Part shown: one piece after another, positions 1 through 64,000 of the stretch
Numbering within the stretch: the first letter of the stretch is position 1
Layout of the letters: every line of letters begins with the position of its first letter
Assembly: GCF_003019035.1 (NCBI RefSeq)
Contig: NZ_CP027447.1
Source of the DNA: Escherichia coli
Lineage (GTDB): Bacteria; Pseudomonadota; Gammaproteobacteria; Enterobacterales; Enterobacteriaceae
Strand: one strand, 5' to 3'
DNA length: 64,000 nucleotides
Program-made: the position numbers and the translations under genes
The notes under the pieces: generated by a model
Told to the model about the DNA's origin: nothing
The model's input: the letters and a program-made list of their open reading frames with translations, nothing else
The model's database searches: none

Positions 1-135
1 CGAATGACCTAACTCGCGGGCGATAAGCTGCATTTGCGCTTCGCTAAGATTATCGGCGGGGAAAACAACACCGGCAGAATTGCCGCGAAACGGTTGAGAG
101 GTAAAAGCATCGACGTGGTAAACCTGCGGTTTCAT
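1..135 (-). CDS. yddE: PhzF-family isomerase-like protein, N-terminal fragment (gene runs off window start)
   Basis: Minus-strand translation from ATG at 133-135 reads MKPQVYHVDAFTSQPFRGNSAGVVFPADNLSEAQMQLIARELG; AGGAGA RBS upstream; position next to narV matches E. coli gene order. Confidence 0.6.
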   Translation of the reverse strand, partial: MKPQVYHVDAFTSQPFRGNSAGVVFPADNLSEAQMQLIARELGHS

Positions 136-214
136 TAATGTTCTCCTGTGGCTGGAGAACTATCATAGCCTGCAAGTGGCCGGAGAGCGAAGAGCTATCC
201 GGCCCGCGAGAGAA

Positions 215-895
215 TTAACGCCGCGAACGCACAATCTGATACCGACGAGTAAAGTACTCAAACGGCGCGCTCCAGACATGCACCAGTCGGGTGAACGGGA
301 AGAGCAGAAAGATGGTCATTCCAAGCACCAGATGAACGCGGAATATAAAGGCGACACCATCAAGATGCGTAGATGCACCGCCCTGGAAAGTGACAATGCT
401 TTGCGCCCAGCCCACCAGCTTCATCATTTCACTGCCGTCCGGATGTTGTGCTGAAAAAGGAATGGTGGTTAACCCAAGAATGCACTGAATTAACAAAATG
501 GCGAGGATCAGGATATCCGCACCAGAAGACGTCGCCCTGATACGCGGATTTGTTAAACGACGCACCAGTAGCCCCGCACCGCCAATCAGCGTCAATACCC
601 CGCATATTCCGCCGAGGATCATCGCCATCTGCTGTTTTACCGCCACCGGCAGAAACCACGCGTACATCCAGTGCGGTGTTAACATGCCGAACAGGTGCCC
701 GAAGAAAATCCCCAAAATGCCGATATGGAACAGATTCGACCATATCACCATCCCACGTTTATCGAGCATCTGGCTCGAGGAGGCGCGCCAGGTGTACTGC
801 CCGTAGTCATAGCGCAGCCAGCTGCCAAGGAAAAACACCGTCGCACAAATGTACGGGTAGATATCGTAAAAAAAGACGTTCAGATACTGAATCAT
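215..895 (-). CDS. narV: Respiratory nitrate reductase Z gamma subunit (cytochrome b, NarI family)
   Basis: 226-aa hydrophobic ORF with His-rich transmembrane heme-binding pattern; last gene of narZYWV cluster. Confidence 0.9.
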
Positions 896-1587
896 TTCCC
901 ACCTCCCGCACTGATGTCGACATATTGCGGCGCGACATCCTGGCTAAAGCGTCGCTGATATTGATTAAGCGGCGAGCTGTCACACGCCGTGGCGTTATCT
1001 TCAATAAACTTCACCTGTTCCTCTTCCCACACCGCATCCAGTGCCTGGCGGGTGTCATCGCGCTCCTCACTGTTCACCTGTTTTGTGACACTGTCACTTG
1101 AAAGTGTACTTCCTGCCAGTTGCAACAGGGTGTCAAATAACGCGTACCACGGTGCCTCGCGTTGTTTTAAGCGTCCGCCAAGCAGGGCGAGGATCGGCGC
1201 AACGTTGAGCAAGCCTTCTTTCGCCTGATCGTCCGGCAGTACGCTTAAGTACTCCAGATACAGCGGTAGATAATCGGGCAGTTCTCGACAATCCAACTGC
1301 AGGCCGACCTTTTCATACTCCGCCAGCAGGTCCACCATTGCCTGGCCGCGATCGCGGGACTCGGCATGAACATGTTCGAACAGCAGCAGCGATGTGGTAC
1401 GTCCACGGTCAAACACTTCGCACCATTCGGCCTGTTTATCCAGCAGCGGCGCGTTAAGCAGGTTGCGGGTGAAATCCGTAAGCATCGGCGCGTCGCGGCG
1501 GATCAACGCCAGCGCGTCCTCCTTGCATTCCCACAACAGCTCGTCCGGATACTCCATCAACAGGCCGATCACTTTGAGGATCTGCAT
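892..1587 (-). CDS. narW: Nitrate reductase Z assembly chaperone (NarJ family)
   Basis: 231-aa ORF; 4-bp overlap with narV start; position between beta and gamma subunits. Confidence 0.9.
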
Positions 1588-3131
1588 TATTCGCCCTCCG
1601 CTTTGTCGCGCACTTCGGTGATGTTGATGGCATCGATACGGCTACTGTTGAACAGGTTGAATTTGCTGTCCGAGCCATGGCAACCGTCGCCAAAGGTAAA
1701 ACCGCAGCCGTTGCGTTCAGCAAAGGCATCGCCCGCCATTTCCCGATGACTGGTTGGAATGACAAAACGGTCTTCATAGTTGGCAATGGCGAGGTAGCGA
1801 TACATCTCTTCGACCTGGGCGACGCTCAGGCCTACTTCGTCAATGGCGCGGGTATCGGTAACGCCTTCCACGGTTTGTGAACGCATATAGTGGCGCATCG
1901 CCATCATCCGTTTCAGCGCCCGCAGTACCGGACCGGTATCGCCGGCACTCAACATATTGGCGAGATATTGCACCGGAATACGCAGGCTCTCGATGGCTGG
2001 GAGCACGCCTTCGCTTTTCGGCAAACCGCCCGCATCAGCGTAAGACTGAATCGGTGACAGCGGCGGAACGTACCAGACCATCGGCAGGGTGCGGTATTCA
2101 GGGTGCAGCGGTAGCGCCAGTTTCCAGTCCATTGCCATTTTGTAGACTGGCGAACGCTGGGCAGCGTCAATCACGTTTTGTGGAATACCTTGTTTCAGGG
2201 CTTCCTCGATCACTGAGGGATCGTGTGGATCGAGGAATACTTCGCACTGGCGTTCATAGAGGTCAACTTCGCGCTCGGTGCTCGCCGCTTCCTCGATGCG
2301 GTCAGCGTCGTAAAGCAGCACGCCCAGATATCGGATGCGACCCACGCAGGTTTCTGAGCACACGGTGGGTTGGCCTGACTCAATTCGCGGATAACAGAAG
2401 ATGCATTTTTCTGACTTGCCGCTTTTCCAGTTGAAGTAGATTTTTTTGTACGGACAACCGCTAATGCACAAACGCCAGCCACGGCATTTATCCTGATCGA
2501 TCAGCACAATGCCGTCTTCTTCGCGTTTGTAGATAGCGCCGCTTGGGCAGGTCGCCACGCAACTGGGATTGAGGCAGTGTTCGCACAAGCGCGGCAGGTA
2601 CATCATGAAGGTGTTTTCAAACTGCCCGTACATCTCCTTTTGCATGGCCTCGAAGTTGCGGTCGCGAGCGCGTTTTTCGAACTCACCGCCCAGTAGTTCT
2701 TCCCAGTTTGGCCCCCAGATCACTTTGTCCATCCGTTTGCCGTCAATCAGTGAACGCGGGCGAGCAGTAGGGATATGTTTGCCTTCCGGTGCGCTATGCA
2801 AATGTTCGTAGTCGAAGGTGAAAGGTTCGTAGTAATCATCAATCTGCGGCACCACCGGGTTGGCGAAGATTTTGGTTATTACGCCCATCTTGCTGCCCAG
2901 ACGCGGGCGGATCTTGCCATTCACATCACGCACCCAGCCGCCTTGCCACTCTTCCTGATCTTCCCAGTTTTTCGGATAACCAATGCCCGGTTTGGTTTCG
3001 ACGTTGTTAAACCATGCGTACTCCATGCCTTCGCGTCCGGTCCAGACGTTTTTACAGGTCACCGAACAGGTATGGCAGCCGATACATTTATCGAGGTTAA
3101 GCACCATGCCGACTTGCGAACGTATTTTCAT
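1587..3131 (-). CDS. narY: Respiratory nitrate reductase Z beta subunit (Fe-S)
   Basis: 514-aa ORF with multiple CxxCxxCxxxCP ferredoxin-type cysteine clusters. Confidence 0.9.
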   Translation of the reverse strand: MKIRSQVGMVLNLDKCIGCHTCSVTCKNVWTGREGMEYAWFNNVETKPGIGYPKNWEDQEEWQGGWVRDVNGKIRPRLGSKMGVITKIFANPVVPQIDDYYEPFTFDYEHLHSAPEGKHIPTARPRSLIDGKRMDKVIWGPNWEELLGGEFEKRARDRNFEAMQKEMYGQFENTFMMYLPRLCEHCLNPSCVATCPSGAIYKREEDGIVLIDQDKCRGWRLCISGCPYKKIYFNWKSGKSEKCIFCYPRIESGQPTVCSETCVGRIRYLGVLLYDADRIEEAASTEREVDLYERQCEVFLDPHDPSVIEEALKQGIPQNVIDAAQRSPVYKMAMDWKLALPLHPEYRTLPMVWYVPPLSPIQSYADAGGLPKSEGVLPAIESLRIPVQYLANMLSAGDTGPVLRALKRMMAMRHYMRSQTVEGVTDTRAIDEVGLSVAQVEEMYRYLAIANYEDRFVIPTSHREMAGDAFAERNGCGFTFGDGCHGSDSKFNLFNSSRIDAINITEVRDKAEGE

Positions 3132-6100
3132 TTTTTCGCCTCCTGTACCTGATCGCGACCTTCATCATCCAGCCAGTTAACGTTCTTCATCTTGCGGATC
3201 ATGATGAATTCGTCGCGGTTCGAGCCGACGGTGCCGTAGTAGTTAAAGCCCCAGGCCAGCTGCGCGTAACCGCCAATCATATGCGTTGGTTTCGGACAAA
3301 CGCGGGTGACCGAGTTATGAATGCCGCCGCGCATGCCAGTTACTTCCGAACCAGGAATATTCATAATGCGTTCCTGGGCGTGATACATCATGGTCATGCC
3401 CGGCGGTACACGTTGGCTGACCACCGCGCGGGCCGTCAGCGCGCCGTTGGCGTTAAACACTTCCACCCAGTCGTTATCGACAATGGTCAGTTCACGGGCA
3501 TCGGTTTCGCTGATCCAGACAATTGGTCCACCGCGAGAGAGCGTCAGCATTAGCAGGTTTTCACTGTAGGTTGAGTGAATGCCCCATTTCTGGTGCGGCG
3601 TCAGGAAGTTAAGTGCTTTTTCCGGGAAGCCGTTTGGCGGTATCTGGCGCATTTCACTGACGCTACGGGTGTCAATAGGCGGGCGATAAGCCACCAGGCT
3701 TTCACCAAAAGCACGCATCCACGGATGATCCTGATAGAGCTGCTGGCGTCCCGACAGCGTGCGCCACGGAATTAACTCATGAACGTTGGTGTATCCCGCG
3801 TTATAGGAAACGTGATCGCTTTCCAGACCGGACCATGTGGGGCTGGAGATAATTTTACGTGGCTGCGCCTGAATATCGCGAAAGCGAATCTTCTCGTCCT
3901 CTTTGTGCAGCGCCAGATGGGTATGTTCGCGTCCGGTGATCTCGCCCAGCGCCTGCCACGCTTTGACTGCAACATGACCGTTGGTTTCCGGTGCAAGAGC
4001 CAGAATCACTTCTGATGCGTCAATGGCGGTGTCAATCAGCGGACGCCCCTGTGCCGGGCCTTCACGCTTGGTGTAGTTGAGTTTGCCGAGGAAATCGATT
4101 TCATCCTGGGTATTCCACGAAATCCCTTTACCGCCGTTGCCAAGTTTGTCCATCAATGGCCCGAGCGAGGTAAAGCGTTCATAGGTAGCAGGGTAGTCGC
4201 GTTCCACCGCCACAATATTGGGCGCGGTTTTACCCGGGATCAGATCGCATTCGCCTTTGCGCCAGTCGAGCACTTCACACGGCTGGGAGAGTTCTGCCGG
4301 AGAGTCATGTAGCAGTGGTTGTAATACCACGTCGGTTTCTTTGCCAAGATGACCCACGCACAGTTGCGAAAATGCTTTGGCGATACCTTTGTAGATTTCC
4401 CAGTCGCTGCGTGATTCCCACGCCGGATCGACCGCCGCAGAAAGCGGATGAATAAACGGATGCATATCCGAGGTGTTCATATCGTCTTTTTCGTACCAGG
4501 TGGCGGTGGGCAGAACGATATCGGAGAACAGGCAGGTACTGGACATACGGAAGTCGAGCGTCACCAGCAGGTCGAGCTTGCCTTCAATCGCCGCAGTTTG
4601 CCACTCGACTTCTTCTGGTTTGATCCCGTCGCTGGCACCGAGTTCCTGACCCTGAATCCCACTTTCGGTTCCCAGCAGATACTTCTGCATATACTCGTGA
4701 CCTTTGCCGGAGGAGCCAAGCAGGTTAGAACGCCAGACAAACAAATTACGCGGATGATTGCTGCCGCTATCTGGTTGTTCGCAGGCCATACGTAAATCGC
4801 CCGATTTCAGCGCCTGGGCGGTGAATTCTGTGGGAGATAATCCGGCCTTGTCGGCTTCAGCTTTAATCCCGAGCGGATTACGCCCCAACTGCGGCGCAGA
4901 AGGTAGCCAGCCCATACGTTCGGCGCGAACGTTGAAATCAATCAGATGACCGCTGTACTTACTGGCATCGGCCAGCGGTGAAAGTAACTCCTGAGCAGAG
5001 ACTTTTTCATAGCGCCATTGGCTGGAATGATTGTAGAAAAACGAGGTGCTGTTCATCTGGCGCGGTGGTCGGTTCCAGTCGAGCGCAAAGGCCAGTGGCA
5101 ACCAGCCGGTTTGCGGGCGCAGTTTTTCCTGACCGACATAGTGTGCCCAGCCGCCACCGCTTTGCCCGACACAACCGCAGAAGATCAGCATGTTGATCAT
5201 CCCACGGTAGTTCATGTCCATGTGATACCAATGGTTGACGCCAGCACCGAGGATAATCATCGAACGCCCATGCGTTTTATGGGCGGTATCGGCAAATTCA
5301 CGGGCGATGGTTTCAATATACTGGCGCGGCACGCCGGTAATTTGCTCACCCCAGGCTGGGGTGTACGGTTTGATTTCAGCGTAATCTTTCGCGCTGTTTT
5401 CATCTTCCAGCCCGCGATCGAGGCCATAATTCGCCAGTACCAAATCATAAACGCTGACGACCGGACAGGTGTTGCCATCGGCTAATGTCAGGTTTTTAAC
5501 GGGCAATTGGCGCACCAGGACCGGATTGTGTTTTACGCGGCGAAAATGCGGATTTTCAATGCCGCCAAAGTAGGGGAAGGCCACGCCTGCAACGGCATCA
5601 TGTTGACCGAGCAGAGTTAACGACAATTCGTTTTCCGTACCGGCGGCAATGGATTCCAGATTCCATTTGCCTTTTTCTCCCCAGCGAAAACCAATCGAAC
5701 CGTTCGGCACCACCAGTTCACCTGCGGTATTAACTGCCACGGTTTTCCACTGCGGATTATTGCTTTCGCCCAGTCCATCTACCAGGTCAGACGCGCGGAC
5801 CATGCGCCCGGGAACGTAGCTGCCGTCGTCGCGAGGTTCCAGCATTACCAGCATCGGCATGTCGCTGTAGCGGCGGCAGTAGTTGATAAAGTAGTCGCTG
5901 GGATTATCGAGATGAAACTCTTTTAAAATGACATGGCCCATTGCCATTGCCAGGGCACTATCAGTGCCTTGTTTCGGTGCCAGCCACTGGTCGCACAATT
6001 TGGCCACTTCAGAGTAGTCAGGGGTAATGGCGATGGTTTTAGTGCCTTTGTAGCGTACTTCGGTAAAGAAATGGGCGTCCGGCGTACGTGTCTGCGGTAC

Positions 6101-6868
6101 GTTAGACCCCCAGGCGATGATGTAACTGGAGTTATACCAGTCGGCAGATTCCGGTACGTCGGTTTGCTCGCCCCAGGTCATCGGCGAGGCGGGCGGCAGG
6201 TCGCAATACCAGTCGTAGAAGCTTAAACAGGTGCCACCTAACAGCGACAGATAACGTGTTCCGGCGGCGTAAGAAACCATCGACATCGCCGGGATCGGCG
6301 AGAAACCGGCAACGCGATCCGGGCCGTAAGTTTTGATGGTCCAGACGTTAGCAGCGGCAATCAGCTGGTTTAGCTCCTGCCAGTTGGAGCGGATAAAGCC
6401 GCCGCGTCCACGTACTTGTTTGTAGCTCAGGCACTTTTGCGGATCGTTCATAATTGATGCCCACGCCAGTACCGGATCGCTGTGTTGCTTGAGGGCTTCG
6501 CGCCACAGTTCAATCAGTCGTTTACGAATGAGCGGGTATTTCAGGCGGTTAGCGCTGTAGAGATACCAGGAGTAACTTGCGCCACGCGGGCAGCCGCGAG
6601 GTTCGTGATTTGGCAGGTCAGGGCGAGTGCGCGGGTAGTCGGTCTGTTGGATTTCCCAGGTCACCAGACCATTTTTAACGTAGATTTTCCAGCTACAGGA
6701 GCCTGTACAGTTAACACCGTGGGTGGAACGCACGATTTTGTCGAACTGCCAACGCTGGCGATAGCTGTCCTCCCAGTCGCGGTTGCTATGCATCACCTGT
6801 CCGTGACCATCGGCAAAGGTTTCGCCCTTTTGTTTGAAGTAGCGAAAGCGATCCAAAAGTTTACTCAT
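3128..6868 (-). CDS. narZ: Respiratory nitrate reductase Z alpha subunit (molybdopterin catalytic subunit)
   Basis: Long ORF 3128..6991; likely true start at ATG 6866-6868 (MSKLLDRFRYFKQKGETF) preceded by GGAG RBS, giving about 1246 aa. Confidence 0.9.
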   Translation of the reverse strand: MSKLLDRFRYFKQKGETFADGHGQVMHSNRDWEDSYRQRWQFDKIVRSTHGVNCTGSCSWKIYVKNGLVTWEIQQTDYPRTRPDLPNHEPRGCPRGASYSWYLYSANRLKYPLIRKRLIELWREALKQHSDPVLAWASIMNDPQKCLSYKQVRGRGGFIRSNWQELNQLIAAANVWTIKTYGPDRVAGFSPIPAMSMVSYAAGTRYLSLLGGTCLSFYDWYCDLPPASPMTWGEQTDVPESADWYNSSYIIAWGSNVPQTRTPDAHFFTEVRYKGTKTIAITPDYSEVAKLCDQWLAPKQGTDSALAMAMGHVILKEFHLDNPSDYFINYCRRYSDMPMLVMLEPRDDGSYVPGRMVRASDLVDGLGESNNPQWKTVAVNTAGELVVPNGSIGFRWGEKGKWNLESIAAGTENELSLTLLGQHDAVAGVAFPYFGGIENPHFRRVKHNPVLVRQLPVKNLTLADGNTCPVVSVYDLVLANYGLDRGLEDENSAKDYAEIKPYTPAWGEQITGVPRQYIETIAREFADTAHKTHGRSMIILGAGVNHWYHMDMNYRGMINMLIFCGCVGQSGGGWAHYVGQEKLRPQTGWLPLAFALDWNRPPRQMNSTSFFYNHSSQWRYEKVSAQELLSPLADASKYSGHLIDFNVRAERMGWLPSAPQLGRNPLGIKAEADKAGLSPTEFTAQALKSGDLRMACEQPDSGSNHPRNLFVWRSNLLGSSGKGHEYMQKYLLGTESGIQGQELGASDGIKPEEVEWQTAAIEGKLDLLVTLDFRMSSTCLFSDIVLPTATWYEKDDMNTSDMHPFIHPLSAAVDPAWESRSDWEIYKGIAKAFSQLCVGHLGKETDVVLQPLLHDSPAELSQPCEVLDWRKGECDLIPGKTAPNIVAVERDYPATYERFTSLGPLMDKLGNGGKGISWNTQDEIDFLGKLNYTKREGPAQGRPLIDTAIDASEVILALAPETNGHVAVKAWQALGEITGREHTHLALHKEDEKIRFRDIQAQPRKIISSPTWSGLESDHVSYNAGYTNVHELIPWRTLSGRQQLYQDHPWMRAFGESLVAYRPPIDTRSVSEMRQIPPNGFPEKALNFLTPHQKWGIHSTYSENLLMLTLSRGGPIVWISETDARELTIVDNDWVEVFNANGALTARAVVSQRVPPGMTMMYHAQERIMNIPGSEVTGMRGGIHNSVTRVCPKPTHMIGGYAQLAWGFNYYGTVGSNRDEFIMIRKMKNVNWLDDEGRDQVQEAKK

Positions 6869-6903
6869 GACATAACTCCTGCTCCAGGAATGAATTGGGA
6901 TCT

Positions 6904-6957
6904 GATGCCTTGTCGGACGCGACACGGTTGTAGCCTGATAAGACGTGTCAGGCATCG
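6904..6957. repeat. REP-like palindromic element in narU-narZ intergenic region
   Basis: Inverted repeat GCCTGA...TCAGGC nested in GATGCC...GGCATC; resembles enterobacterial REP units. Confidence 0.4.
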
Positions 6958-6962
6958 ATCTC

Positions 6963-8351
6963 TTATTTTTGGCTGAACTTCCGCCGACCATAAACCAGCC
7001 AGGTCAGTAGCACGCAAACGATGTAGAAGATTAAAAACACTTTCATCGCGCCCACCGGAGAGCCGGTCATATTGAGCGACATGCCAAACGCCTGCGGAAT
7101 AAAAAAGCCGCCCACTGCGCCAATGGCTGAGATAAAGCCCAGAGCGGCTGCCGTTTCGGTGACGGCTTCTCTTTGAGCTTGCTCATCACTACCGCCTTTC
7201 ATCTTCACCCGATAAATGGTTATCTGGCGAAAGATGACGGCGATCATCTGGAAAGTAGAACCACTTCCCAGACCCGCGGTCAGAAACAGCCCCATAAATA
7301 CGGCGTAAAATGCGATGAAATTACCGGAGCCTGTGCCCGGTAAGGTAAGGAACAGCAGGGCGCTGAAAATCGCCATAAAAATGAAGTTGATCAACGTCAC
7401 CCGCACGCCGCCGAATTTATCGGAAATAGCACCACCAACCGATCGCGCGATGGCACCGATAAATGGGCCAAAGAACGCCAGGCGCAGAATATTCACATCC
7501 GGGAACTGAGTTTTCGCCAGCATGGCAAAACCCGCAGAAAAACCGATAAACGAACCGAAGGTGGCAAGGTAAAGCAGGCTCAGCAGCCAGAGATGCAGGC
7601 GTTGTAACACTGGCAGCTGGTCGGCAATTGACGCGCGTGAACTGGCGATATCATTCATCCCTGACCAGGCGGCGATCGTGGCAATCGCCAGTAATGGCAC
7701 CCAAATCCATGCGGCATTCGCCAGCGACATCACCGAACCGTCGGCCTGCGGTACGCCATTGACGCCGAGAAAGGCAAATACGGGTACAAAAATGACCAGC
7801 GGTGCAACCAGCTGCATCACACTTACACCTAAGTTTCCTAATCCGCCATTAATCCCAAGTGCGCTCCCTTGTTTGGCTTTTGGGAAGAAGAAACTGATAT
7901 TGCCCATGCTCGAAGCAAAGTTCGCACCTGCAAAACCGCATAGCAAAGCGATAACGATAAATATCCCAAAAGGAGTATTCGGATTCTGCACGGCAATTCC
8001 GAGCCAGACGCAAGGAATAATCAGGATTGCAGTACTAAAAACCGTCCATCGGCGTCCACCGAATATAGGCACCATAAAGGAGTAGGGGACACGCAATAAT
8101 GCGCCAGAAACGGAGGGTAATGCGGTTAATAAAAAGAGTTGATCGGTAGTGAAATTAAAACCGATTTTATTGAGATTAACAGTAACTGCGCTAAATAGCA
8201 TCCAGACACAGAAGGCAAGAAGTAGACAACTGACTGATATCCAGAGGTTTCTTCGTGCAATATGTTTTCCTTTATTTTCCCAGAAGGCCGGATTTTCTGG
8301 TTTCCAGTCGCGTAAAAGATAACGACTATTTTTCTCATTTTGCAGTGCCAT
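6963..8351 (-). CDS. narU: Nitrate/nitrite transporter (MFS, NarK family)
   Basis: ORF 6963..8393; probable start at ATG 8349-8351 (MALQNEKNSRYLLRDW), about 462 aa; multi-pass membrane protein upstream of narZ. Confidence 0.85.
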   Translation of the reverse strand: MALQNEKNSRYLLRDWKPENPAFWENKGKHIARRNLWISVSCLLLAFCVWMLFSAVTVNLNKIGFNFTTDQLFLLTALPSVSGALLRVPYSFMVPIFGGRRWTVFSTAILIIPCVWLGIAVQNPNTPFGIFIVIALLCGFAGANFASSMGNISFFFPKAKQGSALGINGGLGNLGVSVMQLVAPLVIFVPVFAFLGVNGVPQADGSVMSLANAAWIWVPLLAIATIAAWSGMNDIASSRASIADQLPVLQRLHLWLLSLLYLATFGSFIGFSAGFAMLAKTQFPDVNILRLAFFGPFIGAIARSVGGAISDKFGGVRVTLINFIFMAIFSALLFLTLPGTGSGNFIAFYAVFMGLFLTAGLGSGSTFQMIAVIFRQITIYRVKMKGGSDEQAQREAVTETAAALGFISAIGAVGGFFIPQAFGMSLNMTGSPVGAMKVFLIFYIVCVLLTWLVYGRRKFSQK

Positions 8352-8660
8352 ATTGTTCCTCACATGCACACATTGGTAATGAAAAAAAGACAAAACAGGA
8401 GGTAAGGCGCAATAGCCAATTATTAGAATTAAGGATGAATCAGGTGAAGTGCTGATTAGAAGAATAGATAAGAAAGCGTAACTGCGGAGGCAGAATGTGG
8501 ATTAAACAGACAGATATGTGTTACTAAATGTAACCATCAAACGGGGGTTAATCTTTGAACGTATGTCATGTTTCAACCCTTCAGATCGTGAATCTAAAGG
8601 GTTGCATATTAACTATATTCACAACAAGACCAGACACTTATAGAATTAGTGATGATTTAT

Positions 8661-9917
8661 TCACTGAAAAGGCCATGAGCTGGAGGAAAACGATCTGTCC
8701 AGAAAGTCTATCGGTTCCTCTCTTATCGCCTCATTGTAATAATCGTTATTACAGTAAGTATTGTTTATTTCATCTAATGTCATATTTTTAGTTTTTATAT
8801 TCATCTGATTTACAACTTCTTCTGTTTTATAAGTGTGTATATTATATGGGGTATATGCTTCTTTAATAGTATAGTGAAACAATTCGTTATCCACATCTAC
8901 TCCGTCAGAGTGAACTTCAAATGCACCAGGCGAAAGAATTGCCAGGCCAGTATTAAGCTTAAGTGCTGGGGAAAATAAATTAAATAACATGAGCTGCATA
9001 GTAGGGCAATTGTTCTTCCCAGAAACATTTAAAAAATTTAAGTTTTTGCTCTGTTTTATTATGGGGAATAAAGTTCCAATATCGGATGTATTCTTAGTGT
9101 CAATGCGGGTTATTTTATTATTGTCCAGCCTTAAACTTTTGATAGATGAAAGATAAGTCAGGAAATGAAGGTTTATTTTTTCCAACTGATTGTTCGCAGC
9201 GTTTAATGTCTGAACATTGCAGAAGTTGCTAAAGAATATTTTAATTTCAGAAAGCAAGTTGTTGTTGATAAGTAACGTATTCAAGTTGGGGAATAAGGCA
9301 TTATGTAAACTTGTTAGTTTATTATGGGATAGATCCAGCAGTAAAAGTTCATCTTTATTTCCTGCCACAATATCAGTTAATTGATTGTGGCTGAGATTCA
9401 GGTACTGCAGCCTTTCGCAACATTCTAATTGCACAAACTCTAGTTGATTATGTGCCGCACTAAAATAAGTAATTGATGAAAGCCGATCTATATCAATATT
9501 TCTGAGAGAATTATTATTCATAGATATATGTGTAATGCTTACATTTCTACCTTGAGGCAAATTTATTGACTCAAGAGCATTACTATTCAGACTAAGCTTT
9601 ACGAGTCTATCGTAGGTGGTTGTATCAAAATGTGTGAGTTGGTTATTATCAAGATTGATAGAGGTGAAGTTTTGCAGCCCTGGTGGTTGGGTAGTTAAAT
9701 TAAGTCCTGATAAATCAATATCATTCTGTTTCGACAAAAAAGCACAATTTATCCTTTTAGCGGCTTCGTTTCGGCATTCCGGACGATGGATTTCACCTGT
9801 AAGTATGCGTTCTGCTTTCCATTGATTTAATTCGAGCATCCAGTTAAATTCATTTTTTTCTGGATGTTGCTGTATGGATTGTGGATTTATTTTATTAAAT
9901 ATTGAAGGGAATTTCAT
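8661..9917 (-). CDS. Leucine-rich repeat protein (YddK-like)
   Basis: 418-aa ORF with many LxxLxLxxNxL repeats (e.g. LQYLNLSHNQLTDI, LLLLDLSHNKLTSL); AT-rich coding sequence. Confidence 0.7.
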   Translation of the reverse strand: MKFPSIFNKINPQSIQQHPEKNEFNWMLELNQWKAERILTGEIHRPECRNEAAKRINCAFLSKQNDIDLSGLNLTTQPPGLQNFTSINLDNNQLTHFDTTTYDRLVKLSLNSNALESINLPQGRNVSITHISMNNNSLRNIDIDRLSSITYFSAAHNQLEFVQLECCERLQYLNLSHNQLTDIVAGNKDELLLLDLSHNKLTSLHNALFPNLNTLLINNNLLSEIKIFFSNFCNVQTLNAANNQLEKINLHFLTYLSSIKSLRLDNNKITRIDTKNTSDIGTLFPIIKQSKNLNFLNVSGKNNCPTMQLMLFNLFSPALKLNTGLAILSPGAFEVHSDGVDVDNELFHYTIKEAYTPYNIHTYKTEEVVNQMNIKTKNMTLDEINNTYCNNDYYNEAIREEPIDFLDRSFSSSSWPFQ

Positions 9918-9979
9918 AACTGCTCCGTAGTAATGCTTTATTTTAATGATTTATTACCCTTGATAAATCAGGATGTGTT

Positions 9980-11245
9980 TTATAACTCTGTTGTAAAGGA
10001 TTGGCTTAACCAATTATTGGATGTTGGACCAAAACCTAAGGAAGGTTTATCCTCATTATGAATATAATAACAGACGGGTGTGCCCGTTGGGTCCTTTAGC
10101 CCCGAGTGTGAGGGTAGAGAAGAGGAATTTGACTTATAGTCACCAACCCCGTACATGCGACGCATAGGCAGAATAGCTTTTAGTTCTGCGTCAGAAAATA
10201 TTGTTTCTTCTTCTATTAAGGCGTACTCTCTGGAATAATATTTTGATCTATAACGAATAGACATTGAGTCATTTTCTTTTATATGATTTCCTTCGGAATT
10301 CTCGCTTACTTCTACAAGATGTTCATCGCTGGTATCGATATTTGTGATTGCCAGGTTATAAGATAAATCAATGGTCACTTCATTAGTGTCATCAATTATA
10401 TTTCTTACTGCAGTCCAGTACTGCATTTGGGCAAGTGGATCATTGTTGATGCCGTTAACTAATACATGCCAAAGATGTTTTGATGATATTAATTGATCAA
10501 TGTCATCTGTTGGCAATAAATTGTTATTGCTTAAGTTTAAATATTCCAGTTTTGTAGTGGTTTTCGCGTTTAAATGTGCAATATGGTTGTCGTTTAAAGT
10601 GATTTTCTCCACTATGGGGTGATTGTGTAATATAAGGTCATTGATCATGTTGTGATGGGCACTTAACTCAATCAGAGATTCTTGCCGGGAGAGATCCAGC
10701 GATGCTAGTTTGTTATAATCAAGATTAAGAAATTTCAGTTTATAACTATCAGAAATATTAATTTTTGTCAGGTTGTTATTTTGCGCTTCCAGGTTAACCA
10801 ATGAAAGCTGATTTTTTAAATCCAAATTTTCCAGATTATTGTGATCAATATAAATATTTTCCAGTTTTGATTGATTTGGAAAGGTTATCGTTTTAATTTT
10901 ATTAAAGCTGAGGTTGATATTGACGAGGCTGGCATTGTCAGTAAAGTCAAGACAAGTGAGACAATTGTTTTCCAGATTTAACGTGTTAACTGTCGAGGGG
11001 ATAGGGGGTAACTCACTCAAATCAAGATATGACAAATCAAGAGATGCCATGTTCGAATTGTAAGCTTCTTTAATTCGCTCCACGGCAATTGCTCTTTCTT
11101 CACCATTATTAAGCGACTTATTACCCCATTGTGCCAGTCGTTCACAAAAATTGCTGGAGATGGTTTTTTTGTTAGGTAATGCGTTATTTAATTGATAACT
11201 GGCATTATTTTTTACACAAGCTGTATTAATATTGGTCATAATCAC
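9980..11245 (-). CDS. Leucine-rich repeat protein, paralogue of the preceding gene
   Basis: 421-aa ORF with repeated LxxLxLxxNxL units (LVNINLSFNKIKTI, LKFLNLDYNKLASLDLS); AT-rich. Confidence 0.7.
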   Translation of the reverse strand: MIMTNINTACVKNNASYQLNNALPNKKTISSNFCERLAQWGNKSLNNGEERAIAVERIKEAYNSNMASLDLSYLDLSELPPIPSTVNTLNLENNCLTCLDFTDNASLVNINLSFNKIKTITFPNQSKLENIYIDHNNLENLDLKNQLSLVNLEAQNNNLTKINISDSYKLKFLNLDYNKLASLDLSRQESLIELSAHHNMINDLILHNHPIVEKITLNDNHIAHLNAKTTTKLEYLNLSNNNLLPTDDIDQLISSKHLWHVLVNGINNDPLAQMQYWTAVRNIIDDTNEVTIDLSYNLAITNIDTSDEHLVEVSENSEGNHIKENDSMSIRYRSKYYSREYALIEEETIFSDAELKAILPMRRMYGVGDYKSNSSSLPSHSGLKDPTGTPVCYYIHNEDKPSLGFGPTSNNWLSQSFTTEL

Positions 11246-23180: not shown

Positions 23181-23236
23181 GCGTTGCCGGATGACGCGTC
23201 AGGCGCGTGATTGCCTGATGCGTTGTTAGCGTCTCT
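23181..23236. repeat. REP-like element between osmC and ddpF
   Basis: GCCGGATGACGCGTCAGGCGCG...GCCTGATGCG resembles REP consensus. Confidence 0.4.
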
Positions 23237-24161
23237 ACAGCGCCCGCCAGCACCGGATCTCACGTCCGTCCTCCCTTATTGCTAATGATTGCCGGACTTC
23301 ACACCCGTGGGTTGCCAGAGGGCAACGTTCACGGAAAAAACAGCCTTGTGGCAACGTGCGGTTTCCTGGTAGATCCGTTTTACGTAATGCCCATTCTTCC
23401 TCCAGCGGTTTATCAATGGCGGGGAGGGAATCCAGCAATAATCGGGTGTAGGGATGTGCCGGAGCTGTCAGCACCTGTTGCGCGTCTCCTAATTCCACAA
23501 TCTGTCCGAGATACATCACCGCCACCCGATCGCTCATATGACGTATCACCGAGACATTGTGTGAAATCAGCACATAAGTCAGCCCGCGATTTTCCTGTAG
23601 CGTTACCAGTAAATTGAGGATCTGCGCCTGCACGGAGATATCCAGCGCCGAGGTTGGTTCATCAAGCACAATCACGTCAGGCTGCGAAGAGAGTGCTCTG
23701 GCAATGGCGATACGTTGCCGCTGCCCGCCTGAGAACGCATGGGGCAAGCGGTCGAGATACTCCGGACGAATACCCACCTGCACAGCCAGCTCCTCTGCCA
23801 ACGCTCGCCGCTGTTGTTCACTACTACGCTTAGCAATCCAGAGCGGTTCCGTGATGATGCGCCACACCGGTAAGCGCGGATTAAGCGAAGAGAGCGGGTC
23901 CTGAAACACCATCTGCATAATGCGTTGTGATCCTGAACGGATGTACTGCCCGTGGCTCGGTTGCAGCATACCCATTAAAAGCTGTGCGAGGGTGCTTTTG
24001 CCGCAACCTGACTCACCGACGATCCCTAAGGTTTCACCACGACGGATCTGTAAATCAATACCATTGATGGCATGAACATGTTCCGTAGTTTTACCAAGCC
24101 AGTTTTTTCGGGCCGGGAAATTGATATGGACGTCGCGTAACGTTAATAACGTGTCAGACAC
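23235..24161 (-). CDS. ddpF: D,D-dipeptide ABC transporter ATP-binding protein
   Basis: ORF 23235..24215; probable GTG start at 24159-24161 (VSDTLLTLRDVHINF) with AGGAGG RBS, overlapping ddpD stop; Walker A GESGCGKST. Confidence 0.85.
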   Translation of the reverse strand: MSDTLLTLRDVHINFPARKNWLGKTTEHVHAINGIDLQIRRGETLGIVGESGCGKSTLAQLLMGMLQPSHGQYIRSGSQRIMQMVFQDPLSSLNPRLPVWRIITEPLWIAKRSSEQQRRALAEELAVQVGIRPEYLDRLPHAFSGGQRQRIAIARALSSQPDVIVLDEPTSALDISVQAQILNLLVTLQENRGLTYVLISHNVSVIRHMSDRVAVMYLGQIVELGDAQQVLTAPAHPYTRLLLDSLPAIDKPLEEEWALRKTDLPGNRTLPQGCFFRERCPLATHGCEVRQSLAIREDGREIRCWRAL

Positions 24162-25140
24162 TAATGACCTCCTGCTGAGGATACCAACAGGCGCAGCGGT
24201 GGTTGTTGTCACCACACGCTGTTAGCGCCGGGACGTTTTCACACTGCGCACCTGCCGCATAGCAACGATCGCGAAAAGCGCAGCCGTCAGGCAAATGGGT
24301 GAGGTTTGGTACCGTCCCTGGAATGGCGGGTAATGGCTGGCGCGGTATTCCATGTTCCGGTGCGCATTGCAGCAAACCAATGGTATACGGATGCCGGGGA
24401 TGATGGATAACGTCTGCCGTCACGCCGCTTTCAATCACGCTTCCGGCATACATCACGTAAACGCTATCGCACAGTTGCGACACCACGGCCATATCATGGC
24501 TGATGAACAGTACCGCAGTTCCACTGGCGCGGGCTTTATGTTTAAGCAGACGCAGTACCTGCAACTGTACCGTGACGTCCAGCGCCGTAGTCGGTTCGTC
24601 GGCAATAATCAATTGCGGCTCGCAGGAGAATGCCAGCGCAATCATTACCCGCTGGCGCATACCACCTGAAAGCTCAAACGGATAGCGCGACATAACTTCC
24701 ACGGCATCCGGGATTTGCATCTCTTCCAGCAGGGCAATCGCTTTAGCTCTGGCTTCCCGACGACTTATTGGTTGATGATGGCGGATCACGTCCATCATCT
24801 GAAGACCTATTCGACGTGTCGGATTGAGGGCGGTCATCGGTTCCTGAAAGATCATCGCCACTCGTGCGCCGCGCCACTGACGAAGCTGCTTTTCCCGAGC
24901 GTTAAGAACATCTTCTCCCAGCAGTGAAATATGTCCCCGATGTACGCAATAACTGCCCGTCGGTAGCAGACGCATAATCAACATTGCAGTGACTGATTTA
25001 CCCGAGCCGGATTCTCCCACCAGACCGACAATTTCACCGCGGTTGATTTTCAATGACACATTGTTGAGCGCGTGAACGTCGCCGTTAAAACCGGGGAAAC
25101 TCAAATGCAGTTGTTGAATGTCCAGAACGGGTTGGGTCAT
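24154..25140 (-). CDS. ddpD: D,D-dipeptide ABC transporter ATP-binding protein
   Basis: 328-aa ORF; Walker A GESGSGKSV, ABC signature LSGGMRQR. Confidence 0.9.
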   Translation of the reverse strand: MTQPVLDIQQLHLSFPGFNGDVHALNNVSLKINRGEIVGLVGESGSGKSVTAMLIMRLLPTGSYCVHRGHISLLGEDVLNAREKQLRQWRGARVAMIFQEPMTALNPTRRIGLQMMDVIRHHQPISRREARAKAIALLEEMQIPDAVEVMSRYPFELSGGMRQRVMIALAFSCEPQLIIADEPTTALDVTVQLQVLRLLKHKARASGTAVLFISHDMAVVSQLCDSVYVMYAGSVIESGVTADVIHHPRHPYTIGLLQCAPEHGIPRQPLPAIPGTVPNLTHLPDGCAFRDRCYAAGAQCENVPALTACGDNNHRCACWYPQQEVISV

Positions 25141-26033
25141 GACTGCTTTCCTCCTGCTTTCGGGTCAAGCAGATCGCGAATACCATCGCCAAAGAGATTA
25201 AACCCGACGGCGGTAAGCAAAATCGCTGCCCCCGGAAATGCGCAATACCACCATTGATCGAGCACATAGTTGCGACCATTCGCCACCATCGCCCCCCATT
25301 CAGCACTCGGTTGTTGAGCACCAAGGCCAATAAATCCCAACGTGGCGGCCATTAAAATCGCGCTACCGATATCCAGCGATGCCTGCACAATCAGCGGCGG
25401 CAGGGAGTTACGTAAAATATGCCAGTTGATCAGATGCCAACGCGACGCACCAAAGGTTTTCGCCGCCTGAACGAAAGTGTACTGGCGGACAACTAATGTT
25501 TGCCCCCGCGCCAGGCGCACATAAAACGGGATTCGCACGATAGCAATCGCCAGCATGGCGTTAAACAAACTCGGCCCGAGAGCGGCTGCCAGTGCCATTG
25601 TCAGCACCAGCGAAGGAATCGACAGCATAATGTCCATGATGCGCATGATGATCGCGTCTGCGCGTCCGCCAAGCACACCGGATAGACACCCGAGTAGCGA
25701 CCCCATCATACCTGCAATGGCGACCACCACTAATCCGGCGAGAATTGATTGCTGACTGCCGACCAGTACGCGGCTAAACAGATCGCGTCCCACTTCATCG
25801 GTGCCAAACCAGTGCGCTGCAGAAGGCGGCAAAAGGCGGGCGGTTAAATCAATGGCGTTGGGATCATGCGTCGCCAGCCACGGTGAAAAAATCATCATCA
25901 ATAGCATTAATACAATGATGACTGCGCCGGTCACGGTGAGCGGGCTGCCTTTCAGCATCCATACCAGTTTTGCACCGTTAAATCGCGTTTGTTTTTGTGG
26001 GCGTACGGCGGACGTTTCCTCGCTTAGCATCAT
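25137..26033 (-). CDS. ddpC: D,D-dipeptide ABC transporter permease
   Basis: 298-aa multi-pass membrane ORF, overlaps ddpD start by 4 bp. Confidence 0.9.
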   Translation of the reverse strand: MMLSEETSAVRPQKQTRFNGAKLVWMLKGSPLTVTGAVIIVLMLLMMIFSPWLATHDPNAIDLTARLLPPSAAHWFGTDEVGRDLFSRVLVGSQQSILAGLVVVAIAGMMGSLLGCLSGVLGGRADAIIMRIMDIMLSIPSLVLTMALAAALGPSLFNAMLAIAIVRIPFYVRLARGQTLVVRQYTFVQAAKTFGASRWHLINWHILRNSLPPLIVQASLDIGSAILMAATLGFIGLGAQQPSAEWGAMVANGRNYVLDQWWYCAFPGAAILLTAVGFNLFGDGIRDLLDPKAGGKQS

Positions 26034-27052
26034 TCACCACCTCCACGTCCGATACGCGGATCAATCCACAAATAGAGCAAATCCACCACCAGGTTCACCA
26101 GCACATAAGCAAACGAAACCACGACGGCAAAGCCCATCACTGCCGGGAAGTCGAGCGCCTGTATTGATGTTACTACCCATGCACCCATTCCGGGCCAGGC
26201 AAAAACGGTTTCGGTGAGCACTGCGCCATACAACAAATCGCCCAGCGCCAGTCCCAATACGGTAATCGAGGGGATCAACGCATTGGGTAGCGCATAACAT
26301 AAAACGATATACCAGCCGGGCAAGCCGCTGGCCCGGGCGGTACGAATGTAATCTTCACTCAATTGTTCCAGCATCGCTGAGCGGATCTGGCGAGCGACAA
26401 TTCCCAGGTGAACGAACGCCAGCGTTAATGCCGGTAAGATGAGATGTTGCAGCGCATTGAAGAAGACTTCACCGTTGCCTTCAAGCAGCGCATCGAGCAG
26501 ATAAAAGCCGGTAACGTGCGTTGGTGGATCCAGCCAGTCATCAAGCCTTCCGCCGCCGGGAAGAATTTGCAGATGACCATAAAACAGCACAATGACGCCC
26601 AGCCCAAGCCAGAACGCAGGTGTGGAGATTCCGGTAATGGCCATTATTCGCACCAGATGATCCAGCCAGCGATTTCGCCAGACTGCAGAGAGTATGCCCA
26701 ACGGGATGCCAATCAGGAGTGCCAGCAGCAGCGCGCAAAATGCCAGTTCCAGCGTCGCCGGGAAAAATATACGCAACTCTTCCAGCACCGGACGCCCGGT
26801 ACGAATGGATGTTCCCAGGTCACCCTGAAACAGATCGCTGACGTAGCGGTAAAACTGTACGTACAGTGGCTGGTCCAGCCCCAGTTGCTGGCGAATATTT
26901 TCCACGATAGCATCGCTGGCGCGGTCACCCGCCAGTAACCGCGCCGGATCGCCGGGGATCAGGTGCGAGATAATAAACGTAATCACGCAGACGCCCGCCA
27001 CCACGAGCACCAGCCCCCAGCAGCGTTGGCGTAAAATACTCCAGAAGGTCAC
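26030..27052 (-). CDS. ddpB: D,D-dipeptide ABC transporter permease
   Basis: 340-aa membrane ORF, overlaps ddpC start. Confidence 0.9.
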   Translation of the reverse strand: MTFWSILRQRCWGLVLVVAGVCVITFIISHLIPGDPARLLAGDRASDAIVENIRQQLGLDQPLYVQFYRYVSDLFQGDLGTSIRTGRPVLEELRIFFPATLELAFCALLLALLIGIPLGILSAVWRNRWLDHLVRIMAITGISTPAFWLGLGVIVLFYGHLQILPGGGRLDDWLDPPTHVTGFYLLDALLEGNGEVFFNALQHLILPALTLAFVHLGIVARQIRSAMLEQLSEDYIRTARASGLPGWYIVLCYALPNALIPSITVLGLALGDLLYGAVLTETVFAWPGMGAWVVTSIQALDFPAVMGFAVVVSFAYVLVNLVVDLLYLWIDPRIGRGGGE

Positions 27053-27053
27053 G

Positions 27054-28310
27054 TTATTTACTCATAGTATTGATATTGAAGACCTGTTCCAGCATGGGAT
27101 TGAACACAAAGCCTTTCACCTCTTTGTTCATCGCCAGTTGATAGTTTTTCTGGAACAGGTACACATAAGCAGCGTCATCAATGACGATTTTCTGTGCCTG
27201 CTGGTAGTCCCGGGTACGCTGCGTCTGGTCGGTGGTCGCTAGCGCATTGCGCAGTAACTTATCGACCTCACTGTTTTCATAGAACGAGCGGTTACCCGGC
27301 AGACCTTTTTTGTCGGACTCAAACCAGTAATTCATAAACATATACGGGTCGGCAAAATCCGGACTCCAGTTGCCAATCGCGATGTCGTAATCACCTTTAC
27401 CCACTCTGTCGCGCATGGTGGCGTTCGCCAGCTTTTCCAGCTTCACATTGATGCCCAGCTTGTTGAGACTGGATTGTGTCGCCAGAGCAATAGGCTCCCA
27501 GTTCGGATCATTATCAGAATAGAGAAACGTCAGGCTGGTGGGTTTGCTCGTCACTTTATCCCATTCGGCTTTGGCTTTCGTTTCGTCATGGTTGTATTGC
27601 ATTGCCGTCGCATCGTATCCCCACATGCCTTCCGGAATCGGGCCGCGCATCTGTTTTCCGTTACCACTCAGAATGCCGTTAACCATTCCCTGATAATCGG
27701 TAGACCAGGAAATGGCCCGACGCAGATCCGCCTGATTAAGTGGCGCTTTGCTGTTATTCAGATACAGATAGGTGACGCGCAGTGACGGATACTCTGCCAC
27801 ATTGACTTTGTTTTCCTGCTTCAGTGCGTTGAGTTGATCCACCGGCAGCGCATCGGCAATGTCAATGTCGCCACGGGAGAGCTGCAGGCGACGGGAAGCA
27901 CTTTCACCGATAATTTTTACCGATACCCGTTTGAAATTCGGTTTATTGCCGGGGTAATGCGGATTTGGCACCAGAACTAATTGCTGACCTTTTTGCCAGC
28001 TTTTCAGCATAAACGGTCCGGAGCCAGCGGTATTTTGCGCGAGGAAACCACGGGCATCATCCGCCGCATGCTCCTTTAAGACCGCCGGATTGATAATGGA
28101 TGCACCGTCATTCGCCAGCGTGTAGAGGAACGGTGCGAATGGCTGGCTAAGGGTAAACCTCACTATATGTTCGTCGGGAGCATCAATCTTTAAATCTTTG
28201 GGAAATGCTTCTGCTGGCCCCTGGCCGATTTTTAGTAACCGCTCAAAAGAGAGTTTTACTGCTTCGGCAGTGACAGGTGTGCCATCGGCAAATTTAGCAT
28301 TGTCCTTCAG
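27054..28310 (-). pseudogene. ddpA: ddpA periplasmic dipeptide-binding protein, 5'-truncated by prophage insertion
   Basis: Reading frame runs without stop from 27054 up to the prophage junction at 28310 (ORF track shows only 27054..28163 from an internal GTG); about 418 C-terminal residues remain, signal peptide and first ~98 codons absent. Confidence 0.85.
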
Positions 28311-28490
28311 TGTATTGATTCACTTGAAGTACGAAAAAAAACCGGGAGGACATTGGATTATTCGGGATCTGATGGGATTAGATTTGGTGGGGCTTGCAAG
28401 CCTGTAGCGCAAATTTTAGTCGTTAATCAATGAAACGCGAAAGATAGTAAAAAATTGCTTTTGTTTCATTGAAAATACGAAAAACAAAAA
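28311..28490 (+). repeat. Prophage left end (attL) with transposase-binding sites L1-L3
   Basis: Terminal TG; end-binding repeats TGATTCACTTGAAGTACGAAAA (28317-28338), TGAAACGCGAAAGATAG (28431-28447), TTGTTTCATTGAAAATACGAAAAAC (28461-28485). Confidence 0.75.
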
Positions 28491-28649
28491 CACTGCAAAT
28501 CATTTCAATAACAGCTTCAAAAAACGTTCAAAACCGATAACAACCAGGCTGTAACCAAATGACTCATATCACAAATCAGCTCATGCCGTTTAGGTATGTT
28601 ACATGTGTGATTATGTGAGGTGAAGTATGTTTTAGCTGGTTCATGGTTG

Positions 28650-29168
28650 TTATACGGCTTTTTTTACATCTTGTGGTTCTTGCGAAGGAGCTACAAGACC
28701 TTCCTGTTCATGAATACCATGCTCTGACAAAATCTCTTTGCGCTCTTCTGCTGGTAAAGTTTCTAGCATTTGGGCGAGTTGTATGCACTCACGCGATACG
28801 CCGTGCAGAGATTGGATTTGAGTCTGATCAAAGATACTTGGCATTAGTGCACTAAGTCCACCTTTACTAAGTAGCTTTAATGCCCTCTGGATTTCCTCTG
28901 GTTCTAACTCTGCAACCAAAGCCATTAACACAGAAGCTAACTTATAAGCTGACTTATCGTTATCTAATAACTGCGCCCCTCCTAATTCTGCCTGAGTGGC
29001 ATCAGGTAATGAGCTGATATGGTATTCATAAGCAACACCCTTTACTCCTTTGATCTGTCTCTTTTTCCATCCCTCATTAGTTGCTTTGCGGCTAATACTA
29101 CTTGCTGAAGACGGAAGACCAGCAACCCCTTGTAGCTCTTTAGCTGAAAACCATTCTTGTGTCATCAC
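28650..29168 (-). CDS. c: Prophage repressor c (D108-type N-terminal DNA-binding domain, Mu-like C-terminal domain)
   Basis: 172-aa ORF facing the left end; C-terminal ...[13 protein letters not shown]...[15 protein letters not shown]...[12 protein letters not shown] matches the Mu repressor family; N-terminal domain is homologous to the transposase N-terminus in this window. Confidence 0.8.
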
Positions 29169-29356
29169 AAACCTCGCTTTAAATACACGATGTATTCAAA
29201 GAAATGAAAAATATATTCACTTTAAAATCATCGAGATAGATGAATTTCAAACAAAACATTTGAATACACTATTGCATTGACAATGTATTCACACTAGCAT
29301 TACTGCATACCTTATCAGCTACCTTGCGGCGTAGCTGATGGCGTAGCTTGTGAGGA
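29169..29356. promoter_or_regulatory. Operator / early promoter / enhancer region between c and ner
   Basis: At least four copies of TGTATTCA(C) or its complement at 29191, 29212, 29261, 29284; divergent c and ner starts flank it. Confidence 0.6.
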
Positions 29357-29365
29357 TTGCATTTT

Positions 29366-29584
29366 ATGGCGATAAAGAAAAGTAAATGTGAAGACAAAAG
29401 TAGATACGACATTGTTGCTGATCTGCGCAAAAGAGGAAAAAGCCTAGCAGCTCTTGGTCGTGAGAACGGTCTCTCTATCTCTACGGTAAAAAATGCCTTG
29501 GATAAACCTTACCCTCGGGGGGAAAGAATCATTGCCGATGCATTGGGAGTTGAGCCACGAGACATCTGGCCTTCGAGGTATTGA
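29366..29584 (+). CDS. ner: Ner-family DNA-binding early regulator
   Basis: ORF 29357..29584; likely ATG 29366 with GAGGA RBS; [72 protein letters not shown] (Ner/Nlp family). Confidence 0.8.
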
Positions 29585-29586
29585 AA

Positions 29587-31587
29587 ATGCAACCACAATG
29601 TAATGATTGGTTTTCTGCAAAGAAATTAGAAGGGCTGATAGGTCTTCCAAAATCCTCTAGCGCGATCTCTCGTAAAGCAAGGTTAGAACAGTGGGTGTTT
29701 CGACAGATACACGGGGTAAGAGGAGTAGCCTATGAGTTTCATATCTCATCTTTACCAAAGGAAACGCAAGCTGCGTTGTTGCTTAGACAAGGAGAGATCG
29801 AAACAAGCCAGGGCCGTTTTGAAATCGCCCGCCCCACGCTGGAAGCCCATGATTATGATCGTGAGGCACTGTGGAGCAAATGGGATAACGCCAGCGATTC
29901 CCAGCGCAGACTTGCTGAAAAATGGTTGCCTGCGGTTCAGGCCGCAGACGAAATGCTGAACCAGGGGATTTCAACAAAAACGGCTTTTGCGACCGTTGCA
30001 GGGCATTACCAGGTCAGCGCATCCACTTTGCGGGACAAGTATTACCAGGTACAGAAGTTTGCGAAGCCTGACTGGGCGGCTGCGCTTGTTGATGGACGTG
30101 GTGCATCCCGTCGCAACGTTCACAAAAGTGAATTTGACGAGGATGCCTGGCAGTTTCTGATTGCAGATTATCTGCGACCGGAAAAGCCCGCCTTCCGCAA
30201 ATGTTATGAGCGTCTGGAACTGGCAGCCCGCGAGCATGGCTGGAGTATTCCCTCCCGTGCCACGGCCTTTCGCCGGATTCAGCAACTGGACGAGGCAATG
30301 GTTGTTGCCTGTCGTGAAGGTGAACATGCACTGATGCATCTGATACCGGCACAGCAGCGAACTGTGGAACACCTGGACGCCATGCAGTGGATCAACGGCG
30401 ACGGTTATCTGCATAACGTCTTTGTACGCTGGTTTAACGGTGATGTGATCCGCCCGAAAACATGGTTCTGGCAGGATGTGAAAACCCGAAAAATTCTGGG
30501 CTGGCGCTGCGATGTGAGCGAGAACATTGATTCAATTCGCCTCTCGTTCATGGATGTTGTGACTCGCTACGGTATCCCGGAGGATTTTCACATCACCATT
30601 GATAACACCCGTGGTGCTGCGAATAAATGGCTGACGGGAGGCGCGCCCAATCGCTACCGCTTTAAGGTAAAAGAGGACGATCCAAAAGGACTGTTTTTAC
30701 TGATGGGGGCGAAAATGCACTGGACAAGCGTTGTTGCCGGTAAAGGCTGGGGCCAGGCAAAACCTGTTGAACGTGCTTTCGGTGTTGGTGGGCTTGAGGA
30801 ATACGTTGATAAGCATCCGGCACTGGCTGGCGCATATACGGGGCCTAATCCGCAGGCAAAACCTGATAACTATGGCGACCGCGCTGTTGATGCAGAGCTG
30901 TTTCTGAAAACCCTTGCCGAAGGTGTGGCGATGTTCAATGCCAGAACAGGCCGTGAAACAGAAATGTGCGGAGGCAAACTTTCGTTTGATGACGTTTTTG
31001 AGCGTGAATACGCCAGAACGATTGTGCGTAAGCCTACCGAAGAGCAAAAACGGATGCTGTTACTGCCTGCCGAGGCGGTGAACGTTTCACGTAAAGGCGA
31101 GTTCGCGCTTAAAGTTGGCGGCTCCCTTAAAGGTGTGAAAAACGTTTATTACAACATGGCGTTAATGAATGCCGGAGTGAAAAAAGTTGTGGTCAGATTT
31201 GATCCACAGCAGTTACACAGCACGGTTTATTGCTACACCCTGGACGGTCGGTTTATCTGTGAAGCGGAATGTCTGGCACCTGTTGCGTTTAATGATGCTG
31301 CGGCAGGCCGTGAATATCGCCGCCGCCAGAAACAACTGAAATCTGCGACGAAAGCAGCAATTAAGGCACAGAAACAAATGGATGCACTGGAAGTGGCAGA
31401 GCTGCTGCCGCAGATAGCCGAACCTGAAGCACCAGAATCACGAATTGTCGGCATTTTCCGGCCTTCCGGTAATACGGAACGGGTGAAGAATCAGGAGCGT
31501 GATGATGAATACGAAACTGAGCGTGATGAATATCTGAATCATTCGCTGGATATTCTGGAACAGAACAGACGTAAAAAAGCCATTTAA
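29587..31587 (+). CDS. A: Transposase A (DDE transposase/integrase of Mu family)
   Basis: ORF 29581..31587; likely ATG 29587; from about residue 60 onward matches Mu A as I recall it ([10 protein letters not shown]...[28 protein letters not shown]...), N-terminal ~55 aa differ. Confidence 0.9.
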
Positions 31588-31625
31588 TTAACGTTTAAAC
31601 AAAATTTAATTACGAGGTTATTCAG

Positions 31626-32564
31626 ATGAATATTTCCGATATTCGCGCAGGACTGCGCACGCTTGTAGAAAATGAAGAAACCACCTTTAAACAAATTGCT
31701 CTTGAGAGCGGACTTTCTACCGGAACTATCAGTAGTTTTATCAATGATAAGTACAACGGGGATAACGAGCGTGTTTCACAAATTCTGCAACGCTGGCTGG
31801 AAAAATATCATGCAGTTGCAGAACTACCTGAACCGCCCCGCTTTGTGGAAACGCAGACGGTAAAACAAATCTGGACAAGTATGCGTTTTGCCAGCCTGAC
31901 TGAAAGTATTGCTGTTGTGTGTGGCAATCCTGGTGTGGGCAAAACCGAAGCGGCCCGTGAATATCGCCGCACCAATAACAATGTCTGGATGATCACCATT
32001 ACGCCATCCTGTGCCAGCGTTCTTGAATGTCTTACTGAACTGGCGTTTGAGCTGGGAATGAATGACGCACCACGCCGTAAAGGGCCGCTCTCCCGCGCCC
32101 TGCGACGTCGCCTTGAAGGTACACAGGGGCTGGTTATCATCGACGAAGCTGATCATCTTGGTGCCGAAGTTCTGGAAGAACTCCGCCTGTTACAGGAATC
32201 AACCCGTATTGGCCTTGTGCTGATGGGAAATCACCGGGTTTATTCAAATATGACGGGGGGTAACAGAACGGTTGAATTTGCCCGTCTGTTTTCCCGTATT
32301 GCAAAGCGCACTGCAATTAATAAAACCAAAAAAGCCGATGTAAAAGCTATTGCGGATGCCTGGCAGATTAACGGCGAAAAAGAACTGGAGTTATTACAGC
32401 AGATTGCGCAGAAACCAGGTGCGCTTCGCATTCTGAATCATTCACTTCGCCTTGCCGCCATGACGGCTCACGGTAAAGGTGAGCGTGTTAACGCAGATTA
32501 TCTGCGTCAGGCTTTCCGTGAATTAGACCTGGACGTTGATATTTCAACGCTGCTGCGTAATTAA
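31626..32564 (+). CDS. B: Transposition target-DNA activator B (AAA+ ATPase)
   Basis: 312-aa ORF with Walker A GNPGVGKTEA and Walker B VIIDEADHL; immediately after A. Confidence 0.9.
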   Translation: MNISDIRAGLRTLVENEETTFKQIALESGLSTGTISSFINDKYNGDNERVSQILQRWLEKYHAVAELPEPPRFVETQTVKQIWTSMRFASLTESIAVVCGNPGVGKTEAAREYRRTNNNVWMITITPSCASVLECLTELAFELGMNDAPRRKGPLSRALRRRLEGTQGLVIIDEADHLGAEVLEELRLLQESTRIGLVLMGNHRVYSNMTGGNRTVEFARLFSRIAKRTAINKTKKADVKAIADAWQINGEKELELLQQIAQKPGALRILNHSLRLAAMTAHGKGERVNADYLRQAFRELDLDVDISTLLRN

Positions 32565-32579
32565 GAAGGAGAAGAAATT

Positions 32580-32807
32580 ATGATGGCCCGAAATATAAAA
32601 ATGGCAACGGATGCGCAGAACTGGTTACAGGCGCGCGGGAGTCATGTAAATGAATCATATCTCGGCGTGGCGCGTCCGATTCTTGAAATCACTTACCCAC
32701 CGGTGGAACTGGTAAAAAACGCGGTCAGAATTATGGAGCATAAGTCCGGGGTGGCCCGTTCTGTATGGACGGCCCGTCTTAATGGTTGCCAGATTATCTG
32801 GAGATAA
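32580..32807 (+). CDS. kil: Kil-like host cell-division interference protein (by position and size)
   Basis: 75-aa ORF directly after B, as in Mu. Confidence 0.55.
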
Positions 32808-32809
32808 CG

Positions 32810-33040
32810 ATGTGTATTAAAGCCGAAAAATATATTGAATGGGTTAAACACTGTCAGTGCCACGGGGTGCCGCTGACGACATATAAATGCCCCGGATGTG
32901 GTGAACAGATTATGACGCAATGCTCACCCGAAAAGGAAATTCGGGATTCCCTGACATGTTGTCCGTGGTGCAGCGCGGTTTTCTTTAAGCAGGTAAAAGG
33001 CGCGAAGGTAAAAGCCAGCGCAGTTATTCAGAATCAATAA
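32810..33040 (+). CDS. Small cysteine-rich early protein (possible zinc ribbon)
   Basis: ORF 32786..33040; probable start MCIKAEKY; CQCHG...CPGCGEQ...CCPWC cysteine pattern. Confidence 0.5.
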   Translation: MCIKAEKYIEWVKHCQCHGVPLTTYKCPGCGEQIMTQCSPEKEIRDSLTCCPWCSAVFFKQVKGAKVKASAVIQNQ

Positions 33041-33051
33041 GGAGAAACAAA

Positions 33052-33321
33052 ATGGCAAAGGTTATCTTTGAGTTTACATGGCTGGAAAGTAGTGACGGTT
33101 GCAATGGGCGCAGAGAAGTTCTGGATGCAAAAGCATGTCTTGCAGATATCTCGCCAACGGAAAATACCGGGCCTCATGATTTACTGGCAAATATCGTCCT
33201 GACTATGGCTCCTGAAATTATTAAAAAGGCCAAAGATGAGATGCTGACCACTATGAAGAAAGTGGGTATGGAGGCTGAATGTGATTTAGTACCACATCCG
33301 GTGAATGCGGTTAAACATTAA
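33052..33321 (+). CDS. Early-region hypothetical protein
   Basis: 89-aa ORF with RBS-like AGGAGA upstream; same strand as early operon. Confidence 0.5.
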   Translation: MAKVIFEFTWLESSDGCNGRREVLDAKACLADISPTENTGPHDLLANIVLTMAPEIIKKAKDEMLTTMKKVGMEAECDLVPHPVNAVKH

Positions 33322-33341
33322 TTCGCAAAGGAGCGCTGACA

Positions 33342-33761
33342 ATGAACGTCAAAATCCGAAATGAAATTCAGGCATTAATCCGAATTCAGGAACGCAATAA
33401 CAACGGTGGTGAATTACGCGAGTTTATTTGCGCCCGGAAAGTTGATGGTTGTGGTGAAAAGACTTACCTGATTGCTTTCGACCATTACAGCATCTGTGCG
33501 CGTTATTGCGGCGAAAGCATATCCCGCGCCATTGCATTTGGCGGTGCGTTCAACGTGGATTTATGGGAGTACGTCATGGACCGGGAATACATCTGCGCAT
33601 CAGACCCTGAAGCCCGTGAAATGTGGCAGCGTATCTGGCGCGATTACCGGTTAATGGCAAAAGGCTGGGCGCGCTGCTGTTATTCCTCGCTTGCCCTGAA
33701 AGCGGTTCAGTTATCGCTACGGCATATTCCGGCATCACTGCGCGAGCCTCTGCTGTACTGA
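33342..33761 (+). CDS. Early-region hypothetical protein (cysteine-rich)
   Basis: 139-aa ORF, AGGAG RBS upstream, several Cys residues. Confidence 0.5.
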   Translation: MNVKIRNEIQALIRIQERNNNGGELREFICARKVDGCGEKTYLIAFDHYSICARYCGESISRAIAFGGAFNVDLWEYVMDREYICASDPEAREMWQRIWRDYRLMAKGWARCCYSSLALKAVQLSLRHIPASLREPLLY

Positions 33762-34061
33762 ATGGTGACTGACATGAAGTGTAATCGTAAGCGCTGGTCA
33801 CGCGAAGACCGGGAATTTATCGAAGCCAACGTCGGAAAAATGACCGTTGAAGAAATGGCGGAAAAACTGAAAGTCGCCACAACCGCCCTCCGGGCACATG
33901 CCAGAAGGCACGGAATATCATTGTGTGTATACCGAATCAGTGAACACGACAAATATTTATGTCGTGAACTTTATAAAGAAGGACTGGATATTCATGTCAT
34001 TGCCCGAAAGATGGAATTAAGCAATCGAGCTGTATCCAGCATTGTATACAGCGGATATTAA
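33762..34061 (+). CDS. Early-region hypothetical protein with HTH-like segments
   Basis: 99-aa ORF contiguous with upstream gene. Confidence 0.45.
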   Translation: MVTDMKCNRKRWSREDREFIEANVGKMTVEEMAEKLKVATTALRAHARRHGISLCVYRISEHDKYLCRELYKEGLDIHVIARKMELSNRAVSSIVYSGY

Positions 34062-34080
34062 TTAACAGGAGCTTTAATTT

Positions 34081-34605
34081 ATGGCTAAACCAGCAAAACG
34101 TATCAAAAGTGCCGCAGCGGCTTATGTGCCACAAAACCGCGATGCGGTGATTACCGATATTAAACGCATCGGGGATTTACAGCGCGAAGCATCACGTCTG
34201 GAAACGGAAATGAATGATGCCATCGCGGAAATTACGGAGAAATTTGCAGCCCGGATTGCACCGATTAAAACCGATATTGAAACCCTTTCAAAAGGTGTTC
34301 AGGGATGGTGTGAAGCGAACCGCGACGAACTGACAAACGGCGGCAAAGTGAAGACGGCGAATCTTGTCACCGGTGATGTATCGTGGCGGGTCCGTCCACC
34401 ATCAGTAAGTATTCGTGGTATGGATGCAGTGATGGAAACGCTGGAGCGTCTTGGCCTGCAACGCTTTATTCGCACGAAGCAGGAAATCAACAAGGAAGCG
34501 ATTTTACTAGAACCGAAAGCGGTCGCAGGTGTTGCCGGAATTACAGTTAAATCGGGAATTGAAGATTTTTCCATTATTCCGTTTGAACAGGAAGCCGGTA
34601 TTTAA
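34081..34605 (+). CDS. gam: Gam host-nuclease inhibitor (Ku-like DNA end-binding protein)
   Basis: 174-aa ORF, size and sequence character of Mu Gam; AGGAG RBS. Confidence 0.85.
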   Translation: MAKPAKRIKSAAAAYVPQNRDAVITDIKRIGDLQREASRLETEMNDAIAEITEKFAARIAPIKTDIETLSKGVQGWCEANRDELTNGGKVKTANLVTGDVSWRVRPPSVSIRGMDAVMETLERLGLQRFIRTKQEINKEAILLEPKAVAGVAGITVKSGIEDFSIIPFEQEAGI

Positions 34606-34703
34606 TACCACCATTAATATTTAATTAATTCACATTCTTTTAATTATGGCGCGATGCGTCAGGGGATTGCTCGCGCCTGAAACAGATTACTGAGGAATAA
34701 AAC

Positions 34704-35234
34704 ATGGTTGATGCAAAAATTCTGAATGGTGTCAGCACATTATTACGGGCTTACGGACGCCTGACCTGCGGAGTTCTGGCTGAAAAAATGAAGATGCCTC
34801 CCTCATCAATGGTGTATTTCCTGCGTGATGCGGTTGATGTCGGCGTTCTCACCGAATGCAACGGATTTTATGACGTTCCGCGCCCGCGTCCGACGCCGCC
34901 TGTAAGACGAAACGCAACTGAGCAGCCTGCTGTTGATGATGCGGTGTGGTGCAACTGGCGTCGCTCATTACCCTGGGTGGAAGGTAATACCATCCCCGCA
35001 CTGGCAAAAGAGTTTGCGACAGGCGTACTGACCTGTGAGTCCGTTCACATCGTTGCAGAAGTGGATGACGAGATGTGCAAACAGGGAATGCCACGTTTTG
35101 TGATGGCTTATATCGATATCCGGCTGGGGCGGTTTATTTGCAGTTCAAGCGCCTGGAATATCACCGACCATGTACTGCGTTATCTCATTCTTGATTGTTC
35201 TCCGGCTCCCGTAGCGGTGCAGGAGGTGGCGTGA
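34704..35234 (+). CDS. Early-region hypothetical protein
   Basis: 176-aa ORF downstream of gam. Confidence 0.5.
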   Translation: MVDAKILNGVSTLLRAYGRLTCGVLAEKMKMPPSSMVYFLRDAVDVGVLTECNGFYDVPRPRPTPPVRRNATEQPAVDDAVWCNWRRSLPWVEGNTIPALAKEFATGVLTCESVHIVAEVDDEMCKQGMPRFVMAYIDIRLGRFICSSSAWNITDHVLRYLILDCSPAPVAVQEVA

Positions 35235-35758
35235 TGTTTTTTAAAACGTCAAATCCCGCAGCACTGCTGGCGTGGGACCAGTTTATGGCGGACTGTCTGA
35301 AACTACGCGAAGAAGCCCGCCATCTTGATAAGGTTCTGGGTTGTGGTTGCCGGTCAGTATTCAGCACAGGTATTGGTGGGCGTTATTTTCATGGTGTGAA
35401 CTTTCCGGGGAATGAGCGCCCTTTCTCGCGGGAGCTGTGGACCGTACAACGGCCCGCATCAGGTAACAGTTGCAGGCCTAGAACTTCGCGGATACCTGTT
35501 CATCTCAGGGAGCAGGCAAAAGAGCTGGCGAAAATATGGCAGGAGAATATTCCGGTCACTTATGCCCGCACAGATGCTCTTTTACCCGCACTGGGACTGG
35601 ATTTCAGCGCAACAATATTCGGGCCGCTCCGGTGGTTCCGTGTTGGTGATGTGATTTACGTCATGACGGGGATGACACCCGCACAGGGCTGCATGACGGA
35701 AATCCTGTCCGATGAATTCATGAAGGCAAAGATTGCGTTAAAGGGGGCCGCTAAATGA
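35234..35758 (+). CDS. Early-region hypothetical protein
   Basis: ORF 35195..35758; likely ATG 35234 (MFFKTSNPAALLAWDQF) with AGGAGG RBS at 35221, overlapping upstream stop. Confidence 0.5.
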   Translation: MFFKTSNPAALLAWDQFMADCLKLREEARHLDKVLGCGCRSVFSTGIGGRYFHGVNFPGNERPFSRELWTVQRPASGNSCRPRTSRIPVHLREQAKELAKIWQENIPVTYARTDALLPALGLDFSATIFGPLRWFRVGDVIYVMTGMTPAQGCMTEILSDEFMKAKIALKGAAK

Positions 35759-36423
35759 AAGAACGTGGCGTTGCTTTTAATGACGATATGGTCAGGGCAA
35801 TTCTCGAAGGAAGAAAGACGCAAACACGCCGCCCGGTAAAAAATGTCGGACACGATAACTGTCTGGTTATCCATCGTAACGGTGTTTATACCCACGTTAT
35901 GGATGCACCTGAGCATGGTTTATGCCCGTTCGGTAACGTTGGTGATCGCATCTGGGTCCGTGAAGCGTGGGCAATATTAGGCAATGAGGATGGTTGCAGT
36001 GTGGACTGGAACGGCAACCTTTGTCATGGCGATGAGAAGAAGGCAGCAAGGATTTATCGGGCAAGTTGTGAACAAAAGCCTGGTGATTACGGTCTGTGGT
36101 CAATACCTGATGATGCTGACTGGAAACCTCGCACTGTGAATGAAAAGTTTGATGGCAGGTGGTGCCCATCTATCCACATGCCGCGCTGGGCGTCGCGCAT
36201 TCTGTTGGGAATAACCGACGTGCGTGTGGAACGGCTGCATGATATTAGCGAGGCAGATGCGAAAGCGGAAGGCGCATTTCCGGCGACGTACAAAATTACG
36301 CCACCGGAAGCTGTTTATCGCGTTGGTTTTGGTGATATCTGGCGCGGTATTTATGGGCAAGATAACTGGCTGTCTAATCCGTGGGTATGGGTAATTGAGT
36401 TTAAGCGTATTCAGGAAGCATAA
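35755..36423 (+). CDS. Conserved prophage protein (ASCH/PUA-like N-terminal motif suspected)
   Basis: 222-aa ORF with N-terminal MVRAILEGRKTQTRRP and GDRIWVREAW motifs, recurrent in prophage proteins. Confidence 0.5.
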   Translation: MKERGVAFNDDMVRAILEGRKTQTRRPVKNVGHDNCLVIHRNGVYTHVMDAPEHGLCPFGNVGDRIWVREAWAILGNEDGCSVDWNGNLCHGDEKKAARIYRASCEQKPGDYGLWSIPDDADWKPRTVNEKFDGRWCPSIHMPRWASRILLGITDVRVERLHDISEADAKAEGAFPATYKITPPEAVYRVGFGDIWRGIYGQDNWLSNPWVWVIEFKRIQEA

Positions 36424-36425
36424 CT

Positions 36426-36767
36426 ATGAGCAAATCACTTAATGCACGTTGTATTCGCCGTTGGGAAGTCAGATTTAAGCCTGTTTGTGATTCAAAAGTT
36501 AGCCCTCACATGCGTAAAAGCTTTTTGCGTGGGGTGCGTGAATTAGGGCTTATTACGGCTGAAAACATGGTTGAAAGCATGGCTGAGAAAAACGCCAGGT
36601 TTGATTACGACGGCAAGGACACAGGCTGGTCACCGGAGTTTTCTAACTGGTATGCAACATGCCGAGAAAAGTATTGTAAAGAGGCCCGCGACTATCTGGA
36701 TGAAGAAGTCACAAACGATGAGATCGATGAAGAAATCAGAACTGAGCTAGAGTATTGGAATGACTAA
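36426..36767 (+). CDS. Early-region hypothetical protein with acidic C-terminal tail
   Basis: 113-aa ORF ending DYLDEEVTNDEIDEEIRTELEYWND. Confidence 0.45.
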   Translation: MSKSLNARCIRRWEVRFKPVCDSKVSPHMRKSFLRGVRELGLITAENMVESMAEKNARFDYDGKDTGWSPEFSNWYATCREKYCKEARDYLDEEVTNDEIDEEIRTELEYWND

Positions 36768-36837
36768 TCTGGCCGATATGACCGGAAAGTGTTTCAGCGA
36801 TACAAGCGGTGTGGTAGCACCGCTTTTTAAAGGTATG

Positions 36838-37392
36838 ATCATGAGTCGCACATCCCTGATTAAATTAATCCATGTCGCCCGTCGTGATCTACAACTCGAC
36901 GACGATACTTACCGCGCTTTTCTGATGCAGAAAACGGGCAAAATCAGTTGCCGCGAGCTGACGGTAACGCAACTGGAACAGGTGCTCGATGCCATGAAAG
37001 AACGCGGCTTTAAGAAGCTGAATAAACATCCACGTCGCCGCTTTAAGGGGCATGTCACGCCCCGCGAGAAGGTATACAAAGTCTGGCAGCAGATGGCAGA
37101 AGACGGTTTTATTACCGATGGCGGTGATGTGGCGCTGGATAAATATGTTCAGCGCCTGACGGCGAAACGTAATGGCGGACAGGGTGTTTCCACGCTGGCG
37201 TGGTGTCATGGCGACACCCTGTTGATTGTTCTCGAAACTCTCAAGCAGTGGCATATCCGCTGTATTCGTGAAGCCTTTTCCCGTCACGGGCTTCCGTTGC
37301 CGGTCAGTCCGTCCGGGCGTGAACTGCGCGGCTATGATGCCATGACGGCGGCTTATGCCCATGCCAGAAAGACACGGAGGATGGCACAATGA
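36838..37392 (+). CDS. gemA: GemA-like protein
   Basis: ORF 36760..37392; probable internal start MIMSRTSLIKLIHVARRDLQLDD; sits immediately upstream of mor as in Mu. Confidence 0.6.
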   Translation: MMSRTSLIKLIHVARRDLQLDDDTYRAFLMQKTGKISCRELTVTQLEQVLDAMKERGFKKLNKHPRRRFKGHVTPREKVYKVWQQMAEDGFITDGGDVALDKYVQRLTAKRNGGQGVSTLAWCHGDTLLIVLETLKQWHIRCIREAFSRHGLPLPVSPSGRELRGYDAMTAAYAHARKTRRMAQ

Positions 37393-37778
37393 CGGAAGAT
37401 TTATTTGGTGATTTGCAGGATGACACCATCCTGGCACATCTTGACAATCCCGCAGAGGATACGTCACGCTTTCCGGCACTGCTGGCGGAGCTGAACGATT
37501 TACTGCGCGGGGAATTGTCCCGGCTGGGTGTTGATCCTGCCCATTCACTGGAGATTGTAGTGGCTATCTGTAAGCATCTGGGCGGCGGTCAGGTCTACAT
37601 TCCACGCGGTCAGGTTCTGGACTCGCTGATTCGGGATTTGCGTATCTGGAATGATTTTAACGGTCGCAACGTCAGCGAACTGACCACCCGTTATGGTGTC
37701 ACTTTCAATACGGTTTACAAGGCCATTCGCCGGATGCGACGGCTGAAATACCGCCAGTACCAGCCCTCACTTCTGTAA
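37389..37778 (+). CDS. mor: Middle operon regulator Mor
   Basis: 129-aa ORF; C-terminal HTH (NGRNVSELTTRYGVTFNTVYKAIRR) homologous to protein C downstream. Confidence 0.85.
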   Translation: MTEDLFGDLQDDTILAHLDNPAEDTSRFPALLAELNDLLRGELSRLGVDPAHSLEIVVAICKHLGGGQVYIPRGQVLDSLIRDLRIWNDFNGRNVSELTTRYGVTFNTVYKAIRRMRRLKYRQYQPSLL

Positions 37779-37783
37779 ACAGT

Positions 37784-37808
37784 AAAGCCGGTTAATCCGG
37801 CTTTTTTT
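37784..37808 (+). terminator. Rho-independent terminator after mor (end of early transcript)
   Basis: AAAGCCGG-TTAA-CCGGCTTTTTTT. Confidence 0.7.
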
Positions 37809-37855
37809 ACGTCCTCAATATCCTGTGATGAATAACCGTACCGGGGGAAATCATC

Positions 37856-38086
37856 ATGGGTAAAGGCTGGAATGCATCCTTTCATCTTGGCAGACGTGAG
37901 CGGCTGCGTCAGGAGGTTTTGCACCGTGTCGCCGGTGGGCCTCGGCCTTCGCCCCGCGACTATACCGGTCATGATGGCACCCACGGCAGTTATTACATGA
38001 AAGGCTGGCAGTCAGTTGATATGCCGGAAATTCTTCACCACTGTCAACGTTATAAGGAAAAATATTGTGTACAGAAAATTCAGTGA
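37856..38086 (+). CDS. Hypothetical small protein between mor and C
   Basis: 76-aa ORF; weak support. Confidence 0.3.
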   Translation: MGKGWNASFHLGRRERLRQEVLHRVAGGPRPSPRDYTGHDGTHGSYYMKGWQSVDMPEILHHCQRYKEKYCVQKIQ

Positions 38087-38119
38087 TGAATGTTTCGGGC
38101 CGTCCACGCTGATTAGTGC

Positions 38120-38197
38120 GATAAAAGTGATTGCCCTTGTGGTTCTGATAACCATCAGTGCCGTGGTGTATCTTTCTGTCTGTTAACCGGGGGAAAT
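38120..38197 (+). promoter_or_regulatory. Probable Mor-dependent middle promoter region (Pm) upstream of C
   Basis: Position only: in Mu, Pm lies directly upstream of C. Confidence 0.3.
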
Positions 38198-38620
38198 ATG
38201 CAGCATGATTTATTTGAACACGATCCGGCAATTCGCCAGTTAATCGGACATATTGATAACATCCCGGCCCCGGAACTGGAATCACGCTGGCCCCGTTCGG
38301 TGGTTGATCTGATTGATGTTCTGGAAAACGAACTGAAACGCCAGAACGTCAGCAATCCCCGTGAACTTGCCCGTAAACAGGCCGTTGCCCTGTCCTGTTT
38401 TCTGGGGGGGCGGCAGTTTTACATCCCCTGCGGCGATACTATCCTGACCGCGTTACGCGACGATTTGCTTTACTGCCAGTTCAATGGTCGTAACATGGAA
38501 GAACTGCGTCGCCAGTACCGCCTGTCCCAGCCGCAGATCTACCAGATTATTGCCCGCCAGAGAAAGCTGCATACACGACGTCATCAGCCTGATCTGTTCT
38601 CACCTGAAAGCCAGAAATAA
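38198..38620 (+). CDS. C: Late transcription activator C
   Basis: 140-aa ORF; C-terminal region (NGRNMEELRRQYRLSQPQIYQIIARQRK) paralogous to Mor. Confidence 0.85.
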   Translation: MQHDLFEHDPAIRQLIGHIDNIPAPELESRWPRSVVDLIDVLENELKRQNVSNPRELARKQAVALSCFLGGRQFYIPCGDTILTALRDDLLYCQFNGRNMEELRRQYRLSQPQIYQIIARQRKLHTRRHQPDLFSPESQK

Positions 38621-38646
38621 CCGGCATCCTGCCGGTTATTTCCTGT
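38620..38646 (+). terminator. Hairpin after C
   Basis: CCGGCA-TCC-TGCCGG followed by TTATTT. Confidence 0.4.
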
Positions 38647-38649
38647 CAC

Positions 38650-38711
38650 CATAATCCCGCACCTGCCATCTGATTTTTTAGACTGCCATCAGAGCATTTT
38701 TTCAGGGAAGC
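38650..38711 (+). promoter_or_regulatory. Probable C-dependent late promoter (Plys) region
   Basis: Position only, between C and lys. Confidence 0.3.
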
Positions 38712-39230
38712 ATGATGGCGGGGATACCAAAAAAACTGAAAGCCGCACTGCTGGCGGTAACGATTGCCGGTGGCGGTGTGGGTGGTTATCAGGAAATGAC
38801 CCGTCAGTCTCTGATCCACCTGGAAAATATCGCTTATCTGCCTTACCGCGATATTGCCGGTGTGCTTACGGTCTGTGTGGGACATACCGGGCCGGATATC
38901 GAAATGCGCCGTTACAGCCATGCGGAGTGTATGGCTCTCCTCGACAGTGATTTAAAACCGGTTTATGCGGCAATCGATCGTCTTGTCAGGGTGCCGCTGA
39001 CGCCATATCAGAAAACGGCGCTGGCAACGTTTATTTTCAACACCGGTGTTACCGCATTCAGTAAAACAACGTTGCTGAAAAAACTCAATGCCGGTGATTA
39101 CGCCGGAGCGCGTGACCAGATGGCCCGCTGGGTGTTTGCCGCAGGCCATAAATGGAAAGGACTGATGAACCGTCGCGAAGTGGAAATGGCAATCTGGAAT
39201 ATCAGGGGGGCGGATGACCTTCGCCAGTAA
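38712..39230 (+). CDS. lys: Endolysin (lysozyme-like) with N-terminal signal-anchor
   Basis: 172-aa ORF; N-terminal hydrophobic Gly-rich segment LKAALLAVTIAGGGVGG. Confidence 0.8.
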   Translation: MMAGIPKKLKAALLAVTIAGGGVGGYQEMTRQSLIHLENIAYLPYRDIAGVLTVCVGHTGPDIEMRRYSHAECMALLDSDLKPVYAAIDRLVRVPLTPYQKTALATFIFNTGVTAFSKTTLLKKLNAGDYAGARDQMARWVFAAGHKWKGLMNRREVEMAIWNIRGADDLRQ

Positions 39231-39600
39231 AAGTTTACTGCTGGCAGCCGTGTTTGCCGCCGTTCTGTCTGGGGTGTTGTGGCACAGGCTGGACAGCACC
39301 CGCCACGATAACCAGACGCTGCGCCGTGAATTACAGACGGAGCAACAGGCCCGCAACACGGCTGAATGGTTGTTACACAGTCAGGAACAGACGATGCAGG
39401 TATTTTCCGCTATCCGTGCCGCAAATCGTGCCGCGCGGCTGGCAGATGAGACAGAACATCATGATGCAAAACAAAAAATTACAACCGCCATTACCGGTGA
39501 CAATTGCAGCACTCGTCCTGTGCCTGCCGTTGCTGCTGACAGGTTGCGGGAACTCGAAAAACGCACCCGTGCCATCGGTGGTGATCCTGCCCGAAACTGA
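39214..39600 (+). CDS. Inner-membrane spanin-like protein
   Basis: 128-aa ORF with N-terminal TM helix (LLLAAVFAAVLSGVLW) then charged coiled-coil-like region. Confidence 0.55.
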   Translation: MTFASKSLLLAAVFAAVLSGVLWHRLDSTRHDNQTLRRELQTEQQARNTAEWLLHSQEQTMQVFSAIRAANRAARLADETEHHDAKQKITTAITGDNCSTRPVPAVAADRLRELEKRTRAIGGDPARN

Positions 39601-39802
39601 TGCAGAACTGACGGAAGCAACGCCCGTTCCGCCCATGCCACAGCCCCTGACGTGGGGAGCATCCCTTCTCTGGAATGCTGACCTGCTGATGGCGCTCGGG
39701 CAGTGCAACCGCGACAAGGCATCAGTCCGGGAACAGGAGACCCGGAGGAAAGAAATTTATGAACGAAGACCAGAACCGGGCGGTGGCGCTGCTGCTCGCT
39801 GA
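39461..39802 (+). CDS. Outer-membrane lipoprotein spanin-like protein, overlapping the preceding gene out of frame
   Basis: Within ORF 39254..39802: MMQNKKLQPPLPVTIAALVLCLPLLLTGC... with lipobox LTGC; Pro-rich. Confidence 0.45.
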   Translation: MMQNKKLQPPLPVTIAALVLCLPLLLTGCGNSKNAPVPSVVILPETDAELTEATPVPPMPQPLTWGASLLWNADLLMALGQCNRDKASVREQETRRKEIYERRPEPGGGAAAR

Positions 39803-39953
39803 ACTCTGGCAGGGGAATACCCGTGATATTCCCCGTCCGGCGGCGTATGACCCGCCTGTATTGTGTGCCGGTTGCGGTCGTGAGCTGCGGCCTGATGTGC
39901 TGAGACAGCAGCCAATGGCGAACTACTGCCACTGGTGCCGTGGAGCAGAATAA
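39759..39953 (+). CDS. Small Cys4 protein
   Basis: 64-aa ORF with CAGCG...CHWC. Confidence 0.35.
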   Translation: MNEDQNRAVALLLAELWQGNTRDIPRPAAYDPPVLCAGCGRELRPDVLRQQPMANYCHWCRGAE

Positions 39954-40252
39954 TGGATTTGATTTCAGTTTTAGCGTTATGGCCTTACCTGTTGCCTGTT
40001 GTGGCCGGTGGGGCCGTCTGGGCGATGCGTCGTAGTTTTGCCAGCACCGAGCGTGTGGAGCGTCTTGAAAACCGGATGACCGAAATGGAAACCCGCTACG
40101 CCAGCATCCCTGGCACAGAAGATGTACACGAAATGCGCCTGCGTATTGCAGAGCTGTCCGGCGATATCCGGGTGCTGTCCCAGCGGGTGCAGTCATTTTC
40201 CCATCAACTGGAGCTGCTGCTTGAAAACGCAGTAAACCGGAGTAATTCATGA
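39953..40252 (+). CDS. Hypothetical small membrane/coiled-coil protein
   Basis: ORF 39935..40252; likely ATG 39953 overlapping upstream stop; MDLISVLALWPYLLPVVAGGAVWA TM segment. Confidence 0.45.
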   Translation: MDLISVLALWPYLLPVVAGGAVWAMRRSFASTERVERLENRMTEMETRYASIPGTEDVHEMRLRIAELSGDIRVLSQRVQSFSHQLELLLENAVNRSNS

Positions 40253-40539
40253 TTAACGATATTCTGACCGAAGACCGTCGTCTGGTCATCCTGCGTTCCC
40301 TGATGGACTGCAATAACGAAGCCAACGAATCCATCCTTCAGGACTGTCTGGATGCATACGGACACAACGTTTCCCGCGATGTGGTTCGCGGCCAGATTGA
40401 CTGGCTGGCAGAGCAGCAACTGGTCACCGTGGAAAACCTGCGCGGCTTTTATGTCGTAACGCTGACCTCCCGAGGTCAGGATGTGGCGGAAGGCCGCGCC
40501 CGCGTTGCCGGTGTCAAGCGTCCGCGTCCCCGTGCATGA
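40249..40539 (+). CDS. Hypothetical protein upstream of terminase genes
   Basis: 96-aa ORF, 4-bp overlap with neighbours. Confidence 0.45.
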   Translation: MINDILTEDRRLVILRSLMDCNNEANESILQDCLDAYGHNVSRDVVRGQIDWLAEQQLVTVENLRGFYVVTLTSRGQDVAEGRARVAGVKRPRPRA

Positions 40540-41126
40540 CAGGAGGCGTGATGGACAGGAAAACACGGGGCCGGGCTTCAAAAGTGGATTTACTGCCGGA
40601 AAACGTACGTAAAACGCTGCATGAAATGCTGCGTGATAAGGCGATCCCACAGGCCCGCATTCTGGAAGAAATTAACGCACTGATTGAAGACGCTGGCCTG
40701 CCGGATGAGATGAAACTCTCCCGTTCCGGTCTGAACCGTTACGCGACGAACGTCGAGCAGGTAGGCCATAACCTGCGACAGATGCGTGAAATGACGTCAG
40801 CACTGACCGCAGAACTTGGCGACAAGCCAATGGGAGAAACCACAAAGCTGATTCTGGAAATGGCCCGCAGCCAGCTTTTTAAGGCCATGATGCGGCAAAT
40901 CGAAAACCCGGAATCTGACGTGGATATTGACCTGCTGAAAAATGCCATGCTGGCGGCACAGCGTCTGGAATCCACGGCAATGTCCAGCCACCGGCGCGAG
41001 AAAGAAATCCGCCAGGCATTCGCAGAAGAAGCGGCAAACGCCGTCAGTGAAGAACTGCGCGGGCAGGATGGCATCAGCGAAGAGCTGGAGCAGCGTATCC
41101 GTGATGTGCTGCTGGGTAAGGCATGA
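40536..41126 (+). CDS. Putative terminase small subunit
   Basis: 196-aa ORF immediately upstream of large terminase. Confidence 0.55.
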   Translation: MTGGVMDRKTRGRASKVDLLPENVRKTLHEMLRDKAIPQARILEEINALIEDAGLPDEMKLSRSGLNRYATNVEQVGHNLRQMREMTSALTAELGDKPMGETTKLILEMARSQLFKAMMRQIENPESDVDIDLLKNAMLAAQRLESTAMSSHRREKEIRQAFAEEAANAVSEELRGQDGISEELEQRIRDVLLGKA

Positions 41127-41133
41127 GAGGGTT

Positions 41134-42789
41134 ATGAACACCAGAGAAAACAACCTTAAAGCCCTTCATGCCCCCCGAAAAATCAACCTGCGTGAGGAAG
41201 CCGAACTGCTCGGCGTGAATATCGTGACCGATATCGGGGAAGCACAGCCCCGCAATGAACCGGTTTTTCTGGGCTATCAGCGCCGCTGGTTTGAGGATGA
41301 AAGCCAGATTTGCATCGCTGAAAAATCCCGTCGTACCGGTCTGACATGGGCCGAAGCGGGCCGCAATGTCATGACGGCAGCAAAGCCGCGCCGCCGTGGC
41401 GGTCGCAACGTCTTTTATGTGGGTTCCCGTCAGGAAATGGCGCTGGAATATATCGCCGCCTGTGCCCTGTTTGCCCGCGCCTTTAACCAGCTGGCAAAGG
41501 CTGATGTCTGGGAGCAGACCTTCTGGGACAGCGACAAAAAAGAAGAAATCCTCACTTATATGATCCGTTTCCCTAACAGCGGATTTAAGGTGCAGGCGCT
41601 GTCAAGCCGTCCGTCTAACCTGCGTGGTTTGCAGGGGGACGTGGTGATTGATGAGGCGGCATTTCATGAAGCCCTGGACGAACTCCTGAAAGCGGCCTTT
41701 GCTCTCACCATGTGGGGTGCCCGCGTGCGGATCATATCGACACATAACGGCGTCGATAACCTGTTTAACCAGTACATTCAGGATGCGCGCGAGGGGCGCA
41801 AGGATTACAGCGTTCACCGCATCACGCTGGATGATGCCATCGCTGACGGGTTGTACCGACGTATCTGTTACGTCACGAATCAGCCGTGGTCGCCGGAAGC
41901 GGAAAAAGCCTGGCGTGATGGCCTGTACCGGAATGCGCCGAATAAAGAGAGTGCCGACGAGGAATACGGCTGCATTCCTAAAAAATCCGGGGGCGCTTAT
42001 CTGTCACGCGTGCTGATTGAAGCCGCCATGACGCCAGCGCGGGATATCCCGATTCTGCGTTTTGAAGCCCCGGACGATTTTGAATCGCTGACACCACAAA
42101 TGCGCCACGGCATCGTTCAGGACTGGTGTGAACAGGAGCTGCTCCCGTTGCTCGATGCGCTGTCGCCGCTCAATAAACACGTACTGGGCGAAGACTTTGC
42201 ACGCCGTGGCGACCTGACGGTGTTTGTTCCGCTTGCCATCACTCCTGACTTACGCAAACGCGAATGTTTCCGCGTGGAGCTGCGTAATGTGACCTATGAC
42301 CAGCAGCGACAAATCCTTTTATTCATTCTGTCCCGTTTGCCCCGTTTTACCGGCGCTGCATTTGATGCCACCGGTAACGGCGGTTATCTGGCAGAAGCCA
42401 CCCGTCTGATTTATGGCCCGGAGATGATCGACTGTGTGAATCTGACCGCATCCTGGTATCAGGAGTGGATGCCAAAACTGAAAGGCGAGTTTGAAGCGCA
42501 GAACATCACGATTGCCCGGCACCAGACCACTCTTGATGACCTGCTCCACATCAAGGTGGACAAAGGTATTCCGCAGATTGATAAGGGGCGCACAAAAGAT
42601 GAAGGTGGTAAAGGCCGACGACATGGCGACTTTGCCGTGGCGCTCTGTATGGCTGTCAGAGCGTCTTATATGAATGGTTTTGTTATCGACGAGGACAGCA
42701 TACAGGCGCTGCCACCACGCCACCGTGGTGATGATGTTGATAACGATGATTTTGATGATTATCACCAGTTTGAACGAGGGGGCTGGTAA
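41134..42789 (+). CDS. Terminase large subunit
   Basis: ORF 40942..42789; probable ATG 41134 (MNTRENNLKALHAPRKINLREEAELLG), about 551 aa. Confidence 0.8.
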   Translation: MNTRENNLKALHAPRKINLREEAELLGVNIVTDIGEAQPRNEPVFLGYQRRWFEDESQICIAEKSRRTGLTWAEAGRNVMTAAKPRRRGGRNVFYVGSRQEMALEYIAACALFARAFNQLAKADVWEQTFWDSDKKEEILTYMIRFPNSGFKVQALSSRPSNLRGLQGDVVIDEAAFHEALDELLKAAFALTMWGARVRIISTHNGVDNLFNQYIQDAREGRKDYSVHRITLDDAIADGLYRRICYVTNQPWSPEAEKAWRDGLYRNAPNKESADEEYGCIPKKSGGAYLSRVLIEAAMTPARDIPILRFEAPDDFESLTPQMRHGIVQDWCEQELLPLLDALSPLNKHVLGEDFARRGDLTVFVPLAITPDLRKRECFRVELRNVTYDQQRQILLFILSRLPRFTGAAFDATGNGGYLAEATRLIYGPEMIDCVNLTASWYQEWMPKLKGEFEAQNITIARHQTTLDDLLHIKVDKGIPQIDKGRTKDEGGKGRRHGDFAVALCMAVRASYMNGFVIDEDSIQALPPRHRGDDVDNDDFDDYHQFERGGW

Positions 42790-44327
42790 TGGGCCGTATT
42801 CTGGATATTTCCGGGCAGCCGTTTGATTTTGACGATGAAATGCAGACCCGCAGCGATGAGCTGGCAATGGTCATGAAGCGTACGCAGGAGCATCCTTCCA
42901 GTGGTGTGACGCCGAACCGGGCCGCGCAGATGCTGCGTGATGCCGAACGCGGTGATCTGACCGCACAGGCTGACCTGGCCTTTGATATGGAAGAAAAGGA
43001 CACCCACCTTTTTTCCGAACTGAGCAAGCGCCGCCTTGCCATTCAGGCGCTGGAATGGCGCATCGCTCCGGCACGTGATGCCAGCGCACAGGAGAAAAAA
43101 GACGCCGACATGCTGAATGAATATCTGCATGATGCGGCGTGGTTTGAAGATGCCCTGTTTGATGCCGGTGATGCCATTCTCAAGGGTTATTCCATGCAGG
43201 AGATTGAATGGGGCTGGCTGGGCAAAATGCGCGTGCCGGTGGCGCTGCATCATCGCGATCCGGCGCTGTTCTGTGCGAACCCCGACAATCTGAACGAATT
43301 ACGCCTGCGTGATGCGTCTTATCACGGGCTGGAGCTGCAACCGTTCGGCTGGTTTATGCACCGGGCCAAATCCCGCACCGGGTATGTCGGCACCAATGGC
43401 CTTGTGCGCACGCTTATCTGGCCTTTTATTTTTAAAAACTATTCCGTGCGTGATTTTGCAGAGTTTCTGGAAATTTACGGACTCCCCATGCGCGTTGGTA
43501 AATATCCGACCGGCTCAACGAACCGCGAGAAAGCCACGCTGATGCAGGCCGTGATGGATATCGGGCGACGTGCCGGTGGCATTATTCCGATGGGGATGAC
43601 GCTGGATTTTCAGAGCGCCGCAGATGGTCAGTCAGACCCTTTTATGGCGATGATTGGCTGGGCAGAAAAAGCGATTTCAAAAGCCATTCTGGGCGGCACC
43701 CTGACCACAGAGGCTGGCGATAAAGGTGCGAGGTCGCTGGGTGAAGTGCATGATGAGGTTCGCCGGGAAATCCGTAACGCGGATGTGGGCCAGCTTGCCC
43801 GCAGTATTAACCGTGACCTGATTTATCCCCTGCTGGCACTGAACAGTGACAGCACCATTGATATTAACCGCCTGCCGGGCATTGTATTTGATACCAGTGA
43901 AGCGGGTGATATTACGGCACTGTCTGACGCCATTCCGAAACTGGCGGCGGGAATGCGTATTCCGGTTTCCTGGATACAGGAAAAACTTCATATTCCACAA
44001 CCGGTCGGTGATGAAGCCGTGTTTACTGCTCAACCGGTTGTCCCGGATAACGGTCCGCAGAAAGAGGCCGCATTATCCGCTGAAGATATCCCGCAGGAGG
44101 ATGATATCGACCGGATGGGCGTCTCACCGGAAGACTGGCAGCGTTCGGTTGATCCCCTGCTGAAACCCGTCATTTTTTCTGTGCTGAAAGATGGCCCGGA
44201 AGCCGCCATGAACAAAGCTGCTTCATTATATCCGCAGATGGATGATGCAGAACTTATCGACATGCTGACCCGTGCCATTTTTGTTGCCGATATATGGGGG
44301 CGTCTGGATGCCGCAGCAGACCATTGA
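42789..44327 (+). CDS. Portal protein
   Basis: 512-aa ORF following terminase; ATG overlaps terminase stop. Confidence 0.8.
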   Translation: MGRILDISGQPFDFDDEMQTRSDELAMVMKRTQEHPSSGVTPNRAAQMLRDAERGDLTAQADLAFDMEEKDTHLFSELSKRRLAIQALEWRIAPARDASAQEKKDADMLNEYLHDAAWFEDALFDAGDAILKGYSMQEIEWGWLGKMRVPVALHHRDPALFCANPDNLNELRLRDASYHGLELQPFGWFMHRAKSRTGYVGTNGLVRTLIWPFIFKNYSVRDFAEFLEIYGLPMRVGKYPTGSTNREKATLMQAVMDIGRRAGGIIPMGMTLDFQSAADGQSDPFMAMIGWAEKAISKAILGGTLTTEAGDKGARSLGEVHDEVRREIRNADVGQLARSINRDLIYPLLALNSDSTIDINRLPGIVFDTSEAGDITALSDAIPKLAAGMRIPVSWIQEKLHIPQPVGDEAVFTAQPVVPDNGPQKEAALSAEDIPQEDDIDRMGVSPEDWQRSVDPLLKPVIFSVLKDGPEAAMNKAASLYPQMDDAELIDMLTRAIFVADIWGRLDAAADH

Positions 44328-45627
44328 TCTGGCGTATGCCGCACGCCTCCCGCCAAAGGAGGCTGTCGCGTATTTCCGCGCCAAAGGCTACAACATCACC
44401 TGGAACTGGTACGAACAACTGGCAGACGCGCACGCCCGCGCCTTTACCGTTGCCAAAGCCACCCGGATGGATGTCCTGACCACAATCCGTGAGGAAGTGG
44501 AGCGGGCTGTCAGTGAAGGCATCACCCGTGAGGAATTTACCCGCACACTGGCCCCCCGGCTGCAAAAACTCGGATGGTGGGGAAAACAAATCATCGTGGA
44601 TGCAGACGGAAACGCGAAGGTAATCGAGCTGGGCAGTCCGCGTCGTCTGGCAACCATTTATAACGTCAATACCCGTACGGCGTATGGGGCAGGACGTTAT
44701 GCGCAGATGATGAATACCGCCGATTTGTACCCGTACTGGCAGTACGTTGCCGTTATGGATGGCAGAACACGCCCGGAACATGCGCGGCTGCACAATATGG
44801 TTTTCCGGTATGACGACATTTTCTGGCAGACGCATTACCCGCCCAATGGCTGGAACTGCCGCTGTCGCGTCCGGGCGCTGTCTGCGGCCCGCATGAAAGA
44901 ACTGGGGCTACAGGTCAGTTATGGTGCGTCATTCATGAATACCCGCGAAGTGGATGCCGGTACGGATGAAAGCACCGGAGAGATTTTCCGCACATCGTCA
45001 ACCACGTTTGACAACGGTCGGGTAAAAATGACGCCAGATGTGGGCTGGTCATATAACCCTGGTTCGGCGGCATTTGGTACGGATCAGGCACTGATTCGAA
45101 AACTGGTGGAAATTCGCGACGCGCAGTTGCGTGAGCAGGTTGTTCAGACGCTGAATAACAGCCGGGAGCGTCAGCTTGCTTTTTCCCTCTGGCTTAAACG
45201 CTTGGCAGGATCACGTCAGACCGGTCATGAAATCTGGGCACTGGGTTTTATGACGGAATCGGTAGCTGAAGCCGTACATCAGCGCACCGGGAATATGCCA
45301 GCCCGTCTGCTTGTGATGAACGGGAAAAGTCTGGCGACCACTGCTGATGCCGCCCTGAAACCGGAGGATTTACAGCATCTGCCGTCGCTGATGGCAAAAC
45401 CACAGGCAGTATTGTGGGACAGGGAGAACCACCAGTTGCTGTATGTTGTGGCAACCCGTGACGGCATGGCCCGGATTGTGGTCAGAACATCACAGACAGT
45501 CGGCAGGCAGAATGACCGTGCGGATGTGCTGGTCAGTATCAGCCGCGTATCTGCACAGTCGCTTGAAACCGCGATTGCTGACGGGATGATTGACGTACTG
45601 GAGGGGCATGTGGAGGTGAATAAGTGA
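44308..45627 (+). CDS. F: Head morphogenesis protein F
   Basis: ORF 44272..45627; probable ATG 44308 (MPQQTIDLAYAARLPPKEAVAYF). Confidence 0.75.
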   Translation: MPQQTIDLAYAARLPPKEAVAYFRAKGYNITWNWYEQLADAHARAFTVAKATRMDVLTTIREEVERAVSEGITREEFTRTLAPRLQKLGWWGKQIIVDADGNAKVIELGSPRRLATIYNVNTRTAYGAGRYAQMMNTADLYPYWQYVAVMDGRTRPEHARLHNMVFRYDDIFWQTHYPPNGWNCRCRVRALSAARMKELGLQVSYGASFMNTREVDAGTDESTGEIFRTSSTTFDNGRVKMTPDVGWSYNPGSAAFGTDQALIRKLVEIRDAQLREQVVQTLNNSRERQLAFSLWLKRLAGSRQTGHEIWALGFMTESVAEAVHQRTGNMPARLLVMNGKSLATTADAALKPEDLQHLPSLMAKPQAVLWDRENHQLLYVVATRDGMARIVVRTSQTVGRQNDRADVLVSISRVSAQSLETAIADGMIDVLEGHVEVNK

Positions 45628-46094
45628 GTCTTGATATGAACGTTGCCGTGGATGTGCGACGTATTCAGCTTGCACTGGATGAACTGGGAACCGTTACACG
45701 TGACCGCGCCATTCCCCGTGTGATGGCTGCGGCGCTGCTGTCATCCACGGAACAGGCATTTGAACGGCAGGCAGACCCGGATACAGGGAAAGGCTGGGAA
45801 GCGTGGAGCGATTCGTGGCAGGCATGGCGTCAGGATCATGGTTTTGTTCCGGGCAGTATCCTTACCCTGCATGGCGATCTGGCACGCAGCATTACCACCG
45901 ATTATGGACAGGATTATGCCCTGATTGGTTCGCCAAAAATTTATGCTGCCATTCATCAGTGGGGCGGTACACCCGATATGGCACCCCGCCCGGCAGGCGT
46001 TCCTGCGCGTCCTTATATGGGGCTGGATAAGACCGGGGAACAGGAAATTTTTGATGCCATCAGAAAACGCGTCAGCGCTGCTCTGAGGCAATAA
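45624..46094 (+). CDS. G: Virion morphogenesis protein G
   Basis: 156-aa ORF overlapping F stop. Confidence 0.7.
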   Translation: MSLDMNVAVDVRRIQLALDELGTVTRDRAIPRVMAAALLSSTEQAFERQADPDTGKGWEAWSDSWQAWRQDHGFVPGSILTLHGDLARSITTDYGQDYALIGSPKIYAAIHQWGGTPDMAPRPAGVPARPYMGLDKTGEQEIFDAIRKRVSAALRQ

Positions 46095-46290
46095 ACTGAA
46101 TCAGACATGAAATCAGCTGCACAGATTTTTTAAAACGCGCCACGGGATTTTTAAACCGGTATTTAACGGTGTATGAATCCCGTTTTATCTTCCTTCCACT
46201 TTCTTTCTCCATTACTCAAATAGCATAACCCCAGATTTTCCCGCACCTCCCGCAAACTGACTGCTCACAAACCATGATGAGCAGCAGGAC
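46095..46290. promoter_or_regulatory. Central non-coding region: candidate strong gyrase site and late promoter for the I operon
   Basis: Only sizeable non-coding gap inside the late region, about 17.8-18.0 kb from the left end, i.e. near the centre of a ~36.7 kb Mu-type genome. Confidence 0.45.
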
Positions 46291-47376
46291 ATGAAAAAAC
46301 ACGCGATTGGCATTGCCGCACTGAGTGCGCTGTCCATTGACGATGACGGCTGGTGCCAGCTATTGCCTGCCGGTCATTTCAGTGCCCGTGATGGTCGTCC
46401 GTTTGATGTGACAGACGGTCAGGGGTGGTTCATCGACGGTGAGATTGCCGGGCGTCTGGTTGAAGGCGTTCGCGCGCTCAACCAGGACGTGCTGATTGAT
46501 TACGAGCATAACCAGCTACGTAAGGACAAAGGATTACCCCCGGAACAACTCGTCGCGGCTGGCTGGTTTAACGCCGATGAAATGCAGTGGCGTGAAGGTG
46601 AAGGGTTATTTATCCACCCACGCTGGACGGCGGCGGCCCAGCAGCGCATCGATGACGGCGAATTTGGTTATCTCTCTGCGGTTTTTCCGTATGACACCGC
46701 CACCGGTGCAGTGCTGCAAATCCGCCTTGCTGCGCTGACCAATGACCCCGGTGCCACCGGCATGAAAAAGCTGACCGCACTGGCGGCAGACCTTCCCGAC
46801 ATCCTTCAACAGGAGAACAAACCCATGAATGAAACGCTGCGCAAGCTGCTTGCGCGTCTTGGGGTGACGGTCCCCGAAAATGCAGACATCACCGATGAAC
46901 AGGCCAGCGCGGCCCTGAGTGCGCTTGATGCGCTCGAAACAGATGCCGGAAAAGTGGCGGCGTTGTCTGCCGAACTGGAAAAGGCACAGAAAGCCGCCGT
47001 TGACCTGACGAAATACGTCCCGGTGGAAAGCTACAACGCCCTGCGTGATGAACTGGCACAGGCGACTGCACAAAGCGCCACAGCCAGCCTGAGCGCCGTT
47101 CTGGACAAGGCGGAACAGGAAGGCCGCATTTTCAAAAGCGAACGTACCTATCTGGAACAGCTTGGCGGTCAGATTGGCGTGGCGGCACTGTCGGCACAGC
47201 TTGAGAAAAAACAGCCTATCGCTGCGTTATCTGCCATGCAGACCACCACAGCGAAAATCCCGTCGCAGGAAAAAACGGCGGTGGCGGTGCTGTCTGCTGA
47301 TGAACAGGCAGCAGTGAAGGCGCTCGGCATTACAGAGGCTGAGTATCTGAAAATGAAACAGGAACAAGAAAAATGA
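46291..47376 (+). CDS. I: Head protease/scaffold protein I
   Basis: 361-aa ORF; Ala/Glu-rich coiled-coil C-terminal half typical of scaffold. Confidence 0.8.
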   Translation: MKKHAIGIAALSALSIDDDGWCQLLPAGHFSARDGRPFDVTDGQGWFIDGEIAGRLVEGVRALNQDVLIDYEHNQLRKDKGLPPEQLVAAGWFNADEMQWREGEGLFIHPRWTAAAQQRIDDGEFGYLSAVFPYDTATGAVLQIRLAALTNDPGATGMKKLTALAADLPDILQQENKPMNETLRKLLARLGVTVPENADITDEQASAALSALDALETDAGKVAALSAELEKAQKAAVDLTKYVPVESYNALRDELAQATAQSATASLSAVLDKAEQEGRIFKSERTYLEQLGGQIGVAALSAQLEKKQPIAALSAMQTTTAKIPSQEKTAVAVLSADEQAAVKALGITEAEYLKMKQEQEK

Positions 47377-48290
47377 TTGTCACCCCGGCATCCATTAAAG
47401 CCCTGATGACCTCCTGGCGTAAGGATTTTCAGGGCGGTCTTGAAGACGCCCCGTCGCAGTACAGCAAAATTGCAATGGTGGTGAACTCCTCCTCCCGCAG
47501 TAATACCTATGGCTGGCTGGGTAAATTCCCTGCCATGAAAGAATGGGTGGGTAAGCGAACCATTCAGCAAATGGCAGCGCATGGCTACTCCATCGCCAAT
47601 AAAACGTTTGAAGGCACCGTGGGCGTAAGCCGTGATGACTTCGAGGATGACAATCTGGGCATTTATGCGCCGATGTTTCAGGAGATGGGCCGTTCTGCGG
47701 CAGTTCAGCCGGATGAGCTGATTTTTAAACTTCTGAAAGATGGCTTTACCCAGCCGTGCTATGACGGTCAGAACTTCTTCGACAAGGAGCATCCGGTATA
47801 TCCGAATGTGGACGGCACGGGCAGCGCGGTTAATACCTCCAACATCGTTGAGCAGGACAGCTTCAGCGGTCTGCCGTTCTATCTGCTGGACTGCTCCCGC
47901 GCAGTCAAACCGCTGATTTTCCAGGAGCGCCGCAAACCGGAACTGGTCGCACGTACCCGTATCGATGACGACCACGTTTTTATGGATAACGAGTTCCTGT
48001 TTGGTGCCAGCGCCCGCCGTGCTGCCGGTTACGGCTTCTGGCAGATGGCTGTCGCGGTAAAAGGTGATCTGACGCTGGATAACCTCTGGAAGGGCTGGCA
48101 ACTGATGCGTGCGTTTGAAGGTGATGGCGGTAAGAAGCTGGGCCTGAAGCCGACACATATCGTTGTACCGGTCGGGCTGGAAAAAGCCGCAGAGCAACTG
48201 CTTAACCGTGAACTGTTCGCGGATGGCAATACCACCGTCTCCAACGAGATGAAGGGCAAGCTGCAACTGGTTGTCGCTGACTACCTGTAA
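47373..48290 (+). CDS. T: Major head subunit T
   Basis: 305-aa ORF overlapping I stop; size matches Mu T. Confidence 0.85.
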   Translation: MIVTPASIKALMTSWRKDFQGGLEDAPSQYSKIAMVVNSSSRSNTYGWLGKFPAMKEWVGKRTIQQMAAHGYSIANKTFEGTVGVSRDDFEDDNLGIYAPMFQEMGRSAAVQPDELIFKLLKDGFTQPCYDGQNFFDKEHPVYPNVDGTGSAVNTSNIVEQDSFSGLPFYLLDCSRAVKPLIFQERRKPELVARTRIDDDHVFMDNEFLFGASARRAAGYGFWQMAVAVKGDLTLDNLWKGWQLMRAFEGDGGKKLGLKPTHIVVPVGLEKAAEQLLNRELFADGNTTVSNEMKGKLQLVVADYL

Positions 48291-48298
48291 CCGTCATT

Positions 48299-48322
48299 AA
48301 AAGGCGGTTCAGACCGCCTTTT
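48299..48322 (+). terminator. Hairpin downstream of T (possible partial terminator)
   Basis: AAAGGCGGT-TCAGA-CCGCCTTTT. Confidence 0.5.
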
Positions 48323-48356
48323 AACCTGATTTAAAGGAAAAGGAGGAGCATGTGTT

Positions 48357-48767
48357 ATGTCAGGCACTTCGCTTAATTCACAACGGCTGGACACTTCTCG
48401 CATCACTTGCACGGCGATTATTAAATGCCTTCGTCCGGTCTACCGCCGCGCCGGAATCGCCTTTACACGTGGCGAAAACACCGTGGAAGTCACCGAAGAA
48501 CAACTGGCGATCATTCGTGCCGACAGCGTGCTGTCTGTGGTATCTGCATCGTCAGCAGAAACGCTCGCTGAGGCTGGGGGGCTGGACGTTCTGGGTATGG
48601 GCGATCTGAACGCCCGTATCCGTGCGACCGTTGCCGGTCTGGATAAGGCAAACCCGGAACACTTTACCGCAGGGGGGGAACCCAAAGTGAAAGCCGTCAG
48701 TGCGGCGCTGGGGGAACCGGTGAGCAGTGCGCAAATCAAAGCGGCGCTGGCTGAGGCGGATGCATGA
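48357..48767 (+). CDS. Head-tail region protein (Mu gp35 position)
   Basis: 136-aa ORF with AGGAGG RBS at 48341. Confidence 0.55.
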   Translation: MSGTSLNSQRLDTSRITCTAIIKCLRPVYRRAGIAFTRGENTVEVTEEQLAIIRADSVLSVVSASSAETLAEAGGLDVLGMGDLNARIRATVAGLDKANPEHFTAGGEPKVKAVSAALGEPVSSAQIKAALAEADA

Positions 48768-49189
48768 ATTACGCGACGGTAAATGACCTGTGCGCCCGCT
48801 ATACACGTACGCGGCTGGATATTCTCACCCGCCCTAAAACAGCGGACGGGCAGCCGGATGATGCCGTGGCAGAACAGGCACTGGCAGATGCTTCGGCCTT
48901 TATTGATGGCTATCTCGCCGCGCGCTTTGTTCTGCCGCTTACCGTCGTCCCCTCACTGCTGAAACGGCAGTGTTGCGTGGTGGCCTGGTTTTATCTGAAT
49001 GAATCACAACCCACCGAGCAGATCACCGCTGCCTACAGGGACACAGTGCGCTGGCTGGAACAGGTGCGCGATGGCAAAACAGATCCCGGCGTGGAAAGCA
49101 GGACGGCAGCCTCGCCGGATGGTGAAAACCTTGTGCAGGTGCAGTCTGACGCGCCGGTCTTCTCACGAAAACAGAAGGGGTTTATCTGA
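48764..49189 (+). CDS. Head completion/connector-like protein (Mu J position)
   Basis: 141-aa ORF, overlapping starts and stops. Confidence 0.55.
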   Translation: MNYATVNDLCARYTRTRLDILTRPKTADGQPDDAVAEQALADASAFIDGYLAARFVLPLTVVPSLLKRQCCVVAWFYLNESQPTEQITAAYRDTVRWLEQVRDGKTDPGVESRTAASPDGENLVQVQSDAPVFSRKQKGFI

Positions 49190-49737
49190 TGCTGGAAGAA
49201 ACCGAAGCCGCACTGCTGGCGCGCGTTCGTGAGTTGTTTGGGGCAACCCTGCGGCAGGTGGAACCCCTTACCGGCACATGGACTAACGAGGATGTGCACC
49301 GTCTCTTTCTGGCCCCGCCATCGGTATTTCTGGCATGGATGGGCTGTGGTGAGGGGCGTACGCGTCGGGAAGTTGAAAGTCGCTGGGCATTTTTTGTCGT
49401 GGCGGAGTTGCTGAACGGGGAACCGGTAAACCGGCCCGGTATTTATCAGATTGTGGAGCGACTGATTGCCGGTGTTAACGGTCAGACGTTTGGCCCGACC
49501 ACCGGGATGAGACTGACGCAGGTCAGAAATCTTTGTGACGACAACCGTATCAATGCCGGTGTGGTGCTTTACGGCGTTCTGTTCAGTGGCACTACCCCGC
49601 TGCCGTCCGTGGTGGACATGGATTCGCTGGATGATTACGAGCGTCACTGGCAGACCTGGAAATTCCCGGACGAAACCCCGGAATTTGCCGCACATATCAA
49701 TGTGAATCAGGAAAAGGATCATGATGCTGAAAATTAA
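49189..49737 (+). CDS. Tail completion-like protein (Mu K position)
   Basis: 182-aa ORF. Confidence 0.55.
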   Translation: MLEETEAALLARVRELFGATLRQVEPLTGTWTNEDVHRLFLAPPSVFLAWMGCGEGRTRREVESRWAFFVVAELLNGEPVNRPGIYQIVERLIAGVNGQTFGPTTGMRLTQVRNLCDDNRINAGVVLYGVLFSGTTPLPSVVDMDSLDDYERHWQTWKFPDETPEFAAHINVNQEKDHDAEN

Positions 49738-49927
49738 ACCCGCAGCGGGAAAAGCCATCCGTGACCCGCTCACGATGAAATTACTGGCTCCGGAGGGAGA
49801 AGAAAAGCCCCGTAACAGTTTCTGGATACGTCGCCTTGCTGCCGGTGATGTGGTTGAAGTCGGGAGCACCGAAAACACGGCGGATGATACCGACGCTGCG
49901 CCGAAAAAACGGAGTAAATCGAAATGA
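49721..49927 (+). CDS. Small protein preceding sheath gene
   Basis: 68-aa ORF, overlapping neighbours. Confidence 0.45.
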
Positions 49928-51411
49928 GCGATATTTCATTTAACGCGATCCCGTCAGATGTTCGCGTTCCTCTGACGTATATCGAATTTGATAACAGTAA
50001 TGCCGTCAGCGGAACACCGGCACCCCGTCAGCGCGTGCTGATGTTCGGGCAAAGCGGAAGTAAAGCCAGTGCGGCACCAAACGTGCCTGTCCGTATCCGT
50101 TCCGGCTCACAGGCCAGTGCGGCGTTTGGTCAGGGTTCCATGCTGGCACTGATGGCAGATGCATTCCTGAACGCTAACCGCGTGGCGGAGCTGTGGTGTA
50201 TTCCGCAGGGGAACGGCACCGGTAATGCGGCTGTCGGTGAAATTTCACTGTCAGGAACGGCAGGCGAAAACGGCTCGCTTGTGACTTACATTGCCGGTCA
50301 GCGACTGGCGGTATCTGTCGCAGCAGGTGCAACGGGAGCGGCGCTGGCTGACCTGCTGGTTGCCCGAATCAAAGGCCAGCCTGATTTACCGGTGACGGCA
50401 GAAGTTCGCGCAGACAGCGGGGATGATGACACCCATGCAGATGTGGTTCTGAGTGCAAAATTTACGGGTGCATTATCTGCCGTGGACGTGCGCTGGAACT
50501 ATTACGCGGGTGAAACGACCCCTTACGGGATTATCACGGCATTCAAAGCCGCCTCCGGGAAAAATGGCAACCCGGATATCAGCGCAAGTATCGCGGGAAT
50601 GGGCGATCTGCAATACAAATATATTGTGATGCCCTATACCGATGAACCGAACCTGAATCTGTTACGCACTGAATTGCAGGAACGCTGGGGACCGGTCAAT
50701 CAGGCTGATGGCTTTGCTGTGACAGTGCTGTCCGGCACGTATGGGGACATTTCCACGTTTGGTGTCAGCCGTAATGACCATCTGATTTCCTGTATGGGGA
50801 TTGCCGGTGCACCGGAACCGTCATATCTGTACGCCGCCACACTGTGTGCCGTTGCCAGCCAGGCGCTTTCCATCGACCCGGCGCGTCCACTCCAGACGCT
50901 GACGTTGCCCGGAAGAATGCCGCCTGCGGTGGGGGATCGTTTCACCTGGTCAGAACGTAATGCGCTGCTGTTTGACGGCATCTCCACGTTTAACGTGAAT
51001 GATGGTGGTGAAATGCAGATTGAACGCATGATCACGATGTACCGCACAAACAAGTACGGTGACAGCGATCCGTCTTATCTGAACGTGAATACCATCGCCA
51101 CGCTGAGTTATCTGCGTTATTCGCTGCGAACCCGCATCACGCAGAAATTCCCGAACTACAAGCTGGCAAGTGATGGCACCCGCTTTGCCACCGGTCAGGC
51201 CGTGGTGACGCCATCCGTGATCAAAACGGAGCTGCTGGCACTGTTTGAAGAATGGGAAAACGCCGGACTGGTCGAGGATTTCGACACGTTCAAAGAGGAG
51301 CTGTATGTGGCACGTAACAAGGACGACAAAGACCGTCTTGATGTGCTGTGCGGCCCGAATCTGATTAACCAGTTCCGCATTTTCGCGGCACAAGTTCAGT
51401 TCATTCTGTAA
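49924..51411 (+). CDS. L: Contractile tail sheath protein L
   Basis: 495-aa ORF followed by small tube gene. Confidence 0.85.
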
Positions 51412-51420
51412 GGAGCATTT

Positions 51421-51777
51421 ATGGCTGGAAATCAGCGTCAGGGGGTGGCGTTCATCCGTGTCAATGGCATGGAGCTTGAAACGATGGAAGGTGCCTCCTT
51501 CACACCTTCCGGCATCACCCGTGAAGAAGTGACCGGCTCGCGGGTTTATGGCTGGAAAGGTAAACCACGTGCCGCAAAGCTGGAATGCAAAATTCCGGGC
51601 GGTGGTGATATCGGTCTGGATGAAATCATCGGCTGGGAAAACATCACGGCAGAGTTTCAGGCAGACACCGGTGAAACCTGGATGATGGCGAATGCCTGGC
51701 AGGCAGATGAACCGAAAAACGACGGCGGCGAAATTTCGCTGGTACTGATGGCAAAACAAAGCAAACGCATTGCATAA
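51421..51777 (+). CDS. M: Tail tube protein M
   Basis: 118-aa ORF directly after sheath. Confidence 0.8.
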   Translation: MAGNQRQGVAFIRVNGMELETMEGASFTPSGITREEVTGSRVYGWKGKPRAAKLECKIPGGGDIGLDEIIGWENITAEFQADTGETWMMANAWQADEPKNDGGEISLVLMAKQSKRIA

Positions 51778-51786
51778 GGGGAAACA

Positions 51787-52221
51787 ATGGACGAAATGAA
51801 TTTAGGTCCTGAAGCACAGGAACTGCATGACAGCATTGTGGCAGAAATTCAGTCCGGAGTGCTGAAACTGAAAGACGGCCTGCCGTTCGGCACCGGTGAC
51901 GAGACTGAAATGCAGTATGACGTGACACTGCGTGAACTGACCGCAGGCGATATGATTGATGCACAGGCGGCTGCTGAAAAGCTTGTAATGAGCAAGGAAG
52001 GTCCGGTGCTGGTCAGTTCCCCGTCCCGGATGGGACTGGAAATGCTGCGCCGACAGATTGCCAGCGTGGGCTGCATCAAAGGCCCGTTGTCGATGGCGCT
52101 GATTCGTAAGCTGTCTGTCGATGACTTCCAGCGTCTGTCGCTGGCCACAGAAATGTACGACATGGCTGTGGCGGCATCGCTGACACAAGAACGGGGGCGA
52201 GTGGCTGCGGTGCCGGAATGA
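51787..52221 (+). CDS. Tail assembly chaperone-like protein (Mu gp41 position)
   Basis: 144-aa ORF between tube and tape measure genes. Confidence 0.55.
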   Translation: MDEMNLGPEAQELHDSIVAEIQSGVLKLKDGLPFGTGDETEMQYDVTLRELTAGDMIDAQAAAEKLVMSKEGPVLVSSPSRMGLEMLRRQIASVGCIKGPLSMALIRKLSVDDFQRLSLATEMYDMAVAASLTQERGRVAAVPE

Positions 52222-52365
52222 TATTGAGAAAGCGGCGACAGCGATTGGCGTTATTCTGAAAAGTGGCCCGGAATGGGCCTTATCCCTTCCGCTGTCCCGC
52301 TTTTTCCGGCACTGCCAGCAGGCTAAAACCCTCTCTCAATATCACCGTTAAATCAGGAAATCTCT

Positions 52366-54438
52366 ATGACCGGGAAACGCTTAAAGGCGTCTGTCATTAT
52401 TGATCTTAATGGCAATCTTTCCCGGCGTTCCCGCCAGTATTCGAACCAGATAAACGCCCTGTCCCGTAGCGGGCAAAGTTCCCTGCGTGCCCTACGTATG
52501 GAGGTTGTGCGCGTTTCTGGTGCCATTGACAGAATGGGTTCACTGTCAACCCGTACATTCCGAATGCTGTCAGCCGGGGCGCTGGGTATTGCTGGCGTGG
52601 GTTACACCGCCAATAAACTGTTTATTGGTGCAGCCGCCCAGCGTGAGCAACAGATTATCGCCATGAACTCGCTGTATCACGGCGATAAGGTCAGAGCGCA
52701 GGCCATGATGGCCTGGGCAAAGCAGAACGCGAAGGACACCACGTGGGGGCTGAGTGGTGTTCTGGATGAGATCCGTTCGTCGAAAGGCTTCGGCATGACG
52801 GATGAACAGACGAAACAGTTCATCACCATGTTGCAGGATCAGGGGGCCATGCACGGCTGGGATTTACCCACTGCACAGGGTGCCTCACTGCAACTGAAAC
52901 AGATGTTTGCCCGCCAGCAAATCACGGCGGCGGATGCCAACCTGCTGACCGGTTACGGTATCAACGTTTATCAGGCGCTGGCGGATGCAACGGGAACGGA
53001 CGTTAAAAAAATCCGTGATCTGGGTACAAAGGGCAAGCTGGGCATGAAATCCATTCTGACGGTATTCAGAACGCTGTCAGAACAGTCAAAAGGTGCACAG
53101 GCCAGTGCGATGAACTCCTGGGACGGGATGTTCGCCCAGATGGAAGCTAACCTGCTTGAATTTCGCATAAAGGTGGCAAACAGCGGCCCCTTTGAAGAAA
53201 TCAAGAACGAGATGCGCCGGGTGCTTAACTGGCACGACATGGCGGATAAATCCGGGGAACTTGACGCACTGGCAGAAAACATTGGTCAGAAATTTCTGAC
53301 CACGTTCAGAACGGTAAAAATCGCGGCGCAGGAATTATGGCGCTGGCTGAAACCGGGTAAAGATGCGCTGGCATGGGTTGACCAGAATATTGTCAGCCTG
53401 AAAAAACTGGCTGCTGTTCTGGTGTCTGTCTGGCTTGCCAATAAAGCCCTGAGAGCAGGCTGGGCTGTGGCAAAACCCTCATGGCAGGTTGCCAGTTATC
53501 CGTTTAAAACCGGGCGTCGTATGTGGCGCTGGATGCGAAACCGCAAACGTGGGCAGGCAGGTCTGCCGGTCCCGGATGCCATGACGTCTGAGACGCTGTT
53601 GCAGGGTATCGGCATTCAGCGTGTGTTTGTCATCAACTGGCCCCGTGGATTTGGTGGCTACGGGAGTGGCGGCGGTCGTCGCGGACGGAGCGGCGGAAGA
53701 ATGGCCCCGCTGTTACCCCGCCAGCCGTTATTGCTGTCCGGGCCACAGCCGCTGGCATTACCTGCACCACGCCCTGTACTGGCATTACCCCCACCCGGCG
53801 TACCGGTAACAGCACGGCCTGCACCATTACCTTTACCCGGTAAATCCGGTCTTCTGAGCAGGCTTGCAGGCAGTGCTGCCGGGCAACTGGTTACGGGAAC
53901 GGTCGGAAAGCTGGCTGATGCCGGGCGTGCTGTTGGCGGATGGTTTTCCGGTATCGGAAACAAACTTGCAGGCAGTGCGATCGGTCGGGTTGTGACAAAA
54001 GGTGCCGGGGCGCTGGGCTGGATGGGGAAAGGTGCCGGTCGTGCGTTGTCACGTCTGGGTGGCCCGGTAATGGGGGCACTCCAGCTTGCCCCCGTCCTGA
54101 TGGATGAGCAGGCGTCAACCCATGAAAAAGCAGGCGCAATTGGCAGTACAGCCGGTGCATGGCTCGGCGGTGCCGTTGGCAGCCTTGCCGGACCGCTGGG
54201 TACGGTTGCCGGTGCCACGCTGGGCAGTGTCGCCGGGGAGTATCTGGGCGGTTTTGTAACCGACCTGTATCAGAAATGGACGGCCCCGGATAAGGAACCG
54301 CAGGAACAAAAAGTGAATGCGGAAGCCTCGCTGCGCGTCGAACTTGGCGAGGGGTTACGTCTGACCAGTTCCCGCGTCACCGAGGACGGTATGGGGCTGA
54401 ATATTTACGCGGGCGATAACTACATTACAGGCTGGTAA
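52366..54438 (+). CDS. Tail tape measure protein
   Basis: 690-aa ORF with Gly-rich GxxxG-type and Pro-rich low-complexity C-terminal region. Confidence 0.8.
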
Positions 54439-54442
54439 AACC

Positions 54443-55930
54443 ATGTTTGAAGATGCTTTAAATGCCGTTAATGCTGTCCGGGATAAAATCAGCGGTGGTA
54501 AGAAAACAACCGGCAAAGGCACGTTTCGTAACGTGCCGTTTCTCGTCATCGAGGAGCAAAAACAGGCTGGCGGACGTCGCCTGGTTAAACGCGAGTACCC
54601 GTTACGTGATACCGGCGGCGTCAATGACCTGGGGAAAAAGCTTCGCTCCCGTACATTCAGCGCCTGCATTCTGAACAGCAACGCAGAAACAGCCAGAGAT
54701 GAAGCGGGTGCGCTGATGGATGCTCTTGATGCTCCGGGTAGCGGTGAGCTGGTACATCCTGATTTCGGCACTGTGGACGTCATGGTGGATTCATGGGAAT
54801 GCCGCACTAAAGCGGATGAACTGAATTATTACGCGTTCACCGTTACCGTTTATCCGTCGTTGCAGGATACTGCCCCGGACGCAGAGACAGACACCAGTGC
54901 AGCCGTACCGGCACAGGCCGTTGCTGTAACCGGTTCTCTGGGAGATACGCTATCCTCTGTCTGGCAGACCGTAAAAGATGGCACTGCGGCGGCAACCGCC
55001 GTGATGGAAGCTGTAACCGGTGTCATCGATGATATCAGTGATGCGGTGGACAATCTGGGGGTTACGCAGACTGTCAGCGGTCTGATGGGATCGCTTTCTG
55101 CGATGAAAGGCTCTGTGACCAGCCTGATTAACCAGCCTGCCATGCTGGCCTCCTCGCTGATGGGGGCGCTGTCCGGCGTTTCATCGTTATGCGATACCCG
55201 GACAGCATTTTCCACATGGAACCGTCTGGCGCAGCGATTCGAACGTCGCCATGCCGCCACCGCAGGCAGACAGGGGGCAATCACAACCTCGTACAACAGT
55301 CCGGTTGCAGAAAAAAATATTGCCACACTGAACTACGTCATGCTGGCAGCAGCACAGACATACCGAGCGGAGGCAGCAAGCCAGGCACTGACTGCGGCAC
55401 TGGATTTCAGTCGCCGGATGGATAATGCCGCCCGTGCACCTGTACTGGATGCCCCGTCCACCACAACCGGCACAGCCAGCGGGGCCAGCAGCACATCCGC
55501 TACCGTCACACAGGGACAGTTACAGTTAACTGCCATAACCCCGGACGGCGGCTTTTCACAGGTATCCTTTTCAGACAGTGGTACAGCCACGCCCCCGGTA
55601 TTTGAAAGTGTGTCCGATATCGGAAAAACAGCCGCCATGCTGGGGGCTGCACTGGATACCGTCATTCTGACGGCATCTGAGCAGGGCTTTTCGACAGACA
55701 GCGTTCAGCTTACGCAACTGCGTCTGCTGGTTGTTGCCGACCTGGAAAAACGCGGGCTGCAACTGGCGGGCAGTGAAACGCACCGCCTGCCGGAGACGAT
55801 GCCTGCAATGGTGGCCCTGTACCGTTACACAGGAAACAGCCGGAACTGGCAACGGCTGGCCCGCAGGAACGGTATCAGCAACCCGTTGTTTGTTCCCGGT
55901 GGTGTCAGTATTGAGGTGATTAATGAGTAA
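54443..55930 (+). CDS. N: DNA circularisation protein N
   Basis: 495-aa ORF after tape measure, as in Mu. Confidence 0.7.
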
Positions 55931-57062
55931 TACCGTCACGCTGCGAACGGATGGCAGGCTTTTTACCGGCTGGACGTCAGTCTCTGTCACCCGCTCGATT
56001 GAATCCGTAGCCGGATATTTTGAGCTGGGGGTGAACGTGCCACCGGATACGGATTTATCCGGGCTGGCACCGGGGAAGGCGTTCACGCTGGAAATCGACG
56101 GGCAGATTGTCTGCACCGGTTATATCGATTCACGGCGACGCCAGATGACTGCTGACAGTATGAAAATCACTGTCGCCGGACGTGACAAAACGGCTGACCT
56201 GATTGACTGTGCTGCCGTTTACAGTGGCGGACAGTGGAAAAACCGCACACTGGAGCAGATTGCGCGTGACCTGTGCGCCCCTTATGGCGTTACCGTTCGC
56301 TGGGAGCTTTCCGATAAGGAAAGTTCGGCAGTTTTTCCCGGCTTCACGCTGGACCATTCAGAAACCGTTTATGAGGCGCTGGTGCGTGCCTCCCGCGCAC
56401 GCGGTGTACTGATGACCAGCAATGCCGCCGGAGAGCTGGTATTCAGCCGGGCTGCCAGCACAGCTACTGATGAGCTGGTTCTCGGAGAAAATCTGCTGAC
56501 ACTGGATTTTGAGGAAGACTTCCGCGACCGGTTCAGCGAATACACCGTCAAGGGGTATGCCCGCGCAAACGGTGCTGAGGGTGATGATATTGATGCGAAA
56601 AGTATCGTCTCCCGGAAAGGGACCGCCACTGACAGTGATGTAACCCGTTACAGACCGATGATCATCATTGCTGACAGCAAAATTACGGCGAAGGATGCAC
56701 AGGCCCGCGCCCTGCGTGAGCAACGCCGCAGACTGGCAAAATCCATCACCTTTGAGGCTGAAATTGACGGATGGACTCGCAAGGACGGGCAACTCTGGAT
56801 GCCGAACCTGCTGGTCACTATTGATGCCTCGAAATATGCCATCAAAACCACGGAATTACTGGTCAGCAAAGTCACCCTGATACTGAATGACCAGGACGGG
56901 CTGAAAACCCGCGTCAGCCTTGCACCACGCGAAGGCTTTCTGGTGCCGGTTGAAAGCGACCGTAAAAACAGGAAAGGCGGCGACAGTAACGGCGGTATTG
57001 ATGCGCTGGTTGAAGATTATTATCGCAGACACCCGGAGAAAACGCCGCCGTGGAAAGAGTAA
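55923..57062 (+). CDS. P: Baseplate/tail protein P
   Basis: 379-aa ORF, overlapping N stop. Confidence 0.7.
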
Positions 57063-57643
57063 ATGATTCCGCCCTGAACCGCCTGCTGACGCCGCTGATG
57101 CGTCGTGTGCGCCTGATGCTTGCGCGCGCTGTTGTTAACGTGATTAACGACGGGCGAAAGGTTCAGAACCTGCAGGTCGGCCTGCTGGATGATGAGGAAT
57201 CTGATGAAGTGGAGCGCCTGCAAAATTACGGGCATTTCAGCGTTCCCCTGCCGGGAGCAGAGGCGCTGATTGCCTGTGTAGGCGCACAACGTGATCAGGG
57301 GATTGCCGTTGTGGTGGAAGACCGCCGCTACCGCCCGACAAATCTTGAACCGGGTGATGCAGGCATTTACCACCACGAGGGGCATCGTATCAGGCTGACA
57401 AAGGACGGACGCTGCATCATTACCTGTAAAACGGTTGAGGTTTACGCTGATGAAAGTATGACCGTTGACACACCCAGAACCACGTTTACCGGCGACGTTG
57501 AGATCCAGAAAGGTCTGGGCGTTAAAGGTAAAAGCCAGTTCGACAGCAATATTACTGCCCCGGATGCCATCATCAATGGCAAATCGACGGATAAGCATAT
57601 CCACCGTGGCGACAGCGGCGGAACCACGGGGCCAATGCAATGA
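57050..57643 (+). CDS. Baseplate assembly protein (spike/gpV-like; Mu gp45 position)
   Basis: 197-aa ORF. Confidence 0.6.
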   Translation: MERVNDSALNRLLTPLMRRVRLMLARAVVNVINDGRKVQNLQVGLLDDEESDEVERLQNYGHFSVPLPGAEALIACVGAQRDQGIAVVVEDRRYRPTNLEPGDAGIYHHEGHRIRLTKDGRCIITCKTVEVYADESMTVDTPRTTFTGDVEIQKGLGVKGKSQFDSNITAPDAIINGKSTDKHIHRGDSGGTTGPMQ

Positions 57644-58077
57644 CCGATTTAGCCATTATCTGGACGAACGGACGCGGCGATATTGCACAGGATGGCATTG
57701 ATATGCTGACCGACGACAGCCTGACAACCGATGTGACAATCTCCCTGTTTACAGACCGGCGCGCGCTGGATTCTGACACGCTGCCGGATGGTTCAGATGA
57801 TCGCCGTGGATGGTGGGGTGACAGTTACCGCGACCGCCCCATCGGTTCGCGGTTGTGGCTGTTATCACGTGAAAAAGCCACACCGGATACGCTGGAACGC
57901 GCCAGAGGGTATGCCGAAGAGGCGCTGGAATGGCTGAAAACAGCGGGCCGGGTAAGTGCGATTAACGTCAGAGCGGAACAGTTACATCAGGGCTGGTTAT
58001 ACCTCTACATTGCACTGACATTACCGGATGGTTCCGTTATTCCTTATGAGTTTAAAGCAGCATTTAACGGGGTTTAA
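57640..58077 (+). CDS. Baseplate protein (GPW/gp25-like; Mu gp46 position)
   Basis: 145-aa ORF. Confidence 0.6.
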   Translation: MTDLAIIWTNGRGDIAQDGIDMLTDDSLTTDVTISLFTDRRALDSDTLPDGSDDRRGWWGDSYRDRPIGSRLWLLSREKATPDTLERARGYAEEALEWLKTAGRVSAINVRAEQLHQGWLYLYIALTLPDGSVIPYEFKAAFNGV

Positions 58078-59160
58078 ATGGCTTATTCACCACCGACATT
58101 ATCATCGCTGATTGCCCGTACAGAACAGAATATTGAACAGCGCCTGCCGGGTAGCTGGCCTCAGGCCCGTGAAAAAACGCTGAGTGCCATTGCTTATGCT
58201 CAGGCGGGCCTTGCTGCCGGTTGTCACGAGCATATTTCATGGGTTGGACGGCAGATTATCCCGTCGACAGCAGATGAAGATGAGTTGCTGGAGCACTGCC
58301 GGTTCTGGGGCGTGCGCCGCAAACAGGCGACAGCCGCCAGCGGCCCGCTGACTGTCACCACATCGGCAGCGACCACCATTCCTGCCGGTACACGCTGGCA
58401 GCGTGCTGATGGTGTGGTTTACAGCCTGGCTGATGCCATTGTGATTGACCGTGCAGGAACGACGGAAATTACCGTTACCGCACTGGCTGCCGGTGAAGCA
58501 GGAAATACCGGTGAGAATACCCTTTTAACGTTGATCACCCCGGTTGCCTGTGTTGTTTCCGATGCCATCACTGTAAAAGGGTTTTCCGGTGGGGCTGATA
58601 TTGAGAGTGCAGCGGAGCTGCTGTCACGGCTGGAATATCGTGTCCAGTATCCTCCGTTCGGCGGTAATCAGTTTGATTACGTCCGCTGGGCACGTGAAGT
58701 CAGCGGCGTTACCCGTGCCTGGTGTTTTCCGACATGGAAAGGCGGTGGCACAGTCGGGGTGACGTTTGTTATGGATAACCGGAGCAATATTTTTCCACAA
58801 CCGGCAGACGTGGAACGCGTGGCAGATTATATCGCCGGTCATACTGACCCGATCACCGGTCTGATTGTCGGACAGCCTGACGGTGTAAATGTCACTGTAT
58901 TTGCGCCAAAGGCAAAGCCGGTAAATCCACGGATTTATATATCACCGAAGACAGCCGAACTGAAACAGGCTATTACCCACGCCATTAATACCATGTTTTT
59001 TAATGAGGTGACGCCGGGCGGCGCACTTGCCCCCTCCCGTATTATCCGTGCGGTGGCAGGTGTTACCGGTCTGGATGATTTTGAAGTGCGTTTCCCGACA
59101 GAGATCCAGCGTTCGGAGAATACGGAACTGTTAACACCGGGGACAATTGAATGGCTGTAA
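58078..59160 (+). CDS. Baseplate wedge protein (J-like; Mu gp47 position)
   Basis: 360-aa ORF. Confidence 0.65.
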   Translation: MAYSPPTLSSLIARTEQNIEQRLPGSWPQAREKTLSAIAYAQAGLAAGCHEHISWVGRQIIPSTADEDELLEHCRFWGVRRKQATAASGPLTVTTSAATTIPAGTRWQRADGVVYSLADAIVIDRAGTTEITVTALAAGEAGNTGENTLLTLITPVACVVSDAITVKGFSGGADIESAAELLSRLEYRVQYPPFGGNQFDYVRWAREVSGVTRAWCFPTWKGGGTVGVTFVMDNRSNIFPQPADVERVADYIAGHTDPITGLIVGQPDGVNVTVFAPKAKPVNPRIYISPKTAELKQAITHAINTMFFNEVTPGGALAPSRIIRAVAGVTGLDDFEVRFPTEIQRSENTELLTPGTIEWL

Positions 59161-59693
59161 CACCCTATCAGACGGCCTTTCTGCAATTACTGCCGTCAGG
59201 GCTTGCCTGGAATAAAAGCCCCGACAGCAAATTATCTGCGCTGGCGCAGGCCATCAGCGACGTGATTGCCACTGCGGCGGATGATGCGCGGCAAATGCTG
59301 CGGGAGCGTTTCCCGTCCACATCCCGCTGGTATCTGGGGGAGTGGGAATCATTTCTGGGGTTGCCGGACTGTACCAGCGAAAACGGCACCTTGTCCGAAC
59401 GCCAGCGGGCTGCCGCGAATAAAATGCGTATGACCGGCAATCTGAGTCGGCGCTTTTATGAATGGCTGGCTGCGCAGTACGGTTTTACCGTCAGGCTGAC
59501 GGATTCCACAGAAGGCCAGTGGGTTACGCAGGTCAATATTTACGGTATTAAAAATTATCGCAACGCAACGGTGCTGGATAATGTCCTGACGCCGTTACGT
59601 GTTTATGAATCGGGTGCGCTGGAATGTTTACTGGAGAAATATAAACCCGCGCATCAGATTTATAAATTTGTTTACCATGACGGAGATAACTAA
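59151..59693 (+). CDS. Tail/baseplate protein (Mu gp48 position)
   Basis: 180-aa ORF. Confidence 0.6.
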   Translation: MAVTPYQTAFLQLLPSGLAWNKSPDSKLSALAQAISDVIATAADDARQMLRERFPSTSRWYLGEWESFLGLPDCTSENGTLSERQRAAANKMRMTGNLSRRFYEWLAAQYGFTVRLTDSTEGQWVTQVNIYGIKNYRNATVLDNVLTPLRVYESGALECLLEKYKPAHQIYKFVYHDGDN

Positions 59694-61048
59694 TGTTTTA
59701 TATTGATAACGACAGCGGCGTAACCGTCATGCCGCCCGTATCCGCCCAGCGTAGTGCTATCGTTCGCTGGTTTTCAGAAGGTGACGGGAATAATGTTATC
59801 ACATGGCCCGGCATGGACTGGTTTAATATTGTTCAGGCGGAGTTATTAAACACGCTGGAAGAAGCTGGTATTCAACCGGATAAAACAAAATTAAACCAGC
59901 TTGCACTGTCCATTAAAGCCATTATGAGCAATAACGCGCTGCTGATAAAAAATAACCTCAGCGAAATTAAAACTGCCGGGGCATCAGCACAGCGTACAGC
60001 ACGTGAAAATCTGGATATCTATGATGCCAGCCTGAACAAAAAAGGACTCGTTCAGCTAACCAGTGCCACTGACAGCCCCAGTGAAACGCTGGCAGCCACC
60101 GCAAAAGCGGTGAAAATTGCGATGGATAATGCCAATGCCCGTCTGGCAAAAGACCGGAACGGAGCAGATATTCCCAATAAGCCGCTGTTTATCCAAAACC
60201 TCGGTTTACAGGAAACGGTAAACAAGGCTGGTAACGCTGTTCAGCGTTCTGGCGATACAATGACCGGAAAACTGAATCTACCACAGACATCTGCATTCGG
60301 CGTTAATACCGATAATGCACTGGGTGGTAATTCCATTACTCTCGGAGATAACGACACCGGTATTAAACAGGGCGGCGATGGTGTCCTTTTATTCTATTTA
60401 AATGGACAACTGATATTTGGGCTTCAACCCACATCCGCTGATTTTTATAAGCGAGTTGCCTACATTCATCAGGGAGTAGCTCCAGATGGGAGTGGCGCAT
60501 TTGCAGACCAGTTAAATAATGCCACCGCGCCTTTTGTTCAGACGCAGTTTGCCTGGAATCCCACTCCTGGCGGTCATTACGTACCGATAGCTAAGGGCTT
60601 GTCCATTCGCAATGGACAGGGGTATCCAGGTGCGGTCAGCTTTGGTTATTTACTAACTGAACAAATGGGATTTCCCATACCATGCATTCATATGCGTGGA
60701 GATTACGGAGCTGATGCTTTGTGGCAGTTTAACCCGAACGATAAATCTTTTATTTCACCGGGGGCTCTTGTTGCGGGTGGCATCCGTTATAACACCGATG
60801 GAAATATATTTGGCGGGTGTTGGGGTTCAAATTTAGCTGATTATCTCAATAGCACATATGTAAGAGACATTCGACTTGGTAGCGCAGAATCAATATCAGC
60901 ATGGCGAGGCCCTGGTTACTGGGATACTTCTGGATATGTTCTGACCGCAGCCGGAAACAGCAACACCGATGAATTTATTGATACATTAACCAGAAGGCCT
61001 ATTCAGAAGTTGATTGGTGGGACATATTATAACGTTGTGAGTATTTGA
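59693..61048 (+). CDS. S: Tail fibre protein S (constant part 59693-60188 fused to the variable part currently in expressed orientation)
   Basis: 451-aa ORF crossing the left inverted repeat at 60189; C-terminus ...[10 protein letters not shown]. Confidence 0.8.
60189..60227. repeat. Left inverted repeat of G segment (contains gix recombination site)
   Basis: TTATCCAAAACCTCGGTTTACAGGAAACGGTAAACAAGG; reverse complement of 63010-63048 with 2 mismatches. Confidence 0.85.
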
Positions 61049-61049
61049 C

Positions 61050-61577
61050 ATGATGCATTTAAAAAACATTAAAGCAGGGAACCCAAAAACACCTGAACAA
61101 TACCAGTTAACCAAAAAAGCTGGAGTGGTCTGGCTTTATACTGAAGATGGTAAAAACTGGTACGAAGAACAAAAAAACTTTCAACCAGATACTATAAAAA
61201 TTGCATACGATAAAAATAATGTGATTGTTACCGTAAGCAAAGATGTTTCAACGATTAACCCGGAAGGTTTAAGTGTTGTTGAAGTATCCGATATTACGGC
61301 AAATCGTCGCGCAGACAATAACGGAAACTGGATGTTTCTGGATGGTAAAGTAGTAAAGCGGGAATATACAAAACAGGAGCTGCAACAGCAGGCAGAGTTA
61401 CAAAAATCCGCTTTGCTTTCCGAAGCGGAGTCTGTGATTCAACCGCTGGAACGTGCTGTCAGGCTGAATATGGCAACTAATGAGGAACGCGCACGACTGG
61501 AGTCATGGGAACGCTACAGTGTTCTGGTCAGCCGTGTGGATACGGCAAATCCTGAATGGCCACAAAAGCCTGAATAA
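61050..61577 (+). CDS. U: Tail fibre assembly protein U (expressed orientation)
   Basis: 175-aa ORF; paralogue of minus-strand 61606..62139 ORF (both begin [11 protein letters not shown]). Confidence 0.8.
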
Positions 61578-61583
61578 AAATTA

Positions 61584-61604
61584 AGGCCCGATAGCGGGCC
61601 TTGT
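61584..61604. terminator. Bidirectional hairpin between convergent U and U'
   Basis: AGGCCCG-ATA-GCGGGCCT. Confidence 0.5.
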
Positions 61605-61605
61605 C

Positions 61606-62139
61606 TCATTCTGGTTGTTCCGGGAATGTTACAGGAAGAACAGAGGTATCTGTGGCATCAACCTGCTGCATGTATAACATCCAGTTAATGAGTCTTTGCC
61701 TGTCTGAATCGCTGATAATTCCCAGCGCAAGCTGTGTTTGCCAGCACTGCGTTTCCTCTCTGGCCTGTCGCAGCAAAATCTGTTTCTGAATTTCAGCCAG
61801 TTGACGTAGTTCTTCATCAGTCCGGGGGCGTTTCATGACCTTGCCATCCTGAAACACCCAGTCACCGAGAATATCGGCCCGGCGATTCGCTGTCGTGTCG
61901 GGTAATTCGACAACGCTCATTCCTTCCGGGTTAATAGACGACACATCTTTTTCAATATAGCGAATGATACCTCTGTCATCGTAAGCGATTTTTAGTGTGT
62001 CTGCCTGAAAGGCTTTTTGTGCCTCATACCAGTTCTGACCATCTTCAGCGTAAAGCCAGATAACACCATGTCTCTTTGTTAACTCATACTGTTCCAGTGT
62101 TTTAGCATTACCCGCTTTTATGTTCTTTAAGTGCATCAT
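61606..62139 (-). CDS. Alternative tail fibre assembly protein U' (silent orientation)
   Basis: 177-aa ORF, N-terminus near-identical to U. Confidence 0.75.
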   Translation of the reverse strand: MMHLKNIKAGNAKTLEQYELTKRHGVIWLYAEDGQNWYEAQKAFQADTLKIAYDDRGIIRYIEKDVSSINPEGMSVVELPDTTANRRADILGDWVFQDGKVMKRPRTDEELRQLAEIQKQILLRQAREETQCWQTQLALGIISDSDRQRLINWMLYMQQVDATDTSVLPVTFPEQPE

Positions 62140-62140
62140 A

Positions 62141-63009
62141 TTAAACGCTCGCTACATTATACCAGGTGCCATTTATATACTTTTGAACGGGTCTGTAATA
62201 AACGCCCGCTATATTATCGGCAGAGTTGGACCCTGTATCCTGAACATTAATACCAGACAATACATGACCTGACGGGCACTTGAAATTCCATGTTTGCCAG
62301 TTGTTCACACCATGATATTGCTGTGAACCAAGACGAACATCTTTTACGTATCGGGAATCAAAGTTACTCCAGTTACTTGGTTGTATGTGACCGTTTACAG
62401 CAAATATCACCGAATTATCTGTATTTCGCTGACTATAGAAATGCCAGCCTGAATCATCACCAAGCTCTGCAACAGTTGGTCTTGATGAAGTGCCCCATAA
62501 ATTAAAACCTACGTTTTTCGTGGAGTTGTTGGAGCTGGATAGCGTGAATTTTTTACCATCCCCGGCCTGAACGTTTTTAAAAGCAATAGCAACTCCATTC
62601 TGAAAGCGGAATACTCGCTGACTATTAGCGTAAACATCCAGAATACCGTCTCCATTCTGTTTAAATCCGGTATCATTATCACCAAGAACAATAGAGCTAC
62701 CACCTAACGCATTCGTCGTACCAACTCCAAGGCTGCCATTAATGACGGCATTAACAAGAATATTTAGTGCATCCCATTTCAGCGTCATCAGGTCTTTTGT
62801 TGTGGTGCTTTGTTTGCTTCTCCATTTGAAATATTCATTGCCGTTGTCGCCTGTTTCAAACCACATGTATGAATCAGTGTCACCATCGGCATCATTTTTA
62901 AATCCAATCTTCGCCCAGTCAGTATTTCGAATCCAGGCAAGGATTGAGTCATTTTCAAAAGTAAGCCCACCGGACAAAGTATCGCCATTTTTTTGCACGG
63001 CATTACCAG
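62141..63009 (-). CDS. Alternative tail-fibre variable region S' (no own start; in frame with S constant part after G inversion)
   Basis: Open minus-strand frame from the right inverted repeat to 62141; hand translation from the repeat gives ETVNRAGNAVQKNGDTLSGG... in the same phase as S; C-terminus ...NGTWYNVASV similar to S. Confidence 0.75.
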
Positions 63010-63048
63010 CCCTGTTTACCGTTTCCTGTAAACCGAGGTTTTAGATAA
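63010..63048. repeat. Right inverted repeat of G segment (contains gix site)
   Basis: CCCTGTTTACCGTTTCCTGTAAACCGAGGTTTTAGATAA. Confidence 0.85.
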
Positions 63049-63102
63049 TGGCCGTTTCCGGCCTGCATGGCATGATTTGCGATTTTGGACGGGAGATTCA
63101 GC

Positions 63103-63684
63103 GTGCTGATTGGCTATGTAAGGGTATCAACAAATGACCAGAATACAGACCTGCAACGAAACGCTCTTGTTTGTGCAGGATGTGAACAAATATTTGAAGA
63201 TAAATTAAGCGGAACAAGGACAGACAGACCTGGATTAAAGCGCGCTTTAAAGCGTCTTCAAAAAGGTGACACACTGGTTGTCTGGAAACTGGATCGCCTC
63301 GGGCGAAGCATGAAACATCTGATTTCTCTCGTCGGAGAACTACGGGAGCGAGGGATTAATTTTCGCAGCCTTACTGACAGTATTGATACGTCATCCCCAA
63401 TGGGGCGTTTTTTCTTCCACGTTATGGGTGCCCTGGCTGAAATGGAACGAGAACTAATCATCGAGCGAACGATGGCTGGACTTGCTGCCGCCAGAAATAA
63501 AGGCCGTATTGGTGGGCGACCACCTAAACTAACCAAAGCGGAATGGGAGCAGGCCGGGCGTTTATTAGCACAAGGAATCCCCCGCAAGCAGGTTGCATTG
63601 ATCTACGATGTGGCCCTGTCAACTCTGTATAAAAAACACCCCGCGAAACGAGCGCATATAGAAAACGACGATCGAATCAATTAA
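63103..63684 (+). CDS. gin: Gin serine DNA invertase
   Basis: ORF 63085..63684; likely GTG start 63103 (MLIGYVRVSTNDQNTDLQRNAL...); resolvase/invertase catalytic Ser in VRVSTNDQ and C-terminal HTH. Confidence 0.9.
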   Translation: MLIGYVRVSTNDQNTDLQRNALVCAGCEQIFEDKLSGTRTDRPGLKRALKRLQKGDTLVVWKLDRLGRSMKHLISLVGELRERGINFRSLTDSIDTSSPMGRFFFHVMGALAEMERELIIERTMAGLAAARNKGRIGGRPPKLTKAEWEQAGRLLAQGIPRKQVALIYDVALSTLYKKHPAKRAHIENDDRIN

Positions 63685-63710
63685 ATCGATCGGTAATACA
63701 GATCGATTAT
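63668..63710 (+). promoter_or_regulatory. mom operon regulatory region with clustered Dam GATC sites
   Basis: Three GATC sites at 63670, 63688 and 63701 within about 35 bp upstream of com. Confidence 0.6.
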
Positions 63711-63778
63711 GCCCCAATAACCACACTCAACCCATGATGTTTTTTAAGATAGTGGCGAATTGATGCAAAGGAGGTGAG

Positions 63779-63967
63779 ATGAAATCAATTCGCTGTAAAA
63801 ACTGCAACAAACTGTTATTTAAGGCGGATTCCTTTGATCACATTGAAATCAGGTGTCCGCGTTGCAAACGTCACATCATAATGCTGAATGCCTGCGAGCA
63901 TCCCACGGAGAAACATTGTGGGAAAAGAGAAAAAATCACGCATTCTGACGAAACCGTGCGTTATTGA
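63779..63967 (+). CDS. com: Com zinc-finger translational activator of mom
   Basis: 62-aa [41 protein letters not shown]... with C4 zinc finger; GGAGG RBS. Confidence 0.85.
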
Positions 63968-63969
63968 GT

Positions 63970-64000: not shown

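Follow-up and report, generated by a model that had tools for sequence, protein, structure and literature searches.

Spanins bring about the last step of lysis in Gram-negative hosts. In phage Mu, gp23 and gp23.1 have been identified as the two spanin subunits (Chamblee et al. 2022, PMC9239132). A spanin-null mutant is recognised by cells that become spherical when Mg2+ stabilises the outer membrane, and an amber mutation at W65 of Mu 23.1 has this phenotype and can be complemented with lambda RzRz1 (PMC9239132). Lambda Rz/Rz1 belong to the same functional class, with an inner-membrane TM protein that has a helical periplasmic domain and a Pro-rich outer-membrane lipoprotein that is encoded in the +1 frame. 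In lambda, the Rz1 gene is fully embedded in the Rz gene, whereas in the 'overlapped' class the o-spanin gene begins within the i-spanin gene in another frame and extends past its stop (PMC6139136). LysB/LysC of phage P2, an experimentally tested 'overlapped' spanin, show this +1 architecture directly after the endolysin (PMC6139136). Unimolecular spanins of the T1 gp11 type carry out the same final lysis step and also make use of a lipoprotein signal, but they are a single polypeptide with an N-terminal lipobox and a C-terminal TMD (PMC6139136), in contrast to the two separate subunits of the locus described here.

It is as good as certain that the genes at 39214-39600 and 39461-39802 of the window, which is the whole stretch of 64,000 nucleotides of E. 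coli DNA that was analysed, encode the two subunits of the phage Mu spanin, located in an E. coli Mu-like prophage. This identification is based on the identity with Mu, the family membership, the signal features, and the conservation of both frames and of the architecture, and spanin function of this prophage copy can be expected by analogy, carried over from the Mu study. The pair as such is already known, as it corresponds to the characterised Mu gp23/gp23.1, and it adds little new biology. The practical value of the locus lies in annotation, as the o-spanin is missing from most deposited Mu-like genomes, and it is a clean example of dual coding, in which the C-terminal motif of the i-spanin and the signal peptide of the o-spanin are encoded by the same nucleotides.

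The lysis cassette and its prophage

Position 28311 of the window is the canonical Mu left end (TGTATTGATTCACTTGAAGTACG), and to the left of it there is E. coli ddpA-ddpC DNA, with up to 100% identity to sequenced strains that have an uninterrupted operon. The window therefore consists of E. coli chromosome and a Mu-like prophage that is inserted in the ddp operon and runs off the right end of the window. The nucleotide identity of its lysis region to Mu is 98.3%, and the 1.7 kb around the spanin pair, likewise 98.3% identical to Mu, are 98-99% identical to the other Muviruses D108, SfMu, PhiR68_1 and the Yersinia vB_YpM phages; the DNA of the spanin region is 99.1% identical to the Yersinia Muvirus vB_YpM_3. 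The features of the cassette are the following:

38715..39230, plus strand: SAR endolysin gene, Mu gp22 homologue (ORF 38712/38715; Pfam Phage_lysozyme 1.3e-36, PHROG 7 endolysin 3.3e-51, Mu_22 'SAR endolysin')
39214..39600, plus strand: i-spanin gene, Mu gp23 homologue, 128 aa (ATG ORF; Mu_23 'i-spanin'; PHROG 214)
39232..39282, plus strand: N-terminal TM helix of the i-spanin, about residues 7-23 (SLLLAAVFAAVLSGVLW; Kyte-Doolittle, Mu record, AlphaFold)
39461..39802, plus strand: o-spanin gene, Mu gp23.1 / Mu_55 homologue, 113-aa precursor, +1 frame relative to the i-spanin (Mu_55 'o-spanin'; Pfam LysC; PHROG 3001 and 456)
39461..39547, plus strand: lipoprotein signal peptide of the o-spanin with the lipobox L-L-T-G-C, the Cys29 codon at 39545-39547, and Gly at +2 (PS51257-like pattern, Mu annotation)
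39461..39600, plus strand: dual-coding overlap of 140 nt, encoding i-spanin residues 83-128 (C98, RPVPAVAADRL) as well as the signal peptide and first mature residues of the o-spanin (ORF coordinates)
39468..39478, plus strand: A4-C-A6 tract with which the overlap begins, intact in the window; in other assemblies, both frames are fused by 1-nt deletions at this place
39601..39758, plus strand: o-spanin-only segment with the conserved periplasmic domain (..LTWGASLLWNADLLMALGQCNRDKASVRE..), including W65 (39653-39655) and C82 (pN/pS, invariant residues)
39759..39953, plus strand: gene 24 homologue, 64 aa, with two CxxC pairs (PHROG 3260, unknown function; 1 aa difference from Mu)
39953..40252, plus strand: gp25 'releasin' homologue, 99 aa, DUF2730 (Pfam DUF2730 2.7e-13; annotated as 'releasin' in Mu; 100% identity with Mu gp25)

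The curated Mu record AF083977 lists in the same order the SAR endolysin Mu_22, the i-spanin Mu_23 (10979..11365), the o-spanin Mu_55 (11226..11567), gene 24, and the releasin Mu_25, and with an offset of 28235 these features map exactly onto 38715..39230, 39214..39600, 39461..39802, 39759..39953 and 39953..40252. An earlier sequence-only reading had suspected a spanin pair downstream of an endolysin and had proposed a comparison with the annotated Mu lysis genes; this comparison gives a one-to-one correspondence of the pair with Mu_23 and Mu_55, and the lysozyme-family gene indeed directly precedes the pair, with its 3' end overlapping the i-spanin start by 17 nt. Mu gp23/gp23.1 agree with the prophage pair in relative coordinates, lengths (128 and 113 aa), the lipobox LTGC with C29, the overlap geometry, and the neighbours gp22, gp24 and gp25, and each of the two is 96% identical to the respective prophage protein. 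The i-spanin differs from Mu gp23 by the five substitutions T15A, G21V, H48N, G56S and E87Q, the o-spanin from Mu gp23.1 by K4N, L12P, I46T, T48A and I94T, and none of these ten affects an invariant column. The endolysin has two differences (M42L, S118T), and E37, D46, T52, K6 and K7 are present as counted on the translation. Gene 24 overlaps the o-spanin 3' end by 44 nt, and the releasin, the function of which has been described for Mu (PMC9239132), completes the Mu lysis cassette. Upstream of gene 22, the Mu late promoter Plys region is conserved, and a scan of 38550-40350 gave only uninformative background-level signals, with no strong internal promoter or terminator; the pair is predicted to lie on the late transcript.

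It could be argued that the genes are spanins by descent but have become inert, as part of a defective prophage that never undergoes induction. The chromosomal insertion disrupts the ddp operon, the right end of the element lies beyond the window, and other E. coli Mu-like prophages do contain spanin or lysozyme alleles with frameshifts. This reading is unlikely, however: every frame of this lysis cassette is intact, with 2, 5, 5, 1 and 0 residues differing from Mu in gp22, gp23, gp23.1, gp24 and gp25, the A-tract that is mutated elsewhere is intact here, and C and Mor, like the late promoter region, can be aligned with Mu.

Mu differs from this prophage in that it carries gene 19, which encodes a 4-TMD protein that was formerly proposed as holin. 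In the prophage, 372 nt are cleanly missing between genes 18 and 20, and the start codon of gene 20 is GTG. Gene 19 is present in Mu, D108 and Mu_3F6, and the short form that lacks it is common to SfMu, PhiR68_1, Tongde and vB_YpM_3/23, where it is found as one contiguous match.

The two spanin subunits

The 128-aa product of 39214..39600, for which an N-terminal TM helix had been noted from sequence, begins with MTFASKSLLLAAVFAAVLSGVLWHR, and its best 19-residue Kyte-Doolittle window reaches 1.93 at residues 4-22 (ASKSLLLAAVFAAVLSGVL). The Mu record gives the topology as '1 transmembrane domain N-in C-out', which is adopted here. In an AlphaFold model, calculated with a 24-sequence alignment (mean pLDDT 77.5), residues 4-93 and 105-120 form two helices, which are separated by a break at 94-104. 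The first modelled helix runs on from the TM segment into the periplasmic domain, and the break surrounds the invariant C98 and the RPVPA motif. The model thus predicts a TM anchor and two helical segments, as is expected for an i-spanin, and together with the hydropathy and the Mu topology the protein appears as a largely alpha-helical protein with a single N-terminal TMD. In the family alignment, I89, C98 and L111 are invariant, and A92, V103 and P104 nearly so. The protein matches PHROG 214 'Rz-like spanin' (1.5e-34), and it has been filed there and not under DUF2570 (PF10828), the PGAP family name of the CP052639 i-spanin, because the score of 18 bits (E 0.003) is below the Pfam gathering threshold of 26.6. 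No NCBIfam model matches the i-spanin, and PDB sequence searches with the family profiles gave no solved structure of any relative, nothing for the o-spanin, and for the i-spanin only insignificant matches to ATP synthase b subunits, which also consist of a TM segment plus a long helix.

The second product is a predicted small lipoprotein. The o-frame contains MMQNKKLQPPLPVTIAALVLCLPLLLTGC, which fits the PROSITE PS51257-type lipoprotein rule, and the o-spanin sequence MMQNKKLQPPLPVTIAALVLCLPLLLTG, directly followed by the Cys, matches this pattern (VLCLPLLLTGC) with Cys29 as counted from ATG 39461; the Mu record AF083977 states accordingly 'lipoylation site predicted at C29 with lipobox LTGC' for Mu_55. 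There are two Lys in the n-region, the h-region has a KD of 2.27, and there is no Asp at +2, so that the sequence has the features of a small lipoprotein with an SPII signal. The LLTGC lipobox and the Pro-rich character that had been read from the raw sequence have thus both been recovered, the first by the PROSITE-type rule, in answer to the suggested signal-peptidase II site prediction, and the second by 10 Pro in the mature part of 85 residues, 9 of which are within the first 33. On the family level, the o-spanin scores 54.9 bits (E 8.6e-15, gathering threshold 27) with Pfam PF23793 LysC (Rz1-like lysis system protein), with residues 29-98 aligned to positions 1-66 of the 69 profile positions, and it matches PHROG 3001 and 456, which are both termed 'Rz-like spanin'. 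In NCBIfam there is only a sub-threshold, signal-peptide-like match (LptM). Invariant in the alignment are L26, C29, P44, L50, P57, T64, G66, L75, L76, C82, N83, D85, K86, A87, R90 and E93.

The lipobox pattern as such has been rejected as stand-alone evidence, as the six frames of the window contain 7 matches versus 3.5 +/- 1.8 in shuffled sequences, which is not beyond chance; among the 7, only the spanin has a long hydrophobic h-region, as read by eye, and an 85-aa mature part. The o-spanin goes beyond chance because of homology, frame-specific purifying selection, and conserved architecture, not because of this pattern.

Both subunits have an invariant periplasmic cysteine, C98 in the i-spanin and C82 in the o-spanin. 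Periplasmic cysteines for intermolecular disulfides have been found in 507 of 528 two-component spanins (PMC6139136). Also lambda Rz/Rz1 have periplasmic Cys available for homotypic disulfides, but lambda Rz has two of them, C99 and C152 (PMC6139136), whereas the shorter Mu i-spanin of 128 aa has one.

Selection and conservation in the overlapping frames

The o-spanin gene shares only 140 nt with the i-spanin gene and continues for 202 nt beyond its stop, unlike the embedded lambda Rz1 gene, and the architecture is therefore 'overlapped', not embedded. The sequence-only reading had been right in describing the second ORF as out-of-frame, and the term 'partly embedded' has to be replaced by this class. 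Selection was assessed by Nei-Gojobori pN/pS values between the window and the Mu-like relatives L010, L012 and L014, which have 55-66% o-spanin identity; pS between these relatives is near saturation (0.5-0.7), and the ratios are rough and qualitative:

39214-39459, plus strand, i-spanin only: i-frame 0.24-0.63, o-frame 0.9-1.4, third frame about 1.0-2.0 (other two frames together about 0.9-2)
39461..39600, plus strand, 140-nt overlap: i-frame and o-frame each about 0.5-1.0, third frame about 0.9-1.15
39602-39757, plus strand, o-spanin only: i-frame 1.7-4.0, o-frame 0.21-0.40, third frame about 0.7-1.6

Although the ratios are only qualitative, the pattern is unambiguous: purifying selection is frame-specific, and in the overlap both coding frames have intermediate values, as dual coding predicts.

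The same values bear on where the second gene starts. A mechanical ORF of 182 codons extends in the +1 frame from a TTG at 39254 to 39802, but the gene starts at ATG 39461 and encodes 113 instead of 182 aa. ATG 39461 is the start annotated in Mu, and besides Mu and the window it is kept in every Mu-like relative that was examined. A long form of the product, either with 182 aa from TTG 39254 or with 118 aa from an ATG at 39446, is unlikely. The 182-aa ORF has been rejected as gene, as the o-frame 5' of 39461 evolves like non-coding sequence, with a pN/pS of 0.9-1.4 between Mu-like relatives, and as the Cys would be 98 residues away from the N-terminus, which is incompatible with a signal peptide. 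ATG 39446 occurs in the window and is shared by Mu and four Mu-like relatives, and with this start the Cys would be at position 34 and still satisfy the lipobox rule, but L009, a locus with 99% identity, and L089 have ACG instead, whereas ATG 39461 is conserved throughout. The choice between 118 and 113 aa is in any case without functional consequence, because both forms result in the same mature lipoprotein.

Near this start lies the A4-C-A6 tract. A one-base loss at the tract results in a 195-aa fusion of the TMD with the lipoprotein domain and destroys the separate o-spanin. A protein cluster contains such 195-aa products, in which gp23 residues 1-88 are joined to gp23.1 from residue 7, and on the DNA level they arise from the loss of one base in an A4-N-A6 tract: E. 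coli DEC13C and an independent SRA run have A4-G-A5 in place of A4-G-A6, and one metagenome contig has A10 in place of A4-C-A6. The fused alleles thus occur on at least two different haplotypes, in E. coli assemblies that are independent of each other as well as in a metagenome, and other members of the fusion cluster have several frameshifts, as is typical of error-prone assemblies. They may be real null alleles or homopolymer sequencing errors. It is very doubtful that the tract is a recurrent slippage site at which the fusions, if real, serve as a spanin on/off switch or as a working single-chain spanin. Also a programmed frameshift was considered and judged unlikely, as there is no canonical X XXY YYZ heptamer in the i-frame and a +1 shift would be needed. 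The profile of PHROG 214 is chimeric, with i-spanin in columns 10-127 and o-spanin C-terminal sequence in columns 126-175, which is likely caused by fused calls that have been clustered into the family.

The second frame is conserved in close as well as in distant phages, which answers the question of conservation on which the sequence-only reading had made its second frame depend. In SfMu, PhiR68_1 and the vB_YpM phages the translated frame is the same as the o-spanin (100% identity), in Mu the identity is 95.6%, and a tblastn search found the frame in 110 phage records, 96 of them below 60% identity, including annotated Rz1/o-spanin genes in SfV, SfII, SfIV and Klebsiella phage Mulock. Distant phages keep the frame at 37-56% protein identity, and the lipobox is always present. 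Six loci from unrelated backbones were fetched (Mulock, lambdoid SfV, APSE-1, P2-like 3LV2017, Yersinia vB_YenM_29.18, and a Klebsiella prophage-plasmid), and in 6/6 the endolysin is followed by a TM protein of 129-131 aa and then by a +1-frame lipoprotein gene. For five of these loci a start codon could be assigned, and there the lipoprotein gene shares 116-155 nt with the gene of the TM protein and continues for another 136-157 nt past its end. Viral contigs were also scanned, with more than 565 relatives as the result, of which 80 were kept. The +1 overlapped arrangement is present in 79 of these 80, and in the two exceptions or near-exceptions the i-spanin frame is truncated or disrupted. 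All 80 have a lipobox (LSGC, LTGC, LTAC, LTSC, LASC or ISGC), and none has Asp at +2.

P2 itself, the LysC of which gives its name to the o-spanin's Pfam family PF23793, is compared here via its relatives. The o-spanin homologue of the P2-like Klebsiella phage 3LV2017 has 46% identity and the same geometry, whereas the i-spanins of 3LV2017 and of the also P2-like CP052639 are very divergent from the i-spanin described here (15-19% identity). The lysis cassettes of both P2-like elements contain an annotated holin, in contrast to Mu, which has a releasin and no holin (PMC9239132).

The codon of W65 (39653-39655), which with its surroundings is identical between Mu and the window, lies past the i-spanin stop, and the published phenotype of the Mu 23.1 amber mutation is therefore specific for the second frame. 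For Mu, the literature thus already contains the nonsense-mutant lysis phenotype that the sequence-only reading had proposed as a check. That the second frame is open by chance and only the 128-aa ORF encodes a protein can be dismissed as next to impossible, even though random frames not infrequently contain a PS51257-like pattern together with a start codon (7 versus 3.5 expected) and the gene is omitted from most deposited annotations, because the conservation is frame-specific, with an o-frame pN/pS of 0.21-0.40 versus 1 or more in other frames and a lipobox that is kept in distant phages, and also the Pfam LysC score is above cut-off and an amber mutation that touches this frame alone causes a lysis defect in Mu (PMC9239132).

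Working model and annotation of the o-spanin

For the pair, a working model can be derived from the lambda Rz/Rz1 paradigm (PMC6139136) and the Mu study (PMC9239132). In this model, gp23 is a type II inner-membrane protein that is anchored by its N-terminal TM helix and has a periplasmic domain of mostly alpha-helical structure. The small Pro-rich lipoprotein gp23.1 is read in the +1 frame from the internal ATG, its signal peptide is predicted to be cut by signal peptidase II between LLTG and C, and because there is Gly and not Asp at +2, its predicted destination is the inner leaflet of the outer membrane. Both subunits are probably disulfide-linked homodimers via their single conserved periplasmic Cys, and they would bind each other across the periplasm, with a C-terminal contact as suggested by lambda Rz/Rz1. 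The peptidoglycan mesh would restrain this spanin complex until the wall is degraded by the SAR endolysin gp22, which the gp25 releasin helps to set free, and the complexes are thereby released. In analogy to the described systems, the freed complexes would then collapse and fuse the inner and outer membranes, and the last barrier to virion release would be gone.

Overlapped o-spanin genes are rarely called by gene callers (PMC6139136), and in agreement with this a search of a database of 5.8 billion proteins with the o-spanin gave only 9 matches; the informative searches were those at the DNA level. The o-spanin is omitted also from most phage records. In the inspected RefSeq records, the o-spanin is either left out by PGAP or annotated as a 73-aa 'LysC' with a GTG start that corresponds to 39581. 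The reading of the raw sequence thus recovered a gene that standard pipelines mis-call. In one inspected E. coli RefSeq record with the 73-aa 'LysC', this product starts 3' of the signal peptide and of the lipidated Cys.

The PHROG 214 profile and possible fusion of the spanin frames

The reading frames of the inner-membrane spanin (the Mu gp23 homologue) and the outer-membrane spanin (the Mu gp23.1 homologue) are joined into a single 195-aa protein when one base is lost from the A4-N-A6 tract where the overlap of the two genes begins; in the window this tract (39468-39478) is intact. Among the related spanin loci fetched for comparison (L089-L092), fused alleles come from E. coli DEC13C, from an SRA run independent of it and from a metagenome contig, and they represent at least two haplotypes. 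They could be genuine alleles, either null or fused, or they could be homopolymer sequencing errors. Also the 'Rz-like spanin' profile PHROG 214 is chimeric, its columns 10-127 being matched by the i-spanin and its columns 126-175 by residues 45-94 of the o-spanin. A likely cause is that spanin ORFs which were frame-fused or mis-called have been clustered into this family.

RefSeq annotation of the spanin genes

In all three RefSeq E. coli records inspected (L093, L094 and L095), the i-spanin is named 'hypothetical protein'. The o-spanin gene is left out by PGAP in L093 and L094, and in strain WS1933D (L095) an internal GTG is taken as its start, giving a 73-aa LysC (a CDS equivalent to 39581-39802 of the window) that has lost the signal peptide together with the lipid-modified cysteine. 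In E. coli RM8082 (L093, NZ_CP043825.1 929987-930501), which carries a related Mu-like prophage, the lysozyme gene is annotated as frameshifted and is followed downstream by an intact i-spanin gene, and decay of the lysis cassette thus happens in some chromosomal copies.

Genes adjoining the lysis region

The 3' end of the o-spanin gene is overlapped by the following gene:

39759-39953, gene 24 homologue, 64 aa, overlap of 44 nt

Its product contains two CxxC pairs (CAGC...CHWC), which suggest a small zinc-ribbon protein, and it matches PHROG 3260, besides weak NinF- and ECs_2282-like matches.

Mu gene 19, whose product is a protein with four TMDs that was formerly suggested as holin, is absent from the prophage, leaving a clean 372-nt gap relative to Mu:

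37856-38186, stretch without gene 19, flanked by gene C and the Mor-like gene
38067-38186, gene 20, starting with GTG (ATG in Mu)

SfMu, PhiR68_1, vB_YpM_Tongde and vB_YpM_3/23 each match this stretch in a single contiguous piece, so that the short form is common to them, whereas Mu, D108 and Mu_3F6, unlike the window prophage, possess gene 19.

Insertion site and spread of the locus

The spanin locus was found in 40 of the 5426 complete E. coli genomes searched, and none of these carriers matched that of the window at 100%. The left end of the Mu-like prophage (TGTATTGATTCACTTGAAGTACG) lies at 28311, and the insertion site is the ddpA-ddpB-ddpC operon of E. coli, which encodes a D,D-dipeptide transporter. 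Strain SCU-301 is 100% identical to the left host flank (26000-28313), and as its match is confined to this flank (58% of the query) and stops at the prophage junction, SCU-301 lacks an insertion here.

Follow-up and report, generated by a model that had tools for sequence, protein, structure and literature searches.

A predicted Mu-type strong gyrase site, a probable terminator and the late promoter PI in the G–I gap of an Escherichia coli Mu-family prophage

The window analysed here, a 64,000-nucleotide stretch of Escherichia coli DNA, carries from position 28311 onward a prophage of the Mu family (Muvirus) with about 98% identity to Mu, D108, Mu_3F6 and PhiR68_1. The initial annotation had placed the left end of the prophage at 28311, and this was correct, as the window reads Mu position 1, TGTATTGATTCACTTGAAGTACG, at that point. 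Window 38068-60267 follows Mu 9832-32032 collinearly, with 98.2% identity and one gap. The last base of the window corresponds to Mu 35989, so that ~728 bp of the prophage right end lie beyond it and a prophage length of ~36.4 kb is predicted. All the early and late genes that were checked are intact, and, judged from its sequence, the prophage is probably replication-competent.

The prophage is inserted in E. coli ddpA, with its junction (28306-28311) inside the gene, whose product is the substrate-binding protein of the D-Ala-D-Ala dipeptide ABC transporter. The junction on the right, like the 5-bp target duplication, falls beyond the window end. The host flank (20000-28310) is 100% identical to E. 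coli strain SCU-301, a strain absent among the 40 genomes matching the G–I region. Overall, the nearest record is Escherichia phage PhiR68_1, with 98.1% identity over 96% of 27500-47500. Three segments of the early region (28770-29748, 33072-33326 and 35722-36799) gave no blastn alignment to Mu, which points to mosaic immunity (repressor/ner) and semi-essential early regions. In the region of the tail fibre and invertible G-segment (60268-63010), identity to Mu is 69-92%, against 98% in the remaining late region, and some pieces match Mu in inverted orientation. This divergence suggests a different host-range cassette or the other orientation of the G-segment.

Between the late genes G and I, 196 bp (46095-46290) remained unassigned after the open reading frame map and all Mu late proteins had been mapped onto the window. 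This gap is the largest truly non-coding stretch from lys to the tail-fibre gene S, followed in size within the late region by gaps of 94 bp between C and lys and of 66 bp between T and gp35. Two further spaces, of 158 and 144 bp, look empty but are occupied in the Mu record by the o-spanin gene and the frameshifted tail chaperone. Protein mapping thus upholds the earlier description of a non-coding stretch of about 200 bp within the late operons. The GC content of the gap is 0.41-0.43, versus 0.53-0.60 in its flanks, and an Rfam scan of the gap at E<=1 returned zero matches. The features located in and around the gap are collected in Table 1.

Table 1. Features of the G–I region and associated elements of the prophage, in window coordinates.
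Feature	Position	Strand	Remarks
Prophage left end (attL)	28311..28360	+	Reference point for the 'central' position; Mu position 1 = TGTATTGATTCACTTGAAG
Gene C, late-transcription activator needed by PI	38198..38620	+	Intact; 98.6% aa identity to Mu C, 140/140 residues
Gene G (gp31)	45624..46094	+	156 aa; 99.4% aa identity to Mu G; last ~43 bp hold the SGS left arm
SGS left arm	46052..46091	.	Inside G; anatomy of PMC6463007 via indel-free alignment; +-3 bp
SGS core (G-segment)	46092..46141	.	Annotated cut at 46114/46115
Gyrase cut site	46114/46115		Mu 17879..17880; AF083977, NC_000929
SGS right arm with phased T/A tracts	46142..46201	.	Essential in its first 40 nt (46142-46181)
Terminator-like hairpin	46142..46192	+	Stem arms 46142-46150 and 46175-46183, then tail UUUUAUCUU
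TransTermHP terminator	46143-46188		Mu 17908-17953; AF083977
Late promoter PI	46212..46278	+	66/67 identity to Mu 17977-18043; AF083977 (PMID 2522923)
Proposed C site in PI	46214-46229	+	ACTCAAATAGCATAAC
Conserved PI box	46223-46232	+	GCATAACCCC
PI -10 hexamer	46253-46258	+	CAAACT; predicted start near 46265
Gene I (gp32, head protease/scaffold)	46291..47376	+	Start codon at 46291 = Mu 18056 (AF083977); 98.1% aa identity to Mu I (361/361 residues); heads the PI transcript

The gap aligns with Mu 17860-18055 without indels and with six substitutions (window position = Mu position + 28235), and its alignment to D108 is also free of indels. Annotation of the gap was taken from the curated Mu record AF083977; the RefSeq record NC_000929 also marks the gyrase cut site. 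Alignment to the Mu strong gyrase site (SGS), the check proposed in the initial annotation, therefore gave a positive result, with the annotated cut site inside the gap. A 601-bp query around the gap showed 99.5% identity to Mu_3F6, 99.0% to D108 and 98.5% to Mu, SfMu and Yersinia Mu-like phages; over the same 601 bp, D108, Mu_3F6, SfMu, PhiR68_1 and the Yersinia vB_YpM Mu-like phages span 98.3-99.5%, and Mu_3F6 has just 2 differences from the window within 46040-46300. Variation was followed in a set of 22 Mu-group sequences: the window, 10 E. coli prophages, 6 phages, 4 contigs from IMG/VR and 1 from a metagenome. Between 46040 and 46300, this set varies at 5 positions at the 3' end of G, at 6 in the SGS core, at 1 in the distal right arm and at 3 in the part that holds the promoter. 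The SGS was also sought by exact pattern, any base being allowed at the four positions that follow the annotated cut; this recovered 4 loci in IMG/VR and 1 in metagenomes, a number too small for allele statistics.

On the basis of these alignments, we consider it very probable (about 0.93) that the gap holds the Mu SGS, a likely terminator and the C-activated promoter of I, PI. This arrangement has already been described for Mu and is no new biology; its occurrence in another Mu-type prophage confirms the annotation of the window. The small addition made here is a catalogue of natural variation, comprising an invariant essential right arm, a polymorphic left half of the core and one rare allele by the scission.

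A coding role for the gap was weighed against this reading. Small open reading frames are annotated there in two public records, namely 'gene 31.5' of D108 on the + strand (L003 1701-1829) and a minus-strand frame of Mu_3F6 (L029 323-463), and the window's own list of reading frames includes one of 46 aa on the minus strand at 46072-46212. That either of them encodes a small protein is barely credible. On the + strand, 'gene 31.5' would need ATC as its start. The minus-strand ATG exists only with a T at 46212, where Mu, D108 and 18 of the 22 relatives have G, and the 46-aa frame is unlikely because its start codon is made by this base. Both frames are also lost in the more distant Mu-like lineages L008, L009-L014 and L033. 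These small-frame readings were rejected on the three grounds of ATC start, non-conserved ATG and loss in distant lineages, and the two annotated genes look like annotation artefacts over a cis-acting site.

The SGS has been divided into a left arm (-65 to -26), a core (-25 to +25) and a right arm (+26 to +85) whose initial 40 nt are essential (PMC6463007). In transferring these parts to the window, the annotated cut was assumed to be the top-strand scission of the 4-bp stagger; the resulting coordinates hold to within 3 bp, since the GenBank cut feature and the scissile-bond numbering of PMC6463007 disagree by as much as 3 bp. Window 46047-46179 is the counterpart of the 133-bp Mu SGS fragment characterized by gyrase EMSA and supercoiling (PMC6379681). 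Over this stretch, the window is identical to wild-type Mu at 128/133 positions and to the PMC6379681 fragment itself at 127/133, the fragment, amplified from pMP1000, having one extra change relative to wild-type Mu at Mu 17881 (G>C). The initial equation of the gap with the gyrase site is thus sustained by the sequence matches but not in its extent: the SGS begins within G, ~43 bp upstream of the gap, and takes up no more of the gap than its first ~107 bp.

The three parts of the site differ in how closely they follow Mu. First, the left arm, reported to be dispensable in Mu (PMC6463007), carries a single and synonymous substitution, 46079 C>T. Secondly, the core shows four differences, at 46097, 46105, 46109 and 46118, the first three of which are common polymorphisms shared with D108-type phages. 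Across the 22 sequences, core variation is found at 46097, 46105, 46107, 46109, 46118 and 46139, the left half of the core being polymorphic. Thirdly, 46142-46195 is identical to Mu, and the essential right arm (46142-46181) shows zero variation in the 22 sequences, an observation that is statistically weak alone with ~2 variable sites expected in 40 bp; the sole variable position of the right arm is the distal 46196. Compared with the Mu SGS, the site of the window therefore keeps the location between G and I, the position at ~49% of genome length, the right arm and the hairpin overlapping it, while its 5 substitutions in 133 bp consist of the synonymous change in G, the three common core polymorphisms and a rare C>T at 46118.

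The A/T periodicity of the right arm at 10.5-11 bp, taken as the best of 40 starts, lies in the top 0.1-1% of the window without being its maximum. According to published work, the right arm carries the critical information of the SGS and wraps one GyrA C-terminal domain, with the minor grooves of its AT tracts toward the protein, and presents the T-segment (PMC6463007, PMC10052514, PMC11626157). With the gyrase-motif position matrix of PMC6379681, Mu has a score of 14.3. A proxy for this published 130-bp motif, scoring identity and S/W-pattern match to the 133-bp consensus, ranked the SGS between 4,103rd and 21,821st of 127,736 positions. This low rank is attributed to the 69% GC of the consensus, which favours GC-rich DNA, and the consensus-match scan was rejected as a test of the SGS on account of this GC bias.

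To extend the comparison, five further Mu-like lineages were examined, including L008, L009-L014 and the O157 Mu-like element L033. Identity of the G protein is 85% in L008 and 54-58% in L009-L014 and L033, in which I is 47-53% identical. In these lineages the G–I gap is kept at 170-220 bp and is mostly unalignable. Phased TTTTT(G/A)AA tracts are retained at the same distance from the G stop, spaced by ~21, 12 and 10 bp, with three to four tracts per phage (~1990-2060 in L009-L014, ~2000-2050 in L008 and ~1700-1750 in L033). The invariant columns of the distant-lineage alignment correspond to window 46148-46166, within the right arm, which is the best-conserved block of the gap in Mu-like phages whose G is ~55% identical. 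This conservation of the tracts matches the published importance of the right arm (PMC6463007, PMC10052514, PMC11626157), and the Mu-like site of O157 Sakai can replace the Mu SGS (PMC10052514).

Distant Mu-like prophages, such as the O157 Mu-like element of Sp18 type, thus have in common with the window a G–I gap of 170-220 bp, phased T/A tracts and usually a U-tailed hairpin. They differ from it in that only the tract pattern is shared, the window holding a true Muvirus copy. The spacing of the TTTTT(G/A)AA tracts provides a usable signature for SGS-like sites in uncharacterised transposable phages. Closer to Mu, Pato and Banerjee reportedly found in 1999 that a central fragment of D108 is able to substitute for the Mu SGS. 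The gap of L009 type gave no match in a megablast against complete E. coli genomes, and its assignment to the O157 Sp18 element was rejected on this result.

The RNA of 46142-46183 folds into a hairpin with a 9-bp outer and a 4-bp inner stem (-19.8 kcal/mol, z = -3.2 to -3.3), a stability equalled by no more than 2 of 200 shuffled sequences. This hairpin matches the terminator predicted by TransTermHP in the Mu record and shares sequence with the essential right arm of the SGS. It was left uncalled by a simple promoter/terminator scan of 45600-46600 because of its long interrupted loop. Comparable U-tailed hairpins are present in L008, L009 and L012, and weak ones in L011 and L033. The hairpin of the window is the probable 3' end of the late transcript running from lys to G, which its U-tailed structure would terminate.

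A U-tailed hairpin followed by PI would suffice to account for an intergenic spacer, and the prophage could be defective beyond the window, so that the gap might be an operon boundary only, composed of terminator and promoter, in which the likeness to a gyrase site is functionless in this prophage. We regard this as very improbable, given that the identity at 128 of 133 positions concerns an experimentally defined site with all essential right-arm bases kept, that the early and late genes checked are intact, and that the phased tracts persist in distant Mu-like phages whose remaining gap has diverged. A gap combining the SGS with the terminator and PI is the preferred reading.

A C-dependent promoter preceding I had also been anticipated, and the near-complete identity of PI to its Mu counterpart (66/67), together with the intact C gene, bears this out at the sequence level. 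The 64 kb contain exactly 3 copies of the box SCATAAYCCC, for 0.53 expected by chance, all on the + strand and at the promoters Plys, PI and PP. Four late promoters were located in the window, Plys (38638-38704), PI (46212-46278), PP (55522-55588) and Pmom (63704-63770), and all have in common the spacing ATAA-N24-(-10 hexamer), with TAGACT, CAAACT, TATCCT and TAAGAT as their respective -10 hexamers. PP sits within the N gene, as it does in Mu. In its -10, its lack of a -35 and its ATAA 24 nt upstream, PI is like the late promoters of Mu (Plys, PI, PP and Pmom; Margolin, Rao & Howe 1989), and the CATAAYCCC box is common to PI, Plys and PP (PMC2582627, PMC12867686).

A simple scan of 45600-46600 found no sigma-70 -35/-10 pair, which is to be expected of a promoter that depends on an activator; CCCAGA, the hexamer located 17 bp before the PI -10, matches TTGACA at 2/6 positions. 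C-dependent promoters contain a 16-bp imperfect dyad centred at -43.5, with the consensus TTAT-N5-6-ATAA (PMC2582627, PMC12867686). In PI, the right half ATAA (46225-46228) and the CCCC box are present and the left half is poor (CTCA/TCAA versus TTAT), as in the PI of Mu. The sole difference from Mu PI is the 46212 G>T change, ~2 bp upstream of the 16-bp C site; the window shares T at this position with Mu_3F6, SfMu and a single E. coli prophage (4/22 sequences in all), and the change is probably neutral. By analogy with Mu, PI would act as a sigma-70 promoter with a weak -10 and without a -35, firing only when phage C is bound near -43.5 and driving I, T and the downstream genes. A 6-codon upstream frame (46274-46294; ATG ATG AGC AGC AGG ACA TGA) overlaps the start codon of I through ATGA. 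It is not conserved, since the equivalent upstream ATG of L008 is in frame with I, and is probably meaningless.

The left end and the cut site are 17,804 bp apart, which is ~48.9% of the predicted prophage length, as compared with 48.7% in Mu. As the right end is beyond the window, this centrality is extrapolated from collinearity with Mu over ~36.4 kb, and by this extrapolation the near-midpoint location proposed initially holds. Full function of the SGS in Mu needs central placement (PMC10052514, PMC3820752).

The Mu SGS is the textbook case of a cis element that uses host supercoiling to join distant transposon ends, and the standard substrate in structural and single-molecule work on gyrase; it is, to our knowledge, the strongest gyrase site known. 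Deleting it from Mu delays replication after induction by ~100 min. We infer gyrase binding, termination and C-dependence in the present copy from Mu. In such a model, host DNA gyrase would bind the SGS (~46052-46201) and cleave near 46114/46115. The phased bends of the right arm (46142-46201) would be wrapped round one GyrA C-terminal domain, allowing processive supercoiling, which could extrude a plectonemic loop with the SGS at its apex. The prophage ends, ~18 kb to each side, would thereby be paired for transpososome assembly and replicative transposition.

The substitution of the core nearest to the scission could modify this activity. Position 46118 is T in the window and C in Mu, D108 and 19/22 of the compared sequences, changing AGCC to AGCT when the annotated cut is taken as the beginning of the stagger. 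To retrieve the allele, a 31-bp query was used in which each 28-mer seed was forced to include 46118. T was found in 2/40 complete E. coli genomes carrying the locus, both of them Taiwanese blood isolates, and was not found in 13 phage records. The annotated scission is no more than 4 bp from this position, and 2 bp away lies G46116 (Mu 17881), which is wild type in the window and is the only base separating the pMP1000-derived fragment from wild-type Mu. Single-base nuB changes near the scission are described as enhancing supercoiling, and pMP1000 carries a nuB allele, named nuB103 in the text and nuB101 in a figure legend (PMC6463007). In a review legend, the enhancing nuB1 change is located at '+3 G' (PMC6463007), a base that we infer to be G46116; the base descriptions of nuB in PMC6463007 do not match the G>C at Mu 17881 in the pMP1000-derived fragment.

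The proximity of 46118 to the scission and to the base altered in the pMP1000-derived fragment, the enhancing nuB changes and the rarity of the T allele could together indicate an altered SGS, in which 46118 C>T changes gyrase cleavage or processivity, as a nuB-like up-allele or as a down-allele, and replication kinetics differ from those of Mu. We consider this unlikely, since the allele is present in at least three genomes and is not obviously deleterious, the critical information has been assigned to the right arm (PMC10052514, PMC6463007), which is unchanged here, and functional phages, Mu and D108 among them, differ freely at 46097, 46105 and 46109. The finding of the allele in three genomes speaks in particular against a severe defect. 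It is equally doubtful that T at 46118 naturally modulates SGS strength in the manner of the nuB mutations made in the laboratory; if it did, wild Mu-type prophages would tune the strength with which they recruit host gyrase. An SGS working as in Mu thus stays the favoured reading of the core.

The two rarest substitutions within 46040-46300 are those at 46079 and 46118, and both are C>T changes turning GCCGC into GCTGC. The former, in an Ala codon of G where it is synonymous, occurs in 0/21 relatives. Their shared context may be a coincidence or may reflect the deamination of a methylated cytosine.

Follow-up and report, generated by a model that had tools for sequence, protein, structure and literature searches.

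In phages lambda (G/GT) and P2 (E/E+E'), a gene that follows the tail tube (major tail) gene and precedes that for the tape measure yields two proteins with a shared N-terminus, the longer of which is produced by a low-frequency frameshift near the 3' end. The Mu-type locus analyzed here occupies the same gene position and follows the same logic, but the lambda and P2 shifts are -1 events on canonical heptamers, whereas the Mu-type one is a -2 event on an octamer. Lambda G/GT is not known to need a 3' structure, whereas in the Mu-type locus a stem at fixed spacing from the shift site is conserved. The 3' stem-loop stimulators of Escherichia coli dnaX and of the IS911/IS3 family resemble this stem in being a stable helix with its strong part beginning about 6 nt after the A-site codon. 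They differ from it in serving -1 shifts and in being compact hairpins, whereas the Mu-clade helix accompanies a -2 shift, closes a loop of about 90 nt and has a predicted stimulator function only.

The -2 programmed frameshift of Mu reportedly goes back to Xu, Hendrix and Duda 2004 (Mol Cell 16:11). In the Mu record (GenBank AF083977.1), the longer protein, Mu_56, is a two-piece CDS whose end is equivalent to position 52351 of our sequence and which carries the remark "verified -2 translational frameshift in PMID 15469818". Mu, which as of 2012 had the sole documented -2 frameshift signal, is described as shifting by tandem -2 slippage on GG GGG CGA (Lin et al. 2012, PMC3458567). In the 2016 review by Atkins and colleagues (PMC5009743) Mu is listed among the known -2 cases, to which only two more, arteriviruses and a Trichomonas virus, had by then been added. 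The Mu 10-mer alone gives 14% shifting in the cell-free PURExpress system, a value that its authors claim as the first quantification for this site (bioRxiv 10.1101/2025.10.02.679949).

The window, that is, the whole analyzed stretch of 64,000 nucleotides of E. coli contig NZ_CP027447.1, contains a Mu-type prophage. The Mu left-end sequence TGTATTGATTCACTTGAAGTACG occurs in it once, at 28311-28333, which implies about 28.3 kb of flanking DNA followed by the prophage up to the window end. The segment 51787-52480 matches phage Mu at 98.8% identity, and 14 phage records match it at 93.7% or more. The gene order and the elements of the chaperone locus are as follows.

49924-51411: tail sheath gene
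51421-51777: tail tube (major tail) gene, Pfam Tail_tube PF10618
51787-52221, + strand: tail assembly chaperone gene (Mu gp41, lambda G analogue) in the zero frame, 144 aa, stop TGA at 52219-52221
52193-52200, + strand: slippery octamer GG GGG CGA for the -2 frameshift, P-site codon GGG 52195-52197 and A-site codon CGA 52198-52200
52199-52351, + strand: -2-frame extension, 50 codons (EWLRCRNDIEKAATAIGVILKSGPEWALSLPLSRFFRHCQQAKTLSQYHR) and the stop TAA at 52349-52351
52355-52358, + strand: tape measure ribosome binding site AGGA, seen in the sequence and annotated for Mu_42 in AF083977.1
52366-54438, + strand: tape measure protein gene (Mu gp42 by the AF083977.1 annotation), 690 aa, Pfam TMP_3 (E 1.9e-16)

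The 51787-52221 product, Mu_41 in the AF083977.1 annotation, belongs to the Pfam family Gp41_Mu PF23746 (E 1.9e-34, residues 28-138; 118.4 bits against a gathering cut-off of 27) and also matches PHROG 508, "tail assembly chaperone"; a weak match to Pfam Phage_TAC_7 ties gp41 to P2 E. The Gp41_Mu gene lies between the Tail_tube and the TMP_3 genes, and the Gp41_Mu match stops at residue 138, which is the shift site.

Near the end of the chaperone ORF the zero-frame codons over the octamer 52193-52200 read CGG GGG CGA, as at the Mu site. The frame reached by moving one nucleotide forward or, equivalently, two back is open from 52184 to 52351. After a -2 shift, decoding restarts at GAG 52199 and 50 residues are added before TAA, so that 51787-52200 together with the extension encodes a 188-aa GT-like product (Mu_56). 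The extension overlaps the chaperone 3' end in another frame, requires no start codon for itself and ends beside the tape measure start. Its sequence alone matches PHROG 12783 (E 8.6e-29), a family labeled "unknown function". Since -2 and +1 shifts lead to the same frame and look alike in the sequence, the -2 direction and the synthesis of the product are taken from the annotation and the literature; a -2 shift would give one residue more than a +1 shift. The -1 frame was rejected as the source of the extension: about 20 codons on it runs into a stop (52257-52259), and the relatives have it closed as well.

In comparison with reference Mu, the octamer and its codon phase are identical, the 50-residue extension of Mu_56 is identical to that of the window, and the DNA differs only by a few synonymous or loop substitutions. 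The main feature is thus already known, being the Mu element itself and not a new member of its class. The interval 52222-52351 is the known coding extension reached by the Mu -2 frameshift, and the extension is part of the gp41 tail assembly chaperone, the analogue of lambda G/GT. The earlier note had described the region up to 52365 as a gap between a chaperone-like gene and the tape measure gene; no such gap exists, as the open -2/+1 frame covers most of 52222-52365 and the true intergenic stretch is only 52352-52365 (14 nt), which contains the tape measure ribosome binding site. Its suggestion of a frameshift region was sound in kind, but the slippery site, 52193-52200, lies upstream of the interval 52211-52365 that it singled out.

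The locus would work as follows. Translation of gene 41 by the majority of ribosomes would stay in frame up to UGA 52219-52221 and produce the 144-aa G-like chaperone. A minority would slip two nucleotides back on GG GGG CGA (52193-52200) and read on through 52199-52351, adding 50 residues to give the 188-aa GT-like protein and terminating with 14 nt left to the start of the tape measure gene. If lambda G/GT is taken as a guide, tail assembly would require the two proteins in a fixed proportion as chaperones of the tape measure protein. The basal stem 52204-52217/52305-52319, described below, would most likely be a 3' frameshift stimulator that resists unwinding at the mRNA entry channel.

Related loci were collected by a protein search and by scans of genome contigs, which gave 7 loci, and of viral contigs, which gave most relatives. 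Together these gave 87 loci, the most distant with about 38% protein identity, among which 73 downstream regions are distinct. GGGGCGA is kept near the chaperone ORF end in 71 of the 73, and RGR is invariant in the protein alignment of relatives. In these 71 loci the -2-frame extension has 44-51 codons, with one exception of 32. Its end falls anywhere from 17 nt upstream of the tape measure start to 19 nt within that gene, and in nearly every locus the -1 frame soon meets a stop. In the alignment of the Mu clade (21 sequences, 57-99% pairwise nucleotide identity) the column entropies at the three codon positions of the -2 frame are 0.62, 0.28 and 1.07 bits, the signature of coding in that frame.

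Several loci depart from the common pattern. The short extension of 32 codons instead of 49 is found in one viral contig (L080, 1800-1903) and is explained by a deletion relative to its close relatives L081-L087. The two loci that do not keep the motif, L006 (1860-2075) and L023 (Kluyvera genomosp. 3, CP022114.1), have four Gs in place of five. At both of them, and in the proteins P0001, P0002 and P0006, the chaperone and the extension are fused in frame ("RGEWL", 187 or 199 aa); L006 is also one G short in a later G-run, which breaks its extension. These variants could be homopolymer sequencing errors, or else real constitutive-fusion or decayed forms. In other clades (L007, L030, L034-L037) the slippery region has only four Gs (UCGGGGCGA, CAGGGGCGA, AAGGGGCGA), and the P-site tRNA would meet NGG, not GGG, after a -2 shift. 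Shifting in these clades may have a lower efficiency, or may go in the +1 instead of the -2 direction. Finally, in one clade (L053, L066, L081-L089) the zero-frame stop follows one codon past CGA (CGA NCU UAA/UAG), within the spacer, so zero-frame ribosomes terminate before reaching the stem; in the same clade the extension runs 17 nt into the tape measure gene.

At minimum free energy, 52185-52375 folds into one long hairpin (-72.9 kcal/mol, z -2.66) with the following parts.

52200-52324, + strand: whole predicted hairpin, about 120 nt
52204-52217, + strand: 5' arm of the conserved stem, GCUGCGGUGCCGGA, with a G+C-rich core from 6 nt after CGA and pair probabilities of 0.88-1.0
52305-52319, + strand: 3' arm of the conserved stem, UCCGGCACUGCCAGC, encoding F-R-H-C-Q in the -2 frame
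52228-52243/52290-52304 and 52247-52251/52282-52286, + strand: inner helices
52265-52269/52275-52279, + strand: apical hairpin GGCCC/GGGCC

The stem 52204-52217/52305-52319, which extends the listed inverted repeat I3, forms the base of this hairpin with a duplex energy of -27.9 kcal/mol and is retained by RNAalifold on the 21 Mu-clade sequences. In these sequences 97.1% of its cells are paired, against 21-54% in slid registers, and four of its pairs show compensatory changes; no shuffle out of 500 reached this pairing and compensation. For the whole hairpin, 84.8% of cells are paired, compared to 38-48% in slid registers, and ten pairs have compensatory changes, compared to a shuffle mean of 4.2. 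The false-positive rate of this pair-count measure is 0-1% according to the notes of the tool. G-U pairs are tolerated in the basal stem: one pair is GU in 14 sequences and AU in 7, and another is UG in 8, CG in 7 and UA in 5. In Rfam no family matched within 51700-52600, where the best scores were 9-15 bits against cut-offs of 35-75.

Synonymous positions follow the predicted pairing. Third codon positions are frozen in the 3' arm, which is singly coding, and in the apical hairpin (TTC 12/12, CAC 18/18, TGC 21/21, GGC 21/21). Unpaired third positions average 1.05 bits, and variation at the paired ones is suppressed (Mann-Whitney p = 0.006); two of the latter do vary, in a manner that preserves the pair (CG, UG, UA). 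The conservation of the 5' arm is inflated by the two reading frames that overlap there.

Alignment folding of the distant clades gave weak or no common consensus structure, and the idea of a single structure for all clades was dropped in favor of position-specific pairing probabilities. For this purpose 27 representatives with less than 80% identity downstream were taken, and the 130 nt after CGA were folded alone, because a ribosome on the slippery site excludes upstream partners. The probability of being on the 5' side of a helix rises from 0.31-0.45 at +5/+6 to 0.85-0.98 at +7 to +15 and drops after +17; control positions in the same 27 loci give 0.50-0.58. The mean 5'-arm probability at +7 to +16 after CGA is 0.92, against 0.53 at 1620 control positions, and a probability of at least 0.8 is found at 89% of the +7 to +16 sites compared to 9% of controls (p = 6e-17), with the reservation that the 27 representatives are not phylogenetically independent, which makes the p-values optimistic. 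The helix begins at +5 to +8 in the 27 representatives and its pairing partner lies 36-123 nt downstream. By our own reading the arms are of about 14 kinds, for instance GCGGUGCCGG, GCAGCAGGUGGC, AAAGUCAAUCAGC, GGGGAUGGGUGA, GGCGCUAGCC and CCACUGGC. In one subclade a consensus hairpin particular to it, with 26 pairs, begins 5 nt past CGA. The base pairs are not homologous between distant clades, yet a stem with a 4-7 nt spacer is predicted to be almost universal.

A separate structure was seen in the clade L055-L077 (alignment columns 86-114), where a 12-bp hairpin, GGAACAGCUGCC/GGCAGCUGUUCC, perfect in most members and with one compensatory pair, lies over a conserved L-P-L-R motif about 75 nt past the slippery site.

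The most serious alternative is that there is no functional RNA structure at all, the octamer alone setting the rate of shifting and the complementarity being a by-product of the protein constraints in overlapping frames. The activity of the bare Mu 10-mer in PURExpress is in accord with it, as are the double coding of the 5' arm, the invariance of 6 of the 13 core pairs and the lack of a shared consensus structure among distant clades. Against it stand the fixed onset at +5 to +8 in 27 representatives with about 14 unrelated arms and partners at widely differing distances, the compensatory changes that exceed all 500 shuffles by the pair-count measure, and the four-fold and two-fold synonymous sites that are frozen only where they are paired. 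On balance we regard the absence of a functional structure as unlikely, while still giving it appreciable weight.

We consider it fairly probable that the conserved stem is a 3' stimulator of the -2 frameshift. The helix is predicted to be stable, starts a few nucleotides downstream of the site (core from 52204/52207), in keeping with the 5-9 nt or so expected of such signals, and is conserved in relatives at a constant distance and with compensatory base changes. When the ribosome has GGG in its P site and CGA in its A site, the G+C-rich core from 52207 would, by our reading of ribosome geometry, stand at the mRNA entry channel, where it could slow translocation and put the mRNA under tension. 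According to Lin et al. 2012 (PMC3458567), the optimal spacer for -2 shifting is 1-2 nt shorter than the one for -1 shifting. The 14% shifting of the 10-mer alone (bioRxiv 10.1101/2025.10.02.679949) implies that the stem is not strictly required.

In AF083977.1 and in the literature that we covered, which did not extend to the primary papers of Xu et al. 2004 and Baranov et al. 2006, no mention of a 3' stem or stimulator for Mu was found, and the fixed-spacer stem seems to go beyond that literature. More tentatively, the stem with its fixed spacer of about 6 nt may be a conserved and hitherto undescribed stimulator throughout the Mu-like myoviruses of Enterobacterales, Vibrio, Haemophilus and others, the octamer not being the sole driver of the shift; we put this forward as a possibility that we do not favor over its negation. 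If true, the stem might help to set the -2 over the -1 outcome and the ratio of the short to the long chaperone. The conserved fixed-spacer stem is a modest lead; if conserved at constant spacing in about 70 natural variants, it would offer a comparative series for the influence of spacer length and mRNA tension on whether slippage is -1 or -2.

The repeats that had drawn attention to this region are the following.

52213-52220, + strand: first copy of CCGGAATG, in the stem 5' arm; V-P-E-stop codons (R-N-D in the -2 frame)
52219-52232, + strand: 5' arm of the inverted repeat, TGATATTGAGAAAG; zero-frame stop and N-D-I-E-K codons of the extension; incidental
52268-52275, + strand: second copy of CCGGAATG; P-E-W codons, in the loop and 3' side of the apical hairpin
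52331-52344, + strand: 3' arm of the inverted repeat, CTCTCTCAATATCA; L-S-Q-Y-H codons in the C-terminal tail of the extension; incidental

Both were correctly observed: the arms of the 14-bp imperfect inverted repeat can pair at 13 of 14 positions and lie 98 nt apart, and CCGGAATG does occur twice. In the window there are 8 inverted repeats with at least 13/14 matches and a loop of at most 150 nt, five mononucleotide shuffles gave 0-5, and by our own arithmetic about 0.17 exact recurrences of an 8-mer within 155 nt are expected by chance. As a signal, the direct repeat was rejected: it is at chance level, the two copies are not conserved together, and their codon content accounts for both.

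The earlier note had proposed that a structured element here could regulate translation of the tape measure gene. In one version of this idea, the inverted repeat would be a long-range helix that brings the chaperone stop near the tape measure ribosome binding site and regulates or couples translation. The arms are real, bracket the zero-frame stop and come within 11 nt of that ribosome binding site. However, in the 21 sequences the 14 pairs are formed in 61.2% of cells; the shuffles average 60.6%, and the observed pairing is reached by 199 out of 500. The outermost 3'-arm columns are present only in four sequences (the window, phage D108, L011 and L014), because the C-terminal tail of other clades is different and shorter. 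The folding of the region recommended in the earlier note did yield a stable predicted hairpin, but in the thermodynamic ensemble of 52185-52375 every pair of the flagged repeat has a probability of 0.0000, and even the best fold with the repeat in it lies 13.6 kcal/mol above the minimum free energy. The repeat has a duplex energy of -13.8 kcal/mol against -27.9 for the conserved stem, which abuts the 5' arm of the repeat and partly overlaps the first CCGGAATG copy; the same 5' arm also overlaps a helix of the conserved hairpin (52228-52235).

The inverted repeat was rejected as a conserved helix on the grounds of its shuffle-level pairing and zero ensemble probability. Its combination with the conserved stem in an H-type pseudoknot was rejected too, as it lacks conservation and, by our own geometric reasoning, would need a 1-nt loop 1 across the 14-bp stem 2. 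No support was found for regulation of the translation of the tape measure gene: the conserved hairpin ends about 30 nt before AGGA 52355-52358, and the inverted-repeat 3' arm, which does lie near the ribosome binding site, is not conserved. A long-range helix of this kind is very improbable. That the repeats form a DNA-level element (such as a site for protein binding or a signal for recombination or transposition) is scarcely credible, as beyond their existence nothing points to it, while the region is protein-coding with a clear codon periodicity, the flagged repeats are not conserved, the G-U tolerance of the conserved complementarity fits RNA and not DNA, and the Mu annotation (AF083977.1) has no such feature here.

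The flagged repeats are no more than expected by chance and are incidental by-products of the coding sequence. Comparison with the Mu relatives found them not conserved, which by the earlier note's own reckoning disposes of its specific proposal, while its broader notion of a chaperone recoding region with a structured RNA stands, the conserved structure being another one than the repeats. In all, it is highly likely that the region is the 3' part of the gp41 recoding cassette, in which a -2 shift leads into the extension, the stem is a likely stimulator and the flagged repeats play no role.

For genome annotation, it follows that this interval should be treated as the frameshift product of the chaperone gene and not as intergenic. 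In phage D108 (L002:1019-1165) the extension is annotated as a separate hypothetical gene, 41.5, and in several Yersinia Mu-like phages only hypothetical proteins are annotated at this place. These labels, as well as that of PHROG 12783, reflect a gap in annotation and not the biology.

Follow-up and report, generated by a model that had tools for sequence, protein, structure and literature searches.

The locus lies in a 64-kb stretch of Escherichia coli DNA (the window) and contains the tail-fibre gene S, a second and silent variable part for this gene, a tail-fibre assembly gene for each of the two variable parts, two inverted repeats and the serine invertase gene gin (Table 1).

Table 1. 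Features of the invertible segment and its surroundings in the window.
Feature	Position	Strand	Description
S, current orientation	59693-61048	+	451 aa, in frame, open
Sc, constant N-terminal part of S, to the crossover core	59693..60200	+	residues 1-170, same as Mu S
Left inverted repeat	60189..60227	none	contains gixL
gixL	60189-60214		TTATCCAAAACC TC GGTTTACAGGAA; core TC at 60201-60202; same as Mu gixL
Sv, variable part fused to Sc now	60201..61048	+	Pfam PF03406
U, tail-fibre assembly chaperone for S	61050..61577	+	175 aa, intact, Pfam PF02413 (Caudo_TAP)
G+C-rich hairpin between convergent U and U'	61583..61602	none	T-run on the minus strand only
U', tail-fibre assembly chaperone for S'	61606..62139	-	177 aa, intact, Pfam PF02413 (Caudo_TAP)
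Sv', silent variable part	62141..63036	-	fuses to Sc after inversion
Right inverted repeat	63010..63048	none	contains gixR
gixR	63023-63048		TTCCTGTAAACC GA GGTTTTAGATAA; core GA at 63035-63036
Intergenic region upstream of gin	63049..63102	+	presumed gin promoter and ribosome-binding site
gin, serine DNA invertase	63103..63684	+	193 aa, intact

The arms of the inverted repeat are 39 nt each with two mismatches, as the initial annotation had described; the mismatches are at repeat position 6 (C/T) and repeat position 37 (A/G). By our own arithmetic, a 39-nt repeat with at most two mismatches is expected by chance about 1e-10 times per window. Inward of the arms a weaker similarity continues (79 nt at 82%), because Sv and Sv' open with the same residues. 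By the outer edges of the repeats the G segment measures 2860 bp, in agreement with the 2.86 kb first reported; from one 2-bp crossover core to the other it measures 2836 bp. The cores, TC and GA, are one dinucleotide in inverted orientation, and the segment is bounded by two inverted gix sites. When the window was scanned with a degenerate 26-nt gix pattern allowing up to three mismatches, exactly two gix-like sites were found (0.02 expected from shuffles), and no site beyond gixL and gixR was found in the 64 kb. Having only two such sites rules out a multiple-inversion system, such as Min of p15B or the shufflons, which have more than two crossover sites. Two further pairs of long inverted repeats, 60995-61211 with 61978-62194 and 61239-61360 with 61829-61950, were rejected as recombination sites; they are the paralogous S/S' ends and U/U' genes, facing each other.

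The gixR site has an A at 63043 where Mu has a G, a variant common to D108, A21, vB_YpM_3, Esc30 and Esc31. It had been suggested that a mismatch in the outer half of the repeat avoids a stop codon at the S junction. This suggestion did not survive our analysis: the T/C mismatch belongs to the outer gix half-site, which stays with the flanking DNA and at no time becomes joined to S, so that the TAA of the right copy never meets Sc. The T variant at repeat position 6 is also present in D108, A21 and vB_YpM_3. Judged from the sequence, the position-6 mismatch is a neutral inherited difference, with the left copy coding and the right copy non-coding.

The constant part of S lies outside the G segment and is in frame with a variable part either way. 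In the present orientation it reads into Sv, and the G boundary annotated in Mu, at S nucleotide 509, corresponds to 60201 of the window. When the segment was inverted in silico at the cores, Sc was joined to Sv' to give an uninterrupted 467-aa S'. The two frames had been predicted, the second by hand translation, and both were reproduced, as were the single complete assembly gene after each variable part and the intact gin just past the segment. Beyond the shared N-terminal part, the two fibre tips are about 29% identical to each other, and they resemble the fibres of different phages. Over its last 250 residues, Sv shares 99.6% identity with the variable region that is unexpressed in the Yersinia phage vB_YpM_Tongde. 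In S', residues 172-270 match Mu Sv almost residue for residue, and the C-terminal 205 aa share about 73% identity with gpH of P2 and Wphi; among the fibres of P1 and P2 there are homologues of the Sv' tip. At 451 aa, S is 60 residues shorter than the 511-aa S proteins of its closest relatives, A21 and vB_YpM_3, and its function is not guaranteed.

Of the two assembly genes, U is 80% identical to Mu U, and U' is 66% identical to Mu U' and 55% identical to the window's U. The hairpin between them looks like a terminator, and at the matching place in D108 rho-independent terminators are annotated on both strands.

The Gin protein of the window is 100% identical to Mu Gin (GIN_BPMU). It matches PDB 3UJ3 over its full length (E 9e-126), likewise PDB 4M6F, and carries the Pfam domains Resolvase and HTH_7, which places it among the serine recombinases of the invertase subfamily. 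In Gin, Ser9 is the linking serine and replacement of Met114 by Val abolishes the requirement for FIS (PMC3575834). The gin gene differs from that of Mu at 12 nucleotides, all of them synonymous because the proteins are identical, and none falls within the first 123 nt (63103-63225). This 5' stretch, in which we take the enhancer position to lie, should hold the FIS-dependent recombinational enhancer, and we treat the enhancer as present. A recombinational enhancer in the 5' part of gin goes back to Kahmann et al. (1985), as cited in PMC10434027. The gene starts 54 nt past the right repeat, and these 54 nt presumably serve as its promoter; their sequence is nearer to that of D108, A21 and vB_YpM_3 than to that of Mu.

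The switch is part of a full-length Mu-like prophage, which sits in E. coli ddpA. Its left end, at 28311, is the exact Mu left end. The right end lies outside the window, in which mom is present as its first 27 codons only. A target duplication, TTCAG, was recognized by combining the left junction of the window with the right junction of a public contig (L014) that has one mismatch to the window. A and B, the proteins for transposition, share 94% and 99% identity with those of Mu. Leaving aside the fibre genes S and U, full-length matches at 94-100% were found for A, B, Gin, Com and the Mu lysis, head, tail and baseplate proteins (lys to gp48). The prophage thus has the Mu ends, the 5-bp duplication, the A and B proteins and the Mu-type late genes of a Muvirus. 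The exact prophage was absent from the complete E. coli genomes of the collection searched, and the chromosome region of strain SCU-301 is 99.99% identical to that of the window and lacks the prophage.

Both states of the segment occur in public genomes. The exact 451-aa S is encoded on 49 public contigs; for the exact 467-aa S' fusion the number is 14. Two contigs (L009, from assembly GCA_053411195.1, and L010) correspond to the window with the G segment inverted, with three mismatches in 9308 nt, and two others (L014 and L016) have the present orientation, with one and three mismatches, respectively. Between the E. coli sister genomes Esc30 and Esc31, both complete, a related G segment is exactly inverted; the inversion spans 3013 bp, with no mismatches across the segment and its flanks. 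The flipped contigs fit an inversion built at the cores with the repeats free of mismatches, and so the crossover must fall between repeat positions 6 and 37. The finding of only one orientation had been named as an outcome that would speak against a working switch; instead, public assemblies hold prophages near-identical to that of the window in both orientations. From these near-identical prophages elsewhere we infer that the window's own lysogen would switch as well. Programmed inversion in the tail fibre of a Mu-like E. coli prophage has already been confirmed by long reads (PMC9881135).

Based on these observations, we conclude that the locus is almost certainly an intact host-range switch of the G-segment type, carried by a transposable Mu-like phage (genus Muvirus) that has integrated into the E. 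coli chromosome. We propose that Gin dimers would bind the two inverted 26-bp gix sites. With host FIS on the enhancer inside 5' gin, Gin would cut both sites at the 2-bp core. One pair of half-sites would then be rotated by 180 degrees and religated, thus flipping the 2836 bp between the cores. As neither the late transcript nor the first 170 codons of S are part of the segment, its orientation would decide which fibre and chaperone pair is made. In the present state Sc-Sv would be made together with U, giving the 451-aa S, and in the flipped state Sc-Sv' would be made together with U', giving the 467-aa S'. Virions would thus come in two kinds that differ in their receptor-binding tips. For the dependence on FIS and the enhancer, the rate of switching and the host range of each fibre, we rely on established Mu biology, which the window's prophage would be expected to follow.

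Three other explanations were weighed against an intact, working switch. The switch could be complete in structure and yet frozen in this lysogen, with either the change in gixR or the diverged region upstream of gin blocking recombination or expression. The gixR base at 63043 is unlike that of Mu, 13 of the 54 upstream positions differ from Mu, and the authors who described SfMu suggested that a single repeat mutation beside the core might block inversion (PMC4406740). However, the change in the window is at position 6, in the outer half-site and far from the core. The same base occurs in D108 and also in Esc30 and Esc31, between which the G segment has demonstrably been inverted, and on these grounds we reject the G-to-A change as inactivating. 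The gin upstream region resembles that of D108. With near-identical prophages occurring in both orientations, we consider a frozen switch very improbable. The two orientations seen in public contigs might themselves be artefacts of assembly across the repeat, since the contigs are mostly from draft assemblies and assemblers can mis-join at repeats. Such an error is scarcely credible here: the repeat, at 39 nt, is below read length, the contigs (74-448 kb) are continuous through the region, the complete genomes Esc30 and Esc31 show an equally exact flip, and a related prophage has the published long-read confirmation (PMC9881135).

A different doubt concerns the fibres and not the inversion. 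The switch may flip and still yield only one working fibre if the 451-aa S has lost a module of roughly 60 residues and is a dead or weakened allele. The 511-aa S proteins of A21 and vB_YpM_3 do have an extra block, between residues about 193 and 206, and in vB_YpM_Tongde, which forms plaques, the short allele is in the unexpressed position. Against a dead allele, the short form is open, full length and unchanged on 49 contigs, and it is 99.6% conserved in a separately isolated phage. The residues that flank the junction differ, which indicates a module swap and no simple deletion, and S' also lacks a matching Mu-type block and resembles P2 gpH. We therefore regard a dead S allele as improbable; that the 60-residue shortfall is a damaging deletion is not supported by the sequence comparisons and is likewise improbable.

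The G-inversion switch is a textbook Mu system, and this one is real but ordinary and already known. Public assemblies of E. coli and Salmonella, as well as isolated Yersinia phages, already contain the allele and its two orientations many times over. The value of the intact switch described here is thus limited mostly to correct annotation. It is also a clean natural case in which both states of a programmed inversion are documented from public assemblies alone, and it adds evidence that tail-fibre tips are exchanged as modules among Mu-, P2- and P1-type phages. An alignment of the variable parts with Mu and D108 had been put forward as a way to predict host range. Because both variable parts are distinct from the Mu and D108 alleles, these phages give no guide to the host range. 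It is possible, although we consider it doubtful, that with its two fibres the prophage reaches hosts across genera, in a range unlike that of Mu. This idea comes from the Sv tip, which is 99.6% shared with a Mu-like phage isolated on Yersinia pestis, from the P2-gpH-like Sv' tip, and from the presence of the exact S' protein in Salmonella enterica assemblies too. If it is true, the switch might alternate between Escherichia, Salmonella and Yersinia hosts via putative receptors.

Compared with Mu (AF083977), the window has the same order of Sc, gixL, Sv, U, U', Sv', gixR, gin, com and mom, and the Gin protein, gixL, the first 123 nt of gin, Sc and the boundary nucleotide in S are the same. The segment itself is different: it is 3060 bp core to core in Mu and 2836 bp in the window. 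Except for about 37 residues next to the junction and about 67 at the C-terminus, Sv has no counterpart in Mu, whereas Sv' is 47% identical to the G(+) Sv of Mu and is not like Mu S'. The immunity genes have also diverged (c 46% and ner 50% identity). D108 has the same layout, the same gixR variant (GGTTTTAGATAA) and a similar gin upstream region. However, its S and S' variable parts are Mu-like and unlike those of the window, and position 12 of its gixL half-site is a G, where the window and Mu have a C.

The window's G-segment allele belongs to a family shared with A21, vB_YpM_3, vB_YpM_23, vB_YpM_Tongde and the Esc30/Esc31 prophage. The E. coli A21 Mu-like prophage matches 96% of the region at 93.5% identity, with U at 99.4%. 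Compared with the window, S' in the group of A21, the Yersinia phages and Esc30/Esc31 is 83-85% identical, but U' is only 68% identical. The S proteins of A21 and vB_YpM_3 carry their extra block of about 60 residues relative to the window, and the last ~60 residues of vB_YpM_3 S are also unlike the window's. The unexpressed variable region of vB_YpM_Tongde matches the window's Sv over 250 aa, short junction included.

Switches of the Din family include Cin and the C segment of P1, Pin and the P segment of e14, Hin and the H segment of Salmonella, and Min of p15B. All of them use a serine invertase that acts at 26-bp crossover sites, each with a core of 2 bp, and an enhancer to which FIS binds, and those of P1 and e14 likewise alternate tail-fibre C-termini. 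In contrast to these other members of the family, the recombinase in the window is Gin itself and no paralogue. Unlike Min, the window has two crossover sites, and thus it is a simple two-state switch.

The G segment (Mu-type invertible DNA) is confirmed as observed, and the evidence supports its interpretation as a G-inversion switch of the canonical Mu kind, carried by a Mu-like prophage that is full-length and heteroimmune. The 39-bp inverted repeats with two mismatches and the segment of about 2.86 kb reported in the initial annotation were reproduced: the arms differ at repeat position 6 (C left, T right) and position 37 (A/G), and the segment is 2860 bp long when measured to the outer edges of the arms, or 2836 bp from one central dinucleotide to the other. 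A 26-bp gix-type site starts each arm. With a degenerate gix pattern and up to 3 mismatches, exactly two gix-like sites were found in the 64-kb window, against a chance expectation of 0.02. Inversion needs identical core dinucleotides in inverted orientation, and the cores of gixL and gixR are the same dinucleotide in that arrangement.

Features of the G segment and its flanks (window positions)
Feature	Position	Strand	Remarks
Inverted repeat arms	60189-60227 and 63010-63048		39 nt each
gixL	60189-60214		TTATCCAAAACC-TC-GGTTTACAGGAA
gixR	63023-63048		TTCCTGTAAACC-GA-GGTTTTAGATAA
S	59693-61048	+	451 aa; first 170 codons outside segment
U	61050-61577	+	after S
Hairpin	61583-61602		G+C-rich, terminator-like; between convergent U and U'
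U'	61606-62139	-	
Sv' (second variable region)	end at 62141	-	reads out through right repeat
gin	63103-63684		GTG start at 63103
com	63779-63967		Com 100% identical to Mu Com

As had been stated, S is at present in frame with the plus-strand variable region, each variable region has its own assembly gene, and an intact gin lies just past the segment. The hand translation that put S' in frame after inversion also proved correct: after in-silico inversion of 60201-63036, translation beginning at the S start gave an uninterrupted S' of 467 aa. Thus, both tail-fibre fusions are open in this prophage. The short S may be fully functional. At the position of the hairpin between U and U', D108 has annotated terminators. 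In the window the hairpin has a T-run on the minus strand only; it looks like a simple intrinsic terminator that is stronger for S'-U' than for S-U transcripts.

The switch would have been in doubt if only one orientation were ever seen with gin intact, but public assemblies hold a near-identical prophage in both. Searched by exact sequence in a public protein collection, the 451-aa S was found on 49 contigs and the 467-aa S', built beforehand only in silico, on 14 (E. coli and Salmonella enterica); this imbalance could come from clonal sampling or from a real majority-orientation bias in cultures. The DNA around these copies was then fetched and aligned to the window. Once G is inverted in the window, two contigs, L009 and L010, match it with 3 mismatches over 9308 nt. 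Two others have the present orientation: L014, with 1 mismatch in 9.3 kb, and L016, with 3; at least two of these sites (54952 and 55028) differ from the window in L009 and L010 as well. When the inversion is made at the core, the repeats of the flipped contigs agree with it without mismatch. Thus, the crossover fell between repeat positions 6 and 37, an interval that fits a core at positions 13-14. Independently, in the sister E. coli genomes Esc30 and Esc31, both complete, a related Mu-like prophage has a 3013-bp G segment exactly inverted, with no mismatch in the segment or in flanks of 1000 and 1700 nt. Additionally, a survey confirmed by long reads the programmed inversion of a Mu-like tail-fibre gene in E. 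coli FDAARGOS_1059 (PMC9881135), whose Mu-like prophage is among the matches to the window.

The initial annotation also proposed that a repeat mismatch avoids a stop codon at the S junction. The left copy, being part of the coding sequence, needs a sense codon there; the right copy is non-coding, and its TTATCTAAAACC, read in the S frame, gives TAA. In serine-invertase recombination the outer half-sites remain with the flanking DNA. Because this TAA lies in the outer half-site, it is never joined to the constant part of S, and the mismatch variant is inherited across D108-like relatives. We therefore rejected the mismatch as a special device.

An exact Mu left end lies at 28311, and the host DNA upstream is 99.99% identical to E. 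coli SCU-301, which has the same chromosome region without the prophage. The insertion (28306-28311) splits ddpA, which encodes a D,D-dipeptide ABC transporter binding protein. TTCAG precedes the left end in the window and follows the right end in L014 (10711-10720), so TTCAG is a 5-bp target duplication, as is typical of Mu. With the right end taken from the near-identical L014, the prophage is about 37.1 kb and runs past the window end. Further upstream, host DNA at 8000-14000 is low in G+C (36-45%) and colinear with SCU-301, where leucine-rich-repeat protein genes, pseudogenes and a porin gene are annotated.

Full-length matches of 95-100% were obtained for every Mu lysis, head, tail and baseplate protein from lys to gp48 apart from S and U, and likewise for Gin and Com; A and B, the transposition proteins, are 94% and 99% identical. 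Repressor c and Ner (immunity region, 28653-29581) share only 46% and 50% identity with those of Mu, which makes this phage heteroimmune to Mu; transposase A is divergent at its N-terminus as well. The immunity region does not match D108 either, but matches Escherichia phage PhiR68_1, which of the isolated phages is nearest over the first 24.7 kb (100% coverage, 98.1% identity). The Mu early and middle genes gp7, gp13, gp14, gp54 and gp19 gave no tblastn match (33037-33342, 35731-36841 and about 38071-38200); other sequence appears to have taken the place of these small accessory regions.

Sequence comparison showed that neither variable part is a Mu or D108 allele. Sv is 78% identical to S of the E. 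coli A21 prophage over the variable part, where the alignment has a gap of some 60 residues, and 62% identical to Yersinia phage vB_YpM_3; S has 511 aa in these closest relatives. The absent block lies near 60270-60310 and, because the residues on both sides also differ, the shortening looks like module exchange. The short form, with the same junction, occurs at 99.6% in Yersinia phage vB_YpM_Tongde, in the unexpressed position. The 'complete genome' deposited for that phage (MT591577.1) opens with a partial sequence (1-216) whose annotation is glycine-tRNA ligase beta subunit, probably variable host DNA packaged at Mu-type phage ends. With S' of A21, vB_YpM_3 and Esc30, Sv' shares 83-85% identity. 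Such mosaicism, in which Mu-, P2- and P1-type phages have fibre modules in common, is well known; therefore, host range cannot be read from Mu or D108, and the alignment suggested for predicting it does not serve. The switch is not new, and its fibre allele is already common in public data.

Downstream of gin are two GATC sites (63688 and 63701), and the start of mom follows com, cut off by the window end; this stretch (63684-63967) is the mom control region typical of Mu.

Compared with Mu, Sv shows likeness only in its junction-proximal 37 or so residues (56%) and in its last 67 or so (39% to Mu S, 52% to Mu S'). Sv' is 47% identical to the Mu G(+) Sv, the two being nearly identical across residues 172-270, and over its C-terminal 205 residues it shares about 73% identity with the gpH proteins of P2 and Wphi. 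U has 80% identity to Mu U, and U' has 66% to Mu U'. Gin is 100% identical to Mu Gin, so all 12 bases at which gin departs from Mu are synonymous changes; solved Gin structures match the protein along its entire length. A stimulatory site within the invertase gene has been described (Kahmann et al., 1985, as cited in PMC10434027). None of the differences falls within the first 123 nt of gin. The predicted FIS-dependent enhancer presumably lies in this stretch. Lastly, gixL is identical to that of Mu, whereas in gixR Mu has G at the base corresponding to 63043, where the window has A; D108, the A21 prophage and vB_YpM_3 have the same A, and the gixR variant of the window is also found in the Esc30 and Esc31 prophages.
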